Assembly (NCBI GenBank): GCA_964395265.1 | Contig: CAYNDM010000002.1 | Coordinates: forward strand, 1 to 38,475 | Reading direction: 5' to 3' | DNA from: an uncultured Bacteriovoracaceae bacterium | Lineage (GTDB): Bacteria; Bdellovibrionota; UBA1018 | Length of the DNA: 38,475 nucleotides | Shown here: in pieces, positions 1-38,475 of the stretch | Position numbering within the stretch: position 1 is the stretch's first letter | Layout of the letters: every line of letters begins with the position of its first letter | Program-made: the position numbers and the translations under genes | The notes under the pieces: model-generated | Seen by the model: the letters and a program-made list of their open reading frames with translations, nothing else | What the model was told of the DNA's origin: nothing | The model's database searches: none

Positions 1-101
1 CTCAGATGTGCGGTATCCCGACAGGCAAGCTCAATGCCTATCTGATCAATAAGTGGGATCTGCCAGCGGCGATCCGATTGGGGTTCGCGACGATTTCATA
101 A
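1..101 (+). CDS. 3' end of an unidentified protein-coding gene (partial, runs off the left edge)
   Basis: Frame 3 is open from the window edge to TAA at 99-101 and reads ...QMCGIPTGKLNAYLINKWDLPAAIRLGFATIS*. Composition is protein-like and the gene is convergent with the next one. Too short to name. Confidence 0.3.
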   Translation, partial: QMCGIPTGKLNAYLINKWDLPAAIRLGFATIS

Positions 102-112
102 GATTGATCGAT

Positions 113-171
113 ACCGTCCCCGGGGAAAGCATATTTGGGGGATGGGGGGATAGGCTCACCCCGGGGACGGT
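113..171. repeat. Perfect 13-nt inverted repeat between convergent gene ends (possible bidirectional terminator-like hairpin)
   Basis: ACCGTCCCCGGGG (113-125) pairs with CCCCGGGGACGGT (159-171) across a 33-nt spacer. Each arm also contains the self-complementary CCCCGGGG. No clear U-tract follows on either strand. Confidence 0.45.
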
Positions 172-173
172 GA

Positions 174-1115
174 TCAGACCGGCAAGTCGTTGTCCTTGCG
201 CCGAATCCCGTATAGGGAAATCTTTTCGAGCAGCGTTTCCTTGTCCATACGGGTCATCCGGCAGGTTTTGTCGATCTGCCAGTCAAAACTCTTGAGCAAC
301 TCCGTGATGTAGATCTTTTCGAAAGCTTCGCGCGTGGCGCGAAAATCCAGTTTCTCGTGCCCGAATTTCGGAAAATCCGAGACCTCGATCCGGTCTCCCG
401 CGGCGGCGATCACAGCGATGCGAAGCACGTTCCTGAGCTCACGGATGTTTCCGGGCCAGTCATAATTCTTGAGAAGCTCCCAAGACCCGGGGCTCAAGCT
501 TCTGAGGTGCTCCTTGTGGACTTCGCGCGTGATCTCCCCGGTGATGCCCAGGACGATGTCCTCGAATTCCTCGGACCGTTGGTGCAGCGGAGGCATCTCG
601 AGCCTGAAGACGTTGAGCTTCTGAAGAAGGTCCGGGTTGAATAGCCCGGCGCGAGCGCGGGCTTCGAGGCCTTGGCTCGTGGCCGCCATGATCCGCGTGT
701 TCACGAGCATCGGCATCTTGGGATTCTCGGGGTGCGGAACCGTCTTGGTATTGAGAAAATTGAGAAGCGTTTTTTGCTCGGCCAGAGGCAGGCTCCCCAG
801 CTCTCCGATGAGGAGAGTACCTCCCTGGGCTTGACGAATCTGTTCCACCAAGCCGATATCCGGCGTAGCCACGATGAAGGGAAGGGTGGCGCGTGGGCCG
901 TTTTGGTGAATCCACTTTGCGATGGCGCCCTTACCCGTGCCGCTAGCCCCATGGATGAGTACAGGGGCCGTATCGGCTTGAGCTGCGATCAAGGCAAGGC
1001 GTCGCTGGCTGGGGGGAATAAAGTGGACCATTTCCATGGTCGGAGATCTAACGCGGTGCTTCTCTCTCGTCAAGCGACAAATGATTTCACTCGCAATACT
1101 TCTCAACATATGCAA
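174..1115 (-). CDS. NtrC/PspF-like AAA+ transcriptional regulator with C-terminal Fis-type HTH; no receiver domain; degenerate (no GAFTGA loop)
   Basis: Walker A is GASGTGKG. The WPGNIRELRNV motif typical of bacterial enhancer-binding proteins is present, as is a C-terminal HTH (..TRMDKETLLEKISLYGI). The segment that normally carries ESELFGHEKGAFTGA is absent (PFIVATPDIGLVEQIRQAQGGTLLIGELG), and Walker B DE is replaced by GE. The start could instead be the internal MEMVHF (about 1037). Confidence 0.75.
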   Translation of the reverse strand: MHMLRSIASEIICRLTREKHRVRSPTMEMVHFIPPSQRRLALIAAQADTAPVLIHGASGTGKGAIAKWIHQNGPRATLPFIVATPDIGLVEQIRQAQGGTLLIGELGSLPLAEQKTLLNFLNTKTVPHPENPKMPMLVNTRIMAATSQGLEARARAGLFNPDLLQKLNVFRLEMPPLHQRSEEFEDIVLGITGEITREVHKEHLRSLSPGSWELLKNYDWPGNIRELRNVLRIAVIAAAGDRIEVSDFPKFGHEKLDFRATREAFEKIYITELLKSFDWQIDKTCRMTRMDKETLLEKISLYGIRRKDNDLPV

Positions 1116-1132
1116 TAACGCTTAGCGTCATT

Positions 1133-2059
1133 ATGATTCATGTGCAGCGTAAGTATGAATTATTTGGAGAATTCCTGCGAGAAAACCGCAAGAAGCATCA
1201 TCGCTCGGCTCGTGGATTTTGTACGACGGTTGACCTAGGGATCAGTTATCCGCAGTACTCGCGCTACGAGGCCGGAGAGCAGCTCCCCAGCCTTGAACAG
1301 GTCCTCAAGATCGCGGACGCGCTTGAGGCTCCAGTCATGGACGCCGTGCAGGCCTGGAATCTCGCGCAGATCAGCGACGCCGATGCCCGCACGCGATTTC
1401 GTGAGCAGTGGCGACTTTCGAAAGCCTCCGAATCACGACCCGTTGAAGGCCCCGGCCATCCGGGCGCTCAGGGAGGGTTGAAGGAGGCGATGGCCCTGGA
1501 CGACGTCATCGTTTTCAATCGCGCGCATCTGAGGCTGTTTCAATCGGATCCGGCTTATCGTGATATCTTCACCGCGGTGAACTGCGCGAATGGCTGGGCT
1601 ACGGTTTCGGCGATCGCGCAGGCACTCCACATCGCGCCGGAGCGACTGCGGCCGATGCTTCTGGCTCTGAACGACCACGGGGTGATCGATCTCGATGGCG
1701 ATTATTGCAAGACCAGCAAGAGCAACTTTTACTTCCCCGACGACGCGGATTTCTTCGAGATCCGTAACCGAAACTTCATTTACGAAGCTCAATCCATTCT
1801 CGCGAATCTCAAGGCTCAGGATGTAGCCACCAAGCGTTCGTACCGAAGCCTCCTGACCCGCGACCTCAGCCATGCGCAGCTTCTCGCGGTGATCGAAAAA
1901 CTGGACTTAGTGATGGCGCAGGTTCTCGAGATGGAGCACTATGCGGATTCTGAGAGGATCTATTCGGTCTGTGCCCTGGTCGGGCCCAGATACAGCCGGG
2001 TGAGGGCCGAGCCATTTCGAACGCGGGCTCCGTCCCCTGCCGTCGACGCCCATCCATAG
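1133..2059 (+). CDS. XRE-family helix-turn-helix protein with a C-terminal winged-helix-like domain
   Basis: The N-terminus ..FLRENRKKHHRSARGFCTTVDLGISYPQYSRYEAGEQLPSLEQVLKIADALEAP fits the XRE/Cro HTH pattern. A later segment, WATVSAIAQALHIAPERLRPMLLALNDHGVIDL, looks like a wHTH. The gene is divergent from the AAA+ regulator. Confidence 0.6.
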   Translation: MIHVQRKYELFGEFLRENRKKHHRSARGFCTTVDLGISYPQYSRYEAGEQLPSLEQVLKIADALEAPVMDAVQAWNLAQISDADARTRFREQWRLSKASESRPVEGPGHPGAQGGLKEAMALDDVIVFNRAHLRLFQSDPAYRDIFTAVNCANGWATVSAIAQALHIAPERLRPMLLALNDHGVIDLDGDYCKTSKSNFYFPDDADFFEIRNRNFIYEAQSILANLKAQDVATKRSYRSLLTRDLSHAQLLAVIEKLDLVMAQVLEMEHYADSERIYSVCALVGPRYSRVRAEPFRTRAPSPAVDAHP

Positions 2060-2069
2060 AGGATAGTGT

Positions 2070-3269
2070 ATGCATCAAGTCATCAGTTTCATCGGACTCT
2101 GGATCCTGGTCGCTTTGGCATGGCTCATGTCGAGCCACAAGCGCCGCATGAACTGGAGGCTCATCCTGAGCGGAATCGGCCTGCAGCTTCTATTCGGCGT
2201 CCTCGTTCTCTGGACCACGCCAGGGAGGATTTTCTTCGATGCGGCCCGTGAGTTCATCACGAGAGTCATCAGTTTCTCGGACGCGGGGGCCGCCATGGTT
2301 TTCGGAGAGGGTTTCCGCGAGCATTTCTTCGCTTTTTCGGTGCTGCCGACCATCATCTTCGTATCATCGATGATGTCGGTCTTCTTCTACCTGGGCATCA
2401 TCCAAAAAGTGGTCGAAGCGATGGCTCGCGTGATGTGCAAGGTAATGGACGTGTCCGGATCCGAATCGCTCGCCGCCAGCGCCAACGTCTTCGTTGGACA
2501 GACCGAAGCTCCGCTGGTGATCAAGCCGTATATCGCCACGATGACGAATTCGGAGCTGATGGCGCTCATGGTGGGCGGAATGGCCACGATCGCGGGAGGA
2601 GTGATGGCCGCGTACGTGAGCTTCGGGGCCGATCCCGGGCATCTTCTCGCCGCATCGCTCATGGCGGCGCCCGCGGCGCTCGTGATCGCCAAGATCATGG
2701 AGCCCGAGACGAAGGAGTCGCTGACCAAGGGCCACGTCAAAGTGGAAGTGGAGATGCAGGATGCGAACGTCCTGGACGCGGCATGCAGAGGAGCCTCCGA
2801 GGGGCTCAACCTCGCTGCCAACGTGGCGGCGATGTTGATCGCTTTCGTGGCGATCGCGGCGCTGATCAATTATTTTTTCGGGCTTCTTCCCGAAGTGGGT
2901 GGAGCTCCGCTCAGCGTCGAGCGGATCCTGGGTTGGACATTCGCTCCGGTCGCGTGGATCATGGGCGTGCCTTGGGCTGACGCCGACGACGTGGGCATGT
3001 TGCTCGGCAAGAAGATGTTTCTCAACGAATTCATCGCTTACATGGATTTGAGCAAGATGAAGGGCGTGATCTCGGAGCGCTCGTTCACGATCGCCACCTA
3101 CGCGCTATGCGGGTTCTCGAACTTCGCTTCGATCGCGATCCAGATCGGTGGAATCGGAGCGCTGGTACCCTCGCGACGCAAGGATCTGGCTCGCTTGGGC
3201 TTCAGAGCGATGCTGGGCGGGACCATCGCTTGCATGATGACGGGAGCCATCGCGGGAATTCTGATTTGA
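2070..3269 (+). CDS. nupC: Concentrative nucleoside transporter, NupC/CNT family
   Basis: 399-aa polytopic membrane protein with a CNT-like N-terminus and the family signature around GKKMFLNEFIAYMDL (NEF[IV]AY). Confidence 0.85.
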   Translation: MHQVISFIGLWILVALAWLMSSHKRRMNWRLILSGIGLQLLFGVLVLWTTPGRIFFDAAREFITRVISFSDAGAAMVFGEGFREHFFAFSVLPTIIFVSSMMSVFFYLGIIQKVVEAMARVMCKVMDVSGSESLAASANVFVGQTEAPLVIKPYIATMTNSELMALMVGGMATIAGGVMAAYVSFGADPGHLLAASLMAAPAALVIAKIMEPETKESLTKGHVKVEVEMQDANVLDAACRGASEGLNLAANVAAMLIAFVAIAALINYFFGLLPEVGGAPLSVERILGWTFAPVAWIMGVPWADADDVGMLLGKKMFLNEFIAYMDLSKMKGVISERSFTIATYALCGFSNFASIAIQIGGIGALVPSRRKDLARLGFRAMLGGTIACMMTGAIAGILI

Positions 3270-3303
3270 CGCGCTGAAAACCCCTCCTTTACACTGGTTC
3301 TAT

Positions 3304-4074
3304 ATGAGAAAAATCCAGGCGGGTGAATGGAGCGCGATTGCGGCGGGATTTGCTTCGGGCGGGTGGGCGACAACTGCGCTCGCGTTGCCAGGTCTCGATA
3401 CCACGACCCTCGATGCCTTGCAGGCTTCGATGGTGGAGTCGCTCGTCAAAACCGTGGCGATCGGAGCTGACCATCGCGCTTATGAGCCAGCGAGCCCGCT
3501 CGGATACGTGATTGGCCTGGACGTCGGCGTCGATGCGACCGTCATGAGTCTCCCCGACGACTTCAAGGAAGCTTTGACAGTGGCGGGAGCCGGGACCAAC
3601 GTTCCCGACGTGATTCCGTTGCCCAGGCTCAATATCCACAAGGGGCTTCCCTGGGGCGTGGACCTCGGGTTCACCTATGCGGGCTTTCAGGGCAATAGCC
3701 TCATTGGCGGGGATATCAAGTGGGCGTTCCTTCCCGGCAACGCAGCCAGGCCCTCGGTCGACGCTCGAGTGAGCTATTCCTCCTCCAATCTGTTCTTCCT
3801 GAAGACGAAGACCGCCAAAGTCGACGTGCTGGCCTCGAAGAAGCTAGGTTGGGTTCTGGATCCTTATGTCGGCATGGGGATGCAGTTCGCCTCAGGGGAG
3901 ATTCAGGTTCCCGTGGGCCAGAGCCTGTCCGTTTCAGGATCCCATTCCGCATCGGCATTTCATATGTACGCGGGCCTGCCGATCAAGCTGGCGTTCGTCA
4001 AGCTCACGGCTGAATACGATTACAGCTTCATCGGAATGTCGAGCTTCGGTGCGAAATTCTCTCTCTCTTTCTAA
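3304..4074 (+). CDS. Putative outer-membrane beta-barrel protein
   Basis: There is an N-terminal signal-like segment (..AAGFASGGWATTALA). Alternating Gly/aromatic beta-strand patterns follow, and the protein ends ..FGAKFSLSF (terminal Phe typical of OMPs). Confidence 0.55.
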   Translation: MRKIQAGEWSAIAAGFASGGWATTALALPGLDTTTLDALQASMVESLVKTVAIGADHRAYEPASPLGYVIGLDVGVDATVMSLPDDFKEALTVAGAGTNVPDVIPLPRLNIHKGLPWGVDLGFTYAGFQGNSLIGGDIKWAFLPGNAARPSVDARVSYSSSNLFFLKTKTAKVDVLASKKLGWVLDPYVGMGMQFASGEIQVPVGQSLSVSGSHSASAFHMYAGLPIKLAFVKLTAEYDYSFIGMSSFGAKFSLSF

Positions 4075-4945
4075 GCTGCTCCTGATCATGGCCTGCTCCT
4101 CGCAATTCGTGGGCTGCGGGGGCTACTGGTCCTCTTATCGCTCCTTCAAAGCGAGGCTCCAGGCCGAGTGGGACGCTCTTCAGCTCGTTCTTACGGGGGG
4201 AAGGAGCCCGCTTCAGGACAAAAAAACCAAGCCATCTGACGCGCATCCGTTCAGGAAGAATGCCGAGCTTCTGCGCGAGATTTTCGTCGTGGTCTTCGAG
4301 AGGCAGCCCGAGGATCGCCAGGCGTTCGGCGAGTACGTGGATTCGATGAATCAGGGTGCCTCTCTCGAAGGACTCTATAATGGTTTCACCCATTCGTCGT
4401 TCTACAGGGAGCTCGAGTCCGATCATCCCGGGTCGACCGCCGAAGCGCTTTCGGTCTTCGCCGAGGAGCTGCTCAGGATCCAGGCTGAGCTGAAAGCGCC
4501 CACTCGCTTCAACCGTTCGATGGCAAATCCCCTGCCGCGCGCCGTGCAGCCAGGGCAGTCGCCGCAGGTACCGGCTCGCCCGGCCCCGGCCAAAACAGGC
4601 ACGGGCTCCTTCAAAGGCGAGATCAGTCGGGAGGCAATTCACGAGGTGAAAAGGACTTTCGGTGGGGCCTCGTATTACACGTTGAAACGGATCCTGGGCG
4701 ACGAGGCTTTGCTTCTGATCGCCGAGAAGAGCTCGGATCCGGAGGCTCTGGCCGAGTGGTACGCGAACTGGGTCGTGAGACTGGTGGGCAAGGGCGTGGA
4801 TTTCGGGCTGGGCCCACGAAATCGCGCGGACGTGGAGTTTCACAGATCCTGGGCCCGGACGGCAGGGCAGGATCGCCTGACCTGGGAAGTGCTGAACCGC
4901 GTTCACCGCGTCATCAATCACGCGCAAAAGATCAAGAAACGCTGA
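4049..4945 (+). CDS. Hypothetical protein, possibly a lipoprotein
   Basis: Sensible composition, unlike the Arg-rich antisense ORF 4028..4996. A GTG at 4049 gives MRNSLSLSKLLLIMAC.. (short signal plus lipobox-like LIMAC / FVGC). The alternative ATG is at 4088. The upstream part of the track ORF (from 3866) overlaps the previous gene and is rejected. Confidence 0.5.
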   Translation: MRNSLSLSKLLLIMACSSQFVGCGGYWSSYRSFKARLQAEWDALQLVLTGGRSPLQDKKTKPSDAHPFRKNAELLREIFVVVFERQPEDRQAFGEYVDSMNQGASLEGLYNGFTHSSFYRELESDHPGSTAEALSVFAEELLRIQAELKAPTRFNRSMANPLPRAVQPGQSPQVPARPAPAKTGTGSFKGEISREAIHEVKRTFGGASYYTLKRILGDEALLLIAEKSSDPEALAEWYANWVVRLVGKGVDFGLGPRNRADVEFHRSWARTAGQDRLTWEVLNRVHRVINHAQKIKKR

Positions 4946-5011
4946 GACATCAGGAACACGGAGGCGGAACCCGGCCCACCGGCCAAGCCGAGTCACCCAA
5001 GCCAGTCCAAG

Positions 5012-6373
5012 CTAAGCGAAGAAATCCTTGGGGAGGTCGATCCCCGAGTCCCGAAGCCTTTCGGCAAAGGTGGGGACCATGCCGGTCATCTGGATTCGAT
5101 CGTTCTCGGCCTCGTAGAGAAAAAGATCCTGGATGGTGATGGTCTCACCCTCCATTCCGGTCACCTCGGCCACATGCACGATCCTACGCTTGCCGCTCCG
5201 CAAGCGCTTGACGTGGATGAGCAGGTCGAGTGCGCTCGCGATCTGTTTGCGGATCGCCTTGAGCGGGACATCAACGCCGGACATCATGCATAAGGTCTCG
5301 ATTCTCGCCAGTGCGTCGCGCGGGGAGTTGGCGTGCACGGTGGTCATCGCGCCCGAGTGGCCCGTGTTCATGGCCTGGAGCATGTCGAGCGATTCACCTT
5401 TTCGGCATTCTCCGATGATGATGCGGTCAGGCCTCATTCTTAGGGAGTTGGCGACCAGATCGCGGGCGCTGATCGCCGGGCTCAGAGGCGTGTGCAGCTT
5501 GGTCTGCATTCTCACGCTATTGGGCAGGGCGAGCATCAGCTCGGGGGTGTCTTCGATCGTCACCACCCGCTCGTGGGCGGGCACGAAACCGAGAAGAGCG
5601 CCGAGGAGCGATGTCTTTCCGCTTCCGGTTCCGCCCGAGATCAGGATGTTCATTCTTCCTTGGACGCTGTACCCGAGAAACATCGCCAGCTTTTGGTCCA
5701 GCATCCCACGGGCGATCAGATCACTGGCCGATAGGTGTCGCGCGGGGAACTTGCGGATGGTGATGCTGGGGCCGGTCAGGGTCACGGGAGCAATGACGAT
5801 ATTGACACGCGACCCGTCCGGGAGCGTGGCATCCAGGTAAGGAATCTCTGGGCTGATAACCCTGCCGACAACCTCGCAGATGATTCCGATCGCGCGATAG
5901 ACTTCGTCGTTCGACGCGAATCCCGCTTGCGTCGTGATCATTTTTCCTTCGCGTTCGACGATGATGCTCCGCGTGTCGTTCACCATGATCTCGCTGACCG
6001 TGGGGTCGGCTAGAAACGGGTCGAGAGGGCCCAGTGAGGGAAGCTTTTGGCGAGGGGACGCCTTGTTGCGAGCGGTCGCCGCACCCGTGTTCAAAGTGGG
6101 GGGCGTCCCGGAACTCGGAACGGTCGCCATGCCTGTGTTCGAAACGGCTGGCGCGTTCGCTTGGGGCTTCGAAAACCGGCCTGGCTCTGACCCGTTGGGG
6201 GGTTCGAAATGAGGATCGGTTTGGTCATCGGCTCCGTCATCGATGATGATCGTCCGCACCGGTTGGTGAGGGGGAGCCGGAGGAGTCGGGCCCGATGGCA
6301 CTGGTTTCAAAGTCGACCCAGTCGATCCAGGAGTGGGAGGCCGGTTTTTTTTTCGAGCGGGATCCTGGCTCAT
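5012..6373 (-). CDS. cpaF: CpaF/TadA-family type II/IV secretion ATPase (Flp/Tad pilus-type) with a long Pro-rich N-terminal extension
   Basis: Walker A ISGGTGSGKTSLLGAL, then ERVVTIEDTPEL, IIIGECRKGESLDMLQAMNTGHSG, and His-box TTVHANS. About 120 N-terminal residues are Pro/Thr/Ala-rich and low complexity. Confidence 0.85.
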   Translation of the reverse strand: MSQDPARKKNRPPTPGSTGSTLKPVPSGPTPPAPPHQPVRTIIIDDGADDQTDPHFEPPNGSEPGRFSKPQANAPAVSNTGMATVPSSGTPPTLNTGAATARNKASPRQKLPSLGPLDPFLADPTVSEIMVNDTRSIIVEREGKMITTQAGFASNDEVYRAIGIICEVVGRVISPEIPYLDATLPDGSRVNIVIAPVTLTGPSITIRKFPARHLSASDLIARGMLDQKLAMFLGYSVQGRMNILISGGTGSGKTSLLGALLGFVPAHERVVTIEDTPELMLALPNSVRMQTKLHTPLSPAISARDLVANSLRMRPDRIIIGECRKGESLDMLQAMNTGHSGAMTTVHANSPRDALARIETLCMMSGVDVPLKAIRKQIASALDLLIHVKRLRSGKRRIVHVAEVTGMEGETITIQDLFLYEAENDRIQMTGMVPTFAERLRDSGIDLPKDFFA

Positions 6374-6491
6374 CTCATCTTTAACGGTAGCATGGAGATC
6401 CTCGCCGCGCCTTCGGCAAGTTTTGCCGGGAGGATCGCCTGTCTCGGGGAAAGCGTCCTTCCGGGAAAAGCTTCGTTGCTGATTTCCAGCT

Positions 6492-6620
6492 TTATCGCGC
6501 GTCGATCAGCGTGGGCGGCACGGGCTGATTGGCGTCGGGGAAATGAAGGGTTTCGATGATGGACCCAGGTCCCACTCCGGACACTTCTCCTTGCCTCCCC
6601 TTCACCTCGATCTGGCTCAT
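6492..6620 (-). CDS. Candidate small ORF (42 aa) upstream of cpaF
   Basis: Not in the ORF track because it is under 60 aa. ATG at 6620 is preceded by GAAAGGAAA, and the ORF reads MSQIEVKGRQGEVSGVGPGSIIETLHFPDANQPVPPTLIDAR*. No recognisable family. Confidence 0.25.
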   Translation of the reverse strand: MSQIEVKGRQGEVSGVGPGSIIETLHFPDANQPVPPTLIDAR

Positions 6621-6678
6621 TTTCCTTTCGCCAGAGGTCGCGTCGCTTGATGGGGAGGACCGAACTTCTTACATCAAG

Positions 6679-7173
6679 CTATCTATCCGCTCCGGCGTCG
6701 AGATAACGAAGCGACGGAACTTCTCCTCGGCATTTTTTGCTGGCCAAATCATATGCCGGCCCGAAGCCGGGAATTCGCGCCTGGCAGGTCGCTCGAACAT
6801 CCTCTCCGATGTCGCCTGGGATCGACGGATCCTCTTCGAGCGCGACGAAGCGTTCGGCCAGCTTCGGGATTTCGACCTCGATCTCCTTGAAGGATTCGGC
6901 AATAGGCTCCTTGTACTCGGGGTTTCTCTGGGCCCCAATCAGGTCATCGAGTTTGCGGTGGCAGTCGGCGATCTGCTCAGGCTCCGCCACGAGCGGAGCT
7001 GGCTTGGCCGGGCTCTGAATGCGCTTGCTGATATCAGCAGCCTTGACGCTGGCGTCAGCGGGAGGCTCCTGTGCCGCGAGATCCCCGGCCCAAAGGGCGA
7101 GGGATGCCATCCCCGCGGTCGCGAACGAGACACGAAGCCACCAGCGCGTATCGATGTATGCCATAACCTTCAT
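6679..7173 (-). CDS. Hypothetical secreted/periplasmic protein
   Basis: MKVMAYIDTRWWLRVSFATAGMASLALWAGDLAAQ.. is a plausible signal peptide. The track ORF begins at a TTG (7200); I prefer the ATG at 7173. The antisense ORF 6556..7215 has poorer composition. Confidence 0.5.
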   Translation of the reverse strand: MKVMAYIDTRWWLRVSFATAGMASLALWAGDLAAQEPPADASVKAADISKRIQSPAKPAPLVAEPEQIADCHRKLDDLIGAQRNPEYKEPIAESFKEIEVEIPKLAERFVALEEDPSIPGDIGEDVRATCQARIPGFGPAYDLASKKCRGEVPSLRYLDAGADR

Positions 7174-7222
7174 CTTTACCGTGTTTATCGGCGCGGACAA
7201 CTGTGTTACGGGTGACGCAGTC

Positions 7223-8194
7223 GTGAGAAAGCTGTCGTTCAGGGCATTGCCCCAGCATCAAGGAGTCCGCCTCGACCAGCTGCTCGCGGAGTGGCTTCCC
7301 GAGGCGTTACAGCAGCCTGTATCCAAAGGGAAGGTCCGCAAGCTGATCGTGGCCGGCGCCGTGTATCTGAATGGCAAGAGGGTGCGTATCGCCTCGAAAG
7401 CGCTGATTCCAGGGGCCAGGATCGAGGTCTACGTCGACGAGAAGAAGCTCTTTTCGGACGAACGGGGCAAGGATCAGCCTTTCGTGATGAGCGAGTCCCG
7501 AATTCTCTTCGAAGACGAGCATCTGATAGTAGTCGATAAGCCGCCCGGGCTGCCTACGCAACCGACCTTGGATGAGGCACGCGACAACCTCTTCGCGTCC
7601 TTGAAAAAGTTTCTGTCCCAGCGCGCGGGAGGCGATGTCTACCTGGGCCTGCATCATCGCCTGGATCGGGACACTTCAGGGGTGGTGCTCTTCACCAAAG
7701 CCAAGGAAGCCAATGCCGGGGTATCGGATCTTTTCGCCTCCCATCGCGCGATCAAGATCTATCAGGCTCTGGTCGCGCTTCCCGCCGGGCGCGTGTCTCC
7801 TGATGAATGGGTCGTCGAAAATTACCTAGGGCGGGCCAAGGGCACAGGCAAGCGGACCGTCTTCACGTCGGTGCGGTCGGGCGGGGATTTCGCCCGGACG
7901 GATTTCAGGCTCGTCGAGAAACTCAGGGCCGCCGTCTGGGTCGAGGCGCGTCCTAAGACGGGAAGGACCCATCAGATCCGCGTTCACCTTTCAGAAGGCG
8001 GGTATCCCATTCTTGGAGACTCCACTTATGGAGGAAAGGGACCAGGCATCCCAGTTGTGCCTCGCCTCATGCTTCATGCATCCAGCTTGATCTTCCCCCA
8101 TCCGATCACTCGCGCCGAAATCCATGTTCAAAGCCCGCTACCCGATGATTTCAGCCGATGCCTGCAGGGGCTCAGGCCGTCTCGGCCCGAGTGA
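7223..8194 (+). CDS. RluA-family 23S rRNA pseudouridine synthase (RluC/RluD-like, with N-terminal S4 domain)
   Basis: Catalytic motif HRLDRDTSGVVLF, plus GRTHQIRVHL and S4-like RLDQLLAEWLP...KGKVRKLIVAGAVYLNGKR. The GTG at 7223 is chosen because the longer ORF (7019) overlaps the divergent upstream gene. Confidence 0.8.
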   Translation: MRKLSFRALPQHQGVRLDQLLAEWLPEALQQPVSKGKVRKLIVAGAVYLNGKRVRIASKALIPGARIEVYVDEKKLFSDERGKDQPFVMSESRILFEDEHLIVVDKPPGLPTQPTLDEARDNLFASLKKFLSQRAGGDVYLGLHHRLDRDTSGVVLFTKAKEANAGVSDLFASHRAIKIYQALVALPAGRVSPDEWVVENYLGRAKGTGKRTVFTSVRSGGDFARTDFRLVEKLRAAVWVEARPKTGRTHQIRVHLSEGGYPILGDSTYGGKGPGIPVVPRLMLHASSLIFPHPITRAEIHVQSPLPDDFSRCLQGLRPSRPE

Positions 8195-8307
8195 GGGATT
8201 GAAGGAGGATCGAGGGCCTGGCAGCGGCGCGCTTATGCGAGGCCCGTTCGCGCGACGTCGTGATCGCGTGAGGATTCGCCGCCGCGTTCGTGCGCGGTGG
8301 CGCGCGT

Positions 8308-9540
8308 TCAAGTCGCGTTGGATCCGCCTCCGGCGCTGGAGCTTTCGTTGCCCACATAGCTTTCGAGCCAGAGCAGGCGGTCGATCTCGGGCTCGTCCGC
8401 GAAAAGCATCGCGATCCGGTCGACTCCCATCGCGATCCCTCCGGAAGGTGGCATGCCTTCGTCAAGGGCCGAGAGAAACTCCTCGTCGATGGGGCAGCGA
8501 GGAAACGAAGGGCCATACGTGCGCTCTCGCAGGTCCATGTCCCTGGTGAAGCGCATGCGCTGCTCGGCTGGATCCGTCAGCTCTTCGAAGGCGTTGCCCA
8601 GCTCGAGGCCGCCCGCATAGACTTCGAAGCGCCGGGCCCATTTCGAGCCATCCGGGTCCTGGTCGATCACCGAAAGGGCGGCTTGTGATGCAGGATAGCG
8701 CATGACGATCACCGCTCGGTCGGACGGCAGGGAGGGCTCGATGACGTTGAGCCAGATGAGGAAGAACAGATCGTCCCAGCTCGCGTTTTCCGGAGCCTTC
8801 AGCCCCAAACGCCGGCAATGCGAACGCAGCTCCGCCTGATCCGAGAAGGCGAGATCGATCCCCAGCTGACCGTAAAGCTCCCTGATTCGCAGCTTGGGCC
8901 ATGGAGTCTGAAGCGAAATCCGCCTTCCTTGATACTGGATCACGGGCTCGCCGTGAATCGATTCGGCGATGGCGCAAAAAAGCTCCTCCACATCACGCAT
9001 AATCTTCTCGTAGCCTGCATAGGCGCGGTACCATTCGAGCAGGGTAAACTCCGGGTGATGGGTCGAGGATTTGGGCTCGAGTCTGAACGCCTGGGAGATC
9101 TGAAAAATCCGTTCGAGCCCTCCGACCAGGAGGCGCTTCATGGCGAACTCAGGCGAGGTGGGCAGGTAGGACCCGGTTTTCAGAGCGAACGGGCGAATAT
9201 GAGGCTCCATGCCGGGGGAGGGTACCAATAGGGGAGTGCGGGTCTCATGAAAGCCGCGGGAGCGAAAGTGCTGCCGGATCGCGGTCTCGACCTGGTCCCG
9301 AACGCGCAGGGCCCGGAGGCGCCGGGGGTCGAGCACCCGGTCCATCCAGCGCATGCTTCGTCCCGGGCTCCGGTTGGGCGTCAGCAGCCGCGCCTGGCCG
9401 TTTTTGACCTCGACCAGGTCCCCAAGGCCGAAGGCGTCCCCTCCGTCGATCCGCACTCGGAGCTCCCCGTTCTCGTTTCGGAGGACGGCCTCGCCTTCGA
9501 TGAGTTGGACGCATCGTCCATACGCCAGAGTCATGGTCAT
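8308..9540 (-). CDS. epmA: EpmA/PoxA(GenX)-like class II lysyl-tRNA-synthetase paralog (EF-P beta-lysine ligase type) with an extra ~60-aa N-terminal domain
   Basis: Class II motifs are present: GFHETRTPLLV, HHPEFTLLEWY, and GGIAMGVDRIAMLF (motif 3). The start is set at MTMTLAYG (9540). The 162 codons upstream in the track ORF are the antisense of the Lys-rich gene. Confidence 0.7.
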   Translation of the reverse strand: MTMTLAYGRCVQLIEGEAVLRNENGELRVRIDGGDAFGLGDLVEVKNGQARLLTPNRSPGRSMRWMDRVLDPRRLRALRVRDQVETAIRQHFRSRGFHETRTPLLVPSPGMEPHIRPFALKTGSYLPTSPEFAMKRLLVGGLERIFQISQAFRLEPKSSTHHPEFTLLEWYRAYAGYEKIMRDVEELFCAIAESIHGEPVIQYQGRRISLQTPWPKLRIRELYGQLGIDLAFSDQAELRSHCRRLGLKAPENASWDDLFFLIWLNVIEPSLPSDRAVIVMRYPASQAALSVIDQDPDGSKWARRFEVYAGGLELGNAFEELTDPAEQRMRFTRDMDLRERTYGPSFPRCPIDEEFLSALDEGMPPSGGIAMGVDRIAMLFADEPEIDRLLWLESYVGNESSSAGGGSNAT

Positions 9541-9678
9541 GGGTTCCAATCTGTACCGGTCCGTCAAACGGCTGACAAGCCGTGAGTTCGCCGGACCGGA
9601 GGGGTGCGAGCCCGATGAGATCCCTCTTGTAAGGTCCAAAAATCCCGCTGAAGATAAATGTACCTTGAAGGAGATCCT

Positions 9679-10122
9679 ATGAAAAACATGATCGTCACTC
9701 TGGTAGCGACACTGGCTCTGTCGGCGGGAGCGATTGCGGATGATACTTTCTCCGCGGCTTCCTCTGGATTCGATACGATTCGCTCCAGCGCTTCTGGCAC
9801 GACAACCGCCAAGAAGAAGAAAGCCAAGAACGCCAACAAGAAGGTTGCCAAAGGCACTGCCAAGGCTAAGAAAAAAAACCAGAAGCAGGCCAAGAAGACC
9901 AAGAATGAGGCGAAGAAAAAGACCGCTAAAGCCAAGGCGAAGAACAACGGCCGCAGCATCGCCAGCACGAAGCCGAAGAAGAGCGCAAAGAAAAAGGTCG
10001 AACAGGCCGCGCCTTTGGTGGAGCATGAGATGGAGCAGGACGCTATGCCTGCGAACGATCCAATGCCGTCTTCAGACGATATGGGCGAAGCTCTTCTTCC
10101 CGGCGATATGCCAACCCAGTAA
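9679..10122 (+). CDS. Exported lysine-rich (KAKK-repeat) protein with acidic C-terminal tail
   Basis: GGAG lies 7 nt upstream of the ATG at 9679. The signal peptide is MKNMIVTLVATLALSAGAIA|DD. About 80 residues follow that are dominated by K/A (KKKKAKNANKKVAKGTAKAKKKNQKQAKKTKNEAKKKTAKAKAK), then a D/E/M/P-rich tail. A terminator follows. Confidence 0.7.
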   Translation: MKNMIVTLVATLALSAGAIADDTFSAASSGFDTIRSSASGTTTAKKKKAKNANKKVAKGTAKAKKKNQKQAKKTKNEAKKKTAKAKAKNNGRSIASTKPKKSAKKKVEQAAPLVEHEMEQDAMPANDPMPSSDDMGEALLPGDMPTQ

Positions 10123-10151
10123 GCGTTTCATTCAAAAAACGAATCCGCAAG

Positions 10152-10185
10152 GGCCGGCGCTCGCACTGAGCAGCCGGCCTTTTTT
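10152..10185 (+). terminator. Rho-independent terminator
   Basis: GGCCGGC (10152-10158) pairs with GCCGGCC (10173-10179) and is followed by TTTTTT (10180-10185), 30 nt after the stop codon. Confidence 0.75.
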
Positions 10186-10291
10186 ATTGGGCGCGGCATG
10201 AGTTCCTGGAGTCGGGGCCGACCGCGAATCAAGCCCGAATTCGAACGCCACCGGCCGGGCAGGCACTGGCGCAATCCGCGAACGCGGCGTT

Positions 10292-11731
10292 ATGATGCCC
10301 TTCATGCCTTTGATGCGGATTCGCCGTCTCGATCTCCAAGCCAAGATCAGCCTCGTTCTGGTCGCGGTGATTCTGCCTACTTTCCTGATCGTCACCGTTC
10401 TCCAGCACCAGCTCGCTCAAGTCGTCCTTCAGCAGGAGATCAGACAGGTCGGGCTCGCTTCAGCCAAGACCCTGGCAAGCGAGATCGTCCGGCAGCGATA
10501 CCTCTTGCGTCCGGATCCGCAAAAGGCCATAGAGGCGCATTTGCAGGAGTACCTCTACGCCCAGCCGAATATTCTCAAAATGGACGTGATCGCGAAGGAT
10601 CCCGCTACTGGGCGGCCGATTCGCGTCGCCTCGAATATCGAAGAGGAGCCGGGCGCGCTTCAATCGGATCTCCTGCTGGTCGAGAAGGAAACCTCGATAT
10701 TTCGTTTCGACGAGGAGCTTGGCCTCGGGATGTGGGAGATTCATGTTCCCATCGAGCGGAAGAGCCGGGCCCCCAACGGAGGCAAGAGGAACCTGGGCAC
10801 CGTGCATGCCTTGGTCTCGACGAGCGTTCTGAACCAGATCGAGGGGCCGCTTTGGCGGACGAGCGCGACGGCGGCCGCGTTGAGCGTCTTCGTCTTGGTT
10901 CTCGTCCTCAGTTATTTTCTTCGAAAGACGATCGCGAACGATCGCAAGCTGCGTCGCGCGGAGGACCAGAACCTGGAGCTGACCCAGCAGCTTCACGATG
11001 CCCATAGGCAGTTGATGAACACCGAGAAGCTTGCGGTCATGGGGCAGCTCACCGCCAGCTTCGCTCACGAGATCGGCACTCCCCTGAACGCGATTGGTGG
11101 CCATCTTCAGCTCCTTCAGGAGGAGGTCGAAAGCGTCGCACCCGCTCGCGAACGGCTGGGAATCATCGAGGGACAAGTCAAGAAGATCGAAAGGATCGTC
11201 CGGGATTTCTTGCAGAGCACCGCGAAGCCTGCTTCGCAGAGACAGCTGGTCGATCTGAACCGCTTGGCGGATCAGACAGTCAATCTCGTGCGTCCCAGAG
11301 CTGAAGCGATGGAAGTCACGGTCCGGCGCAATCTCGATCGCTCGATCGGGCCATTGCGCGCTGTCCCGATCGATCTCGAGCAAGTCCTGTTGAATCTGGT
11401 GAACAACTCCTTGGATTCGATCCAGAGCAGCGCCGAAAAGAATGATCACCGGAGGCGTCTTCTGGAAATCAGGACCGGTTTGCAGAACAAGAATTCCAAG
11501 GACTGGGCGGTCGTTACGGTTTACGACACCGGCGAGGGGATCCCCAAAGGGGATCTCAAGAAGGTGCTCAAGCCGTTTTTTACGACCAAGCGGCCGGGGC
11601 AAGGCACCGGTCTTGGGTTGACCATTTGCCAGCAGCTCGTCCAGAAATACGGGGGCGTGCTGGATATCGACTCCAGGGAGGGGGCCTGGACTCGCATCTC
11701 CGTCAGAATCCCCTATGAGGAAAGCCGATGA
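10292..11731 (+). CDS. Membrane sensor histidine kinase (NtrB/AtoS-like)
   Basis: N-terminal TM segment (ISLVLVAVILPTFLIVTVL) and a second TM (AAALSVFVLVLVLSYFL). HisKA H-box is SFAHEIGTPLNAI; HATPase_c boxes are LLNLVNNSLDS, DTGEGI and GTGLGLTICQQL. The stop overlaps the start of the next gene (ATGA). The start may be the internal MRIRRL (10313). Confidence 0.85.
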   Translation: MMPFMPLMRIRRLDLQAKISLVLVAVILPTFLIVTVLQHQLAQVVLQQEIRQVGLASAKTLASEIVRQRYLLRPDPQKAIEAHLQEYLYAQPNILKMDVIAKDPATGRPIRVASNIEEEPGALQSDLLLVEKETSIFRFDEELGLGMWEIHVPIERKSRAPNGGKRNLGTVHALVSTSVLNQIEGPLWRTSATAAALSVFVLVLVLSYFLRKTIANDRKLRRAEDQNLELTQQLHDAHRQLMNTEKLAVMGQLTASFAHEIGTPLNAIGGHLQLLQEEVESVAPARERLGIIEGQVKKIERIVRDFLQSTAKPASQRQLVDLNRLADQTVNLVRPRAEAMEVTVRRNLDRSIGPLRAVPIDLEQVLLNLVNNSLDSIQSSAEKNDHRRRLLEIRTGLQNKNSKDWAVVTVYDTGEGIPKGDLKKVLKPFFTTKRPGQGTGLGLTICQQLVQKYGGVLDIDSREGAWTRISVRIPYEESR

Positions 11732-13032
11732 AGATCCTGGTCGCCGATGATGATGAGGTCACCCGCAAGCTTCTCCAGGAAGTCCTGGTGAAGGAAGGAT
11801 ATTCGATTTATCTCGCGCCCAGCGGCGAGAGGGCCGTGGAGCTCTTGCGGCGCGAGTCCTTCGGGGTAGTGCTTTCCGACATCCGGATGATCGAGCTCGA
11901 CGGAATGTCCGTGCTTCGCGAAGTGAAGAAGTCCGGAGCCCGGTCCGCGGTGATCCTGATGACGGGTTTCGGGAGCATGGAAGGAGCCATCGAAGCCATC
12001 CAGGAAGGGGCGTTCGATTACGTCAGCAAGCCCTTTCAAATCCAGGATCTCAAGGCCGTCATCGCGCGGGCCGCGAAGCATTGGGAGGCGTTGAGCTTGC
12101 GCGCTCAGTCGGGCTCGAGCGGTTCCTTTCGGCCGATCGGCGCGGCGACTCAGGCCGTGATCGGAAAATCCCCGAAGATCGTCGAAGTCTATAAAACTCT
12201 TGCCCGCGCGGCGCTGTCCACGAGCAATGTTCTCATCGTGGGAGAGGGCGGGACCGGAAAGGAGCTGGCCGCGCGCGCGATTCACGACAACAGCTCCAGG
12301 CGTGACAAGCCTTTTGTGACCCTGAACTGCAGCGGCGTTTCAGAGCTTGCGCTCGAAGCGGAGCTTTTGGGCGAAGCTGGCAGGTCCGGCGCGGTCGACG
12401 AGGAGCCGGGAGGCACTTTGTACCTTGAGGAGGTACACGACCTTCCTCCCTCGTTGCAGGTGAAATTGGTGACGGTGCTCGAAAAGCGGAAGTCGCAAGT
12501 CAGGGTGATCGCGGCGACGCCAAAAGACCTGGGGGCGCTTTTGCGGGAGGGGCGTTTTCGGGAAGATCTCTTTTATCGCCTCGAGGTCATTCGGATCGAG
12601 CTCCCGCCGCTCCGTGCCAGGAAGGATGACATTCCCGAGCTGGTCGAGCACTTCCTGAGGCGCTACTCAGCGCTTAATCAAAAGCCTGTCTCGCATGTTT
12701 CGGACGAGGCGATGGAGCTGCTGATGAAGTACTCCTGGCCCGGGAATATTCGCGAGCTGGAGCATGTCATCGAGCGCGCGGTGGTGATGAGCGGGACCGA
12801 AGTGCTTTTCGTCGAGGACTTCCCCGCCGAGATCGCGGGAGGCCGGCCGCAGGAGACGCGGGAAGAGCCGGGCCCCCCGACGTCGCTGGAGGCCGTGGAG
12901 CGATCTCACATCCTCAAGGTGTTGCAGGAGGTGCGGTTCAACAAGTCACGCGCCTCTGAGGTCCTGGGAATCGATCGCGCGACTCTCTATCGAAAGGCGC
13001 AGCGATACGGTATCGACCTGAGGAGCAGATAG
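11728..13032 (+). CDS. NtrC-family response regulator (REC + AAA+ + Fis HTH) with degenerate sigma-54 contact loop
   Basis: REC: MKILVADDDE..., phospho-acceptor context VLSDIRM. AAA+: GEGGTGKE, WPGNIRELEHV. C-terminal HTH: NKSRASEVLGIDRATLYRKAQRYGI. The GAFTGA position reads ELLGEAGRSGAVDEE, and the region before VRVIAAT is shortened. Confidence 0.85.
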   Translation: MKILVADDDEVTRKLLQEVLVKEGYSIYLAPSGERAVELLRRESFGVVLSDIRMIELDGMSVLREVKKSGARSAVILMTGFGSMEGAIEAIQEGAFDYVSKPFQIQDLKAVIARAAKHWEALSLRAQSGSSGSFRPIGAATQAVIGKSPKIVEVYKTLARAALSTSNVLIVGEGGTGKELAARAIHDNSSRRDKPFVTLNCSGVSELALEAELLGEAGRSGAVDEEPGGTLYLEEVHDLPPSLQVKLVTVLEKRKSQVRVIAATPKDLGALLREGRFREDLFYRLEVIRIELPPLRARKDDIPELVEHFLRRYSALNQKPVSHVSDEAMELLMKYSWPGNIRELEHVIERAVVMSGTEVLFVEDFPAEIAGGRPQETREEPGPPTSLEAVERSHILKVLQEVRFNKSRASEVLGIDRATLYRKAQRYGIDLRSR

Positions 13033-13650
13033 ATGCGATTGGATGACCCTGGGCTGAACGAATTCGCGAAGCGGCTTCACCGCGCCTTGCAGCTCGACTT
13101 TCCGCACGATCGCTCACCCCATCTCCCGCCGGTGCTCAAGCCTGGGGTGAGAGTGGCGTCGGTCCTCGCGCTCTTCGATCCCTCGATCGATCCGGCATTG
13201 CTTCTGACTCGTCGGACCGAGACCGTCAAGACCCATAAGGGACAAATCGCGTTTCCTGGGGGAATGATCGATCCGCGAGATCTCGATGAAGTCGATACTG
13301 CTCTGCGCGAGACCGAAGAAGAGATTGGGATCCCACGCGAGACTGTCATCGTCGTGGGTAAGATGCCGGACCTTTGGACCGCTACAGGATTTCGTGTCAC
13401 CCCGGTAGTCGGGGTCCTGAAAATCCCTCGCGACGAAATCCGCCTCCGGCCCAGCGCCGAGGAGATCGCCGAGGTTTTTTGGGCGCCCTTGAACCTTCTT
13501 TTGAACCCTGAGACCTATCGCAGCGAGGAAATGAGGGCAGGCGCGTTCAAGTACAGGACCGACGTTTACCAGATCGGGGAACATCGCGTCTGGGGAGCGA
13601 CGGCGGCCATGATCAAGAATCTTCTCGATCGGCTGCGGGCTTTGGAGTAA
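13033..13650 (+). CDS. Nudix hydrolase, CoA pyrophosphatase subfamily
   Basis: Nudix box GGMIDPRDLDEVDTALRETEEEIGI, preceded by the CoAse-type motif LLLTRRTETVKTHKGQIAFPGG. The start directly abuts the upstream stop codon. Confidence 0.8.
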   Translation: MRLDDPGLNEFAKRLHRALQLDFPHDRSPHLPPVLKPGVRVASVLALFDPSIDPALLLTRRTETVKTHKGQIAFPGGMIDPRDLDEVDTALRETEEEIGIPRETVIVVGKMPDLWTATGFRVTPVVGVLKIPRDEIRLRPSAEEIAEVFWAPLNLLLNPETYRSEEMRAGAFKYRTDVYQIGEHRVWGATAAMIKNLLDRLRALE

Positions 13651-13659
13651 ATCGGAGGC

Positions 13660-14202
13660 ATGATCCAACTTCGCAATCGCCCAGGCCTGGGATTCATCGT
13701 CGTTATTTTCCTGATCGCGGTCGTGACGCTGACTTCGGTCGTCAGCGCTCAAGAAATAGAGTCGTCGGCCGAGCCCTGGAAGGGGACGCCTCCGGACAAG
13801 GAGATCCACGTGGGGGCTCTTGCCGGACTGGGTATCATCGACACGACTCCCGGGTTCGCCCTGATCGGAATGGCCTCGAAGAAAATCCTCTCCGAGGGCT
13901 GGATCCCGGATATCAATGATCAGGTCTTCATCGAAGCCGAAATCGGCCCCATGTTCAACTCCGGGCACACTTACTGGATTTTCAGCGGGCATCTTCGCTG
14001 GGATTTCGTTCGAGACGATCAGTGGACGTTTTTCGCTCTGGGCGGATTAGGGGGGAACATCACTGGGGCCTCCTTGGGAGACCGCGCGGCGGTTTTTCCG
14101 CGTATCGGAGTAGGAGCTTTCTATCGGGTGGCGGACAATCTCCTGATCCGAGGCGAGCTGAGCCACGAGTTGATCGCGGCCGGGGTCTCATTTCCGTTCT
14201 GA
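13660..14202 (+). CDS. Small outer-membrane beta-barrel-like protein
   Basis: Signal/TM segment GLGFIVVIFLIAVVTLTSVVSAQE. The body is Gly/aromatic-rich with alternating segments, and the terminus is ..AAGVSFPF. Confidence 0.5.
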   Translation: MIQLRNRPGLGFIVVIFLIAVVTLTSVVSAQEIESSAEPWKGTPPDKEIHVGALAGLGIIDTTPGFALIGMASKKILSEGWIPDINDQVFIEAEIGPMFNSGHTYWIFSGHLRWDFVRDDQWTFFALGGLGGNITGASLGDRAAVFPRIGVGAFYRVADNLLIRGELSHELIAAGVSFPF

Positions 14203-14214
14203 ATCGGGCGACGA

Positions 14215-14991
14215 TCAGAAATTAGCGTGAGGCGGGATCCTGAACTCCTTGGCCGGAGCCGATTCCGGCTTCTCGCGTGATCGTTTTTTCTTGGTGGACG
14301 CCGATGGGTGGCGATCCTTTTCGGCGGTGCGGGCGCTGGCGAGCTCGCTCCTGAGCCGTTGAGCGAACGCTTTCAACATCGCTTCATAGGCGCGATCGAC
14401 TTTGTTCTGTAGATCGAGAATTTCGTTGTGCCCGAGCGCGAGCGAGCCTTGAGGAAGGACGTCGCGAATGATGGGCTTGGTGAGCTCATAGCGCACCCGA
14501 TGTTTCATCAGGTCGATCGATTCTTGAGCCAGGGGGACCTGCTCGGGGCCGGTCAGCGAGGGGTCCTTCAGTTGAAAGGCGAAATCGGCCATCTCGACCG
14601 TGATCTTCTCGATGACTTCCTTGCCCGCGAGAGGGGTATCCCAGCGTCCCAGGCCGTTCTTAGCCATGCATTCCCAAGTCTGAAGCGCGTGCCTGAGCTC
14701 GTCGTCGGGAGAGGCCTTGTTCGCGAGCTGATTGACCCGGCTCATAGCCAGAGTGAGCAGCTCGGCTCCGGAGGTTCCTGGGGTCTCGGAGGACTGAATG
14801 CGTTGGAACTCGCTTTTGATGGCCGAAAGCACCAGCTCGCCTCGCTCGTAGAGCTCGGAGGGGGCCGCGCCTAGAGGAAGACAAGTGGGAGATGCGAAGC
14901 TCGCGGAGGGTAGGACCGCGCCGGCGGCGATCACCGAAAAGACGGCCGCCACGGAAAGGGGGGACTGCAAATGCTTTCTCAGCTGGACCAT
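14215..14991 (-). CDS. Hypothetical secreted protein
   Basis: Signal peptide MVQLRKHLQSPLSVAAVFSVIAAGAVLPSASFA. The body is helical-looking, with a basic C-terminal tail. No family recognised. Confidence 0.55.
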   Translation of the reverse strand: MVQLRKHLQSPLSVAAVFSVIAAGAVLPSASFASPTCLPLGAAPSELYERGELVLSAIKSEFQRIQSSETPGTSGAELLTLAMSRVNQLANKASPDDELRHALQTWECMAKNGLGRWDTPLAGKEVIEKITVEMADFAFQLKDPSLTGPEQVPLAQESIDLMKHRVRYELTKPIIRDVLPQGSLALGHNEILDLQNKVDRAYEAMLKAFAQRLRSELASARTAEKDRHPSASTKKKRSREKPESAPAKEFRIPPHANF

Positions 14992-15250
14992 GGATTCGAC
15001 TCCAAAACTCTCGGCATCTTATTTTCTATATTTTAAGTGTACCGCGAAAGCGGGCGGACGAGCCCCATCGCTTTCAAATAGTGGGGAGATGCAAGACGAA
15101 GGCCGCGGCGCGCGGCCTCGGCCTCTCGTTAAGTGATGGATATCCCAGCGCAAGGGACAAGAACCCGACTCGAAGCTGTCCATGCCTTAGACAGTTGGCT
15201 GGATATCCCGGGGCGAGCGGCGACCTGAGCTTAGCGATGAATTATCTTGA

Positions 15251-15506
15251 GGTTCCGTTTTTGGCCAAGGCAAGAATGAGCCTGGGGCACGCCACTCCGA
15301 ACATCATCATGGGGGGCCTTATATCGGCTATCTGATTGCCAAGAGCGCTGGTGGAGAGATCACGGTCGACGGAAAGTCCAAGGAGGTCGAAGTCGACGAG
15401 CGTGACCTGGATGATATCGCCAAGCTCGACTACGGCTTGACCTTCGGTGCTGGTCGGGTTTCAGTTCTGAGGCTGAGGTCGGCAGCCGGCTCAGGCGCTA
15501 GTTGCT
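15251..15506 (+). pseudogene. Remnant of an outer-membrane beta-barrel gene (no start codon, internal fragment only)
   Basis: The frame is open from the TGA at 15248 to the TGA at 15504-15506 and has no start codon. It reads ..HHHGGPYIGYLIAKSAGGEITVDGKSKEVEVDERDLDDIAKLDYGLTFGAGRV.., which resembles the strand-loop-strand pattern (G.Y.GYL....D......DYGL.FGAG) of OMP_b-brl-type proteins. It is truncated where the next gene module begins. Confidence 0.4.
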
Positions 15507-15756
15507 GACTGAGACAGTGGATCGCCATGCGTCTTTGCGTCGCCCATCGACTTCGCTCTAGGGACTTGATTTCCGAGGTCAACGCGAGCAATTCGAGGGT
15601 CCGCGGGTCGACTCGAGAGGGCCAATGGTGCGCCCAGGCTGAAAGCGAAGCATGGGCCACGATCTCAGGTCGATCAATCTCACATCGCTTGTTCGCGTTT
15701 CTTCGTTCTAGGTAGTTGAGCAGGATCTTTCGATACCCCTCTAGATCGAGCGTCAT
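15430..15756 (-). CDS. Hypothetical protein (108 aa)
   Basis: Codon usage is coding-like and the N-terminal ~85 aa look helical. The C-terminal tail reads antisense through the OMP remnant. No family recognised. Confidence 0.4.
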   Translation of the reverse strand: MTLDLEGYRKILLNYLERRNANKRCEIDRPEIVAHASLSAWAHHWPSRVDPRTLELLALTSEIKSLERSRWATQRRMAIHCLSQQLAPEPAADLSLRTETRPAPKVKP

Positions 15757-15786
15757 CTTCAGTTATCATTAGAGCAGGTGAACGAA

Positions 15787-16284
15787 ATGGAGTCAAAGAC
15801 GCTGGCCGAAATTCTGGGCTACCTCTGCGATGAGCTGGGTGGGGACTGGTTGCTGACCGGAGGCTCCTTGGTTCGGCTGGAATTTGACGCTACTCGGGGA
15901 ACCGAGGATGTCGATTTGGTAAGGATCCGACATCCCGAGCTTTCGGATGAGGCCGCTCGGAATGCCCTTTTTCGGTGGCTGATCGATCGCGGACTTGGTC
16001 CCGAATGGGTGAATTCGGCTGTTGAGCCTTTTGTTCGAGAGATCAAGGATTGGCAAAATGAACTCGTGCCGATCCGAAAAGGAAGGCGAGGAGCGCTTTT
16101 TCGACCGAGCTTGACACTTTTCGTTTACCTCAAGCTCAGGAGAGGAAGTGAAGTAGATTGCGAGGATATTCGGAGAGTTGCGCCTCAGTGTCCCGAAGGA
16201 TTGAATGAAGCTAGGCTGCTGAGTTGGATGAGCGAAGCCTTGCGCAAACGATTTGCCGCGCTTCGAGGAAGTTTAGGAATCTGA
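15787..16284 (+). CDS. Hypothetical protein with minimal nucleotidyltransferase-fold signature
   Basis: AGGTGA lies 5 nt upstream of the ATG at 15787 (the track start, GTG 15778, is also possible). LLTGGSLVRLEFDATRGTEDVDLV fits the hG[GS]-x9-13-Dh[DE]h pol-beta-type NTase motif. Confidence 0.5.
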   Translation: MESKTLAEILGYLCDELGGDWLLTGGSLVRLEFDATRGTEDVDLVRIRHPELSDEAARNALFRWLIDRGLGPEWVNSAVEPFVREIKDWQNELVPIRKGRRGALFRPSLTLFVYLKLRRGSEVDCEDIRRVAPQCPEGLNEARLLSWMSEALRKRFAALRGSLGI

Positions 16285-16321
16285 TTCGCACTCGGTGCGA
16301 ACCCTGTCGATCGCGTTTCGC

Positions 16322-16356
16322 ACAAAAGAAAAGGGGCCCCTTTCGGAGCCCCTTTC
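16322..16356. terminator. Bidirectional rho-independent terminator between convergent genes
   Basis: GGGGCCCC (16333-16340), TTTC loop, GGAGCCCC (16345-16352). On the minus strand the hairpin has a GAAA tetraloop and is followed by TTTTCTTTTG, serving the porin gene. On the plus strand it is followed by TTT. Confidence 0.7.
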
Positions 16357-16383
16357 CGGGAGTCAGGTTTTTAGGCCTGAATC

Positions 16384-17493
16384 TTACCAGCTGTAAGACA
16401 AGCTTGCAGCGGTGAAGAGGCCACCGGTGAAGTCGAATACTGCATTGTCGACGTTCTCGGTGCCGGGATTGTTTGAACCCGTGCCGACTGCCCAATCAAA
16501 GGACACTTTATCGAAGTTGAACGAAGCACCAAGAGCTGCGTCCACGTCAGAAGCATTGGTCGTTTCACCCTGGCGATCCACCAGGAAGTACTGAAGACCC
16601 GCGCGTCCAGTGATCCAGCTTGCGAACTGGGACTCGATCGAGACGTTGATCGGAAGCGCCTGGCGATTCAGACCCAGGGTCTCAGACGTTGCGGTTCCAA
16701 GTTCAGTGCGATTGCGACCCGACCAGTAGCTGATGGCGTAGTTCAGGCTGGTGGTTTCGGTGGCTTTCATTGTACGTCCGATCCCAACGCCCCAGGCATT
16801 TACGCTTTGCTTTGCTTGGCCCTGGAGGGTCTGATTCCGCGAAACGAATGCAGCGTAAGGAATCCACTCACCCCATTTGTAACGGGTACCGACGGTGAAG
16901 CCGCCGAATTTGTTTTCGACGTTTTCCACGGTTTTGTCCTTACCAGCGAAGGTCAAGCGTGCGAAAGGCTCGAAGCCTTCGATCTGAGCACCAGCGCTCA
17001 AAGCCATCTCGGTTGCGGTGCGATCCTTGGCCGCCTGAGCTTTACCGTACATGAAGCCCAAGCCCCACTTCACACCCATATCGCCGCCCACAAAAATCTC
17101 GATGGGTTGCAATTCGGCGTCACTGACGCCAGCGGGGTTAGTAGCATTGTTTGCTCCAGCTCCGTAAGTTCCTTCAAGAGCCGTGATGCGGTTGAAGAAA
17201 AGGCCGGCAGAGATCGAGCCGAAGTTCGTGAAAACGCCGCCTTCAGCACCGGTGCCGGTAGTACCGTAGTTGTTCCACTTCTCTACGATCGCGAAGTTCT
17301 TCACGTCGTTCACGTAAGAAGGGTTGTAGAAGATGTTGTAGTTGTCGTCGTAATAGAACGTTCCGTGGGTGTTCGGAAGCACGCCGATCGCGGCTCCTTG
17401 TCCCATGGTGAGGATGCGAGCGCGAGAAGCGAAAGCATCACCCGAAGCCATCAATACCAATCCAGCAACGCTGAGTGCAACGATGCGTTTCAT
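16384..17493 (-). CDS. Outer-membrane porin-like beta-barrel protein
   Basis: GGAGG lies 8 nt upstream of the ATG. Signal peptide MKRIVALSVAGLVLMASGDAFA. The protein is Gly/Asn/Thr/aromatic-rich with alternating strands and ends ..AASLSYSW. Confidence 0.75.
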   Translation of the reverse strand: MKRIVALSVAGLVLMASGDAFASRARILTMGQGAAIGVLPNTHGTFYYDDNYNIFYNPSYVNDVKNFAIVEKWNNYGTTGTGAEGGVFTNFGSISAGLFFNRITALEGTYGAGANNATNPAGVSDAELQPIEIFVGGDMGVKWGLGFMYGKAQAAKDRTATEMALSAGAQIEGFEPFARLTFAGKDKTVENVENKFGGFTVGTRYKWGEWIPYAAFVSRNQTLQGQAKQSVNAWGVGIGRTMKATETTSLNYAISYWSGRNRTELGTATSETLGLNRQALPINVSIESQFASWITGRAGLQYFLVDRQGETTNASDVDAALGASFNFDKVSFDWAVGTGSNNPGTENVDNAVFDFTGGLFTAASLSYSW

Positions 17494-17600
17494 GTACTAT
17501 TCCTCCATTCGTTGATGGTTCGCCCGATTCCTCACTCCGGAGGTTCACAGTTCGAACGAACCCACACTCGTTCTGCTGGCGGCCCTGCACCGTGCAGATG

Positions 17601-17690
17601 TAGTCCAGTTTGGATCCCAGGCGCGCCTGTTCTTTGATTCACTCCGTCACGAAGTGCCGGAGTGGGTAAATCAAGATCCAAACTGTACTG
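17601..17690. repeat. Nested inverted repeats (multi-stem element) upstream of the porin gene
   Basis: Outer arms: CAGTTTGGATC (17606-17616) / GATCCAAACTG (17675-17685). These enclose the 12-nt palindrome CAGGCGCGCCTG (17618-17629) and the hairpin CACTCCG (17640-17646) / CGGAGTG (17658-17664). Confidence 0.6.
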
Positions 17691-17989
17691 CGTTTGTCAG
17701 AAGAGCGAGTGCTTAGGACCAGACTGCTATGGCTCTGACATAGTGTCAACCGATAAACATTACGCAAGAGGTAGTGTTGTCTTGCGAAGTGTCAAATTTC
17801 TCTCGCCATCGCTTTATCGATGGCTTCTTGAGCGTCGCGCCAAGAGTCCGTGGAGAAAGAGCGTAGGAGTTCGGTTTGGATTCAAAGTCCGTCGCAGATT
17901 TCTGCGCACACGAACTGCGCTTGCGGGCAAGGCCAGGATGGCCGGTCCACGGTGAACATTGAATCCACCCTGAATTCCCGCGCTCTCTC

Positions 17990-18940
17990 TCAGCGTCTTT
18001 TCAGTGCAACGTATGCCGCGCCCAAAACTCCCGCGGAGTTTTCGAGCTTCGAAACCGCTAGCCGCGGCATGAGGTCGATGCCCACGCGCCGCCGCGCGAG
18101 CAGGCGCTCGAGGCGGGCTTCGGTTTCTTTCAGAAAAAGATCCGCCGCGTTCGCGAAGCTTCCCGTGAAAACGATGATCTGCGGGCAGTAAAGGACGACG
18201 TAATTGTGAAGCGCCACCGCCATGATCTCCGCGTACTCCTGAAAAGCCGCCAGCGCCCGCGGGTCGCGTTTGCGCGCCAGCTCCGCGATGTCCTTCGCGT
18301 GCAGCTCCGCGTTTGCGAATCGCGCACGGGCTCTTCGGGTGAAGTTTCGGCCGGAGAGGTAGGCTTCCGCGCAGCCCAGGTTGCCGCATCCGCAGGGCGC
18401 CGAGCTGTCTGCGTAATTCAAAATAACGTGCCCTGCCTCGGGATGCTGGTTTCTCCCGGCTCGAACCAGCTCGCCGTTCACCAGCATCCCGGTGCCCAGC
18501 CCCGTTCCCAAAGTCAGGATCATCGCGTTCGGATAGCGCTTGGCTCGGCCCAACCAGGCCTCCGCAAGCATTGCTGCTGCCGCATCATTCTCGAGGTGAA
18601 CGGGCCGTTTGAGTTTTCTGCTCATGATCGAGGCGAGAGGAACACGACCCCAGCTTCCTTCAGGGCTCACGAAGTTCGTCGGATCCAGCAGCACGCCCTG
18701 GGTCGGGTCGAGCGGTCCCGCCGAAGCGAGCCCGACCTGCTTGATCGAAGGGTAACGCTTCAGGAACTCGTTGCCCAAGTCACAAAGTTGACGGATGACA
18801 GCCTGCTTGCCTTTTTGGATCGCCACCGGCACTCGCGTTTCTTGGAGGATCTTTCCTCGCGAGTCAACGACGGCGGCGTGGACCTTGGTTCCACCCAGAT
18901 CATACGCGAGAACAATGGGGTTTCGGACTTTCTGTGTCAT
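17990..18940 (-). CDS. ROK-family sugar kinase (glucokinase-like)
   Basis: N-terminal ATP motif [13 protein letters not shown] signature region [14 protein letters not shown], and Zn-binding [12 protein letters not shown]. Confidence 0.8.
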
Positions 18941-18963
18941 CGGAGTCCATGTACCATAGGGTT

Positions 18964-21693
18964 ATGGATAACCGACATGGAAGTTCGCGTGGTTCCAAGA
19001 GGGAACCCAGGTCCAGCCGATCCTCTTCTGATTCCTTCACCAAGAACCTGCCCAACGAAGTCGGAAGCATTTTGGTCTTCGCGTCAGGTCTTTTCGCCTT
19101 GGCGGCGCTCTTGACTTACCATCCCGGCGATCCGTCGTTTTTTAGCAATGCAAGTTCCGCGGCTAAGAACGCCTGCGGGAAGATCGGAGCCTATGTCGCG
19201 TCCGGAATGCTGGGGTATTTCGGGATGGGGGCATTCCTCTTTCCGGCGGCTCTTCTCTTCATCGCCGCGGCAATCCACAAGAGGGAGGGAGTGGTCAGGC
19301 TCCTGGGCACTTTGGGGGGTATGGCGATCTCGGTCATGTCGCTGACCGTTTTTCTCACGCTCCAGTGGAAGTACTGGCCCTTCGCGGGCACCCTCCTTTT
19401 GACTGGAGGCGCGTTCGGTGCCTGGTTCGCCGAAGGCCTGTTGCAACAATTCAATCCGCTGGGCTCCTCGATCGTTTCGCTCGGGGTTTTCTTCGTCGCG
19501 ATCGTTCTCTCGACCCCGATCAGCGTGGCGCGCTGGGGTGCTGCCGCTATCGGCATGGCTTGGCGCGTGACCCGTACCATTGTCCTTCGAGGCGGAAGGA
19601 TCCTGGCGACCTATCTCTTTTATCTGCTCGGCCTTCTAGGCATGCGCTTGGCGCATGGAGCTGGGGATCTCCTTCAGAAAATGATCGAGGCTGCCGCCAA
19701 ACGCGCTCGCGAGCGTGGACGCGCGATTGCCGATCAGTCGACCCGCCGCAAGGAGATTGAAGTGAAGTCCTCCGTCGTGATCGGTCCTGAAGACGCCGAC
19801 GAGCAGGACGATACGGAAGAAGAACTGAACTTCGCCGAGCTCGAGGATTATGACGAAGAGGACCCTTCGGCTAGCCAGAAGAAGCTTCCCCTGAAGAAAC
19901 GCAAGCAACCCGAGATCGTCATGGGGACAGAGGCCGCTCGTTCCGCTCTCGAAGGGCCCGAGAACGAAGTGCCCAATGCACTTCCGGAGCTGGAGAAGGG
20001 GAGCTCGGGTTCGCTCGCGAGAGCTTCGTCCGCGACCGCGCCACAGATTCTTCCTCCCGAGCCCAACAGGACCTCGGCCACGGATTCGAAGGCGCCTCAG
20101 AGCGATAAAGAAAGAGCTGAAAGGGCGGCTGCGAAAGCCGCCGAGAAACTGGCCCGCGCCGCCCAGCGCGCGAAGAAGGGGCAGTGGAAGCTTCCTACCG
20201 TCGAATTCCTCAACAAGCCTCCGAAGGTCGAGTCCCAGATCGACCGCGAGCGCCTGCTTCAGAACTCGCAGATCCTCAAGCAGAAGTTCGCCGATTTCGG
20301 GATCGACGGCGAAGTGACCGCCGTTCGTCCTGGGCCCGTGATCACGCTCTACGAATTCAAGCCCGGGCCCGGCGTGAAGGTCTCGCGCATCGCCGCGCTG
20401 GCCGACGACCTTTCGATGGCGCTTTCGGCGCAGAGCGTGCGCATCCTCGCTCCGCTCCCCGGCAAGTCGGTCGTGGGGATCGAAATTCCCAGCGAGAAGC
20501 GCGAGACAGTTTACATGCGCGAGTTCCTTCAGCACCCGGACTTCTACGGGCCGAAGCACTCGATCCCGGTCATCATGGGCAAGGACATCGGCGGAAGCTG
20601 TTACCTTTCGGACCTGGCTCGCATGCCCCACTTGCTTTGCGCGGGGCAGACGGGAGCTGGCAAGTCCGTGTTCATGAACAGCCTGATTTGCTCGCTCTTT
20701 TACCGCTTCACGCCCGACGAGCTTCGCATGATCCTGGTCGATCCCAAGTTCATCGAGTTTCGCGCTTATCAGGACATCCCGCATCTCCTGCTTCCCGTGG
20801 TCGACGACCCTCACCAGGCGAGCACCGCGCTCAAGTGGGCCGTTCGCGAGATGGAGCGCCGGTATCGGATCCTGGCCATGATGGGAGCGAGGAACCTCGC
20901 TTCGTTCAATCAGAAGGTCGAGGAGATGGGCTCCGACGTCGTGCGCGACCTACTGCTCTCCGAGGAGAACCAGCAAGAAGGGATTCAGAACCTTTCGGGT
21001 GGGGACTGGATCGAGGCGTTCGAGCCGGACGAGACCGGCGCTCCTCGGATCGACAAGCTGCCCTACATCGTCATCATCATCGACGAGCTCGCCGATCTCA
21101 TGATGATCGCGAAAAAAGAGGTCGAGATCTCTATCGCGCGGATCGCCCAGAAAGCGCGCGCCGCCGGGATCCATCTCGTCATCGCGACGCAGCGACCTTC
21201 GACGGACGTCATCACGGGTCTCATCAAGGCGAACTTGCCGTCGCGGGTGTACTTTCAGCTGGCAAGCTACATCGACTCGAAGACCATCCTGGATCGCGCG
21301 GGTGCGGAGCGCCTTCTGGGCCAAGGCGATATGCTCTTCATCCCGCCGGGTGTCTCGCAGAACCTGCGCCTGCATGGCGCGTACGTCACCGACGACGAGA
21401 TCAACAAGGTCACCTCGTTCCTCAAGGCCCAGGGCAAGCCCGCCTACCGCGACGAGATCCTGGTCGACGATTCGGAGGAGGAAAGCGGAGATGGTGGCGA
21501 AGAGGCCGACGACGCGCTCTTCGGAGAGGCGCTCGAGCTGGTTCGCCGGTCAGGGCATGCCTCGGCGAGCTTTCTTCAGCGCCATCTCAAGGTCGGCTAT
21601 AACCGCGCCGCGCGGATGATCGAAACCATGGAAGCGCGCGGGATCGTGGGTCCCGCCGAAGGATCCAGGCCGCGCGAAGTCTTGATGAGATAA
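18964..21693 (+). CDS. ftsK: DNA translocase FtsK/SpoIIIE
   Basis: N-terminal TM helices, a long acidic/Pro-rich linker, and the motor domain with Walker [10 protein letters not shown] and Walker [12 protein letters not shown]. The C-terminal gamma wHTH is [29 protein letters not shown]. The start is ATG 18964 (MDNRHG) or 18934; the latter overlaps the divergent ROK start. Confidence 0.9.
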
Positions 21694-21739
21694 GCCGGCC
21701 TACTCACTGGGAGCCGTCCAACGAAGGACGAAGAAAGCC

Positions 21740-22684
21740 TCAACAGGAGATCAGGCTGAAGAAACAGAATCCCATGCGGACGTCCCGGTAGCTCTTTTTG
21801 TTGCTGAAAAGGACGATGGCTTCGGTCCGAGCTCCCGGATGAACGACGAAGATCAGCGTCAGCGCGGACTGGACAATCTTGTAGATGCCCAGGCCCGCGC
21901 CGGGGTCGTTGATCGGAGCGATATAATCAGAGGAGCTGAAGTTCGCTCCCAGCTTTCCTATGATCTTGTCGGGCCTGAGCGAGCCGAATTGGTCGCAAAT
22001 CCGGATTCCGACAAGCTCGGGAGTGATGCCGACCTCGATCTCGACCTTCTCTTTGGGTGAAAGCTCGAAACCGTCCGCCCGATTCAGGCTCCGGCGGTAG
22101 TGCCCCTTTCCTTCTTCCCATGGGGCGTCGAAGATGGCGTTCATCAGGAGCTCGTCGGTCGCATCGGCTCCCAGTCCGGCGAGCTTCGGGATCACGCCGT
22201 TTTCGATGAGGAGTTGCTGGACCTGCTCGACCCGATCGTATTTTTCCAGGGAATGGGAAAGCGAGGATCTGAAGCTGAAGGTCATGGGGCCTTTCAGGAA
22301 ATCCTCGAGCGAGAAGGGCGATTTCGAGATGGCGCGCTCGATGAGCTTTGCGCAAAGGAAATCCGCCGGGGATACGTAGCGCCGATAAAGATGGTGGGCG
22401 AAAACCGGAGGAAGGAACAGCTCGGGAATATGGCTGACCTTCTCGTCGGTGATCGCGAAGACGTTATGCGGAGTGCCTCGTTCCTGAATCAGGCTCACCA
22501 ACTCTCTGAGCTTCGGGCATTGCGCATCCCAGAAAATGAGCGCTCTGTCATTGCGATCCAGTATCCCTGAGATGCTTTTGGCATCGGTCGCCTGCGTGAG
22601 CGGCAGGCCGGCTCTGGAGGCGACCTGGCTCCAAAACTGGATATCTTGGGTATTATTGGAGACCAGGAGTATCTCGGGGGTCAT
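21740..22684 (-). CDS. Pseudo-receiver + GHKL (RsbW/SpoIIAB-like HATPase) domain protein
   Basis: The N-terminal ~110 aa have a CheY-like layout (ILLVSNN...ALIFWDA...VFAIT) without an obvious acidic pocket. The C-terminus has an N-box-like DELLMNAIFDA, a G1-like ICDQFGSL and a G2-like GAGLGIYKI. Confidence 0.5.
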   Translation of the reverse strand: MTPEILLVSNNTQDIQFWSQVASRAGLPLTQATDAKSISGILDRNDRALIFWDAQCPKLRELVSLIQERGTPHNVFAITDEKVSHIPELFLPPVFAHHLYRRYVSPADFLCAKLIERAISKSPFSLEDFLKGPMTFSFRSSLSHSLEKYDRVEQVQQLLIENGVIPKLAGLGADATDELLMNAIFDAPWEEGKGHYRRSLNRADGFELSPKEKVEIEVGITPELVGIRICDQFGSLRPDKIIGKLGANFSSSDYIAPINDPGAGLGIYKIVQSALTLIFVVHPGARTEAIVLFSNKKSYRDVRMGFCFFSLISC

Positions 22685-22811
22685 TCCGATAATGTTAACC
22701 TGGGACTGTTGATACGCAATATTAAATGTTTTTTATGAAAATATGATATCGCAGTGATGTCAAGGTGTGCCCCGGCCCGTGAGACGCGATACCCAGAGTG
22801 TCCTAGTCACC

Positions 22812-25800
22812 TCAGGCCGGTGAAGTCTGGACCTGGCTCCTGAAAAGCTCCAAATAGACCCCCGCTTTGCGCATCAGCTCGTCATGAGTCCCTTCCTCGA
22901 CGATTTTCCCGTCCTGCATGACCAGGATCCTGTCGGCGAGCCGAACCGATGAGAGGCGATGCGCGATGATGATCGATGTGCGATCCTTGAGAATTTCTTT
23001 GAGGTTGTTCAGCAAGGTTCTCTCCGAGCGGGCGTCCAGGGCGGAGGTCGCCTCGTCCAGGATCAGGATGCGTGGATTGCGATAAAGAGTGCGAGCGAAG
23101 GAGATCCTCTGACGCTCGCCTCCTGATAGGCCTGTTCCGTTCTCCGCCAGGGTGTATTCGTAGCCCCGGGGCAGCTCCGAAATGAATTCGAAGCGTTTGC
23201 CTGTTTGGCGGCCTCGTCGATCCTGTCCTGGCATGGGGTATCGTCTCCATAGGCGATGTTGTCCAGCAGGTTACCGGCGAAAAGGTCGTTGTTCTGGTTG
23301 ATGAAGCCGATCTGGTTCCTCAGGGAGAAAATCGAGATGAAGGAGCTGTCCATGTCATCGAAGTAGATCTTTCCGGAGCTAGGCCTCAGGTTGCCTGCGA
23401 TCAGGTTCGCCAGCGTCGTTTTTCCGCATCCGCTCGCGCCGACGATCGCCACGACCTGCCGGGGATAGATCGTGAGGTCCACGTCCTGGATGACCCAAGG
23501 CGCGTCTTCCGAATGCCTGAACTGGATGCGCTCCAGGCGGATTTTCCCACGAAGGGGGAAATGATGCTTCAGGCGGGTTTCGGATGGGCTTTGTTCGGGT
23601 TCCTGGGCAAAAGTCTCGGCCAGCTTTCGAAGGGAGACGTCGAATTGCATGACCTCGAATGTCAGGTGCGAGAGCTGCAGGAACGGCTCGAAGAAGAAAC
23701 CCATCAGGATCATCGCTGACAAGATCTGCCCCGTGGACATTTCTCCATTCATCGCGAGATGTCCGCCGATCCAGACCGTGAGCACCAGAACCGCTCTGAG
23801 GAGCCATTCGATGAAGACCCGACTCGACTGGAACACCATCCAGAAGTTCCTCAGAGAGCGAATCCGAAGTACCTGCAGGGTCTCCCATTTGTGTCGCATG
23901 GCCTGCTCGATCCCCAAGGCTTTGATGGCGGTGATCGCTCCAACCTGCTCGGAGATGATGCTCTGTGATTTCGAGTCCACGTCGAAAATCCTCGAGTACA
24001 TCGCGCGAAGGCGTTTCCACGGGGCTAGCAGGAGCGTGGTCGCGAGCATCGCTGCGACGACCGCCGTCAGAGCGAGAGGTGGCGCGTAAAGCGCTAGGGC
24101 AATTAAATAGACGAGGCTGGATATCGCCCCTGTCCCGCACTCGAGGACCGGGCCGGAGAGGGTTCGCTGGATCTGCGAAACCGCTTCGACGCGCGTGAGG
24201 ATCGATCCGGTGCGGTCCGAAGCGAATCGTCGGGTTGGAAGGGCCAGCGCGTGCCGAAGGAGAGACGTCGAGAGCTCTTCGTCGAAGCGGGTGGAGAACT
24301 CGACCCGCATGAGTTCCCATGCCGCTTTCACCGCGACGGACAGGAGAATCAGGAGAACCAATCCGCCGAGAATCCATTGGAGACCGTGCCAGGATCGGCT
24401 CACGAAAACTTGATCGAGCGCGACCTGAGTCAGCACTGGCAAGCCGAGCGTCAATAGCGAGCCTATGATGCTCAGGCCGAGGATCGCGAGGAGATCGGAC
24501 CGGTATCGCGCGATCAGGCGAGTAAGGCTCAGCGTCGATGCGGGATTCTCTTGCTCAGAAAGGGCTTCGCCGTTGATGGGAGCGCGGGTTTCCAGTAGTA
24601 GTCCGTCCCAATTCTTCTCGAAGTCCTCGCTCCGGATCCGGACCACGCCGCGCGCGGGGTCATGAACCAGAAGGGGGCCGTTCCGGCCTTCTCTCTTGAG
24701 AAGGATGACCAGCCGGTGCTTGAGCATCACCAGCGCCGGCAACGCGTGCTGGGCGATCAAGCGCATGCTGGTTTTCCGGCTGGATGTCTGCACGCCGAGG
24801 GATTCGAGAATTTCGGCCAGGATCCCTAGGGAAGCCTGCTTTCTGAGGAGGAGCTGGCTTTCGATCCCCGACGGGCTGACGACGATTCCGTGCAAAGCGC
24901 AGACGTTGACGACGCTCGCGACATAGCTCATCAGATCGGATTCGGCCCTGCAGGCACCGGGAATCTCGATCGAATTCGGGCGACTCTCCGTCGAGAGACC
25001 GACCACGGTTTCTCCCGGGAGCTCGCTCAATCCTCCCTGCCTGAGTTCCGAGGATCTCGTCGCGCTCGCCGTCGCGTAGATCCACGGGTCGTCAAAGATC
25101 GGCTCGAGCAATCCAAGGCTTTCGAACAGGGGCGCGGCTCGCGAAAGATCGAGCTGGTGGACCATCGAAAGCTCGCTGGCAATCGCCGTGTAGGAGAGGC
25201 GATGAGGAGGGACGATGGCTTGTCCTCCGATCCAGGTCCCGGAGCCGGCTTCCGTCGTGAGAGGGGCGGAGCCTTCGGTTGCCCGGATGGTGAACTTTCC
25301 GGATAGGACAAAGTGGATGAATCCCTCCGTGAGAGCGGTCGAGACGGGAATCTCGCGAGGATCCGGGGGAATGAGGGAAATTAGATGGATGATGCTGGAT
25401 TGGGCGATCCCGCGGTCTTCGAGAAAGCGTCTGAACGAACGAACGGCAGGCGAGCTGGATACGAGCTTGAGGTAAGCCAGGCAGTCCGGTCGCAGGGAGA
25501 GCTGCTCCATGAACCTGTTCGCCGGCAGAGTGATCACTTTAGTGCGGGTCTCGGCGAAAGCCGAACGGGCGTGGGGGCGGCCTTGGATGAGGTCCGGGAG
25601 CGAAAGCGCTCGGTGCTTCTGCAGGTAACCCGTTTCGCCTCGTTCGGACGAGAGACGGAGGCCGTGGTCGATCGGGATGATCAGCTCGGTGATCGGCTCG
25701 CCTTCGGTCGTGATCTGCGCGTCGGGAGCGTATGAGCGAACAGTCCCCTCGTTCAAGAGCATTTGCTCAAGCTCGGGAAGGATGGCCAGGAGCGAGCTTT

Positions 25801-25837
25801 CCTTCAATTCGATCAGGATTTTCGAAAAGGTCGCCAT
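22812..25837 (-). CDS. ABC exporter with two N-terminal cNMP-binding-like domains and a Cys-less C39-like domain; reading frame broken once in the NBD (frameshift near 23190)
   Basis: Track ORFs 23063..25837 and 22812..23234 are one gene. The first carries a CNB-like PBC (GRPHARSAFAE), a C39-like region lacking the catalytic Cys (ESDLMSYVASVVNV.. but KHRLVIL, VHDPARG), six-TM ABC_membrane and Walker A GASGCGKTT. The second continues with FEFISELPRGYEYTLAENGTGLSGGERQR, ILILDEATSALD and IIAHRL. The junction reads ..IDEAAKQANA/FEFISEL.. if one base is added at GCTTCG (plus-strand AA at 23191-23192). Confidence 0.8.
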
Positions 25838-25843
25838 GATCGG

Positions 25844-26467
25844 TCACTCGCCCGAATTCACGCCAAAGCCCAAAAAGCGCTCCGAGACCAAAGAGATGAT
25901 TCGTTGGCTCTCTGTGATGATGGATGCCTTCACGCTCATGCCCGAGCGCAAGGGATAGTCGCGGACGTAGACTTGCAAGGCAGGGTTCTCGATTCTGGCG
26001 AATACGACGTGGCAGTGAGGTTTTTTCGAGTCGCAGTCATCGGAGACGACCGGTTGCGATTCGATCACGGCGGTCAGGGTTCCGAAACTTTCTTCTGGAT
26101 AGGGATCGACGCGAATCACTGCTTTCGATCCTTGCTTCACTCGAAGGATGCCATGAGGAGGAACCTCGAGCTTGGCGAATACGCCGGAAGCGGACGGGGC
26201 GGCTTTGGTAGCTCCGGTCCGCGAAGAAAGCTTCACATCTGGGGCGGGGGATTCGTGAGGGAGGAAAAGAGTGCCGCGCGCGTCGAGGGTGACCGTTGTT
26301 CGCGCGAAGATCGAGAACGCCAGGAGGCCTCCCAGGCACGCGGTGAGGGAGTAGAGCATGAGCCTGACCGAGAATGAAGGAGGAGTCCTGATGAAGTCAG
26401 CTGTTGTCCAGGCGACTTCCGTAGCGTGATACTCCAGGCTCGCGCGTCTTCCTAAGTCCTCATCCAT
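25844..26467 (-). CDS. Short HlyD-family membrane-fusion-like protein (no coiled-coil hairpin)
   Basis: N-terminal TM (LMLYSLTACLGGLLAFSIF). Beta-rich segments typical of MFP barrel domains follow (GILRVKQGSKAVIRVDPYPEESFGTLTAVIES; LRSGMSVKASIITESQRIISLV). It ends 6 nt before the ABC gene start, suggesting an operon. Confidence 0.6.
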   Translation of the reverse strand: MDEDLGRRASLEYHATEVAWTTADFIRTPPSFSVRLMLYSLTACLGGLLAFSIFARTTVTLDARGTLFLPHESPAPDVKLSSRTGATKAAPSASGVFAKLEVPPHGILRVKQGSKAVIRVDPYPEESFGTLTAVIESQPVVSDDCDSKKPHCHVVFARIENPALQVYVRDYPLRSGMSVKASIITESQRIISLVSERFLGFGVNSGE

Positions 26468-26627
26468 CGTTGTGTCATGATCAGTGTAATCTTCGCCTTG
26501 CGAGGCTCACAAGAAATTACTTTTCAATGTCGGATAGGTTTCCTAGGCTTATACGATGGGGTGACGGATCGCATCGCGGACCGGCCCATTCAAGGGCGTC
26601 AAGGGAATGGCATAATCTCGCCGAAGC

Positions 26628-29624
26628 ATGGATAAGATCACGGCAATCGAAAGCGCGCGGCTACGATCGGTCCTGACTGGACTTCCCGCCCAATGGGTAG
26701 AGGCCGTATTGGCGGATGCGGAGCTCGTCAATTTGCCCAAGGGGCAAGCGCTTTTTGCCCCCGGCGCCGAGCGCGTTCCCTGGATCGTGGCCGAAGGTCA
26801 GTTGTCTCGGGGATCCGAATCCGCGATATCAGGCGATCTGGTCGATCCGCGGGAGGACGCTTCGGATGAACGCGAGGCTATAGACTGGTCCGCTGAGGAA
26901 GTCAGTGGAGTCCTGCTTCTTCAGCCCTCCGCCTACGACCGGCTATTGGGCGAGGATCCCTCCGCACGCGAATACTTTCGTAGGTCCAGGCTTGAGTCCC
27001 TGCGCGGGCTCAAGATCGATCTGGTTCTGTCGGGGTTGCCGCAATCGCTGCTTTCTCCCACGCTGAACGCGTTGGTCGAGATGACATTCGAGGAATTCCA
27101 GAACGTTTGGGGGGATTCCACAGGGCTCCTGGTAGTCCAAGAAGGTGGGATCGAGGCGACTTCCCATAGGGGAGGAGACACGCTAGGAGTGGTCTGGCGT
27201 GGCGATTATTTTTTCTGTCGACGCACGCGCGCGTCGATTCAATGGATCGCGCGGCCAGAGACTCGGGTTTGGTGGCTCGGCTCCGGGCATTGGGCGCGGG
27301 CTTGTCGGACCAACCACGTCCACGGGATTTTTCCGGTACTCGATCCGTTGAAGAAAAAGATCGAGGCGGGACTGCACAAGCTCAAGGCGGTCTCGCCGAG
27401 GCACGCGAGCGAGGTCTCCGAGGACGATGGGGACGACGAGGATTTAGACCGCTTTTTTGCCAACGGAGAGGACTATGGTTGGAAGCCGCCAAGGCGATCC
27501 GCGGTCGTCATCCAGAACGACGAGATGGATTGCGCGGCGGCATGTCTTGCCTCGATCTGCGCTTACCATGGCAGAAGGATCGGCATCCAGAAGCTTCGCG
27601 AGCTCCTGCGGGTGAGCCGGGACGGAACGTCTCTTGAGTCACTCCTTGAGGGCGCGCTCACCGTGGGATTCGATGCCGTGCCGCTTGAGCTGGACGCATC
27701 GGACTTGGGGAATCTGAAACTGCCGTGCATCGCCCTCGTGGGTTATCACTACATGGTACTCTACGACTTCGGGCAAAGGGGCGCGCTCGTGATGGATCCC
27801 TCCGTGGGGATTCTGCGAAAGTCCTCCGAAGAGTTTCTGCGGGATTGGTCCGGTTACGCCCTGGCTCTCAGACCGACTGAGTCGCTTTTCCGTTATCCGG
27901 AGTCCGGTACGGATTATGCGAAGTATCTCGCGCTTCTGAAACACCACTGGGGCAGCGTAGGCGAGCTCTTTCTCGCATCTTCCCTGGGTCTGGCCTTGAG
28001 CCTGGCAGTGCCATTGGGGATGCGAACTCTGCTCGATGATATCGTGCCGAAAGGGAACCCGCCTGAGCTTCGCGTGGCGGTGCTCGTGGTTCTTGGAATC
28101 GTCGCGGTTTCGGGCGTGTTCGGGCTGATTCACCAGTACCTGATGGATCATCTGCGAGCGAGGCTGGAGACGAAGTTCTCCGCACTGTTCATCACGCATG
28201 TTTTCAAGTTGCCTCTCAGCTTCTTCTCTCTTCGGAAGGTCGGTGACATCACCTCCCGGATGGTCGATCTGATCTGGATCCGAGACGCCTTTACCGGCCA
28301 CGCCAACGAGATCATCCTCGGTGGGATGGCCATGCTGGCCTACCTCGTTCTGCTCGCTGCCTTTAGCTGGCAGGTCGCTTTGATGGCCTGCCTGATCCTG
28401 GGCGGCCTGGCCTTGTTCATCGTGTGGATTTTCAGAAAGCTCTCCGTCGTTCGAAAAGAGCTGATGAGCGCGACCGCCCTTACCAAGAGCATCTTATTCG
28501 AGCAGTTTCGCTCCCTCGAGACTCTGAAATCCTTGAATGCGCAGGTGCAGGCGCGGTGGCGATGGGAGTTTGCCCGTCTCAGGATGCTGCAGGCCGAACG
28601 CAAGTCCCGATTCCTGCTTTGCGGGGTCTTGGGTGCGTCGGAGCTGGCGCGGAACGCGTTGATCATCGGCGCTCTCTCGTTGGGCGCGGTGCTCCTGCTC
28701 GATGGAAAGCTTTCGCCGGGTCAGCTCGTGGCCATCAACGCGATCATAGTCGGGCTCACCACGCCGTTGCTGATGGTCATCGATCGACTCGGAGATTGGA
28801 ACCAGGTCGTCGTCTCCTTCGGGAGGGTCGACGACGTGTTCGTCGCTTTGCCGGAGCAGCGATGCGCCAAGGAGCGACCCGTCGAATTCGCTTTCGCCAA
28901 CGAGATCCGCTTCGAGGACGTTTACCACTCTTACGGGGATCCTTCGGAGGATGTCCTGAATGGAGTCAGTTTCTCGGTCAGGGCCGGGGACACGGTGGCC
29001 TTCGTGGGATCGAGCGGCTCGGGGAAGAGCACGCTAGCTTACTTGATCAGCCGTCTCTACCGTCCCCGCGAGGGCAGGATCCTGATCGATGGGGTGGAGT
29101 CCGGGGATTTCGCGCTCGAGGAGCTCAGGCGGAACGTGGGCATGGTGATTCAGGAGAACAGCCTGTTTTCAGGCTCGATTCTCGAGAACATCGCCTCCGG
29201 ATCCCCTCACCCCGATCTGGAGCGCGCGATCCGCGCGGCGATCCTGGCGGACGCCCATGAGTTCATCTCGCGACTTCCACAGGGCTACCTGAGTCAGCTC
29301 GGCGAGGGAGGCATGGGCCTTTCGGGAGGCCAAAAGCAGAAGATCAATATTGCCCGCGCGCTGTACAATGACCCGCCGATCCTCATTCTTGACGAGGCTA
29401 CCTCCGCCTTGGACGCCATCTCGGAGGAGTCGATCATCCGGAACCTTCGCAATATCGGGCGCAAGCGAACACTGATATTCATCGCTCACCGCCTGAACAC
29501 CATCCGGCATGCCGATCGGATCCTAGTGCTCGAAAAAGGAAAGATCGTAGAATCGGGGAGCCATGACGAGCTTCTCGGCCGAGGCGGAGTATACTCCCAG
29601 CTCCTGCGCGATCAGCTATCCTGA
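26628..29624 (+). CDS. Peptidase-containing ABC transporter (PCAT): cNMP-binding-like domains + intact C39 peptidase + TMD + NBD
   Basis: C39 catalytic set: VIQNDEMDCAAACLASI (Gln/Cys), GYHYMVLYD (His), VMDPSVG (Asp). Six-TM ABC_membrane region is present. NBD: Walker A GSSGSGKST, signature LSGGQKQ, Walker B ILILDEATSALD, H-loop IAHRL. Confidence 0.85.
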   Translation: MDKITAIESARLRSVLTGLPAQWVEAVLADAELVNLPKGQALFAPGAERVPWIVAEGQLSRGSESAISGDLVDPREDASDEREAIDWSAEEVSGVLLLQPSAYDRLLGEDPSAREYFRRSRLESLRGLKIDLVLSGLPQSLLSPTLNALVEMTFEEFQNVWGDSTGLLVVQEGGIEATSHRGGDTLGVVWRGDYFFCRRTRASIQWIARPETRVWWLGSGHWARACRTNHVHGIFPVLDPLKKKIEAGLHKLKAVSPRHASEVSEDDGDDEDLDRFFANGEDYGWKPPRRSAVVIQNDEMDCAAACLASICAYHGRRIGIQKLRELLRVSRDGTSLESLLEGALTVGFDAVPLELDASDLGNLKLPCIALVGYHYMVLYDFGQRGALVMDPSVGILRKSSEEFLRDWSGYALALRPTESLFRYPESGTDYAKYLALLKHHWGSVGELFLASSLGLALSLAVPLGMRTLLDDIVPKGNPPELRVAVLVVLGIVAVSGVFGLIHQYLMDHLRARLETKFSALFITHVFKLPLSFFSLRKVGDITSRMVDLIWIRDAFTGHANEIILGGMAMLAYLVLLAAFSWQVALMACLILGGLALFIVWIFRKLSVVRKELMSATALTKSILFEQFRSLETLKSLNAQVQARWRWEFARLRMLQAERKSRFLLCGVLGASELARNALIIGALSLGAVLLLDGKLSPGQLVAINAIIVGLTTPLLMVIDRLGDWNQVVVSFGRVDDVFVALPEQRCAKERPVEFAFANEIRFEDVYHSYGDPSEDVLNGVSFSVRAGDTVAFVGSSGSGKSTLAYLISRLYRPREGRILIDGVESGDFALEELRRNVGMVIQENSLFSGSILENIASGSPHPDLERAIRAAILADAHEFISRLPQGYLSQLGEGGMGLSGGQKQKINIARALYNDPPILILDEATSALDAISEESIIRNLRNIGRKRTLIFIAHRLNTIRHADRILVLEKGKIVESGSHDELLGRGGVYSQLLRDQLS

Positions 29625-29632
29625 TGCTCGTC

Positions 29633-31222
29633 TCAACGGATGTATCGTCCGGGAGAAATGATGCCGTGCGGATCCACGGCCTGCTTTATGGAGCGGAGCA
29701 GTTCATTGTAGCTTCCACGTATCGGAGGCAGGGATCCCATCGAATTCACGCCGAGCCGGTAAGGAATGTAGCCGAGGCGAATTGACTTCTTGAAGAGGAA
29801 CTCGTAGCAGGCCATCGCCCTCTCATCCTCTCCGGGGTAATCGCGATCGAAGGGACAGCGGGTGACCGCTTTGAGAGTGGGGCCGACGGTGGAAAGTTGA
29901 AGCCCTACCCCGATTTCGAGCTGAAATCGATCCATCGCCTCTTCGAGCAAATCCGTGTACAGGCGAACGTCTCGACCAGTCATTGGGATAATGGGAACGA
30001 ACCAGAATAGGCCGCATCGATCTCCGTCCGGGTCGATTTTAGCCGGGATCGGCATCTTCTTGCGCCAATAGGCCTCGAACAGGGTGTTCTTGCTGGGATA
30101 TCCCACGCACGGATTTCTTCGGAGCGAATCCGCCATTTGAGCGATCTGTCCTGGGCTGAAAGGAGAGCGCTTGGACTGTCTGAGCCGCCTGATCGTGTCC
30201 TGACTGAGAAAAAAGAGGTCGCCTACGCATTTGGAGATCTCGCGCGCGACCAGTGAGCATTCGGCCTCGCCTATTTCCTTTGAGGGCGCCGCGATAGGCA
30301 CTTGGCCGTTCCAGAGGTTCACGCCATGGATTTGCCGCAACTTCTTTCTGAGCGAAGGTGAGAGGCGGCGTTTTCCATTCGCGCTTTCCCAGGGAAACTG
30401 CTGGTTGATCATGATGTGGAGCAAGTCGCTGAAAATCACGGTGCGGCTTCGAAGAGCGTCGCTGAGCCTCATTTGGCGGAATTTGTCCACGACCGCCTCC
30501 AGCTTTTTCGGCTGGTCGGTCCCGAAGGAAATGACTTCGAAATGCTTTGGCTTGGGGTAAAGGGCCAAGGTCATTCGTGTCGCTATTCCCAATCCGGATT
30601 GGATGAAAATCCCTTCGACCCTGGGACCGACGCCGCGATTGTAGAGGTTTGCCGATCGGCTGGATTCGAACCTCGACATCCCCGTATAGAGGAGTTCTCC
30701 GTTGGGCAACACGAGCTCGATCGCATGGACGCGGGGAAGTTGGTCGTCTCCGTTCTTCCCGTATCCGGCTCCGTCTTCCATGATATTGCCGATGAGGCTG
30801 CCTTCAGGGTTCGCGCTGATGTTGACCATGAAGGGAGACTTGCGCTTCAGCAGGTACTCGGACGCCATTTCGGCGGATACGCCTGGCTCGACCGTAATGT
30901 ACCCCATCTCCTCGTTGTATTCGACGATCCGATTGAGTCTCCCCAGGTACAAGAGGACACAGTGATCGGATGGGGGGACCATCGAGCCGTATCCCCAGTT
31001 TTTTCCCAGGCTGACCGGATAAAGCGGGACCTTGAATTTCGCCGCCGTGCGGACGCAGGCTTGGACTTCTCGCGTGGTGCGGGGCCTGAGGACGGCTCTG
31101 ATGCGCTGACGAGTAGGGAAGGTGCAGCTTGAGAACTTCCTGATGGAGTCAGGATCGGAAAGGACGTGCGAGGTACCGATCGCGCGCTTCCATTCTGCCA
31201 TTGCGCGAGCGAGATAGGGCAT
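29633..31222 (-). CDS. FAD-linked oxidase, VAO/PCMH (vanillyl-alcohol oxidase / p-cresol methylhydroxylase) type
   Basis: FAD_binding_4 pattern: ..AVLRPRTTREVQACVRTAAKFKVPLYPVSLGKNWGYGS...LGRLNRIVEYNEEMGYITVEPGVS... The C-terminal segment is VDPHGIISPGRY. The GxNxGYG motif resembles VAO/PCMH rather than the GlcD subgroup. Confidence 0.7.
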   Translation of the reverse strand: MPYLARAMAEWKRAIGTSHVLSDPDSIRKFSSCTFPTRQRIRAVLRPRTTREVQACVRTAAKFKVPLYPVSLGKNWGYGSMVPPSDHCVLLYLGRLNRIVEYNEEMGYITVEPGVSAEMASEYLLKRKSPFMVNISANPEGSLIGNIMEDGAGYGKNGDDQLPRVHAIELVLPNGELLYTGMSRFESSRSANLYNRGVGPRVEGIFIQSGLGIATRMTLALYPKPKHFEVISFGTDQPKKLEAVVDKFRQMRLSDALRSRTVIFSDLLHIMINQQFPWESANGKRRLSPSLRKKLRQIHGVNLWNGQVPIAAPSKEIGEAECSLVAREISKCVGDLFFLSQDTIRRLRQSKRSPFSPGQIAQMADSLRRNPCVGYPSKNTLFEAYWRKKMPIPAKIDPDGDRCGLFWFVPIIPMTGRDVRLYTDLLEEAMDRFQLEIGVGLQLSTVGPTLKAVTRCPFDRDYPGEDERAMACYEFLFKKSIRLGYIPYRLGVNSMGSLPPIRGSYNELLRSIKQAVDPHGIISPGRYIR

Positions 31223-31370
31223 AGGCTCATTCTCCGGAAGGATTTCGCAGATTTTCCACAGTATAGGAAATGCGACCGGCAGGGGCTAGGTGAAAATGAA
31301 TGGCGGATTCCGGAGAGAGACCGCACGTTGCGAACGGTGAGGGCGCCCCTTCGCATGCGCGTGGCGCATA

Positions 31371-31404
31371 AACAAAAAGGGATGGGCTGTGATCAGCCCA
31401 TCCC
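31371..31404 (-). terminator. Strong rho-independent terminator directly after the small peptide gene
   Basis: On the minus strand, GGGATGGGCTG-ATCA-CAGCCCATCCC (11-bp perfect stem, plus coordinates 31379-31404) is followed by TTTTTGTT (31371-31378). Confidence 0.85.
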
Positions 31405-31450
31405 AAACTCTAGACTTTATAGCCCCGAGTTGAAGTCAGCAAGCCCTCGC

Positions 31451-31543
31451 TTAGTACGGAGGCTTAAATACAGGCTTTGCACCACCTTTGATCTTTTTCA
31501 GACTCGATTTGCTGAGTTTCTTTTTGCTTGCTTGCTTCTTCAT
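31451..31543 (-). CDS. 30-aa double-glycine-leader precursor peptide: MKKQASKKKLSKSSLKKIKGG|AKPVFKPPY
   Basis: My own translation of the minus strand; the ORF is absent from the track because it is under 60 aa. AGGAG lies 5 nt upstream of the ATG at 31543, and the stop TAA is at 31451-31453. The leader matches LSxxELxxIxGG at L-12, S-11, L-7, I-4 and G-2/G-1. A terminator follows, and C39-ABC exporters are encoded nearby. Confidence 0.7.
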   Translation of the reverse strand: MKKQASKKKLSKSSLKKIKGGAKPVFKPPY

Positions 31544-31883
31544 ACGTTCTCCTAATCCCCGTAATCGGATCGGTGACCTCGCACGGTTTACGGGGAAGAT
31601 CCCGGGCGAAGTCTAGGCCCCCTCGCTGAATGATTCCGTCGGCTCTCGCCTCAGGTGCTATCAGATCAGTGACCCAATACTTGATAGATTAAGTCAGAAA
31701 TTAAGATGCGACAAGTGAATTTTTCCGAGCGAGCTCGAGCCTGAAATTCGTCTTCACGAAATCCGTGAAAATCGCCCGGAATTTAGGGTATTTTTTGACT
31801 GAAAAAGAGTGTGTCGCGATGTGCTCGTGACACAGGCAGATCGATTGCCTCGAACGCGGATCCCATGCTCGCTTTTGGCTTCA

Positions 31884-31912
31884 TTGCAGGCATCGGGTGT
31901 CTGACTTACAAT
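31884..31912 (+). promoter_or_regulatory. Candidate sigma-70-type promoter for the glycosyltransferase gene
   Basis: TTGCAG (31884-31889), a 17-nt spacer, then TACAAT (31907-31912), about 33 nt upstream of the ATG at 31945. AAGGAAGG serves as the SD. This is a pattern match only. Confidence 0.3.
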
Positions 31913-31944
31913 AGAGGCTCCACAAAACCTAAGGAAGGGTACTT

Positions 31945-32882
31945 ATGAAAAGAGGCAATAGGACGAACGCGACCACTTCGGCTGTGAGCGGGTCGCCGCT
32001 GGTCAGCATCATCATGCCTGCCTACAACGTGGAAAAGTACATCGGGGATTCGATTCGCTCCGCTCTCGCTCAGTCTCACAGAAACATCGAGCTTATCATC
32101 GTCGACGATGGCTCGCGCGATCGGACCGCGCGCGTCTGCCAGACGTGGTGTCGGCGCGACCGTCGAGTCCGGCTGATCCGAGCGAGGAATGGAGGGGTCG
32201 CCAGAGCCCGGAATATTGGGATCCGGAGCGCCAAGGGCGAGTGGATCGCGTTCATGGACTCGGATGATCTTTGGAAGGCAAGGAAGCTTGAGCGGCAGCT
32301 CCGAGCCGCGCGCGAAATGGGCGCGGATGTGGTCTATACGGGGGCATGGATGTTCTGGAACGATCGTCCGGAGCGCCCCGAAGTGCCTCTCGGTATCAGG
32401 GCCGGGCGTTTTACCTCCGAAGCGATGCTGAATGCCTGCTGGGAGGCAGTCACTTCCTCCCTTCGACGGTGCTCATGTCGAGAGAGATCATCCGCAGGAC
32501 GGGCCTCTTCAAGGAAAAGGGCTGGATCGCGAGAGAGGTGGAAGACTGGGAGTTCTTCATCCGAATGGCGGATCGGGGAGGCGGCGTATTTTTTGGGTTG
32601 GAAGATTGCCTGGTTCTATATCGGGTCAGGCCGGGATCGACCTCAAGCTCGCATGAGCCTCACCATTGGGGAATGCTGAAGCTGCTCGATATCTATCGGG
32701 AGCACCCTAAAGCCAAGAAAGTCGTGATCAAGGCGTCGTATATGCAGACATGTCGCAGGATCGTGGCATTTCAGTATGGGAATCGGGCCTTCAATCAGCT
32801 CGGAAAGATCTTCGAAGCCGTACGGAGCCACTATCCCGGCGAACAGAAGCGCTTCCTCGAGTTCATCAACCAGATCCTGTGA
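31945..32882 (+). CDS. Family-2 glycosyltransferase, reading frame broken once (near 32436)
   Basis: GT2 motifs VSIIMPAYNVEKYI, ELIIVDDGSRD and AFMDSDD are in ORF 31945..32679. The continuation LLGGSHFLPSTVLMSREIIRRTGLF...EDWEFFIRMA...LVLYRV is in ORF 32346..32882. Adding one C to the CC at 32435-32436 gives ..SEAMLNALLGGSHF... Confidence 0.75.
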
Positions 32883-32885
32883 GGC

Positions 32886-33962
32886 TCATTTCTTACCGAT
32901 GATGATGGCCCTGGCCTGTCTCTCGAAACGAAGGATACTGCGCCGCGAGAACCCGGCAGTTTTGAGCCAGGCGCTGTAAGTCGCGGCCGGATAGACCATG
33001 CCTTCGCCGGTGGCCAGGCAGTGGAAGTAAAGGGAGAGGGCGGCAGCGCCCATGTCTCCCGTCTCGTCGTCGTTGCTGACCGAGTTGAAGATCATCAGCG
33101 AGCCGCCGGGTTTGAGAGCGTCGAAGCTCTTTTTCATCAGCTTCAAGTTCGTCTTCGGCGAGTAGATGTTGAAGATATGGGAAAAGTAGATCCCATCCAT
33201 TCCTGAAGTAAACCGGTCCTTGACGAAGTTGCCGGGATGGATGCTGATTCGATCCGAGAGCCCGTGTTTGGCGATATTCTTCTTCGCCCGCCGGCAGATC
33301 GAGGGTAAATCGAAGATCGTGATTTTCAGGCGAGGGTAGCGCTGGCACATCCGGATGGCATGGGTGCCATCGGCGCCGCCTACGTCCATGAGGTGCCTCA
33401 TCTTGCCGATCGTGGGATCGAGGGCGGGAAGATACACATCCTCGAGCTCGTCGGTGATGTATTTGGCGATGCCCCTCATCCAGGCATGAAAGATGGTCTC
33501 ATTGTCGCGGTGGCCGCTGAGGCGTTCGTAAAGCGTGTTTCCCTTGCCAGGGAATTCCTTGAGTCCGGTGTTCGTGCCCTTCTTCAGGGATTCGAGCAGA
33601 TGGTTCATGGGCCGGTAGATCAACGAGTGATTGGCCTCGAGGATCGGACGGACGTTGTATGGACTTCCCTCTCCGAATAGTGCCGTGGCGACCGGGTGAT
33701 TGCTGTAGGTGCCGCGGGTCCGGTTCTTCTTGATGAGATTGAGCGAACAACAGGCCATGAGCAGGACGCGGGCGGAATTCTCGGGGATTCTCAATGCCGA
33801 ACGGATATCCGTCATGGTACGGCCCGGGCGGTTGGCGAGGTAGGTGAACAAACCCAGTCTGGTTGCGGCGTAGATTGCTTCCGAAAAGGCGAAACCGTAA
33901 ATCAGCAGATCCAGGTGATGCTCGGGATGGAATGTGTTCACCGTGCGTTGTCGTCTTGCCAT
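32886..33962 (-). CDS. Class I SAM-dependent O-methyltransferase (Methyltransf_2 / COMT-ASMT-like, with N-terminal dimerisation wHTH)
   Basis: SAM motif I is HLMDVGGADGTHAI, with acidic D at ITIFDLP. The N-terminal helix-rich domain is LIYGFAFSEAIYAATRLGLFTYLA. A strong SD (GAGAGGGGAAG) lies upstream of the ATG. Confidence 0.8.
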   Translation of the reverse strand: MARRQRTVNTFHPEHHLDLLIYGFAFSEAIYAATRLGLFTYLANRPGRTMTDIRSALRIPENSARVLLMACCSLNLIKKNRTRGTYSNHPVATALFGEGSPYNVRPILEANHSLIYRPMNHLLESLKKGTNTGLKEFPGKGNTLYERLSGHRDNETIFHAWMRGIAKYITDELEDVYLPALDPTIGKMRHLMDVGGADGTHAIRMCQRYPRLKITIFDLPSICRRAKKNIAKHGLSDRISIHPGNFVKDRFTSGMDGIYFSHIFNIYSPKTNLKLMKKSFDALKPGGSLMIFNSVSNDDETGDMGAAALSLYFHCLATGEGMVYPAATYSAWLKTAGFSRRSILRFERQARAIIIGKK

Positions 33963-34163
33963 CTTCCCCTCTCAGTCATTTTTTTGGTGGTGACTGTAGT
34001 ATGCGCAGACTCACGCGATTTCTTCAAGATTACGCGGCTTGCGTTCGCTTCTGTCAATTTCCTGACTTCAAGGGGGATCGTCCGGTTCACGGGTTTCTGT
34101 AGACATTGTCAAGAAATCTCCCGATGATTGAAAGAGATCCAAGACATCGCAAGGGAGATCCGA

Positions 34164-35363
34164 ATGACCAAGTCCGGAGTTGGTTATAGCGAGAAAGTGA
34201 ATTCGAACGAAGCAGGGACGGAGGCAGCCCAGCAGGCTCTAGCGTCCAGCAAGATATCGGGCAGGAAGGTCGCCTTGCTCTTCTCGACTGCCAAGCACAA
34301 CCCCAAGGAGCTTCTGTCGTCGGTGCTTTCGGTGCTCGGTGCGGATACCAAGATCTACGGCGGCTCCGTTTGCGGCATCATCAGCAAGGAAAAGGTCAGC
34401 TACAACGGCTTCGAGGTCGGTCTCGCCGTGTTCTCCGCCGACGAAGTCAAGATCGACGGTCACATCGTCAGAAACATCAAGGGCAGGGAGCTGGAGTCCG
34501 GCGTCGAGCTGGGGCAACAGCTTGCATCGCGGAAGTTCGCGGAGGACGATACGTTATTCGTCGGATTCGAGGCGATCCGAGGCGAGGGGCCAACCCAGCT
34601 GTTGAACTTCGGAACGCCGATCCTCGAAGGCATGTCGCAGTCGCTGAAGTCCTGGCCGAACACGATAGGCGCTGCATTTCAGGGCGATTTCAATTTTCAG
34701 TCGTCCTTCACGTTTTTCGACAGCGAGGTCGAGACGGCCGCCGCCATCGCGCTGATCATTTCGGGCAAGAAGAGCCGCTCCGTCCTGATGCATGGCTGCA
34801 CGCCCATGAGCGACTATTACAAGATCACCAAGTGCGCGGGCAACGTCGTGCTCGAGATCGACGGCAAACCGGCGCTCGAGCGGGTTTCGGAGATTCTCGG
34901 GCCCGGCTCGGACAAGACCTGGGAAGAGTACCCTCTCTATCTGAATTTCGGACGAAATCACGGCGACAAGTTCGACGATTTCATCGAGGAGCGCTACACG
35001 AACAATATGTGCGTGGCGATCGATCCCCCGAGCAAGGCATTGGTGCTTTTCGAGCCCAGCTTCAAGGAAGGCGACGAGTTCCAGCTCATGCGCCGCCATA
35101 AGGAGTTCAATACTATGGAGGAGCGCCTGGACGGATTTTTCAAGGAAGGGAAGGCGCCGTTTTTCAATCTTTACGTCGACTGCGTGGGCCGTTCAGGCAT
35201 GCTCATGGGAACCGAGACCGAAGACGCGACCGTCGTTCAGAAATTCGTGAAGGACGCCCCTGCGGCGTTCTTGGGCATTTACGGGGGCCGAGAGATCGCG
35301 AAGTTCGGCGCCCAGCCCGCAGTGGTCTGCCTCACCGGCGTGCTCACGTCGTTCGCGGACTGA
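34164..35363 (+). CDS. FIST-domain (FIST_N/FIST_C) sensory protein
   Basis: AGGGAG lies 6 nt upstream of the ATG at 34164 (the track starts at TTG 34128). The layout and motifs are typical of FIST proteins: ..AGTEAAQQAL...VALLFST...IYGGSVCGIIS...; later FFNLYVDCVGR and FLGIYGGREIA. Confidence 0.7.
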   Translation: MTKSGVGYSEKVNSNEAGTEAAQQALASSKISGRKVALLFSTAKHNPKELLSSVLSVLGADTKIYGGSVCGIISKEKVSYNGFEVGLAVFSADEVKIDGHIVRNIKGRELESGVELGQQLASRKFAEDDTLFVGFEAIRGEGPTQLLNFGTPILEGMSQSLKSWPNTIGAAFQGDFNFQSSFTFFDSEVETAAAIALIISGKKSRSVLMHGCTPMSDYYKITKCAGNVVLEIDGKPALERVSEILGPGSDKTWEEYPLYLNFGRNHGDKFDDFIEERYTNNMCVAIDPPSKALVLFEPSFKEGDEFQLMRRHKEFNTMEERLDGFFKEGKAPFFNLYVDCVGRSGMLMGTETEDATVVQKFVKDAPAAFLGIYGGREIAKFGAQPAVVCLTGVLTSFAD

Positions 35364-35376
35364 ATGGATCAGAGCG

Positions 35377-38003
35377 ATGTCTGAAGATCGGGACAGGATA
35401 GCCATCTCGAGAAAGAGGCCAGCTATTACAAGAAAAAGGTCAACGAACTTACCGGACATAACCTTTCGCTCGAGTACAAGATCGGCGCTCTCATCAACGA
35501 GCTCAAGCAGAAAAGGCTCGGGTTCGAGTTGCTCTCCCAGCTTCAACAATCGATCGGAACCTATCGCGAGGCGTCCGGCATCTTCGAGTTCGCACTCAAG
35601 GCGATGATTTCCTCGCTCAATATGGAGCGAGCCGTGGCGCTGGTCCCGGCGGCGCGGGAGAACGTCTACAGCATCTCGAAGATCCTGGGATACACTGCTG
35701 AGCTCGAGGAACGGCTCAAAGAGAAGAAGATCGAAGTCCCGAAAGAGCTTCAGGCAGAGGGAAGCTTCTTGGTCGTCAACAAAAGCAGCAGCAGCAACGA
35801 GTTGATCGAGAGCATACGCGAGGCGCTGGACCTGCCGTACTTCATTCTCGTTCCGGTGCTGGTGGAAAAGAAGCCCATCGGGATCATCATCACCGGCAGG
35901 ATGCAGGAGCAGAGGCCCGTCAAGCTTCCTCTCGACAAAGGGGATGCCGAGACCGTGCAGTCCATCGGCGGACTGATCGCCGCGTCGGTCCACAACCTTC
36001 GAGTTTACGCGCTTGAGGAGACCCAGAAACTCCAGACGGATTTTTTCGCCAATATCTCCCACGAGTTCAGGACGCCGATCACCCTGACTTTGGGCCCCCT
36101 CGAGGGGCTGCTTTCGGGTCGCTACGGGAACCTCCCCGAGGCGGCAAAAAACCAGGTTGAGGTGATGTTGCGAAATCAGCAGCGCCTTTTGAAATTGATC
36201 AACGAGATCTTGGACCTGACCAAAGTGGAAGCCGGGAAAATGCAGCTGCATGCGTCCAAGGTTCGCAGCTTCAACAGCTTCGTTCAGGACAGGGTCGAGC
36301 AGTTCAGGTCGCTGGCAGAAAAACGAGGGATCGAGCTTAGGTCCAAGCTCGATCCCGAGGTGGATAAGGCGGAGCTTTACCTCGACCTAGAGAAGATCGA
36401 CAAGGTCATCTTCAATCTCTTGTCGAACGCCCACAAATTCACCAAATCCGGCCATGTCGAAGCCAGAACGGCGATCCAGGATGGATCTTTTGTCTTCACC
36501 GTCTCTGACACCGGGATCGGCATCAAGGCGGATCAGCTCATCTATGTCTTCGATCGGTTCAAACAAGCCGATGGAAGCTCGTCGCGAGAGTACGCGGGAA
36601 CTGGAATCGGTCTCTCCCTGGTCAAGGAGCTGGTGCAGCTGCATTCCGGCCAGATCTCGGTTCATAGCGAGTACGGAAAAGGAACCACGTTCACGGTCAC
36701 GATCCCGGTGGGCAAGGCTCACTTGGATCCCGCTAGCCTTGCGGATGCCCCCGATGCCGAACCAATTCAACCCATGCCGGCGTCGGTAAACCGGGTCGTC
36801 GAGATTCGCGAGGGGGTGGCGGAGAAGGACGAGCTCGAGGAGATCGAAGCGCTCAATGCCAAGACTCGCGAAAATTGGGTGGAGGGTCGAGGGACGATTC
36901 TCTACACGGACGATAACCGCGACCTGCGCTGTTATGTCTACGAGATCCTCTCGGAGCATCATAATGTCTACCTGGCTCATCATGGCAAAGCCGGTCTCGA
37001 GCTGGCTCTGCAAGTGGACGTCGATCTGATTCTCTCGGATCTCATGATGCCTGTCATGACGGGCACCGAGTTTCTGCGAAGTGTTCGAATGGAGAACCGC
37101 CTGCAAGGTATCCCATTCGTCTTATTGACCGCGAAGTCGACCAGCGATTCGAAACTGGAAGGACTCGAGACCGGGGCGGACGATTACCTGAGCAAGCCTT
37201 TCTCCGAGAGCGAGCTCAAGGCGAGGATCAAGAATCTCATCAAGCTTCGTCAGCAGCATTTGCGGATCCGGCGCGAGCTCGAGGCGGCCAGGCAGATCCA
37301 GCAAGCATTGCTTCCGAAGCTCGACCTGAGGGGAAAAAATTACCTACTCGACGCGCTTTACGAGCCGTCCGAGGAGCTTTCCGGCGATTTCTACGACTAC
37401 CTTGAAAACGGGGATTGGGTCTATTTCTACCTGGCCGACGTCACCAGTCATGGGACGGCCGCGGCCCAGGTCACCTACCTGCTCAAGACAATGATGGGGC
37501 AGCTGATTACCGAGGGGGAGCCTCCGGCGCTTTCGAGGCTTCTCGCGGAGCTCGCGCGTCGGTACTGCGAGTACGGGCTGAACTACGGCATCGGGATCCA
37601 GGTGGCCCGTTTCAATAAAAAGCGTCAAATCATGGAGTGCGCGATGAGCAATGCCCCCAGGGCCATCGTGTTCAGGAACTGCAATCAGGAGATCCTGCGT
37701 CTTCGTCCGGGACCGATTATTGACAGCGCGACCGGCGGGCGCAAAATCAGGCCCGAGGATTTCGAGGTGTGCCAGCTCGCGCTGAAACCAGGTGATTCGG
37801 CTTATTTCTTCACCGACGGCTGTTACGAGCTGCCGACAGGCGACGATTCGGCCCCGTTGGGCTACAGAAGGTTCAGCAAGATCATATCCGACCTTAACCG
37901 CAGCCAATGGAAGGAAGACCTCCTGACTACGCTCAAGGGGTTTCGGTCCGCCGGCAGCAACGACGTGGACGATATGACCGTCCTGATGTTCCGCCTTCAA
38001 TAG
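35377..38003 (+). CDS. Hybrid signalling protein: coiled coil + GAF-like + HisKA/HATPase_c + REC + PP2C/SpoIIE phosphatase; 5' end apparently frameshifted (near 35403)
   Basis: H-box FFANISHEFRTPIT. HATPase boxes LLSNAHKFT, DTGIGI, GTGIGLSLVKEL. REC: ILYTDDN...LILSDLMMPVMTG...DDYLSKPF. PP2C/SpoIIE: LSGDFYDY, ADVTSHG, FFTDGCYE, DDMTVLMF. The intact ORF starts at TTG 35529. However, the same frame is protein-like (HLEKEASYYKKKVNELTGHNLSLEYKIGALINELKQKR) back to 35385 with no start codon. ATG 35377 (MSEDRDRIA) joins it if one C is added to the GCC at 35401-35403. Confidence 0.8.
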
Positions 38004-38046
38004 CAAGCTTGTTGACGCCCTTGAGCGAGTGCGTAAAAATCAATAT

Positions 38047-38475
38047 ATGGCTGAGGGAACAGGAATAGGCACGGTGTTGCTCAAAACTCCCGAATTCGAG
38101 ATTACGGCCGCTCTCTCGACATCCCCTGATCTGAAAGGGACACAGGTCTTGCTTACCCTTGTCGGGGTGATCAACGAGAGAGTGGACTTGAACGTCGCGC
38201 TCGCCAAGCTGACCGAGAACTTTCCCAAAGCAAAGCAGGTTGCCCTGGACACGTGCGCGATCAACCGGATCAATTCGGTGGGGCTGCGCTCCTGGTTGCT
38301 CTTTGTCGACGCCATGACCGCGAAGTATCAGTTGAGGCATGAGATTCTGGGCGAGACTCTCGCCAGCCAATTCGCGGTCGAGCCCAAGGTTTTGGGCGCG
38401 CCTAACACCGCTGTGAAGACTTTGATTATTCCGTTTTCAAGTCCTGAATGCGCGCACAGGACGACGATTTCGTAT
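38047..38475 (+). CDS. STAS-like (anti-sigma-factor-antagonist-type) domain protein, partial (runs off the right edge)
   Basis: Own translation; not in the track because there is no stop before the window end. It reads MAEGTGIGTVLLKTPEFEITAALSTSPDLKGTQVLLTLVGVINERVDLNVALAKLTENFPKAKQVALDTCAINRINSVGLRSWLLFVDAMTAKYQLRHEILGETLASQF.. The INSVGLRSWLLFV segment resembles the STAS core (IDSSGL..L). TTGACG (38012-38017) and TAAAAA (38034-38039) sit just upstream, so the mRNA may be leaderless. Confidence 0.5.
   Translation, partial: MAEGTGIGTVLLKTPEFEITAALSTSPDLKGTQVLLTLVGVINERVDLNVALAKLTENFPKAKQVALDTCAINRINSVGLRSWLLFVDAMTAKYQLRHEILGETLASQFAVEPKVLGAPNTAVKTLIIPFSSPECAHRTTISY

Follow-up and report, generated by a model that had tools for sequence, protein, structure and literature searches.

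A locus in the 38,475-nucleotide stretch of DNA analyzed here (the window, a contig of probable Bdellovibrionota origin) contains a genuine double-glycine (GG) peptide gene and a PCAT for export. The next gene on the strand of the peptide gene, immediately past it, codes for a flavoprotein oxidase of the CndG/FeeG type. We tentatively favor, with somewhat less than even confidence, the reading that the PCAT exports the peptide and that the C-terminal Tyr of the latter is converted to a 4-hydroxystyrylamide. All parts listed in an earlier sequence-only reading were found, at or near the positions given there (Table 1), and its interpretation was borne out in part: the peptide and its PCAT export stand, whereas the proposed set of three tailoring enzymes does not. 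The locus is a singleton (among 5.8 billion proteins, the closest relatives of the oxidase and the PCAT show ~42% and 37% identity, respectively), and because it has no close relatives, the link between oxidase and peptide is one that we infer.

Table 1. Features of the locus and its flanks, with positions in the window.
Feature	Position	Strand	Basis
ABC2, second ABC exporter	22812..25837	-	Pfam cNMP_binding x2, Peptidase_C39 E 1.9e-9, ABC_membrane, ABC_tran
Mini-HlyD adaptor, 207 aa	25844..26467	-	TIGR01843 positions 304-405 only, E 2e-9
Divergent intergenic region, adaptor/ABC2 operon vs PCAT	26468..26627	.	ORF map and sequence
PCAT	26628..29624	+	Peptidase_C39 E 5e-31 (Pfam)
CndG/FeeG-like flavoprotein oxidase	29633..31222	-	FAD_binding_4 E 3e-21 (Pfam)
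Intrinsic terminator of peptide gene	31379..31404	-	46 nt past stop codon
Precursor peptide gene	31451..31543	-	Sequence; weak leader-model matches
Shine-Dalgarno AGGAG	31549..31553	-	5 nt 5' of peptide ATG; read from sequence
GT2 glycosyltransferase	31945..32882	+	Glycos_transf_2 E 1e-37; TuaG, WcaA, EpsE-like matches
Class I SAM methyltransferase, SibL/FlxJ-like	32886..33962	-	Pfam Methyltransf_2 and dimerisation domain
FIST sensor protein	34128..35363	+	Pfam
Hybrid histidine kinase-receiver-PP2C phosphatase	35529..38003	+	Pfam

Precursor peptide and export proteins

The 30-aa double-glycine precursor that had been proposed is real, with the correction that it is encoded on the minus strand; gene orientations alternate along the locus. 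The precursor consists of the leader MKKQASKKKLSKSSLKKIKGG followed by the core AKPVFKPPY, in which the sole Tyr is the C-terminal residue (~2% of ORFs have Tyr in this position) and Ser, Thr and Cys are absent. The leader, 21 aa long and Lys-rich, matches the canonical double-glycine pattern (L-12, S-11, L-7, I-4, G-2, G-1) and, in its hydrophobic -12/-7/-4 positions and GG end, resembles the leaders of systems with PCAT/AMS exporters (ComC-ComAB, class II bacteriocins and induction factors such as EntF, PCAT1, LahT). Two NCBIfam bacteriocin-leader models gave weak matches, both under cut-off (NF047798, E 0.0024; NF033383, E 0.0059). The terminator, which stands between the peptide and oxidase genes, is strong: a perfect 11-bp stem (8 GC pairs) with a 4-nt loop, followed by the T-run TTTTTGTTT. 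Judging by its sequence, the peptide gene is real and has complete expression signals, and no other intergenic GG small ORF of the window combines a ribosome-binding site with such a leader. One further ORF, at 15261..15335 (19-24 aa), passes a loose filter only and has no such leader.

In the PCAT, an N-terminal extension of ~290 aa and a C39 peptidase are joined to the transmembrane and nucleotide-binding domains, and the protein aligns over its full length with PCAT1 (4ry2) and ComA (8hf4). Its protease is intact, as previously read, with each of the residues Gln, Cys, His and Asp in place in the alignment. The nearest relatives show just 37% and 29% identity; the former adjoins a GG peptide as well (L001:6682-6897), an ordinary one with no oxidase, methyltransferase or GT2 near, and the N-terminus of the latter (P0008/L002) matches cNMP_binding weakly in two stretches (24.4 bits vs a gathering score of 27.5). 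In ABC2, tandem cNMP-binding domains precede a degenerate C39-like domain, which is followed by the transmembrane and nucleotide-binding domains. The C39 alignment bears out the description of this C39-like domain as Cys-less, with Cys replaced by Tyr and also Gln by Glu, and on this evidence it is catalytically dead. The suggested paralogy of ABC2 and PCAT holds for the ABC core and fails for the N-termini: both proteins have ~290-aa extensions, which cannot be aligned and which, where their type can be detected, are cNMP-binding. In a phmmer search of 1.84 billion proteins, residues 3-90 and 82-200 of the adaptor matched opposite ends of HlyD proteins of ~410 aa, and a few short forms (165-220 aa) were also present. 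Because its N- and C-terminal thirds match these ends, the short HlyD-like adaptor of the earlier account can be described as an HlyD with a ~200-aa internal deletion. It retains the membrane anchor at its N-terminus and the beta-barrel at its C-terminus, and the lipoyl/alpha-hairpin middle is missing.

As in PCAT/AMS systems, a Gln/Cys/His/Asp C39 domain and an ABC exporter form one protein, and an accessory adaptor is encoded next to it. Unlike those systems, the window has a core of just 9 aa, a probable Gram-negative host (Bdellovibrionota), ~290-aa N-terminal extensions of the ABC proteins, a second, peptidase-dead ABC protein, a hairpin-less adaptor, and a natural-product oxidase adjoining the precursor gene. 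The likeness to the three-gene NHLP/Nif11 cassette (TIGR03794/03796/03797), also proposed earlier, holds for the layout, that is, a PCAT, a second ABC protein with an N-terminal extension and an HlyD-family protein, with substrate cleavage after GG. It does not extend to the NCBIfam equivalog cut-offs: the export proteins of the window fall far below them (458 vs a cut-off of 853; 200 vs 709 for ABC2 with TIGR03797) and have no TIGR03794 match, whereas the genuine NHLP/Nif11 cassettes in two of the loci discussed below (L041 and L144) pass. The leader also differs from Nif11 and NHLP precursors in its length, its Lys-rich composition and its lack of a Nif11 or NHLP domain.

The oxidase and its relatives

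The assignment of the oxidase to the VAO/PCMH flavoproteins was confirmed, and it can be narrowed to the 4-phenol subgroup. The protein is 38% identical to CndG of Chondromyces crocatus over 527 aa (E 5e-129), compared to 120-185 bits only for PCMH/EUGO/VAO structures. In the family alignment, no variation is seen at Tyr78 and Arg489 and hardly any at Tyr488; the phenolate-binding Tyr and the Tyr-Arg positions are retained. CndG (chondrochloren), FeeG (eDNA N-acyl-tyrosine enamides) and HyeB (hyellamide) are oxidative decarboxylases of N-acylated tyrosine (PMC11350588, PMC11959600). The window oxidase shares with them full-length homology, the 4-phenol-type Tyr, the Tyr-Arg and, in the peptide, an available N-acylated C-terminal tyrosine. 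It differs from them in that a ribosomal peptide would take the place of the fatty acyl or PKS/NRPS chain as the acyl group, and the window has no acyltransferase, N-acyl amino acid synthase or NRPS. Known members of the CndG family use small acyl-tyrosines, with no action on a ribosomal peptide reported, and by the account of a 2024 review no link of this family to RiPPs has been made (PMC11350588). In agreement with the previous statement, the literature searched contained no RiPP class with a VAO-type enzyme.

The proposed outcome, in which a ribosomal peptide would lose its terminal carboxylate and be left with an enamide, resembles the reactions of LanD/EpiD/CypD (HFCD flavoproteins, acting on Cys) and of MftC (radical SAM), whose substrate MftA also ends with Tyr; plant 2OG oxygenases carry out C-terminal oxidative decarboxylation of RiPPs, yielding the styrylamines of cyclopeptide alkaloids (PMC12871766). 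The window oxidase belongs to an enzyme family unrelated to all of these, and no HFCD, radical SAM or 2OG enzyme was found in the window.

We compared the neighborhoods of oxidase relatives in 160 loci (80 genomes and 80 metagenome contigs). In 153 of these, the oxidase family does not adjoin a GG peptide; the usual neighbors are two-component sensors, GT1, fatty-acid desaturase, PEP-CTERM proteins, FeeM-like synthases and NRPS genes, and the nearest homologues of the window oxidase (41-42% identity) lie directly downstream of NRPS C-A-PCP-TE termination modules. A sister clade (57-79% mutual identity) is found in seven Nif11-leader loci (L010, L033, L041, L044, L059, L113 and L144), with PCAT export genes in L033, L041, L044 and L144, where the contig extends far enough. 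All 10 precursors of these loci have Trp as the last residue, compared to 2.3% in the background, and in L010, L044 and L113 the precursor is followed by the oxidase on one strand, the same order as in the window. We found no characterization of the CndG-like oxidase in such clusters in the literature searched. These Nif11 clusters with C-terminal Trp (SrpE/SrpI-type brominase loci) resemble the window in the GG-cleaved precursor, short core, aromatic last residue, adjacent oxidase gene and PCAT export; they differ in that the window has Tyr instead of Trp, has a mini leader instead of Nif11 and lacks a halogenase, and in that its oxidase belongs to another branch of the family, at 41-44% identity to the sister clade. 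They show that the oxidase family does get recruited beside GG-leader precursors. Together with the CndG/FeeG membership and the Tyr-ended peptide, points on which the sequence-only reading had not remarked either, this parallel makes the oxidase-peptide link the real lead.

Methyltransferase, glycosyltransferase and flanking genes

The enzyme previously read as an O-methyltransferase is a methyltransferase; the 'O-' is not established because its best solved relative, SibL (4qvg, E 1.5e-53), is an aromatic C-methyltransferase. Against the FlxJ family it scores 109 bits, below the cut-off of 560. Methylation of a phenol ring or of its oxygen is possible, with a putative link to the peptide. 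The PDB matches of the GT2 include chondroitin synthase and GalT1 and none of the glycocin SunS type, and it scores 54 bits against the MftF model TIGR03965 (cut-off 280); it is of the polysaccharide type and probably outside the peptide pathway. The two genes are convergent single-gene units, and their homologues appear in the 160 oxidase loci as isolated weak matches only, in 1-2 loci each. As neither is a recurrent partner of the oxidase, the proposed tailoring set of oxidase, methyltransferase and GT2 is not upheld; the sequence-only reading had itself stated that lack of synteny elsewhere would speak against it, and such lack was found for these two genes. A signaling partnership of the FIST protein and the hybrid kinase with the locus is tentative: L008 has, on one strand, a FIST homologue that matches over its full length (32% identity, E 4e-65) and a kinase immediately ahead of an oxidase homologue.

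Alternative readings and a possible pathway

A serious alternative, to which we give about one chance in three, is that linear AKPVFKPPY is cleaved and exported unmodified by the PCAT, ABC2 and mini-HlyD, in the manner of a class II bacteriocin or pheromone, with the oxidase, methyltransferase and GT2 unrelated to it; these enzymes might, for example, produce a small molecule from tyrosine that is connected with the FIST protein and kinase, or take part in making an envelope polysaccharide. The ordinary GG peptide of the closest PCAT relative fits this alternative, as do the terminator right after the peptide gene, the FIST-kinase-oxidase string in L008 with the usual two-component neighbors, and the absence of the methyltransferase and GT2 as conserved partners of the oxidase or PCATs. 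There is also a precedent in hyellamide, where a CndG homologue and a glycosyltransferase act on a small N-acyl-tyrosine, the phenol being glycosylated after decarboxylation. However, the 38-kb contig yielded no enzyme that would form an acyl-tyrosine (FeeM-type, SGNH acyltransferase or NRPS), the terminal Tyr beside a C-terminal-Tyr decarboxylase would be a coincidence with a ~2-3% chance, and the Trp-ended clusters show recruitment of the oxidase family next to such precursors. The same hyellamide precedent would agree with the original full model, in which the peptide is oxidized, methylated and glycosylated by the three enzymes, defining a RiPP class with VAO, methyltransferase and GT2, as would the clustering of these genes within 4.3 kb of the peptide gene and the hydroxy-aromatic type of substrate on which the oxidase and SibL/FlxJ-like families presumably act, judging by name. 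We consider this model very improbable: since the core offers just one Tyr and lacks Ser, Thr and Cys, O-methylation and O-glycosylation would compete for one phenol, the GT2 is frame-broken and lacks a SunS-like or MftF-level match, and the two genes, in convergent single-gene units, recur beside neither the oxidase family nor PCATs.

It is also unlikely, if slightly less so, that the locus is a decaying relic or the small ORF is silent, with ABC2 and GT2 as pseudogenes and a mature product never made. The window has two clear frame breaks, both of them here, with no further convincing ones found (the overlapping ORF pairs 3265..4942 and 6547..8191 are judged, from ORF and domain positions only, to be start-site choices), and hint at decay or assembly error; moreover, the locus was not found in sequenced relatives, despite Bdellovibrionota homologues of the housekeeping EpmA at 60-67% identity. 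Conversely, past the 1-nt break in ABC2 (near 23190, between 'AAKQANA' and 'EFISELPRGY'), the frame is open and 140 aa match HlyB C-termini (E 1.5e-50), and past the GT2 break (near 32420-32440), 178 aa are still open and well conserved; because of this, the breaks either arose very recently or are errors of assembly. The genes for the PCAT, oxidase, methyltransferase, adaptor and peptide are unbroken and their GC3 (0.66-0.76) is normal, and the expression signals of the peptide gene are complete.

Several observations speak against the favored reading, that of a decarboxylated C-terminal Tyr: the 153 loci in which the oxidase family has no GG peptide beside it, the place of the window oxidase outside the sister clade, the terminator between peptide and oxidase genes, the alternating orientations, the two frame breaks, and the small acyl-tyrosines on which known family members act. 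Under this reading, the precursor would be translated from its own short transcript, and the cytoplasmic CndG-type flavoprotein would oxidize its C-terminal Tyr. By the mechanism of the family, hydride would pass to FAD, a quinone methide would form and CO2 would be lost, leaving a 4-hydroxystyrylamide (enamide; -46.005 Da). Since the oxidase would need to recognize the C-terminal acyl-Tyr only, no leader-binding domain would be required. The methyltransferase might next methylate the phenol ring or its oxygen. Given its domains and motifs, the PCAT is predicted to recognize the L-12/L-7/I-4/GG leader and to cut after Gly21, and the exported product would be the cationic nonapeptide AKPVFKPP-(styrylamide). 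By analogy with the layout of two-ABC NHLP-type cassettes, ABC2 and the hairpin-less mini-HlyD may help in export or immunity, and the GT2 most likely serves the cell envelope and has no relation to the peptide. Because the FIST and histidine-kinase genes adjoin, the product may, speculatively, be a signal rather than an antibiotic. If the favored reading is true, the peptide may represent a novel kind among modified ribosomal peptides.

The peptide gene, its export genes and their host

The 30-aa product of the peptide gene is MKKQASKKKLSKSSLKKIKGG/AKPVFKPPY, where the slash marks the cleavage site. Its leader, LSKSSLKKIKGG, carries L-12, L-7 and I-4 ahead of G-2 and G-1, i.e., a hydrophobic residue at each of the positions (-4/-7/-12) that define a double-glycine (GG) precursor; C39 peptidase domains recognise these positions. 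An AGGAG lies 5 nt ahead of the ATG, and the terminator, a perfect 11-bp hairpin (8 GC pairs) with a T-run, is found 46 nt past the stop codon. The leader has weak, sub-threshold matches to two NCBIfam bacteriocin-leader models, and this is the sole intergenic small ORF of the window that combines a ribosome-binding site with such a leader. From these sequence features, we judge the peptide gene to be real. We found no sigma-70-like promoter in 31100..32000 and no direct repeats upstream of the gene; the window contains no more sigma-54-like matches than chance would give, an Rfam scan of it detected no RNA family, and it has no tRNAs.

Coordinates of the window features and of the seven loci carrying the Nif11-associated oxidase clade
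Feature	Coordinates	Strand
EpmA/GenX (EF-P lysine aminoacylase)	8308..10026	minus
314-aa protein	21740..22684	minus
ABC2 (second ABC exporter)	22812..25837	minus
Mini-HlyD adaptor	25844..26467	minus
PCAT (peptidase-containing ABC exporter)	26628..29624	plus
Flavoprotein oxidase	29633..31222	minus
30-aa peptide gene	31451..31543	minus (not plus)
GT2 glycosyltransferase	31945..32882	plus
Methyltransferase	32886..33962	minus
FIST protein and hybrid kinase-receiver-PP2C protein	34128..38003	plus
FIST protein	34128..35363	plus
Clade locus L010	1156-3184	
Clade locus L033	9989-12142	
Clade locus L041	5523-11491	
Clade locus L044	9367-13188	
Clade locus L059	2656-5329	
Clade locus L113	904-4238	
Clade locus L144	3-7515	

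PCAT, separated from the adaptor gene by a divergent gap of 160 bp, matches Pfam Peptidase_C39 (E 5e-31), keeps the catalytic Cys, His and Asp and the oxyanion Gln in the C39 alignment (Q..DC, H, D), and aligns end to end with the PCAT1 and ComA structures; its N-terminal 285 aa matched no Pfam model. The canonical GG leader, the ribosome-binding site and the PCAT with intact motifs bear out the double-glycine peptide with an export system that had been proposed from the sequence alone. No close relative of PCAT was found (best 37% identity), and exact-sequence look-ups of PCAT, the peptide and other window proteins returned no second contig. The nearest PCAT relative, in a JGI metagenome (L001), adjoins the gene of a 71-aa GG-leader peptide (...LLIQGGG/FGSFLRK...; L001:6682-6897), which agrees with a putative role in peptide export; a full-length HlyD gene and a rotamase-like gene lie upstream of this peptide gene.

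In ABC2, cNMP-binding domains in tandem are accompanied by a C39-like domain that has Glu in place of Gln and Tyr in place of Cys; the C39-like domain of HlyB has the same Gln/Cys replacement. The loss of one base between AAKQANA and EFISELPRGY breaks the reading frame of ABC2, and the next 140 residues are still well conserved. The earlier description of ABC2 as a paralogous exporter with a Cys-less C39-like domain holds for the Cys-to-Tyr change and for the ABC core, in which alone the two exporters are paralogous, whereas the N-terminal ~290 aa do not align, and full-length paralogy was rejected. The 207-aa mini-HlyD matches the first ~90 and the last ~120 residues of an ordinary ~410-aa HlyD; thus, it is an HlyD without the lipoyl/hairpin middle, and a few other similar short forms exist. 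A hairpin-less adaptor in a Gram-negative host is predicted to be one that could not reach an outer-membrane channel. Another locus, L002, pairs a related PCAT (29% identity), in which the equivalent N-terminus has a weak cNMP_binding match (two stretches below the gathering score), with a 155-aa adaptor (L002:3374-3841) that matches a beta-barrel model only. In the window as in L002, a PCAT with a long N-terminal extension, of the cNMP-binding type where this could be detected, has a very short HlyD-family protein as its adaptor; comparison of the two adaptors detected no similarity.

The sequence-only reading had likened the exporters and adaptor to the NHLP/Nif11-type cassette. The likeness persists in the layout, but the three proteins fall below the NCBIfam cut-offs (equivalog thresholds of 853.3 bits for TIGR03796 and 709.4 bits for TIGR03797). 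PCAT scores 458.2 bits on TIGR03796, compared to 1150.9 for the PCAT of the Nif11 locus L041, and ABC2 scores 200 (main frame) and 134 bits (C-terminal frame) on TIGR03797, compared to 982.3 for the L041 protein; the adaptor has no TIGR03794 match and reaches only 36.9 bits on TIGR01843, and the 21-aa leader has no Nif11 or TIGR03798 match. Conversely, the L041 trio and the HlyD of another Nif11 locus, L144, pass the NHLP cut-offs. By these scores, the window cassette is similar to an NHLP system in layout and is not a member.

The window comprises an entire NCBI contig of 38,475 bp. Nearly all named best matches of EpmA are from Bdellovibrionota or Oligoflexia (60-67% identity), and the flanks are chromosomal (FtsK, ROK kinase, pseudouridine synthase, sigma-54 regulators), pointing to a host that is probably a Gram-negative member of Bdellovibrionota. 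Assignment of the EpmA ORF as an aminoacyl-tRNA synthetase was rejected; the ORF reaches ~160 codons upstream of the start of the NCBI protein. The only clear frame breaks in 38 kb are those of ABC2 (23150-23250) and GT2 (32380-32460); since the frame is open and conserved past each break, they represent very recent mutations or assembly errors. Directly downstream of ABC2, a 314-aa protein without Pfam or NCBIfam match shows, by eye, a receiver-like N-terminus and a GxGxG ATP-binding-like motif at the C-terminus, and could regulate the locus.

Candidate tailoring enzymes and the oxidase family

A set of three tailoring enzymes (oxidase, methyltransferase and GT2) had also been proposed. We checked co-occurrence of the three genes in 80 genomic and 80 metagenomic loci fetched around oxidase relatives; the methyltransferase and GT2 were non-recurrent, with isolated weak matches only among the 160 loci, and the set did not survive this comparison. 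Searches of all fetched loci with the window peptide, adaptor, GT2 and methyltransferase (tblastn) likewise gave nothing or isolated weak matches. GT2, which carries a frame break, resembles polysaccharide enzymes (TuaG, WcaA, chondroitin synthase, GalT1), and PDB and NCBIfam scans yielded no match to a glycocin-type enzyme. Two known classes were rejected: for a glycocin, there is no SunS-type match and the core has no Cys, Ser or Thr; for a mycofactocin-like system, defined by the radical SAM protein MftC, the MftB chaperone and the MftF glycosyltransferase, no radical SAM protein is present among the ORFs scanned, and GT2 reaches 53.8 bits on TIGR03965, for which the cut-off is 280. The best solved relative of the methyltransferase is SibL (E 1.5e-53), which we take to be an aromatic C-methyltransferase, and its best NCBIfam match is the FlxJ family. 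By homology, it is an enzyme of the phenolic small-molecule type, and its link to the peptide is putative.

Among VAO/PCMH flavoproteins, the oxidase falls in the 4-phenol subgroup (FAD_binding_4, PF01565, E 3e-21). It is 38% identical over 527 residues (E 5e-129) to a Chondromyces crocatus protein named 1'-carboxy-chondrochloren decarboxylase (CndG) in UniRef, a match far stronger than that to any solved PCMH, EUGO or VAO. The family alignment shows no variation at Y78 or R489 and almost none at Y488, and these residues align with gyg and yr of the solved homologues; from work on VAO and PCMH, we assume that Y78, in the GYG motif, is the phenolate-binding Tyr and that Y488-R489 is the Tyr-Arg pair of the 4-phenol subgroup. 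The products of CndG, FeeG and HyeB, formed from N-acylated tyrosine by oxidative decarboxylation, are hydroxystyryl enamides (PMC11350588, PMC11959600). No close relatives of the window oxidase were found (best 42% identity); the closest (41-42%) directly follow NRPS C-A-PCP-TE modules, which is the CndG arrangement. A search of the window for an NRPS or an N-acyl amino acid synthase found neither. A peptide gene lies 228 bp upstream of the oxidase gene on the same strand; the only Tyr of its product is the C-terminal residue, an ending shared by only ~2% of ORFs, and this peptide is a candidate substrate for the oxidase.

The usual neighbours of the family are two-component sensors, GT1, fatty-acid desaturase, PEP-CTERM proteins, FeeM-like N-acyl amino acid synthases and NRPS genes. 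Small GG-leader ORFs ending in Tyr beside the 80 genomic homologues number 72 of 3137, i.e., the chance level. In ~37 genomic loci among L003-L082, a ~262-aa protein family is encoded close to the oxidase gene (e.g., L017:13831-14619); many of these loci are from Bryobacterales or other Acidobacteriota, and the one member scanned contains a PEP-CTERM motif. Elsewhere, the genes recurring beside the oxidase are those of a GT1 glycosyltransferase and a fatty-acid desaturase. In Bacteroidota of the Chitinophagaceae type (L072:4139-8693; L073:1945-6500; L066:7593-12154; L079:8915-13762), a conserved protein of ~233-276 aa (no Pfam family in the L072 copy, which was scanned) precedes the oxidase, followed by a ~710-720-aa protein and a receiver-kinase hybrid; this arrangement looks like a module of signal synthesis and sensing.

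A separate parallel to the window comes from a sister clade of oxidases (57-79% mutual identity) in seven loci; their sources are cyanobacteria and unassigned metagenome contigs, among them the G+C-rich L144. These oxidases adjoin Nif11-leader precursors with a GG cleavage site. PCAT and HlyD-family export genes are present in L033, L041, L044 and L144, where the contig extends far enough, and a Trp halogenase homologue is found in at least three loci (L041, L044, L059); the oxidase is the sole tailoring-type gene in L144. All 10 distinct precursors end in Trp despite varied cores (background, 2.3%), and in L010, L044 and L113 the precursor precedes the oxidase, an order shared with the window. 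The seven loci look like SrpE/SrpI-type clusters, and the oxidase may decarboxylate the C-terminal Trp. The later SrpI papers that we consulted make no mention of an oxidase, and in a 2024 review the VAO/PCMH decarboxylases are linked to fatty-acyl and PKS/NRPS products and to no others (PMC11350588). The clade thus shows that the family was recruited at least once to GG-leader precursors with an invariant aromatic C-terminus. The window oxidase is outside this clade (41-44% identity) and, accordingly, would represent a second, independent recruitment.

Proposed pathway and alternative explanations

From the gene anatomy, motifs and homologies, we infer each enzymatic step of the following pathway. 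In the cytoplasm, oxidative decarboxylation would turn the C-terminal Tyr of the precursor into a 4-hydroxystyrylamide (-46.005 Da); the decarboxylated peptide would then possibly be methylated; and PCAT, aided by ABC2 and mini-HlyD, would cleave after Gly21 and export the peptide. The best-supported refinement of the original idea is a candidate for a new RiPP variant, whose defining enzyme would be a CndG-type decarboxylase acting on the C-terminal tyrosine; judging from sequence, we consider it a serious possibility that falls a little short of probable. Several observations count against decarboxylation: the locus is a singleton without close relatives, most members of the oxidase family are not linked to peptides, a strong terminator stands between the peptide gene and the oxidase gene, the genes of the locus point in alternating directions, and both clear frame breaks of the window are within it.

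The chief rival is export of an unmodified peptide among unrelated neighbours. It gains from the locus L008:6140-11659 (a MAG labelled delta proteobacterium), in which FIST, a histidine kinase and an oxidase homologue are arranged head to tail on one strand; this FIST aligns along its entire length with the window FIST at 32% identity, and the window FIST is encoded 3 kb from the window oxidase. The string implies that the oxidase might belong to the adjacent signalling genes rather than to the peptide, and it hints at a recurring tie of the oxidase family to FIST/two-component signalling. Alternatively, the peptide, the oxidase and the signalling genes could form one signalling system.

Implications of the proposed C-terminal decarboxylation

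A broader proposal, which we regard as rather doubtful in its entirety, is that CndG-like VAO/PCMH flavoenzymes are an unrecognised family of RiPP tailoring enzymes that decarboxylate the C-terminal Trp (Nif11/SrpE-like clusters) or Tyr (the window) of GG-leader precursors to enamides. The window would then be the smallest such system, in which a 30-aa precursor from a probable member of Bdellovibrionota yields a cationic, Pro-rich octapeptidyl 4-hydroxystyrylamide that might be a secreted signal read by the FIST/histidine-kinase pair.

HFCD flavoproteins (AviCys) and the radical SAM enzyme MftC are known to decarboxylate the C-terminus of ribosomal peptides oxidatively. Plant 2OG oxygenases have recently been added as a further route (PMC12871766). 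If decarboxylation by the oxidase is true, a VAO/PCMH-type enzyme would provide another, oxygen-dependent and cofactor-simple route, as well as a candidate origin for peptide natural products ending in p-hydroxystyrylamide, such as gombamide A (PMC12426817). An enzyme that needs no leader and reads only the aromatic residue at the C-terminus would make a useful tool for capping peptides at that end. The same reasoning assigns a predicted function to the oxidase of the Nif11/C-terminal-Trp (SrpE/SrpI-like) clusters, which are widespread, and secretion of a modified peptide would be surprising for Bdellovibrionota, the apparent lineage of the contig.

Follow-up and report, generated by a model that had tools for sequence, protein, structure and literature searches.

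Two divergently encoded ABC proteins in the analysed stretch of 38,475 nucleotides (hereafter the window) are probably the subunits of a single peptide-processing exporter that is conserved in Bdellovibrionota and that most likely takes the form of an A/B heterodimer, as judged from their sequences and those of their relatives. The plus-strand gene (B, 26628..29624) encodes 998 aa in an intact reading frame, and the minus-strand gene (A, 22812..25837) would run to about 1008 codons if read through the frameshift that interrupts it. An earlier, sequence-only reading of this DNA had described a divergent pair of copies of roughly 1000 residues each with a shared architecture. The divergence and the architecture (the latter by Pfam and by fold) held, but the two genes do not face each other directly, as a 207-aa HlyD-like ORF intervenes, and the minus-strand copy is not a single ORF. 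The frameshift, the adaptor gene and the experimental work on HetC (PMC10986499) had been overlooked in that reading.

From the ORF list, the Pfam matches and the modelled fold, B comprises two CNB-like domains (residues ~1-135 and ~136-235), a linker, an active-type C39 peptidase domain (292-418), a transmembrane domain (447-714) and a nucleotide-binding domain (NBD, 777-998), and its start codon at M1 is supported by the family alignment. Pfam recovered Peptidase_C39 over residues 292-418 (5e-31, profile positions 3-132), ABC_membrane and ABC_tran, and B therefore carries the combination that defines a peptidase-containing ABC transporter (PF03412, PF00664 and PF00005 with the full C39 catalytic set). 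In an alignment of 21 sequences its motifs IQNDEMDC, HYMVLYD and MDPS fall on the Gln/Cys/His/Asp of active C39 domains, as had been proposed for the plus-strand copy (27513..27797, plus strand: Gln296, 27513-27515; Cys302, 27531-27533; His374, 27747-27749; Asp390, 27795-27797), and these four columns are conserved in every B-type and single-type protein aligned. An AF2 model of residues 1-435 (pLDDT 79) was searched with Foldseek, in which the C39 part matched the ComA peptidase domain (ComA PEP, 3k8u; TMt 0.86) and the first ~280 aa matched the tandem CNB domains of PKA-R and PKG (~1e-10). B is hence the predicted protease-competent copy. PF00027 gave no match in B at E <= 0.1, leaving it below the Pfam gathering threshold; CNB homology was recovered by a family profile against PDB (PKG, 9e-22), and homologues score 1e-6 to 1e-9 as CNB. 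The CNB-like domains of B are diverged or degenerate, their CNB nature being seen only in profile and fold.

The same succession of domains is encoded by A: CNB 1 (25837-25358), CNB 2 (25357-25103), a dead C39-like domain (~24940-24578), a transmembrane domain (24490-23684) and an NBD (23488-22812). Its cNMP_binding match (3.4e-10, in two stretches) reaches 40.2 bits against a gathering threshold of 27.5, and the expectation that the N-terminal domains would score as CNB with PF00027 was thus borne out for the minus-strand copy and not for the plus-strand one. ABC_membrane and ABC_tran were also matched, and the C39 match (1.9e-9) begins only at profile position 15. In an AF2 model of residues 1-440 the pLDDT was 83-94 for CNB1, below 50 for CNB2 and 65-85 for the C39-like domain, and the top Foldseek matches were the tandem CNB domains of PKA RI-alpha (1.4e-9). 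With the A N-terminus as query, a word-index homology search returned only the self-match and a two-sequence profile only generic ABC exporters.

At the place of the Cys motif A reads LMSYVAS, as previously noticed, and by alignment the catalytic-Cys position is occupied by Ser304-Tyr305 (24923..24928, minus strand), with either Ser304 or Tyr305 standing in for the Cys, according to which alignment is used; in the nearest A relatives the pair is Ser-Trp or Ser-Tyr. The catalytic Gln is replaced by Ala or Glu. That the minus-strand copy keeps both its His and its Asp contexts proved correct for the Asp (Asp393, conserved) but not for the His, which is offset by one residue from the catalytic register; relatives have Pro, Asn or Arg in its place. 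With Asp393 as the sole remnant of the C39 catalytic set, A is predicted to be a protease-dead copy.

The frame of A is broken at 23190..23191 (minus strand), where two bases alone (TC) fill the slot of one codon between GCT (Ala882) and GAA TTC (Glu-Phe of EFISELP). Hence, the gene is split into two ORFs, 25837-23063 (924 aa, the final 42 out of frame) and 23234-22812, and its span of 3026 nt equals 3n+2. The break falls between the Q-loop and the ABC signature, and A as assembled would yield a protein without the signature, Walker B and H-loop. Relatives are in frame at this site (AAHSFIEALP in L162, AGA-DFILNLP in L163); programmed frameshifting was set aside on this ground and because a slippery motif is absent at GCT-TC-GAA. 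Apart from the one absent base all ~1008 codons are open, and the 126 codons downstream of the break keep LSGGERQR, ILILDEATSALD and IAHRL, so that every NBD motif past it is intact, a pattern compatible with an error of assembly or with inactivation in the very recent past. The assembly, a MAG, is fragmented (465 contigs, N50 9 kb). A search of the metagenome contigs for the same gene across the break gave 0 matches with a degenerate pattern, and an exact 20-mer led to three unrelated contigs; the other split ABC genes of the genome (C90, C137, C286) break at masked N runs and carry no information on the indel rate. The split A gene is liable to be miscalled as two proteins, and both ABC genes now carry generic names only.

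Such a break might also mean that A is a pseudogene in this genome and that the locus is decaying, leaving a homodimeric B as the only functional exporter, if anything functions at all. The accessory region that includes A contains two further probable single-base frame breaks, and these could mean that the locus is truly decaying; the GT2 gene at 31945-32882 is 3n+2 long, with the tail of its ORF out of frame. No split genes were evident, by Pfam on overlapping ORF pairs, in the left half of the window, which holds housekeeping genes. We nevertheless consider decay unlikely, given that A is open bar one base, with its downstream NBD motifs intact, and that the assembly is so fragmented.

The adaptor gene bears on the same question. 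It lies between the two ABC genes and upstream of A (25844..26467, minus strand, 207 aa), with its stop codon 6 nt ahead of the A start codon, and encodes a short HlyD-type protein that still has the membrane anchor at its N-terminus and the beta-barrel at its C-terminus and is devoid of ~220 residues (lipoyl domain and coiled-coil hairpin). BLAST against the 420-aa HlyD of L162 gave two aligned segments (residues 11-67 with 13-69, and 80-201 with 290-412), and its match to NCBIfam TIGR01843 is confined to the C-terminal part. No outer-membrane-factor (OMF) gene was found among the scanned window ORFs. The shortened adaptor and the absence of an outer-membrane-channel gene would suit a decaying locus, as the closest relatives (L162 and L163) have a 420-aa HlyD; however, the short form is no sign of decay in itself, since homologous adaptors of 191 aa (G045) and 197 aa (G228) stand beside intact, translationally coupled A and B genes. 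By the ORF coordinates, 160 bp (26468..26627) separate the adaptor-A operon from the divergent B gene, and a scan of this gap found no sigma-70-like promoter and no terminator.

The heterodimer reading draws support from the recurrence of the pair. Wherever the context sufficed, at nine loci of nine (the window and eight others), a dead A and a live B are adjacent and have a single adaptor beside them. In the G228 and G352 loci the genes form co-directional adaptor-A-B operons with ATGA stop/start overlaps, and in the G045 locus a 191-aa adaptor and a 989-aa A are divergent from an 843-aa B. An OMF gene is present at the G064 and G066 loci, where it precedes B and is divergent from the adaptor and A (A <- HlyD, OMF -> B); the contig of P0002 shows the same layout with a 496-aa ORF that has no recorded Pfam match and is presumed from its position and length to be the OMF, and on the contigs of P0035 and P0036 A <- HlyD is followed by B. 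The G064 locus was joined from two contigs via the OMF reading frame, and at G066 the B reading frame runs from the end of one contig into a second. At G064, the ORF that points away from the adaptor and A had been considered as the N-terminus of B and was rejected, being an OMF 60% identical to that of G066. In the window itself, A and B are adjacent yet divergently transcribed, and thus not one operon.

In a tree of the TMD+NBD core, the A proteins (support 96/89) and the paired B proteins (99/99) form clades separate from the single CNB-C39-ABC proteins and from NHLM ABC1/ABC2, and the single proteins branch as sister to B. The recurrent pairing and the separate clades uphold the earlier suggestion that the protease-active and protease-dead copies are functional partners. 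A tenth, distant pair (G342) has an H-loop His->Gln substitution (VVQNI) in one subunit and the signature VSEGQ in the other, and degenerate ATP-site asymmetry is typical of heterodimeric ABC exporters (PMC8277102). Both NBDs of the window pair are canonical (Walker A/B, catalytic Glu, signature and H-loop), so that the degenerate ATP site of the TM287/288 or TmrAB type is absent from it and was encountered only in G342. Taken together, the recurring pairing, the supported clades and the asymmetric motifs of G342 make a heterodimer with one catalytic protease the best reading, and the earlier proposal to this effect is plausible, although the canonical ATP sites, the divergent orientation of the window genes and the frameshift of A count against it. 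The same is true of the single CNB-C39-ABC proteins, presumed homodimers, whose position as the sister group of B implies that B may work alone.

Canonical NBDs in both window subunits are what one would expect of homodimers, and A and B could accordingly form separate A2 and B2 exporters that share one adaptor, with B2 processing double-glycine peptides and A2 exporting other cargo or helping non-catalytically. Both might even reside within one HlyB/HlyD-like assembly, as three ABC dimers and six HlyD make up the HlyB/HlyD complex (PMC11026475). The HlyB-type T1SS family does give A its highest score, the Cys position of A is taken by Tyr/Ser, where HlyB has Tyr (PMC8277102), and single B-like proteins with their own HlyD exist. 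We find separate homodimers rather improbable, as an A-type gene was never met without a second ~1000-aa ABC gene (in the 9/9 A/B loci with context, plus G342), A and B are ATGA-coupled in G228 and G352, the complementary degenerate motifs of the G342 pair make sense only in a heterodimer, and the window showed no gene for an RTX-like cargo.

The tandem CNB fold of both A and B could further suggest an exporter switched directly by cAMP or cGMP at its N-terminal domains, as the sequence-only reading had supposed. CNB1 of the window A contains PDLIQGRPHARSAF, with an acidic residue nine positions before Arg-Ser-Ala, in the PKA-type manner (the register being that of the PKA RI-alpha cassette), and it reads Pro-Asp ... 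Arg-Ser-Ala. The phosphate-binding cassette Gly-Glu ... Arg-(Ser/Thr)-Ala was, however, not found in the B family or in the A relatives: the B family consensus (GRSLEL...W.YDW.A) has Glu/Leu in place of Gly-Glu and Glu/Trp in place of the Arg, and the Arg position is Tyr or Gln in all A-type proteins other than the window A. As the cassette residues are not conserved, cyclic-nucleotide gating is unsupported and we regard it as highly improbable. In HetC, moreover, neither cAMP nor 2-oxoglutarate stabilised the protein, while GTP and ppGpp did (PMC10986499).

We reason that A, co-transcribed with the HlyD-type adaptor, would assemble with B into the A/B heterodimer, in which B would cleave a small precursor at its double-glycine leader, the dead C39-like domain of A would act in docking or regulation and not in cutting, and the CNB-like domains would sense a ligand, probably other than cAMP or cGMP. 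The candidate substrate is a 30-aa ORF located 1.8 kb away from the B gene (31451..31543, minus strand), whose translation consists of a double-glycine leader, MKKQASKKKLSKSSLKKIKGG (ending in ...LKKIKGG), followed by AKPVFKPPY, and we infer that B cleaves this leader. One live protease would be mechanistically enough, since of the two substrates that PCAT1 binds only one is placed for cleavage (PMC6959990). In the window genome the machine would be a reduced one, with an adaptor devoid of the coiled-coil hairpin and a locus devoid of an outer-membrane-channel gene. We more tentatively entertain, as a possibility that we would not favour, that the pair is an obligate heterodimeric PCAT of asymmetric build, with one cutting peptidase and one holding domain, in which four CNB-fold sensors would gate export on sensing a non-cyclic nucleotide (for example a ppGpp-like one, as for HetC) and the reduced form, having a hairpin-less adaptor and no outer-membrane channel, would release the peptide to the periplasm and not to the exterior; if true, this would constitute a distinct type-I-like export mode in predatory bacteria.

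PCATs and type I exporters have been studied almost solely as homodimers, and here live and dead subunits always co-occur, with tandem sensor-like domains in both. The pair therefore offers a natural system for asking whether a PCAT needs one active peptidase per cycle (as the PCAT1 structures suggest), what role dead C39-like domains play, and how CNB-type domains regulate export, for which HetC is the sole tested case. The hairpin-less adaptors are relevant, too, to the way in which pumps of this type get past the outer membrane or stop short of it.

Among known systems, HetC and the NHLM ABC1/ABC2 exporters come closest. In HetC (Nostoc sp. PCC 7120) the peptidase and the ATPase are both required, and its CNB domain does not bind cAMP; the protein, the sole CNB-PCAT tested, binds ppGpp instead (PMC10986499). 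B resembles it in that a single polypeptide starts with CNB-type sequence, followed by the active C39 peptidase, the membrane domain and the NBD. Unlike HetC, which is described as a single gene product, the window encodes two paralogous subunits of which one is peptidase-dead, each bears a tandem CNB-like pair, and in the tree the HetC-like cyanobacterial proteins belong to another clade.

The NHLP/NHLM bacteriocin export cluster comprises an ABC protein with peptidase (TIGR03796), an ABC protein without it (TIGR03797) and a HlyD-like protein (TIGR03794; PMC2887384, Haft et al. 2010). Likewise, a leader-cleaving ABC protein, a non-cleaving paralogous one and a HlyD-type adaptor occur here near putative small precursor peptides, and this three-gene set is complete in the window and recurs at eight further loci. 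The scores set the two apart: B reaches 458.2 bits against a cut-off of 853.3 (TIGR03796) and A, in two pieces, 200.0 + 134.0 against 709.4 (TIGR03797), and the intact G228 orthologues reach 481.7 and 318.1 on the NHLM profiles (control P0092, 910.6). The true members P0067 and P0092 are placed elsewhere in the tree, hhalign showed no similarity between the N-terminal profile of the A type and a true TIGR03797 member (probability 0.3%), and the window adaptor is truncated.

With HlyB of the E. coli haemolysin T1SS (PDB 3ZUA; PMC8277102) A shares a C39-like domain without the catalytic Cys and an association with a HlyD-type adaptor gene, to which its relatives add an outer-membrane-factor gene. 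TIGR01846 is the best NCBIfam match of A, yet its scores (260.3 + 172.2) are far below the cut-off of 725.55 (B, 445.4). HlyB is a homodimer without CNB domains whose cargo, a large RTX protein, bears its signal at the C-terminus (PMC8277102), whereas A is always paired with a protease-active paralogue and the window showed no RTX cargo.

A precedent for a two-ABC type I machine, likened here by its description, is the MARTX T1SS of Vibrio (RtxB/RtxD/RtxE/TolC), in which two different ABC proteins, both required, work with one adaptor and one outer-membrane channel (PMC3034196); neither CNB domains nor a working leader peptidase are described for its ABC proteins, and its toxin cargo is very large. 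PCAT1 of Clostridium thermocellum (PDB 4RY2, 6V9Z; PMC6959990) has catalytic residues identical to those of B, whose C39 domain superposes on the PCAT1 and ComA peptidase domains with an rmsd of 1.3-2.0 A at 32-36% identity, but it is a ~730-aa homodimer from a monoderm host, with neither CNB domains nor an adaptor. Set beside these systems, the A/B pair is a variant, so far undescribed, of a known pump type.

The window derives from a fragmented MAG (465 contigs, 3.2 Mb, N50 9 kb), whose FtsK shares at most 86% identity with MAGs labelled Bacteriovoracaceae, Oligoflexia or Bdellovibrionota. Between 22812 and 29624 we found three genes, two encoding ABC subunits and one encoding an adaptor: B, the subunit with the live protease (plus strand, 26628-29624), is an intact ORF of 998 aa; the HlyD-type adaptor (minus strand, 25844-26467) is an ORF of 207 aa; and A, the subunit with the dead protease (minus strand, 25837-22812), starts 6 bases past the adaptor stop and has a broken frame. 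Hence, the divergent ABC pair described in the sequence-only reading is present on opposite strands, with the adaptor ORF lying between its members. The public gene call of B (P0001, 971 aa) begins 27 codons downstream of 26628; a conserved Met-Asp start and an N-terminal helix modelled at pLDDT 76-86 support the ATG at 26628 and the 998-aa product.

A had been taken for a single ORF of ~1000 aa, and is instead split by a frame break at 23191-23190, where only two bases (TC) stand in place of one codon after Ala882. The first frame spans 25837-23063 (924 aa, the final 42 residues being out-of-frame junk), while the genuine continuation (EFISELPRGYEYTLAENGTGLSGGERQR...) reaches 22812 in another frame, as a 140-aa piece that holds the remainder of the NBD. 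The whole span measures 3026 nt (3n+2), and its read-through product (1008 aa, X at the break) is 29% identical to B, chiefly in the NBD. Genuine decay of the accessory region is possible: the GT2 gene of the same region (plus strand, 31945-32882; 938 nt, also 3n+2) is probably split by another single-base frame break, as its 244-aa ORF carries the Pfam GT2 domain over residues 21-134 only and ends in an Arg/Ser-rich tail that looks out of frame. Against decay, all of A besides the missing base is intact, as would fit either a mistake in the assembly or a very recent change. The A proteins on the contigs of P0035 (the nearest relative of the window's B) and P0036 (another relative) have no interruption at this site, and a search of metagenome contigs found no second assembly of the window's species. 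Other ABC ATPase genes of the window's genome are seemingly split (C90, ~6270-6520; C137, ~3620-3940; C286, ~1180-1230), each at a run of N, and are uninformative as a gauge of assembly quality.

Catalytic residues were compared in a 21-sequence alignment, in which Q296, C302, H374 and D390 of B fall on the catalytic positions of every active homologue, bearing out the earlier claim for the plus-strand copy. The minus-strand copy had been proposed as protease-dead with its His and Asp contexts kept; A is predicted to be more fully dead than that, since its Gln, Cys and His positions are changed and Asp393 alone, the sole residue of the set conserved among A-type proteins, is kept. The Gln position holds Ala or Glu, and the Cys position Ser304 or Tyr305, as set by a one-residue gap in the alignment (Ser-Trp and Ser-Tyr in the nearest A relatives). 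The His of KHRLVILL lies one column ahead of the catalytic His in MAFFT alignments, is replaced by Pro, Asn or Arg in relatives, and in a phmmer comparison of A with PCAT1 the catalytic His falls opposite Ile. The C39-like domain of HlyB likewise lacks the catalytic Cys, with Tyr at its position (PMC8277102) where A has Ser304/Tyr305.

Pfam recovered Peptidase_C39 (residues 292-418, 5e-31), ABC_membrane and ABC_tran in B, with no cNMP_binding match even at E 0.1; A yielded cNMP_binding in two stretches (3.4e-10), ABC_membrane, ABC_tran and a C39 match (1.9e-9) starting only at profile position 15. Residues 1-290 of B have 8 relatives among 1.8 billion representative proteins and 2 by word-index search; most relatives of this N-terminus match PF00027 (1e-6 to 1e-9), and the profile of the family alignment matches PDB CNB domains of PKG and PKA-R (9e-22 for a multi-domain protein, ~1e-11 for single domains). 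The AF2 model of B residues 1-435 has pLDDT 79; its C39 part can be superposed on ComA PEP (TMt 0.86, rmsd 1.9), PCAT1 and LahT150, and for its first ~280 residues the match is to the tandem CNB of PKA-R and PKG (~1e-10). The model of A residues 1-440 (pLDDT 64 overall; CNB1 83-94, CNB2 <50, C39-like domain 65-85) best matches the tandem CNB of PKA RI-alpha (1.4e-9). Taken together, the profile and fold matches indicate that A and B each begin with a tandem CNB fold, which in A is visible to Pfam and in B at the profile and fold level. Judged by Pfam sequence score, B thus runs into the refuting condition set in the sequence-only reading, from which its profile and fold matches release it.

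The suggested gating by cAMP or cGMP is not supported, either by cassette comparison or by the precedent of HetC. Aligned by HMM to PKG, the B-family consensus (GRSLEL...W.YDW.A) has Glu-Leu at the cassette's Gly-Glu and Glu/Trp at its Arg, and the window's B (SGDLVDPREDASDERE) is degraded further. The CNB1 cassette of the window's A (PDLIQGRPHARSAF) appears close to the PKA type, with an acidic residue nine positions ahead of Arg-Ser-Ala, in a register that we take to match PKA RI-alpha. At the Arg position, every other A-type protein carries Tyr or Gln. HetC, the only CNB-PCAT with an experimental test, was stabilised by GTP and ppGpp and not by cAMP or 2-oxoglutarate (PMC10986499). Another kind of ligand is possible for these CNB-fold domains.

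The pairing was surveyed in relatives, in genomes from the order (116) and the phylum (401), and by contig look-ups. A second ~1000-aa ABC gene adjoins every A-type gene with enough context (G096 and G424, whose loci are cut by contig ends, stand outside the count). On the contig of P0035, A (cut by the contig end) follows a 420-aa HlyD and is divergent from a 1040-aa B, as are A (1030 aa) and HlyD (423 aa) from B (1024 aa) on that of P0036; the window's A, compared over its full length, is 41% and 38% identical to these two A proteins, respectively. In genomes G064 (HlyD 430 aa; two contigs joined via the OMF reading frame) and G066 (HlyD 422 aa; B reading frame running over two contigs), HlyD and A are divergent from an OMF gene followed by B. 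The metagenome contig of P0002 has a 424-aa HlyD and a 1002-aa ABC divergent from a 496-aa ORF and a 998-aa B, the 496-aa ORF being a presumed OMF by position and length alone (no Pfam match recorded). Shorter adaptors accompany A and B in G045 (JAIXWV010000020.1; 191-aa adaptor and intact 989-aa A on one strand, 843-aa B divergent), G228 (adaptor of 197 aa, A of 1035 aa and B of 1014 aa, all read in one direction, each gene overlapping the next by ATGA) and G352 (adaptor of ~245 aa, A of 1005 aa and B of 1002 aa, where A and B overlap by ATGA). In a maximum-likelihood tree of TMD+NBD cores, A (support 96/89) and paired B (99/99) form separate clades, single CNB-C39-ABC proteins being the sister group of B (100/99).

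On balance we lean, by a modest margin, towards A and B forming a heterodimer. Their pairing is invariable and with one adaptor, they are translationally coupled in G228 and G352, they constitute two old, separately conserved clades, and a distant pair in G342 has complementary degenerate NBD motifs (H-loop His to Gln, VVQNI, in subunit a; signature VSEGQ in subunit b). Together the latter would make one degenerate ATP site, the hallmark of heterodimeric ABC exporters (PMC8277102). [quoted passage not shown] Against the heterodimer, both window NBDs are fully canonical and the window's two genes are divergent. Alternatively, A2 and B2 homodimers could share one assembly, as that of HlyB/HlyD holds three ABC dimers with six adaptors (PMC11026475). 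A variant HlyD-ABC-ABC module occurs on G342:C22 (163-7539) and G424:C13, with no recognisable C39 domain in either ABC subunit.

Set against the HlyD proteins of relatives (420-430 aa), the adaptor of the window retains an N-terminal anchor (residues 11-67) and a C-terminal barrel (80-201), and ~220 residues, comprising the lipoyl domain and coiled-coil hairpin, are cleanly missing. Homologous short forms beside intact genes in G045 and G228 (and in G352) argue for a genuine variant rather than a remnant. A 155-aa short adaptor also adjoins P0012, a further relative. OMF genes are absent from the reduced loci and from the scanned window ORFs, and cargo of the reduced exporter may thus reach the periplasm only.

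A 30-aa ORF (minus strand, 31451-31543), 1.8 kb from B, is a likely candidate substrate of B. It has a Lys-rich double-glycine leader and a core of 9 residues, the last of them Tyr (MKKQASKKKLSKSSLKKIKGG-AKPVFKPPY, presumed cut point between). Genes for a VAO-type FAD oxidase, GT2 and an O-methyltransferase lie nearby. Farther along, FIST and HK-REC-PP2C (an HK-REC-SpoIIE/PP2C fusion) genes (plus strand, 34128-38003) are syntenic with the exporter also on the P0035 contig (11334-15197), where the tailoring genes differ (methyltransferase, PF02441 flavoprotein, 504-aa unknown). This signalling pair may be part of the exporter module rather than of the peptide chemistry.

The core of the sequence-only reading survives, with the His residue, cyclic-nucleotide gating, gene integrity and gene layout corrected. 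By curated cut-offs and by the tree, in which true NHLM ABC1 and ABC2 members sit elsewhere on long branches, the A/B pair falls outside TIGR03796, TIGR03797 and TIGR01846. In its workings the system resembles a HetC-type PCAT coupled to a non-cleaving paralogue, an arrangement also seen in the NHLM ABC1/ABC2/HlyD export set (PMC2887384), and the MARTX two-ABC system offers a further precedent for two ABC proteins (PMC3034196).

What the first reader, a model, noticed from the sequence alone, without database searches (positions are those of the whole stretch)
29633..33962. Tailoring set (VAO/PCMH flavoprotein, O-methyltransferase, GT2) matches a core whose only obvious reactive side chain is a C-terminal tyrosine
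VAO/PCMH-family flavoenzymes oxidise para-alkylphenols at the benzylic carbon through a quinone-methide intermediate. A tyrosine side chain is a para-alkylphenol. The core AKPVFKPPY ends in Tyr. A plausible but purely inferred route is beta-hydroxylation or alpha,beta-dehydrogenation of Tyr, followed by O-methylation and/or glycosylation. GT2 enzymes are the family used for glycocin-type peptide glycosylation. Such chemistry on a RiPP would be new.
Basis: inference. Interest (0 to 1): 0.65.

Follow-up and report, generated by a model that had tools for sequence, protein, structure and literature searches.

The report
Tyrosine-tail peptide with decarboxylase flavoenzyme
A small secreted-peptide gene whose product ends in tyrosine sits next to a flavoenzyme of the family that strips the carboxyl group from acylated tyrosine, so this looks like an undescribed way for bacteria to cap a ribosomal peptide; it is seen in only one genome and is untested.

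Summary
The genes are real. The flavoprotein is at 29633-31222(-), the GT2 at 31945(+) and the Methyltransf_2 methyltransferase at 32886-33962(-). A 30-aa double-glycine-leader peptide (MKKQASKKKLSKSSLKKIKGG|AKPVFKPPY, 31451-31543(-)) lies among them, beside a C39-peptidase ABC exporter.

The flavoprotein belongs to the 4-phenol-oxidising VAO/PCMH group and keeps the Tyr/Tyr/Arg triad. More precisely, it is a long-branch member of the FeeG/CndG family (38% identical to CndG). These enzymes oxidatively decarboxylate N-acylated tyrosine to a 4-hydroxystyryl enamide. The likely chemistry is therefore C-terminal decarboxylation (-46 Da), not beta-hydroxylation.

Two comparisons support the peptide as substrate:
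- Most of 80 related loci carry the substrate-making gene next door (FeeM-like in 47, NRPS in some). In five cyanobacterial loci that neighbour is a Nif11 precursor, and all 7 such precursors end in Trp.
- Three of the six closest methyltransferase homologues sit beside precursors ending in Tyr.

The methyltransferase's nearest characterised relative is SibL, a ring C-methyltransferase.

The GT2 is a generic polysaccharide type, split by a frameshift, and poorly supported as a tailoring enzyme.

Caveats: the locus is a singleton, the flavoprotein is divergent, and two genes are frameshifted.

Verdict: interpretation partly supported; new variant of a known kind.

The parts
31451..31543 (-). 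Precursor peptide gene: 21-aa double-glycine leader plus 9-aa core AKPVFKPPY, stop codon included
   Evidence: Found by six-frame search. GGAG SD and sequence. Weak bacteriocin-leader matches. Hydrophobic residues at -4, -7, -12 read directly from the sequence.
31379..31404 (-). Intrinsic terminator or attenuator hairpin between the peptide gene and the flavoprotein gene
   Evidence: 11-bp perfect stem followed by a T-run, -23.1 kcal/mol, z = -4.7.
29633..31222 (-). FAD flavoprotein, FeeG/CndG-type (VAO/PCMH 4-phenol group); proposed C-terminal tyrosine oxidative decarboxylase
   Evidence: It is 38% identical to CndG over 99% of its length. It keeps the triad Y78/Y488/R489 and the family motif YWRK...DPDxDRCG. 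It has no signal peptide.
32886..33962 (-). SAM methyltransferase (Methyltransf_2 plus dimerisation domain), SibL/FlxJ-like; proposed to methylate the tyrosine ring (C3) or the phenol
   Evidence: Homologue contexts with precursors ending in Tyr.
31945..32882 (+). GT2 glycosyltransferase, split by a frameshift near 32433-32445 (N-terminal half in frame 1, C-terminal half in ORF 32346-32882); membership of the system is doubtful
26628..29624 (+). Peptidase-containing ABC transporter (PCAT): C39 domain with catalytic Cys and His, plus a ~290-aa N-terminal extension; cleaves after GG and exports
   Evidence: TIGR03796, 458 bits; QNDEMDCAAACL...GYHYMVL.
25844..26467 (-). Short HlyD-like adaptor (207 aa)
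   Evidence: (TIGR01843, C-terminal part only).
22700..25837 (-). Second ABC subunit with a cNMP-binding domain and a Cys-less C39-like domain; reading frame broken near 23195; the 3' end after repair is approximate
34128..38003 (+). FIST-domain protein (34128-35363) and hybrid histidine kinase / receiver / PP2C phosphatase (35529-38003); possible regulators, link unproven
   Evidence: A FIST homologue also lies near a FeeG-FeeM pair in L009.

Best explanation
This is a small RiPP-type locus.

1. The 30-aa precursor is made in excess. A terminator after its gene probably attenuates read-through into the flavoprotein gene (inferred).
2. In the cytoplasm, the FeeG/CndG-type FAD enzyme binds the phenolate of the C-terminal Tyr through Y78/Y488/R489. 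It removes a hydride from the benzylic carbon to give a p-quinone methide, which loses the free C-terminal carboxylate as CO2. The peptide then ends in a 4-hydroxystyryl enamide (-46 Da). This step is inferred from family membership and context.
3. The SibL/FlxJ-like methyltransferase adds a methyl to the same aromatic ring. C3, ortho to the OH, is the more likely site, which would leave the phenol free. O-methylation is not excluded (inferred).
4. The C39-peptidase ABC transporter cleaves after Gly-Gly and exports AKPVFKPP-NH-CH=CH-aryl with the HlyD-like and second ABC components (family knowledge).
5. The GT2 may glycosylate the phenol, but this is the weakest part.

The function of the product (signal or antimicrobial) is unknown.
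For: Family placement:
- The best homologues are 38-42% identical over the full length and include CndG, named 1'-carboxy-chondrochloren decarboxylase.
- The window protein scores 446 bits to its family but only 164-185 bits to PCMH, eugenol oxidase and VAO structures. CndG itself scores 231-234 bits to those structures. The window protein is therefore a family member, not an intermediate.
- The phenolate triad and the family motif YWRK are kept.

Known chemistry:
- FeeG, CndG and HyeB oxidatively decarboxylate N-acyl-Tyr that has a free carboxylate (PMC11350588; PMC11959600).

Guilt by adjacency:
- Of 80 related genome loci, 47 carry a FeeM-like N-acyl amino acid synthase nearby. Others carry a terminal NRPS module.
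- The 38-kb window has neither. The only nearby source of an N-acylated Tyr with a free carboxylate is the peptide. Its gene lies 229 bp upstream on the same strand, and the flavoprotein gene sits between it and the PCAT.

The family does have ribosomal partners:
- Five cyanobacterial loci (L011, L037, L045, L049, L065) pair a family member with Nif11-leader precursors and the same type of export cassette.
- All 7 of those precursors end in Trp.
- In these enzymes triad position 78 is Leu, whereas Tyr-linked members and the window keep Tyr.

Methyltransferase:
- Of the six closest homologues (45-51% identity), three sit beside precursor-like genes ending in Tyr: L084 ...AELPY, L087 NHLP ...VAGG|AAGGPSIIRGYY, and L090 ...PDACY. 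One more sits in a FeeM cluster.

Export and start signals:
- The PCAT has an intact catalytic Cys and His.
- The peptide has a proper SD, a GG leader and a terminator.
Against: - No second locus of this exact kind was found. The best flavoprotein homologue in 5.8 billion proteins is only 42% identical. No GG-leader peptide ending in Tyr turned up beside the 80 related genes.
- The window enzyme sits on a long isolated branch. It differs at 19 of 102 columns that are at least 90% conserved in the family, against 0-6 in six other members checked. The changes include R150D, C166H, W196R, W220A and R448P. It may have altered activity or none.
- The genes alternate in orientation, and a strong terminator separates the peptide gene from the flavoprotein gene.
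- Two genes of the locus (GT2 and the second ABC) carry frameshifts, and the HlyD-like gene is short. The locus may be decaying, or the assembly may be imperfect.
- Across 80 wider methyltransferase-family loci there is no general excess of small ORFs ending in Tyr (14 of 998).
- The enzyme was not assayed.
Confidence: 0.5

Rival explanations
1. Unrelated neighbours. The peptide is an ordinary unmodified double-glycine bacteriocin or pheromone exported by the PCAT. The flavoprotein and methyltransferase act on a small tyrosine-derived molecule, such as an N-acyl-tyrosine made by an enzyme encoded elsewhere. The GT2 serves envelope polysaccharide synthesis.
For: - Most family members are not RiPP-linked: FeeM in 47 of 80 loci, NRPS in several.
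- Methyltransferase relatives also occur with NRPS, ketosynthase and FeeM genes.
- The genes alternate in strand, and there is a terminator after the peptide gene.
- The GT2 resembles TuaG, EpsE and EpsD.
Against: - There is no FeeM or NRPS anywhere in the 38-kb window, whereas the substrate-making gene is usually adjacent in related loci.
- The flavoprotein gene is wedged between the precursor gene and its exporter.
- Two independent enzyme families that are each linked elsewhere to C-terminal aromatic residues of precursors flank a peptide that ends in Tyr. The chance that a given peptide ends in Tyr is about 1.4% by the window-independent count.
Confidence: 0.25
2. The flavoprotein beta-hydroxylates or dehydrogenates the Tyr while keeping the carboxylate. 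O-methylation and GT2 glycosylation then follow, as in a glycocin-like product.
For: - VAO and PCMH enzymes can hydrate the quinone methide to benzylic alcohols (family knowledge).
- The triad is present.
- The Pfam label for the methyltransferase is O-methyltransferase.
- A GT2 (MftF) does glycosylate a Tyr-derived RiPP, mycofactocin (PMC7491314).
Against: - The closest characterised relatives are decarboxylases acting on exactly this kind of substrate, N-acyl-Tyr with a free carboxylate.
- The residue aligned with the active-site Asp of VAO (from memory; motif VPD) is Ala here (alignment, my reading).
- The methyltransferase's nearest solved relative is the C-methyltransferase SibL at 185 bits, against 102 bits for the next hit.
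- The GT2 is frameshifted, and its top solved-structure matches are polysaccharide-type enzymes.
- O-methylation before oxidation would block a phenolate-dependent enzyme.
Confidence: 0.1
3. Decayed remnant. The locus once made a modified peptide but is now inactive in this genome.
For: - Frameshifts in the GT2 and the second ABC subunit, and a 207-aa HlyD-like gene.
- The flavoprotein differs at 19 of 102 conserved columns.
Against: - The flavoprotein (529 codons), the methyltransferase, the PCAT (998 codons) and the peptide gene are all uninterrupted, with good start signals.
- Two indels in 38 kb could be assembly errors. Housekeeping genes in the window look intact.
Confidence: 0.15

Closest known systems
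CndG (chondrochloren), FeeG (eDNA N-acyl-tyrosine enol esters) and HyeB (hyellamide): VAO/PCMH-type oxidative decarboxylases
   Same: - Same protein family: 38% identity to CndG over the full length.
- Same phenolate triad and same family motifs.
- Same kind of substrate, a tyrosine acylated on N with a free carboxylate.
- In hyellamide, a glycosyltransferase then decorates the phenol.
   Different: - The acyl group here would be a ribosomal peptide with a double-glycine leader, not a fatty acid or a PKS-NRPS chain. There is no FeeM or NRPS in the window.
- The window enzyme is a long-branch outlier, differing at 19 of 102 conserved columns.
Cyanobacterial Nif11-leader / C-terminal-Trp loci found here (L011, L037, L045, L049, L065), two of which also carry a SrpI-like Trp halogenase
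   Same: A FeeG/CndG-family flavoprotein sits next to a ribosomal precursor with a GG cleavage site and a C-terminal aromatic residue, together with a PCAT, a second large ABC subunit and a HlyD cassette.
   Different: - The precursors have long Nif11 leaders and end in Trp, not Tyr.
- The enzymes have Leu in place of triad Tyr78 and form their own clade.
- The window enzyme is not in that clade, so its pairing with a peptide appears to have arisen separately.
- These loci are themselves uncharacterised as far as I could find.
Mycofactocin pathway (MftA, MftC, MftF, MftM)
   Same: It is a RiPP whose C-terminal Tyr is oxidatively decarboxylated. The product is later glycosylated by a GT2 (MftF) and methylated (PMC11350588; PMC7491314 and PMC9679996).
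   Different: - The decarboxylase is a radical-SAM enzyme, not a flavoprotein.
- The product is a redox cofactor and is not exported by a PCAT.
- The window GT2 matches the MftF model only in the generic N-terminal half (54 bits against a cut-off of 280).
LanD/EpiD HFCD flavoproteins and the plant Fe/2OG decarboxylase ZjuDC
   Same: Both carry out C-terminal oxidative decarboxylation of a ribosomal peptide to an enamide. ZjuDC makes the same 4-hydroxystyrylamine end group, with a loss of 46.01 Da (PMC12871766).
   Different: - The enzyme families are unrelated.
- HFCD enzymes act on C-terminal Cys.
- ZjuDC is a plant enzyme that acts on cyclised burpitides.
Double-glycine-leader bacteriocins and pheromones with PCAT export; NHLP/Nif11 export cassette (TIGR03796/TIGR03797/HlyD)
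   Same: The leader has GG and hydrophobic residues at -4, -7 and -12. There is a C39 peptidase ABC transporter, a second ABC with a cNMP-binding domain, and a HlyD-like adaptor.
   Different: - The core is very short (9 aa) and has tailoring-type enzymes beside it.
- The second ABC is frameshifted and the adaptor is truncated.
SibL / SfmM2 / FlxJ-type aromatic methyltransferases
   Same: - Methyltransf_2 fold with a dimerisation domain.
- SibL is by far the best solved match, at 185 bits.
- FlxJ family is the best NCBIfam hit.
- Some homologues are named L-tyrosine C(3)-methyltransferase by JGI.
   Different: - Those enzymes act on free amino acids or polyene precursors.
- The NCBIfam cut-off is not reached (109 bits against 560).
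- Here and in L084, L087 and L090 the likely substrate is a peptide-bound C-terminal Tyr.

Membership tests
VAO/PCMH flavoproteins, 4-phenol-oxidising subgroup | FAD_binding_4 domain, with closest solved relatives being PCMH, eugenol oxidase or VAO rather than D-lactate/glycolate or alkyl-DHAP enzymes | tested here: met
   PF01565, E 3e-21. PCMH-like, eugenol oxidase and VAO at E 1e-53 to 1e-34; D-lactate, glycolate and 2-HG dehydrogenases at 2e-15 or weaker.
VAO/PCMH flavoproteins, 4-phenol-oxidising subgroup | Tyr/Tyr/Arg phenolate-binding triad (VAO Y108/Y503/R504; PCMH Y95/Y473/R474; numbering from memory) | tested here: met
   Y78 lies in GKNWGYGS and Y488-R489 in IPYRLG. These align with the FAYGG and EYR/SYR motifs of solved homologues. 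The alignment offsets place Y78 at VAO 108, PCMH 95 and EUGO 91. The positions are invariant or nearly so in the family.
VAO/PCMH flavoproteins, 4-phenol-oxidising subgroup | Covalent flavin attachment residue (His or Tyr in VAO, EUGO and PCMH) | tested here: inconclusive
   Leu405 aligns with a His of 8s7t (GHVGFSP against GLFWFVP). The whole FeeG/CndG family lacks His here. Covalent attachment is not required for membership.
FeeG/CndG/HyeB N-acyl-tyrosine oxidative decarboxylases | Full-length homology to a characterised member, plus family-specific motifs | tested here: met
   CndG (P0029): 38% identity, 99% coverage, 418 bits. The motifs YWRK, DPDxDRCG..W and PYR are all present. The score to the family (446 bits) is well above the score to PCMH (164-185 bits).
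FeeG/CndG/HyeB N-acyl-tyrosine oxidative decarboxylases | Conservation of the family's near-invariant positions | tested here: inconclusive
   83 of 102 columns conserved at 90% or more are kept. 19 differ, including R150D, C166H and R448P, against 0-6 in six other members checked. The protein is on a long isolated branch.
FeeG/CndG/HyeB N-acyl-tyrosine oxidative decarboxylases | A neighbouring gene that supplies N-acyl-tyrosine (FeeM-type synthase or terminal NRPS module) | tested here: not met
   The window has no FeeM-like or NRPS hit (E > 0.02), whereas 47 of 80 related loci have FeeM-like genes. A ribosomal peptide ending in Tyr takes that place.
FeeG/CndG/HyeB N-acyl-tyrosine oxidative decarboxylases | Decarboxylase activity giving a 4-hydroxystyryl enamide | not testable with these tools
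   Needs an enzyme assay with mass spectrometry and NMR.
RiPP / double-glycine-leader peptide system with PCAT | Short precursor with a GG cleavage motif and hydrophobic residues at -4, -7 and -12; adjacent C39-peptidase ABC transporter with catalytic Cys and His | tested here: met
   for the peptide. for the PCAT (TIGR03796 458 bits; QNDEMDC...GYHY).
RiPP / double-glycine-leader peptide system with PCAT | Precursor and tailoring enzymes conserved together in other genomes | tested here: not met
   No equivalent locus was found among 80 flavoprotein loci or 80 methyltransferase loci. Only analogous pairings were found.
Glycocin-type peptide glycosyltransferases (SunS-like GT2) | Specific similarity to peptide S/O-glycosyltransferases beyond the generic GT-A core, and an intact gene | tested here: not met
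   The top solved-structure matches (E 1e-8 or better) are polysaccharide-type or unnamed GT2s, and none of the 31 matches at E <= 0.01 is named as a glycocin glycosyltransferase. That SunS has a solved structure is from memory. The best NCBIfam matches are TuaG, EpsE and EpsD. The homologues are generic. The gene is frameshifted.
SibL/SfmM2/FlxJ-type aromatic ring methyltransferases | Methyltransf_2 plus dimerisation domain, with closest similarity to ring C-methyltransferases | tested here: inconclusive
   SibL scores 185 bits against 102 bits for the next solved hit. FlxJ family scores 109 bits, below the cut-off of 560. The site of methylation cannot be read from sequence.

The most novel reading that the evidence does not exclude
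VAO/PCMH-type (FeeG/CndG family) flavoenzymes are an unrecognised class of RiPP tailoring enzymes. They would convert a C-terminal aromatic residue of a leader-bearing ribosomal peptide into an enamide. The residue is Tyr in this locus and Trp in a clade of cyanobacterial Nif11 peptides. A SibL-like methyltransferase subfamily would similarly be dedicated to C-terminal Tyr of precursors. The short capped, proline-rich cationic peptide made here could be a secreted signal, given the FIST and histidine-kinase genes next door.
Probability: 0.4. Interest if true: 0.8.

Novelty: new variant of a known kind. Interest (0 to 1): 0.65.

Why it matters
C-terminal oxidative decarboxylation of ribosomal peptides is known from four or five unrelated enzyme types: HFCD flavoproteins, radical-SAM MftC, a P450, an MNIO enzyme and a plant Fe/2OG enzyme. 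A 2024 review places VAO/PCMH decarboxylases only in fatty-acyl and PKS/NRPS pathways.

If this enzyme, and the cyanobacterial Trp-linked clade found along the way, act on ribosomal precursors, three things follow:
- A new, simple, O2- and FAD-dependent tool for capping genetically encoded peptides with styryl or indolyl-vinyl enamides. Such end groups occur in cyclopeptide alkaloids and in sponge peptides such as gombamide A.
- A handle for genome mining.
- A possible bacterial origin for such end groups.

Tried and rejected
- I searched the 80 flavoprotein-family genome loci for ATG-started ORFs of 20-100 aa with a G[GAS] motif that end in Tyr, within 5 kb of the gene. Only chance-like hits turned up.
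- I clustered all small ORFs in the methyltransferase loci. The result was swamped by alternative-frame ORFs inside conserved genes. Restricting to intergenic small ORFs showed no general excess of Tyr ends (14 of 998). The Tyr link therefore holds only for the closest homologues.
- An exact-sequence look-up of the flavoprotein found no contig on record. An exact-sequence cluster look-up of six other window proteins found only singleton clusters with no names. The source organism stays unknown.
- Rfam and tRNA scans of the window found nothing.
- The promoter scan near the peptide was uninformative.
- The CndG paper (PMC2857064) and the original SrpI paper (PMC8780398) are not held. I could not check whether srp-type clusters were ever reported with this flavoprotein. 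The srp cores are described as LCCCW with YcaO, unlike the cyanobacterial loci here.
- I considered a DprE1-like or polyprenyl-sugar pathway (FAD_binding_4 plus GT2). I rejected it because the flavoprotein is clearly of the 4-phenol group.
- I did not run structure prediction. Sequence matches to solved VAO/PCMH structures already settle the fold, and a model would not tell activity.

Full report
**1. What is there**

The interval holds three enzyme genes:
- A 529-aa FAD_binding_4 flavoprotein at 29633-31222(-).
- A GT2 glycosyltransferase starting at 31945(+).
- A 358-aa Methyltransf_2 / dimerisation-domain methyltransferase at 32886-33962(-).

It looks like a real gene:
- GGAG lies 6 nt before the ATG.
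- Leu, Leu and Ile occupy positions -12, -7 and -4 before Gly-Gly, as in double-glycine leaders.
- It gives weak hits to bacteriocin-leader models.
- An 11-bp perfect hairpin with a T-run follows the stop: -23.1 kcal/mol, z = -4.7.

On the other side of the flavoprotein, 8 bp from its stop codon, a 998-aa ABC transporter ends. Its C39 peptidase domain keeps the catalytic Cys and His. Upstream of that transporter lie a short HlyD-like gene and a second ABC subunit with a cNMP-binding domain and a Cys-less C39-like domain. This is the three-part NHLP/Nif11-type export cassette (TIGR03796/03797). Downstream of the methyltransferase are a FIST protein and a hybrid kinase / receiver / PP2C protein.

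**2. Which kind of VAO enzyme**

Against solved structures, the protein matches PCMH-like oxidoreductases, p-cresol methylhydroxylase, eugenol oxidase and vanillyl-alcohol oxidase at E 1e-53 to 1e-34. D-lactate, glycolate and 2-hydroxyglutarate dehydrogenases score 2e-15 or weaker.

The phenolate triad is present. Y78 lies in GKNWGYGS, and the alignment offsets put it at VAO 108, PCMH 95 and EUGO 91. Y488-R489 lies in IPYRLG.

The protein search is more informative. The best 120 hits are all about 37-42% identical over the full length. Among them is Chondromyces crocatus CndG, named 1'-carboxy-chondrochloren decarboxylase (38% identity, 99% coverage, 418 bits). CndG, FeeG and HyeB are the VAO/PCMH enzymes that oxidatively decarboxylate an N-acylated tyrosine to a 4-hydroxystyryl enamide through a quinone methide (PMC11350588; PMC11959600).

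The window protein shares the motifs that are invariant in this family: YWRK, DPDxDRCG..W and PYR. It scores 446 bits to the family but only 164-185 bits to PCMH-type structures. CndG scores 231-234 bits to those same structures. It is thus a member of the FeeG/CndG family, not something halfway to PCMH.

It is, however, an outlier. It sits on a long isolated branch in a neighbour-joining tree. It departs from the consensus at 19 of 102 columns that are at least 90% conserved, including R150D, C166H, W196R, W220A and R448P. Six other members checked depart at 0-6.

**3. What partners this family elsewhere**

A scan of one genome per species returned 80 loci at 33-40% identity. Their neighbours fall into a few classes:
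- FeeM-like N-acyl amino acid synthases in 47 of 80 loci. In Acidobacteria these often come with PEP-CTERM proteins, an exosortase, an acyl carrier protein, GT1 glycosyltransferases and desaturases.
- Terminal NRPS modules in Nostoc, Polyangium, a Chloroflexia MAG, Streptomyces and a metagenome contig.
- Unexpectedly, in five cyanobacterial loci (Coleofasciculus L011, Dulcicalothrix L037, Goleter L045, Moorena L049, Rivularia L065), Nif11-leader precursor peptides with the usual ...EAVAGG cleavage site. These come with a PCAT, a second large ABC subunit and HlyD, and in two loci a tryptophan halogenase.

All seven precursors in those five loci end in tryptophan. Their flavoproteins form one clade and carry Leu in place of triad Tyr78. 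CndG, the NRPS- and GNAT-linked members and the window protein keep Tyr.

Three conclusions follow. The gene that makes the substrate is normally next door. The family has ribosomal partners. And the active site tracks the C-terminal residue.

The window contains no FeeM-like or NRPS gene anywhere in its 38 kb. The only nearby source of a tyrosine that is acylated on nitrogen and free at the carboxylate is the peptide, whose gene lies 229 bp upstream on the same strand.

**4. The methyltransferase**

Its closest relatives are 45-51% identical. I looked at six of their contexts:
- L090/L091 (51% identity): a 68-aa Cys-rich peptide ending ...PDACY.
- L084: an operon that opens with a 40-aa peptide ending ...AELPY. 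It continues with a cyclase-like protein, two B12-radical-SAM enzymes and an ICMT-type methyltransferase before the homologue, followed by an exporter.
- L087: an NHLP precursor ...EKVAGG|AAGGPSIIRGYY, an HpaB-type phenol hydroxylase and a HlyD protein.
- L085: two FeeM genes, a fatty-acyl-AMP ligase and an ACP.
- L088: a sugar nucleotidyltransferase and a GT2.
- L086: an amidohydrolase and a cupin.

Including the window, four of seven contexts in this clade hold a precursor-like gene ending in Tyr. Among intergenic small ORFs, Tyr is the last residue in about 1.4% (14 of 998). The link does not extend to the wider family at 30-44% identity. That wider family also occurs with NRPS and ketosynthase genes and, in 4 of 80 loci, with more distant VAO-like flavoproteins.

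The best solved relative by a wide margin is SibL (185 bits; the next hit is 102 bits). SibL is a ring C-methyltransferase (family knowledge). The best NCBIfam model is the FlxJ family, and JGI names two homologues L-tyrosine C(3)-methyltransferase. Ring C3-methylation therefore seems more likely than O-methylation. It would also leave the phenol free for the flavoprotein. This step is inference.

**5. The GT2**

Only its N-terminal nucleotide-binding half finds homologues. The second half of the annotated ORF is Arg/Ser-rich nonsense. Homologues continue in another frame, in ORF 32346-32882.

A repaired 312-aa sequence aligns along most of the TuaG, EpsE and EpsD models. Its top solved-structure matches are all polysaccharide-type or unnamed GT2s. 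None of the 31 matches at E <= 0.01 is named as a glycocin-type peptide glycosyltransferase.

The gene is therefore a generic GT2 with a broken frame. Precedents for sugar on a decarboxylated-tyrosine phenol exist: HyeH in hyellamide, MftF in mycofactocin and GT1 genes in 20 acidobacterial loci. Nothing ties this particular GT2 to the peptide.

The second ABC subunit is also frameshifted, near 23195, and the HlyD-like gene is only 207 aa long. Either the assembly has indel errors or the locus is partly decayed. Housekeeping genes in the window look intact.

**6. Most likely mechanism**

- The precursor is translated. The hairpin probably limits read-through into the flavoprotein gene (inferred).
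- The cytoplasmic flavoprotein, which has no signal peptide, oxidises the C-terminal Tyr to a quinone methide. This loses CO2 and gives a C-terminal 4-hydroxystyryl enamide, -46 Da (inferred from family and context).
- The methyltransferase adds +14 Da on the ring or the phenol (inferred).
- The PCAT cuts after GG and exports the 9-residue product (family knowledge).

I put about 0.5 on this as a whole, about 0.6 on the flavoprotein-peptide link alone, and 0.15-0.2 on any role for the GT2.

Rivals:
- Unrelated neighbours (0.25).
- A decayed remnant (0.15).

**7. Comparison and novelty**

The enzyme is a member of the FeeG/CndG family by sequence and motifs. It fails one contextual feature of that family, the adjacent FeeM or NRPS gene, and is unusually divergent.

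The system works like other C-terminal RiPP decarboxylations: EpiD-type HFCD enzymes, MftC, BotCYP, ApyH and the plant Fe/2OG enzyme that makes the same hydroxystyrylamine. It would use an enzyme family that a 2024 review assigns only to fatty-acyl and PKS/NRPS pathways. My literature searches found no report of a VAO-type enzyme acting on a ribosomal precursor.

I rate it a new variant of a known kind. Interest is 0.65.

Noticed in passing
L037:9989-12142, L011:1156-3217, L065:2656-7676, L045:5523-11491, L049:9367-13188: Five cyanobacterial loci pair a FeeG/CndG-family flavoprotein (Leu in place of triad Tyr78) with Nif11-leader precursors. All 7 precursors end in Trp. The loci also carry a PCAT, a second ABC subunit and HlyD. 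Two of them (L045, L049) also carry a Trp halogenase. L037 and L065 also carry a GNAT and a DUF7005 gene. This looks like an undescribed RiPP family that modifies a C-terminal Trp.
   Followed up: partly
window 32433-32445 (GT2, 31945-32882): The GT2 gene is split by a frameshift. The annotated 244-aa ORF ends in Arg/Ser-rich out-of-frame sequence. The true C-terminal half (…STVLMSREII…EDWEFFIRM…) is in ORF 32346-32882.
   Followed up: yes
window about 23195 (ABC subunit, 22700-25837, minus strand): The second ABC transporter gene is frameshifted just before the signature motif. The rest of the ATPase domain (EFISELPRGY…LSGGERQR…ILILDEATSALD) reads in another frame. Its C39-like domain lacks the catalytic Cys.
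   Followed up: yes
window 25844-26467 (minus strand): The HlyD-like adaptor is only 207 aa. It has a transmembrane segment and a C-terminal barrel part but no helical hairpin. Cyanobacterial counterparts are about 540 aa.
   Followed up: partly
L084:1111-9222, L087:2589-6069, L090:911-2370: The closest homologues of the methyltransferase sit beside precursor-like genes that end in Tyr: a 40-aa peptide …AELPY with two B12-radical-SAM enzymes and an ICMT-type methyltransferase; an NHLP precursor …GG|AAGGPSIIRGYY with an HpaB phenol hydroxylase; and a 68-aa Cys-rich peptide …PDACY. These are probably uncharacterised RiPP clusters that modify a C-terminal Tyr.
   Followed up: partly
window 34128-35363 and L009:6140-12621: A FIST-domain protein (33% identical between the two) lies near the flavoprotein in the window. 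In a deltaproteobacterial MAG, the equivalent flavoprotein is followed by a FeeM-cNMP-binding fusion and is surrounded by histidine kinases and a GGDEF protein. This hints that the tyrosine-derived enamides are tied to signalling.
   Followed up: no
L006-L078 (Bryobacterales/Acidobacteria loci), L173: In Acidobacteria, the FeeG-like gene is flanked by about 260-aa PEP-CTERM proteins (39 loci), GT1 UDP-glycosyltransferases (20 loci), fatty-acid desaturases (11 loci), FeeM-like synthases, an ACP and an exosortase. This points to widespread glycosylated N-acyl-tyrosine enamide lipids linked to the exosortase system.
   Followed up: partly
L151:1-2697, L147:3521-6253, L101:6776-13014, L125:6932-12329: Four of 80 methyltransferase-family metagenome loci carry a more distant VAO-like flavoprotein (28-33% identical to the window's) within 4 kb. 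Two of these loci also have ketosynthase genes and one has an ICMT-type methyltransferase gene. This pairing of the two enzyme families recurs outside RiPP contexts.
   Followed up: partly
L092:8623-8721 (minus strand, cut by the contig end): About 600 bp from a 45%-identical methyltransferase homologue, a proline-rich ORF ends …KPPEPPKPPVKY. This is faintly reminiscent of the window core AKPVFKPPY. The ORF is incomplete, so it is not interpretable.
   Followed up: no

Follow-up and report, generated by a model that had tools for sequence, protein, structure and literature searches.

A 30-codon ORF with a probable double-glycine leader and its own expression signals

The window analysed here (the whole stretch of 38,475 nt, from an uncultured Bacteriovoracaceae bacterium) contains a very short ORF whose predicted product ends in Tyr, which raises the question of whether it encodes a peptide that is modified at its C-terminus and then exported. 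The first-pass annotation had placed this ORF at positions 31451–31543. Translation confirmed the position and put the ORF on the minus strand, which had been left unstated. Read from 31543 to 31451, it encodes MKKQASKKKLSKSSLKKIKGGAKPVFKPPY, followed by a stop codon; these 30 codons are the longest ORF possible in that frame. The predicted product comprises a 21-aa double-glycine (GG) leader, MKKQASKKKLSKSSLKKIKGG, and a 9-aa core, AKPVFKPPY, with the predicted cleavage junction between KGG and AKPVFKPPY and Gly20-Gly21 at positions -2/-1. The leader residues described earlier were all present: Gly at -1 and -2, hydrophobic residues at -4 (Ile), -7 (Leu) and -12 (Leu), Ser at -8 and, at -15, a non-hydrophobic Lys. 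The core was indeed free of Cys, Ser and Thr. Lysine occupies 11 of the 30 codons, and nine of the 21 leader residues as had been counted; the leader has a net charge of +9 and contains no acidic residue.

The ORF had also been said to possess its own Shine-Dalgarno (SD) sequence and terminator, and both were found on the minus strand. The SD sequence, AGGAGA (31548–31553), lies 4 nt upstream of the ATG. Just upstream of it, RNA folding predicted a 5′ stem-loop (31556–31596) that could possibly stabilise the 5′ end of the transcript. On the other side, a terminator scan identified an intrinsic terminator (31369–31404) between the peptide gene and the next gene, which codes for a flavoenzyme. 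Its hairpin (31404–31379) begins 46 nt past the stop codon, has an 11-bp stem (8 G-C pairs) and a 4-nt loop, is followed by the tail TTTTTGTTT, and is retained in the minimum-free-energy fold. The fold of the whole segment from 31600 to 31365 had a z-score of -4.7, and none of 200 shuffled sequences folded as well. Scans upstream of the ORF for sigma-70 and sigma-54 promoter consensus sequences gave nothing usable, and an Rfam search of the intergenic region around it matched no family. The GC3 of the ORF was 0.48, against 0.70–0.77 for the neighbouring genes.

Leader models, background counts and homologue searches

Comparison of the peptide with double-glycine leader HMMs yielded five matches, three of them ending at Gly21 and two running 1–2 residues beyond it. 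All scored below the curated cut-offs (TIGR01847, 12.9 versus 15.7 bits; NF047798, 18.0 versus 23.5; TIGR04149, 15.2 versus 25). The earlier reading of the segment as a GG leader fits the motif register and these weak matches. The description of the leader as atypically cationic was correct in its lysine count, while ‘atypical’ may be an overstatement: the best match, NF047798, is a Chryseobacterium-type (Bacteroidota) family, and leaders of this type are lysine-rich. The weak matches also included the EntF bacteriocin-induction-factor family (E 0.006). Ten composition-matched shuffles of the peptide gave no match to any of 18,950 models, so the GG-leader matches stem from the order of the amino acids and not from their composition. 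In Pfam, the peptide produced only a weak match to DUF5841 (E 0.02).

To gauge the background, ORF starts were counted that joined a final Tyr or Trp to hydrophobic residues at -12, -7 and -4, a G[GAS] pair and an SD-like site. Only one was present in the window, and 16 were found in 1.59 Mb of comparison loci; some of these 16 are likely to be the Nif11 precursors described below. At most about 0.007 such ORFs would be expected by chance in the 722-bp gap that holds the ORF.

A phmmer search of 1.84 billion protein representatives revealed no homologue of the peptide. The sole match, to a protein of 2344 aa in which no discrete stretch was matched, was taken to reflect compositional bias. A tblastn search of 162–164 fetched loci and a degenerate DNA scan of metagenome contigs for GG-x-KP-x-FKPPY-stop were equally negative, and exact look-ups of the peptide and of the flavoenzyme in a gene-position index returned nothing. 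In the collections searched, neither the peptide nor the flavoenzyme (best identity 42%) nor the nearby transporter (best identity 37%) had an orthologue.

The gene downstream of the ORF encodes a CndG-like flavoenzyme

The gene at 29633–31222 (minus strand) codes for a 529-aa FAD enzyme of the VAO/PCMH family (Pfam FAD_binding_4, PF01565, E 3e-21). It lies on the same strand as the peptide ORF and 228 nt downstream of it, a link that the first-pass annotation had missed. Its sequence aligned over 99% of its length with CndG of Chondromyces crocatus (38% identity, E 1.5e-119), which UniRef names 1′-carboxy-chondrochloren decarboxylase. Searches against structures matched PCMH (E 5e-47) and VAO (E 7e-34), and the enzyme belongs to the 4-phenol-type subgroup. 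The phenolate-binding triad is present as Tyr78, Tyr488 and Arg489. In the VAO alignment, query residue 42 falls on chain residue 72, an offset of +30 that places Tyr78 on VAO Tyr108; we take the triad to be in register with VAO Tyr108, Tyr503 and Arg504 on the basis of this offset and of the VAO sequence. A catabolic p-cresol methylhydroxylase role is unlikely, given the scores (418 bits for CndG, 164 for PCMH) and the lack of an adjacent cytochrome subunit gene.

CndG and its relatives FeeG and HyeB convert N-acylated tyrosine to an enamide by oxidative decarboxylation (PMC11350588, PMC11959600). The C-terminus of the peptide, -Pro-Tyr-COOH, suits such a reaction, as it presents a tyrosine that is N-acylated and has its carboxylate free. 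The flavoenzyme is the predicted oxidative decarboxylase of the C-terminal Tyr of the peptide. Tyr had earlier been named, with Lys, Phe and Pro, among the possible chemical handles of the core; we regard it as the likely one, and a CndG-type enzyme gene directly downstream turns this into a concrete prediction. No leader-binding domain was apparent in the flavoenzyme.

The closest homologues of the flavoenzyme (41–42% identity) are encoded directly behind NRPS genes, one of which ends in a thioesterase domain, which makes it plausible that this branch of the family acts on a peptidyl-Tyr. No NRPS was found among the scanned window ORFs of at least 150 aa, no N-acyl synthase that could make a substrate was seen in the 38-kb window, and a FeeM query found no tblastn match in the loci closest to the flavoenzyme in the tree. 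The peptide was the only Tyr-terminated candidate substrate seen in the window. Most homologues of the flavoenzyme (those in Bryobacterales and those linked to FeeM or to NRPS genes) have no ribosomal precursor as a neighbour.

An exporter with an intact C39 peptidase, and other neighbouring genes

The product of 26628–29624 (plus strand) had been credited with a C39 peptidase domain, and this domain was recovered with Pfam (E 5e-31). The protein is a 998-aa peptidase-containing ABC exporter (PCAT) made up of an N-terminal extension of roughly 290 aa, the C39 peptidase (residues about 285–430), a transmembrane domain and an ATPase. Its best NCBIfam match, under the cut-off, was TIGR03796 (NHLM ABC1, E 4.5e-137). 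Alignment to PCAT1 and ComA revealed an intact C39 catalytic set, with Gln296, Cys302, His374 and Asp390 aligning to PCAT1. In entry 7n87, a PCAT1 peptidase domain that we presume to be a catalytic-Cys mutant, the residue aligned with Cys302 is Ala. This protein is the predicted leader-cleaving exporter of the peptide. Its gene lies ∼2 kb from the peptide ORF on the opposite strand and converges on the flavoenzyme gene with a gap of 8 nt. No similar peptide was encoded around the genes of the two closest homologues of the transporter (37% and 29% identity), although one of these contexts included an ordinary, acidic GG-leader peptide. Pfam recognised nothing in the N-terminal 290 residues of the PCAT or in a 314-aa neighbour.

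Beyond the exporter gene, 25844–26467 (minus strand) encodes a 207-aa HlyD/AprE-type periplasmic adaptor of a short form. An N-terminal transmembrane helix and the beta-barrel part are present, the coiled-coil hairpin is missing, and TIGR01843 matched only the C-terminal part of the protein. At another locus (L164), a comparable long C39-ABC gene is followed by one for a comparable short adaptor (155 aa). A second ABC transporter gene, at 22812–25837 (minus strand), is frameshifted (ORFs 23063–25837 and 22812–23234); its product has two cNMP-binding domains, a degenerate C39-like domain in which Ser replaces the catalytic Cys, and transmembrane and ATPase domains.

On the opposite flank of the peptide gene, and divergent from it, a family-2 glycosyltransferase (GT2) gene occupies 31945–32882 (plus strand), and it too is frameshifted (ORFs 31945–32679 and 32346–32882). 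With two genes of the cluster in this state, the locus may be in decay, or else the assembly may be imperfect. The next gene (32886–33962, minus strand) encodes a COMT-type O-methyltransferase with a dimerisation domain (Pfam PF00891, PF08100), whose NCBIfam match, the FlxJ family, lay far under its cut-off. The GT2 is a possible tailoring enzyme, and the O-methyltransferase could methylate the phenol after decarboxylation, although it is uncertain whether either belongs to the cluster. At 3–6 kb from the peptide ORF lie genes for a FIST sensor and for a hybrid histidine kinase. No immunity-like gene was recognised. The co-location of a precursor gene, a candidate tailoring enzyme and a leader-removing exporter is that seen in RiPP clusters.

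Similar pairings occur in other lineages

When the neighbourhoods of 160 homologues of the flavoenzyme were inspected under a strict filter, none held a GG-leader ORF ending in Tyr. Relaxed filters retrieved a different family instead: at seven cyanobacterial or metagenomic loci, a flavoenzyme homologue accompanies precursors with a Nif11 leader ending in ...AVAGG. All 11 of these precursors end in Trp, and a C39-ABC gene is present at four of the seven loci. Dulcicalothrix desertica PCC 7102 and Moorena bouillonii are among the hosts. The enzymes of these loci carry Leu at position 78 (7/7), whereas Tyr-handling enzymes, that of the window included, have the phenolate-binding Tyr there. Further, at one Chloroflexota locus a homologue of the Tyr78 type has as its neighbours a LanL-like synthetase and a precursor of the NHLP clan whose sequence ends in ...VTVLY. 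The collections searched contain no locus orthologous to that of the window; the pairings in the Nif11/Trp loci and in Chloroflexota are analogous to it.

A bolder reading, to which we give a little under an even chance, is that CndG-type VAO/PCMH enzymes form an unrecognised class of RiPP tailoring enzymes that convert a C-terminal aromatic residue into an enamide (a styryl- or indolyl-vinyl amide). The class would have been recruited independently at least three times, for GG-leader/Tyr precursors in Bdellovibrionota, Nif11-leader/Trp precursors in cyanobacteria and NHLP-lanthipeptide/Tyr precursors in Chloroflexota. Tyr or Leu at one active-site position, that of VAO Tyr108, would track specificity for Tyr or Trp, and the peptide of the window would be a minimal member, with a 9-residue cationic, proline-rich product.

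A proposed route to a C-terminal enamide

For the window itself, we consider it somewhat more probable than an even chance that the ORF is a genuine RiPP precursor gene whose product is decarboxylated at its C-terminus, then cleaved and exported. A short transcript, consisting of the 5′ hairpin, the SD sequence, the 30 codons and the terminator, would be translated into the 30-aa precursor; the flavoenzyme gene would be expressed through some read-through of the terminator or from a separate promoter. In the cytoplasm, the CndG-like enzyme would bind the free C-terminal Tyr, with Tyr78, Tyr488 and Arg489 holding the phenolate. Transfer of a hydride to FAD would give a quinone methide, from which CO2 would be expelled. 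The product would be a C-terminal 4-hydroxystyryl enamide, AKPVFKPP-NH-CH=CH-C6H4-OH (loss of 46.005 Da, from M 1045.596 for the unmodified core to M 999.59). The lysine-rich leader of 21 residues would serve only as a signal for export and cleavage, the C39 domain of the 998-aa transporter cutting after Gly-Gly. The modified cationic, proline-rich nonapeptide, which may be bioactive, would leave the cell through this transporter and the short HlyD-like adaptor, perhaps with the help of the second ABC protein and its degenerate C39 domain. The neighbouring O-methyltransferase and glycosyltransferase may decorate the phenol further.

Alternative explanations

Several observations weigh against this favoured reading. 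The peptide has no homologue and a low GC3, a strong terminator precedes the enzyme gene, and the scans turned up no promoter consensus. The transporter and GT2 genes are on the other strand, two genes are frameshifted, and a core of nine residues is unusually short. Further, the leader HMM matches are under their cut-offs, position -15 is Lys, and most homologues of the enzyme lack an adjacent ribosomal precursor.

In one alternative, the ORF would have no functional product and would have arisen by chance, either within a small RNA that is non-coding or within the mRNA of the flavoenzyme as part of its 5′ leader; the enzyme would then act on a substrate, phenolic or an N-acyl-tyrosine, that genes elsewhere in the genome provide. 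The failure to find the peptide in any of the searches or in the gene-position index, the atypical GC3, the strong structure of the region and the many enzyme homologues with no precursor nearby speak for this alternative. However, the ATG is preceded by a canonical SD sequence at optimal spacing, the leader matches depend on amino-acid order, chance would supply very few such ORFs in the gap, the region matches no Rfam family, and the ORF lies in the company of both an exporter of the GG-peptide type and an enzyme predicted to be specific for Tyr; we regard this explanation as fairly unlikely. A separate explanation would be a translation-coupled attenuator, in which stalling at the Lys codons of a leader peptide controls read-through into the flavoenzyme gene. 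The order of the elements (a short ORF, a strong terminator and a downstream gene on the same strand) and the high proportion of Lys codons recall such a device, but these codons are scattered with no run, the predicted fold shows no anti-terminator pairing to the terminator arm, and the 46 nt between the stop codon and the stem do not favour it either. As the downstream gene is also unconnected to lysine metabolism, and the GG-leader register and the terminal Tyr would be left unexplained, attenuation seems highly improbable.

The ORF may, on the other hand, encode a real GG peptide that is cleaved by the C39 domain and exported unmodified, as a cationic pheromone or a bacteriocin-like peptide, the flavoenzyme, the GT2 and the O-methyltransferase belonging to an unrelated small-molecule pathway. 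The leader features and the adjacent intact PCAT would fit this explanation as well, and the weak EntF match, the FIST sensor and histidine kinase nearby and the strong terminator between the ORF and the enzyme gene speak for it. Against it stands that a predicted Tyr-specific C-terminal decarboxylase is encoded directly downstream, on the same strand, of a peptide ending in Tyr; about 3% of random ORFs would end in Tyr (an estimate from typical amino-acid frequencies). Neither an NRPS nor an N-acyl synthase gene was seen in the 38 kb as another source of substrate, the same enzyme family accompanies aromatic-ended precursors in two other lineages, and nine residues is short by comparison with known GG-type pheromones. 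We consider an unmodified product quite unlikely. As to specific classes, mature class II (unmodified) bacteriocins have roughly 25–60 residues and usually an immunity gene; assignment to this class was rejected on the length of the core and the lack of a recognisable immunity-like gene. Glycocin or lanthipeptide chemistry was dismissed, as the core contains no Cys, Ser or Thr. Mycofactocin, considered in view of the terminal Tyr, the GT2 and the methyltransferase of the locus, was rejected since neither a radical SAM enzyme nor MftB was found among the scanned ORFs.

Comparison with known systems

The closest known enzymes are CndG (chondrochloren), FeeG (N-acyl-tyrosine enamides from eDNA) and HyeB (hyellamide), which share with the window enzyme the family, the 4-phenol subgroup and the Tyr/Tyr/Arg triad. 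The predicted reaction is also the same, an N-acylated C-terminal Tyr giving a 4-hydroxystyryl enamide, and in the hyellamide pathway, as in the window, a glycosyltransferase gene lies nearby. However, their substrates come from NRPS/PKS lines or N-acyl synthases, whereas the only candidate in the window is a ribosomal GG-leader peptide, with a peptidase-ABC exporter in place of an assembly line.

With known GG-leader/PCAT systems (class II bacteriocins, ComC/ComA, PCAT1, NHLP/Nif11), the locus has in common the Gly-Gly at -2/-1, the hydrophobic residues at -4, -7 and -12 and the C39 Gln/Cys/His/Asp set. The NHLM export layout, with two ABC proteins and an HlyD, finds a likeness in the degenerate-C39/cNMP-binding partner ABC and the HlyD-type adaptor. 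The leader differs from those of the known systems in being very short, in its charge of +9, in its Lys at -15 and in having no acidic residue. The core has only nine residues, the adaptor is the short form of 207 aa, and the curated leader and transporter models all matched under their cut-offs.

Other routes to related C-terminal structures use different enzymes. The LanD/HFCD flavoproteins (EpiD, CypD, TvaF), which form aminovinyl-cysteine in RiPPs, have an HFCD fold with FMN or FAD and act on Cys through a thioaldehyde/enethiol, whereas the window enzyme has a VAO/PCMH fold with FAD and is predicted to act on Tyr through a quinone methide. Mycofactocin MftC (a radical SAM enzyme) and the 2-oxoglutarate/Fe oxygenase of plant cyclopeptide alkaloids convert the C-terminal Tyr of a ribosomal precursor into a styryl-type enamide by oxidative decarboxylation, as predicted here, but neither enzyme family is related to the flavoenzyme. 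Among the scanned ORFs of the window there was neither a radical SAM enzyme nor a partner resembling MftB, nor a 2-oxoglutarate oxygenase. MftA ends in -GVY and the window core in -PPY; the match of the GT2 to MftF was that of a generic family-2 enzyme, far under the cut-off.

The cyanobacterial Nif11/Trp systems resemble the window in placing a homologous flavoenzyme beside GG-cleaved precursors with an aromatic end, often with a C39-ABC exporter. They differ in the long Nif11 leader, in Trp instead of Tyr, in Leu instead of the first phenolate-binding Tyr, and in the position of their enzymes in a separate clade of the tree. In the literature searched, no description was found of this pairing of Nif11-leader/Trp precursors with Leu78-type VAO/PCMH enzymes, nor of a VAO/PCMH enzyme that tailors any ribosomal peptide, most subscription journals lying outside the search.

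Implications

C-terminal enamides lack the negative charge of the carboxylate and would be expected to be protected from carboxypeptidases. They occur in bioactive natural products of unknown biosynthesis, such as gombamide A, a peptide from a sponge (PMC12426817). An enzyme whose sole requirement is a free C-terminal Tyr could become a general tool for modifying peptide C-termini, and the cyanobacterial Trp-terminal family, with its Tyr-to-Leu change in the active site, provides a ready hypothesis on specificity. The system is very small and readily tested, with a single gene of 30 codons, a soluble flavoenzyme and an exporter as its parts. Its host is an uncultured relative of the predatory Bdellovibrio bacteria and, to our knowledge, few natural products have been described from Bdellovibrionota. 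If the favoured reading is correct, the flavin-dependent oxidative decarboxylation of acylated Tyr to a hydroxystyryl enamide, known from non-ribosomal and N-acyl-amino-acid pathways, would reach gene-encoded peptides.

A 30-aa ORF with a double-glycine leader and its own expression signals

Translation confirmed the small ORF proposed at 31451..31543 in the first-pass annotation, and placed it on the minus strand; the product reads MKKQASKKKLSKSSLKKIKGGAKPVFKPPY, and its frame allows no longer ORF. The leader residues described earlier were all found in place (Gly at -1 and -2, Ile at -4, Leu at -7 and -12, Ser at -8, Lys at -15), a recount again gave nine Lys among the 21 leader residues, and the core indeed lacks Cys, Ser and Thr. 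The ORF also has the signals attributed to it: a Shine-Dalgarno sequence (AGGAGA, minus strand) 4 nt upstream of the ATG, and a strong intrinsic terminator on the same strand, starting 46 nt past the stop codon, in which an 11-bp stem (8 G-C pairs) closes a loop of 4 nt ahead of the tail TTTTTGTTT. RNA folding of the transcript region gave a z-score of -4.7 relative to shuffled controls and placed a hairpin directly 5′ of the Shine-Dalgarno sequence; the best fold keeps the terminator hairpin. Consensus scans recognised no promoter upstream of the ORF. The gap holding it is 722 bp long, flanked on one side by the flavoenzyme gene (minus strand) and on the other by a divergent glycosyltransferase gene (plus strand). 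Its GC3 is 0.48, versus 0.70-0.77 in the adjacent genes.

ORF starts combining hydrophobic residues at -12/-7/-4, a G[GAS] pair, a Shine-Dalgarno-like site and a terminal Tyr or Trp were counted. A single start in the window and 16 across comparison loci totalling 1.59 Mb had all four features; part of the 16 are likely true precursors found later, and the chance expectation of such an ORF in a 722-bp gap is at most about 0.007. Searching NCBIfam with the peptide returned five weak matches, every one to a double-glycine leader family: NF047798 (Chryseobacterium-type leader; E 0.0024, 18.0 bits versus a cut-off of 23.5), NF033383 (EntF induction factor; E 0.006), TIGR04149 (E 0.014), TIGR01847 (12.9 bits versus a cut-off of 15.7) and NF047792. 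None of the five reached its curated cut-off; three ended at Gly21 of the peptide and two extended 1-2 residues beyond it. Ten shuffles of the same composition matched nothing in the same search, and the leader signal is therefore carried by residue order, not by lysine content.

The adjoining flavoenzyme is related to CndG

The first-pass annotation made no use of the key neighbour of the ORF, a gene on the same strand and 228 nt downstream (29633..31222, minus strand) that codes for a 529-aa FAD_binding_4 protein. Matches to p-cresol methylhydroxylase (E 5e-47), eugenol oxidase and vanillyl-alcohol oxidase place it in the 4-phenol-oxidising subgroup of the VAO/PCMH family. Chondromyces crocatus CndG is a far closer relative than p-cresol methylhydroxylase, with 38% identity across 99% of the length (418 bits, E 1.5e-119). 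CndG, FeeG and HyeB are described as oxidative decarboxylases converting N-acylated tyrosine to a 4-hydroxystyryl enamide via a quinone methide (PMC11350588; PMC11959600). The phenolate-binding triad Tyr78/Tyr488/Arg489 is kept in the window enzyme, Tyr78 being placed on VAO Tyr108 by an alignment offset of +30. No obvious signal peptide was seen in the protein, nor any domain beyond those of CndG.

The two nearest homologues among 5.8 billion sequences show 41-42% identity. Each is encoded between an NRPS gene, which directly precedes it, and a P450 gene, and in one case the NRPS has a thioesterase domain at its end; this gene context makes peptidyl-Tyr plausible as a substrate of the branch. 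No NRPS was found among the scanned ORFs of the window, the longest of which has 998 aa, and the 30-aa peptide is the sole Tyr-terminated candidate substrate seen there.

Flavoenzyme homologues beside ribosomal precursors

Seven of the fetched comparison loci (L-numbers) encode Nif11-type precursors, one to three per locus, beside the enzyme gene. Five are from Coleofasciculus, Dulcicalothrix, Goleter, Moorena and Rivularia, and two are metagenome contigs (L008:1156-1479; L034:7747-8142; L042:1523-1843; L046:5367-5837; L062:2498-2953 (minus) and 4932-5171; L111:904-1170, 1460-1765 and 1887-2216; L147:4957-5424 and 5464-5904, both minus). The cleavage motif is ...E(A/L)VAGG, all 11 precursors end in Trp, and a C39-ABC gene lies within 6 kb in four of the seven loci. 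The seven enzymes form one clade in the tree and all carry Leu at the Tyr78 position (GKNWGLGS), which is Tyr (GKNWGYGS) in CndG and in the NRPS-linked, FeeM-linked and window enzymes; across 164 sequences the residue was Tyr in 150, Leu in 13 and Phe in one. No description of a Nif11/Trp precursor with this flavoenzyme family was found in the literature searched.

In an Ardenticatenales MAG (L076:1721-6295), an 89-aa NHLP-clan precursor (3742-4011, minus strand; NF038399, E 3.6e-9) ends in SRSCQCCVTVLY (...CCVTVLY). It is followed by a LanL-like class IV lanthionine synthetase gene (1721-3772, minus strand), and a Tyr78-type VAO/PCMH homologue (4550-6295) is divergent from it; a lanthipeptide whose C-terminal Tyr is decarboxylated is a possible product. 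Outside the lineage of the window, homologues thus adjoin ribosomal precursors in two lineages or more, and in each case the last precursor residue fits the active-site type of the adjoining enzyme. Of the indirect evidence that the window enzyme pairs with the window peptide, this match is the strongest.

Flavoenzyme homologues in other contexts

The majority of the 160 fetched loci encoding homologues are not ribosomal-peptide loci, and no orthologue of the peptide, flavoenzyme or transporter was found in any collection searched. A large Bryobacterales/Acidobacteriota group has a conserved 263-aa neighbour in common: clustering of neighbouring ORFs found this protein, whose length is about 263 aa and whose N-terminus is hydrophobic, in 39 of 80 genome loci, mostly of these taxa (L016, L020, L026, L035, L050, L055, L084, L094, L098, L120, L136, L139 and others), and tblastn with one representative recovered it in 12 of 162 loci. 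LuxR-type regulators and a GT1-type glycosyltransferase also recur around homologues, in the largest branch of the family, and further loci adjoin FeeM-type N-acyl synthases or NRPS genes.

The loci nearest the window enzyme in the tree are from Bacteroidota (L071, L077, L080, L151), and in these the flavoenzyme gene stands between a conserved upstream gene (233-262 aa) and a downstream gene (710-720 aa). The upstream gene might, as a guess, code for an N-acyl-amino-acid synthase; a FeeM tblastn query matched none of the four loci. At L049:4177-7560 a radical SAM gene and a gene for a 189-aa protein without family match stand ahead of another Leu78-type homologue; this may be one more ribosomal-peptide context.

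Exporter, adaptor and other genes of the window

The 998-aa protein encoded at 26628..29624 (plus strand) begins with an N-terminal extension of about 290 aa that matched no Pfam family, and continues with a C39 peptidase, the transmembrane domain of an ABC transporter and an ATPase. The C39 domain ascribed to it earlier is present and aligns to PCAT1 and ComA. Alignment to PCAT1 showed Gln296, Cys302, His374 and Asp390 all in place; Cys302 aligns with an Ala of the PCAT1 peptidase-domain entry 7n87, which we take to be a catalytic-Cys mutant. A strongly acidic linker (SEDDGDDEDLD, residues 264-274; window 27417-27449) precedes the C39 domain by about 20 residues; that it complements the +9 leader is pure speculation.

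Divergent from the exporter gene are those for a 207-aa HlyD/AprE-type adaptor (25844-26467, minus strand), with a transmembrane helix and beta-barrel and no coiled-coil hairpin, and for a second ABC protein (22812-25837, minus strand), frameshifted, with a pair of cNMP-binding domains and a C39-like domain in which Ser replaces the catalytic Cys. Together the three resemble the export systems of NHLP/Nif11 peptides (two ABC proteins and HlyD). The short adaptor is probably genuine, because a 155-aa AprE-barrel counterpart recurs behind a related 1016-aa C39-ABC gene in a metagenome contig (L164:3374-3841).

Cluster membership is uncertain for a frameshifted GT2 glycosyltransferase gene (31945..32882), which like the exporter gene is on the plus strand, opposite to the peptide ORF, and for a COMT-type O-methyltransferase gene (32886..33962, minus strand). 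The frameshifts, near 23.2 kb in the second ABC gene and near 32.4 kb in the GT2 gene, are not at homopolymers, and may reflect either decay of the locus, with real pseudogenes, or assembly errors; none was noticed in the other window genes looked at. Elsewhere the window encodes EpmA (8308-10026, minus strand), which shares 60-67% identity with proteins of Oligoflexia/Bdellovibrionia MAGs, and a porin of the PopA family (16384-17493, minus strand); these two genes assign the contig to a Bdellovibrionota/Oligoflexia-like organism. A FIST-domain protein and a histidine kinase are encoded at 34128-38003 (plus strand), 3-6 kb from the flavoenzyme gene, and in a deltaproteobacterial MAG (L006:2140-7659) such a pair immediately precedes the gene of a Leu78-type homologue, which may indicate shared regulation or be coincidence.

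A possible decarboxylated, exported peptide

The kinds of component involved are already known, both GG-leader peptides with PCAT exporters and CndG-type decarboxylases; their combination was not found described in the literature searched, mostly journals readable without subscription. Decarboxylation of a C-terminal Tyr is known in ribosomal peptides from the radical SAM enzyme MftC and a plant 2OG/Fe enzyme, whereas the candidate here is a VAO/PCMH flavoenzyme. A 2026 survey noted FAD-linked oxidase genes in some lanthipeptide clusters, with no function assigned there.

The locus combines a gene having its own Shine-Dalgarno sequence and terminator, a triad-bearing member of the enzyme family and an intact C39-ABC exporter with an adaptor. 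The precursor would be made from a short, abundant transcript, the terminator passing only part of transcription on to the flavoenzyme gene; partial read-through of this kind is common for precursor genes. In the cytoplasm the flavoenzyme would then take the free C-terminal Tyr to the enamide (-46.005 Da; final core M 999.59), C39 would cut after Gly21, and the ABC system would export AKPVFKPP-(4-hydroxystyryl)amide. Later decoration of the phenol by the O-methyltransferase and the GT2 enzyme is possible, the glycosylation of hyellamide offering a model for the latter. Any O-methylation would come after decarboxylation, because the established VAO-type mechanism needs a free para-hydroxyl. The core is short, cationic and proline-rich, and its KPPY is also found in oncocin, an insect proline-rich peptide, which we take as a lead only. 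That the ORF codes at least for a real GG-leader exported peptide appears likely; that it is a real precursor modified by the adjoining flavoenzyme is the reading towards which we lean slightly.
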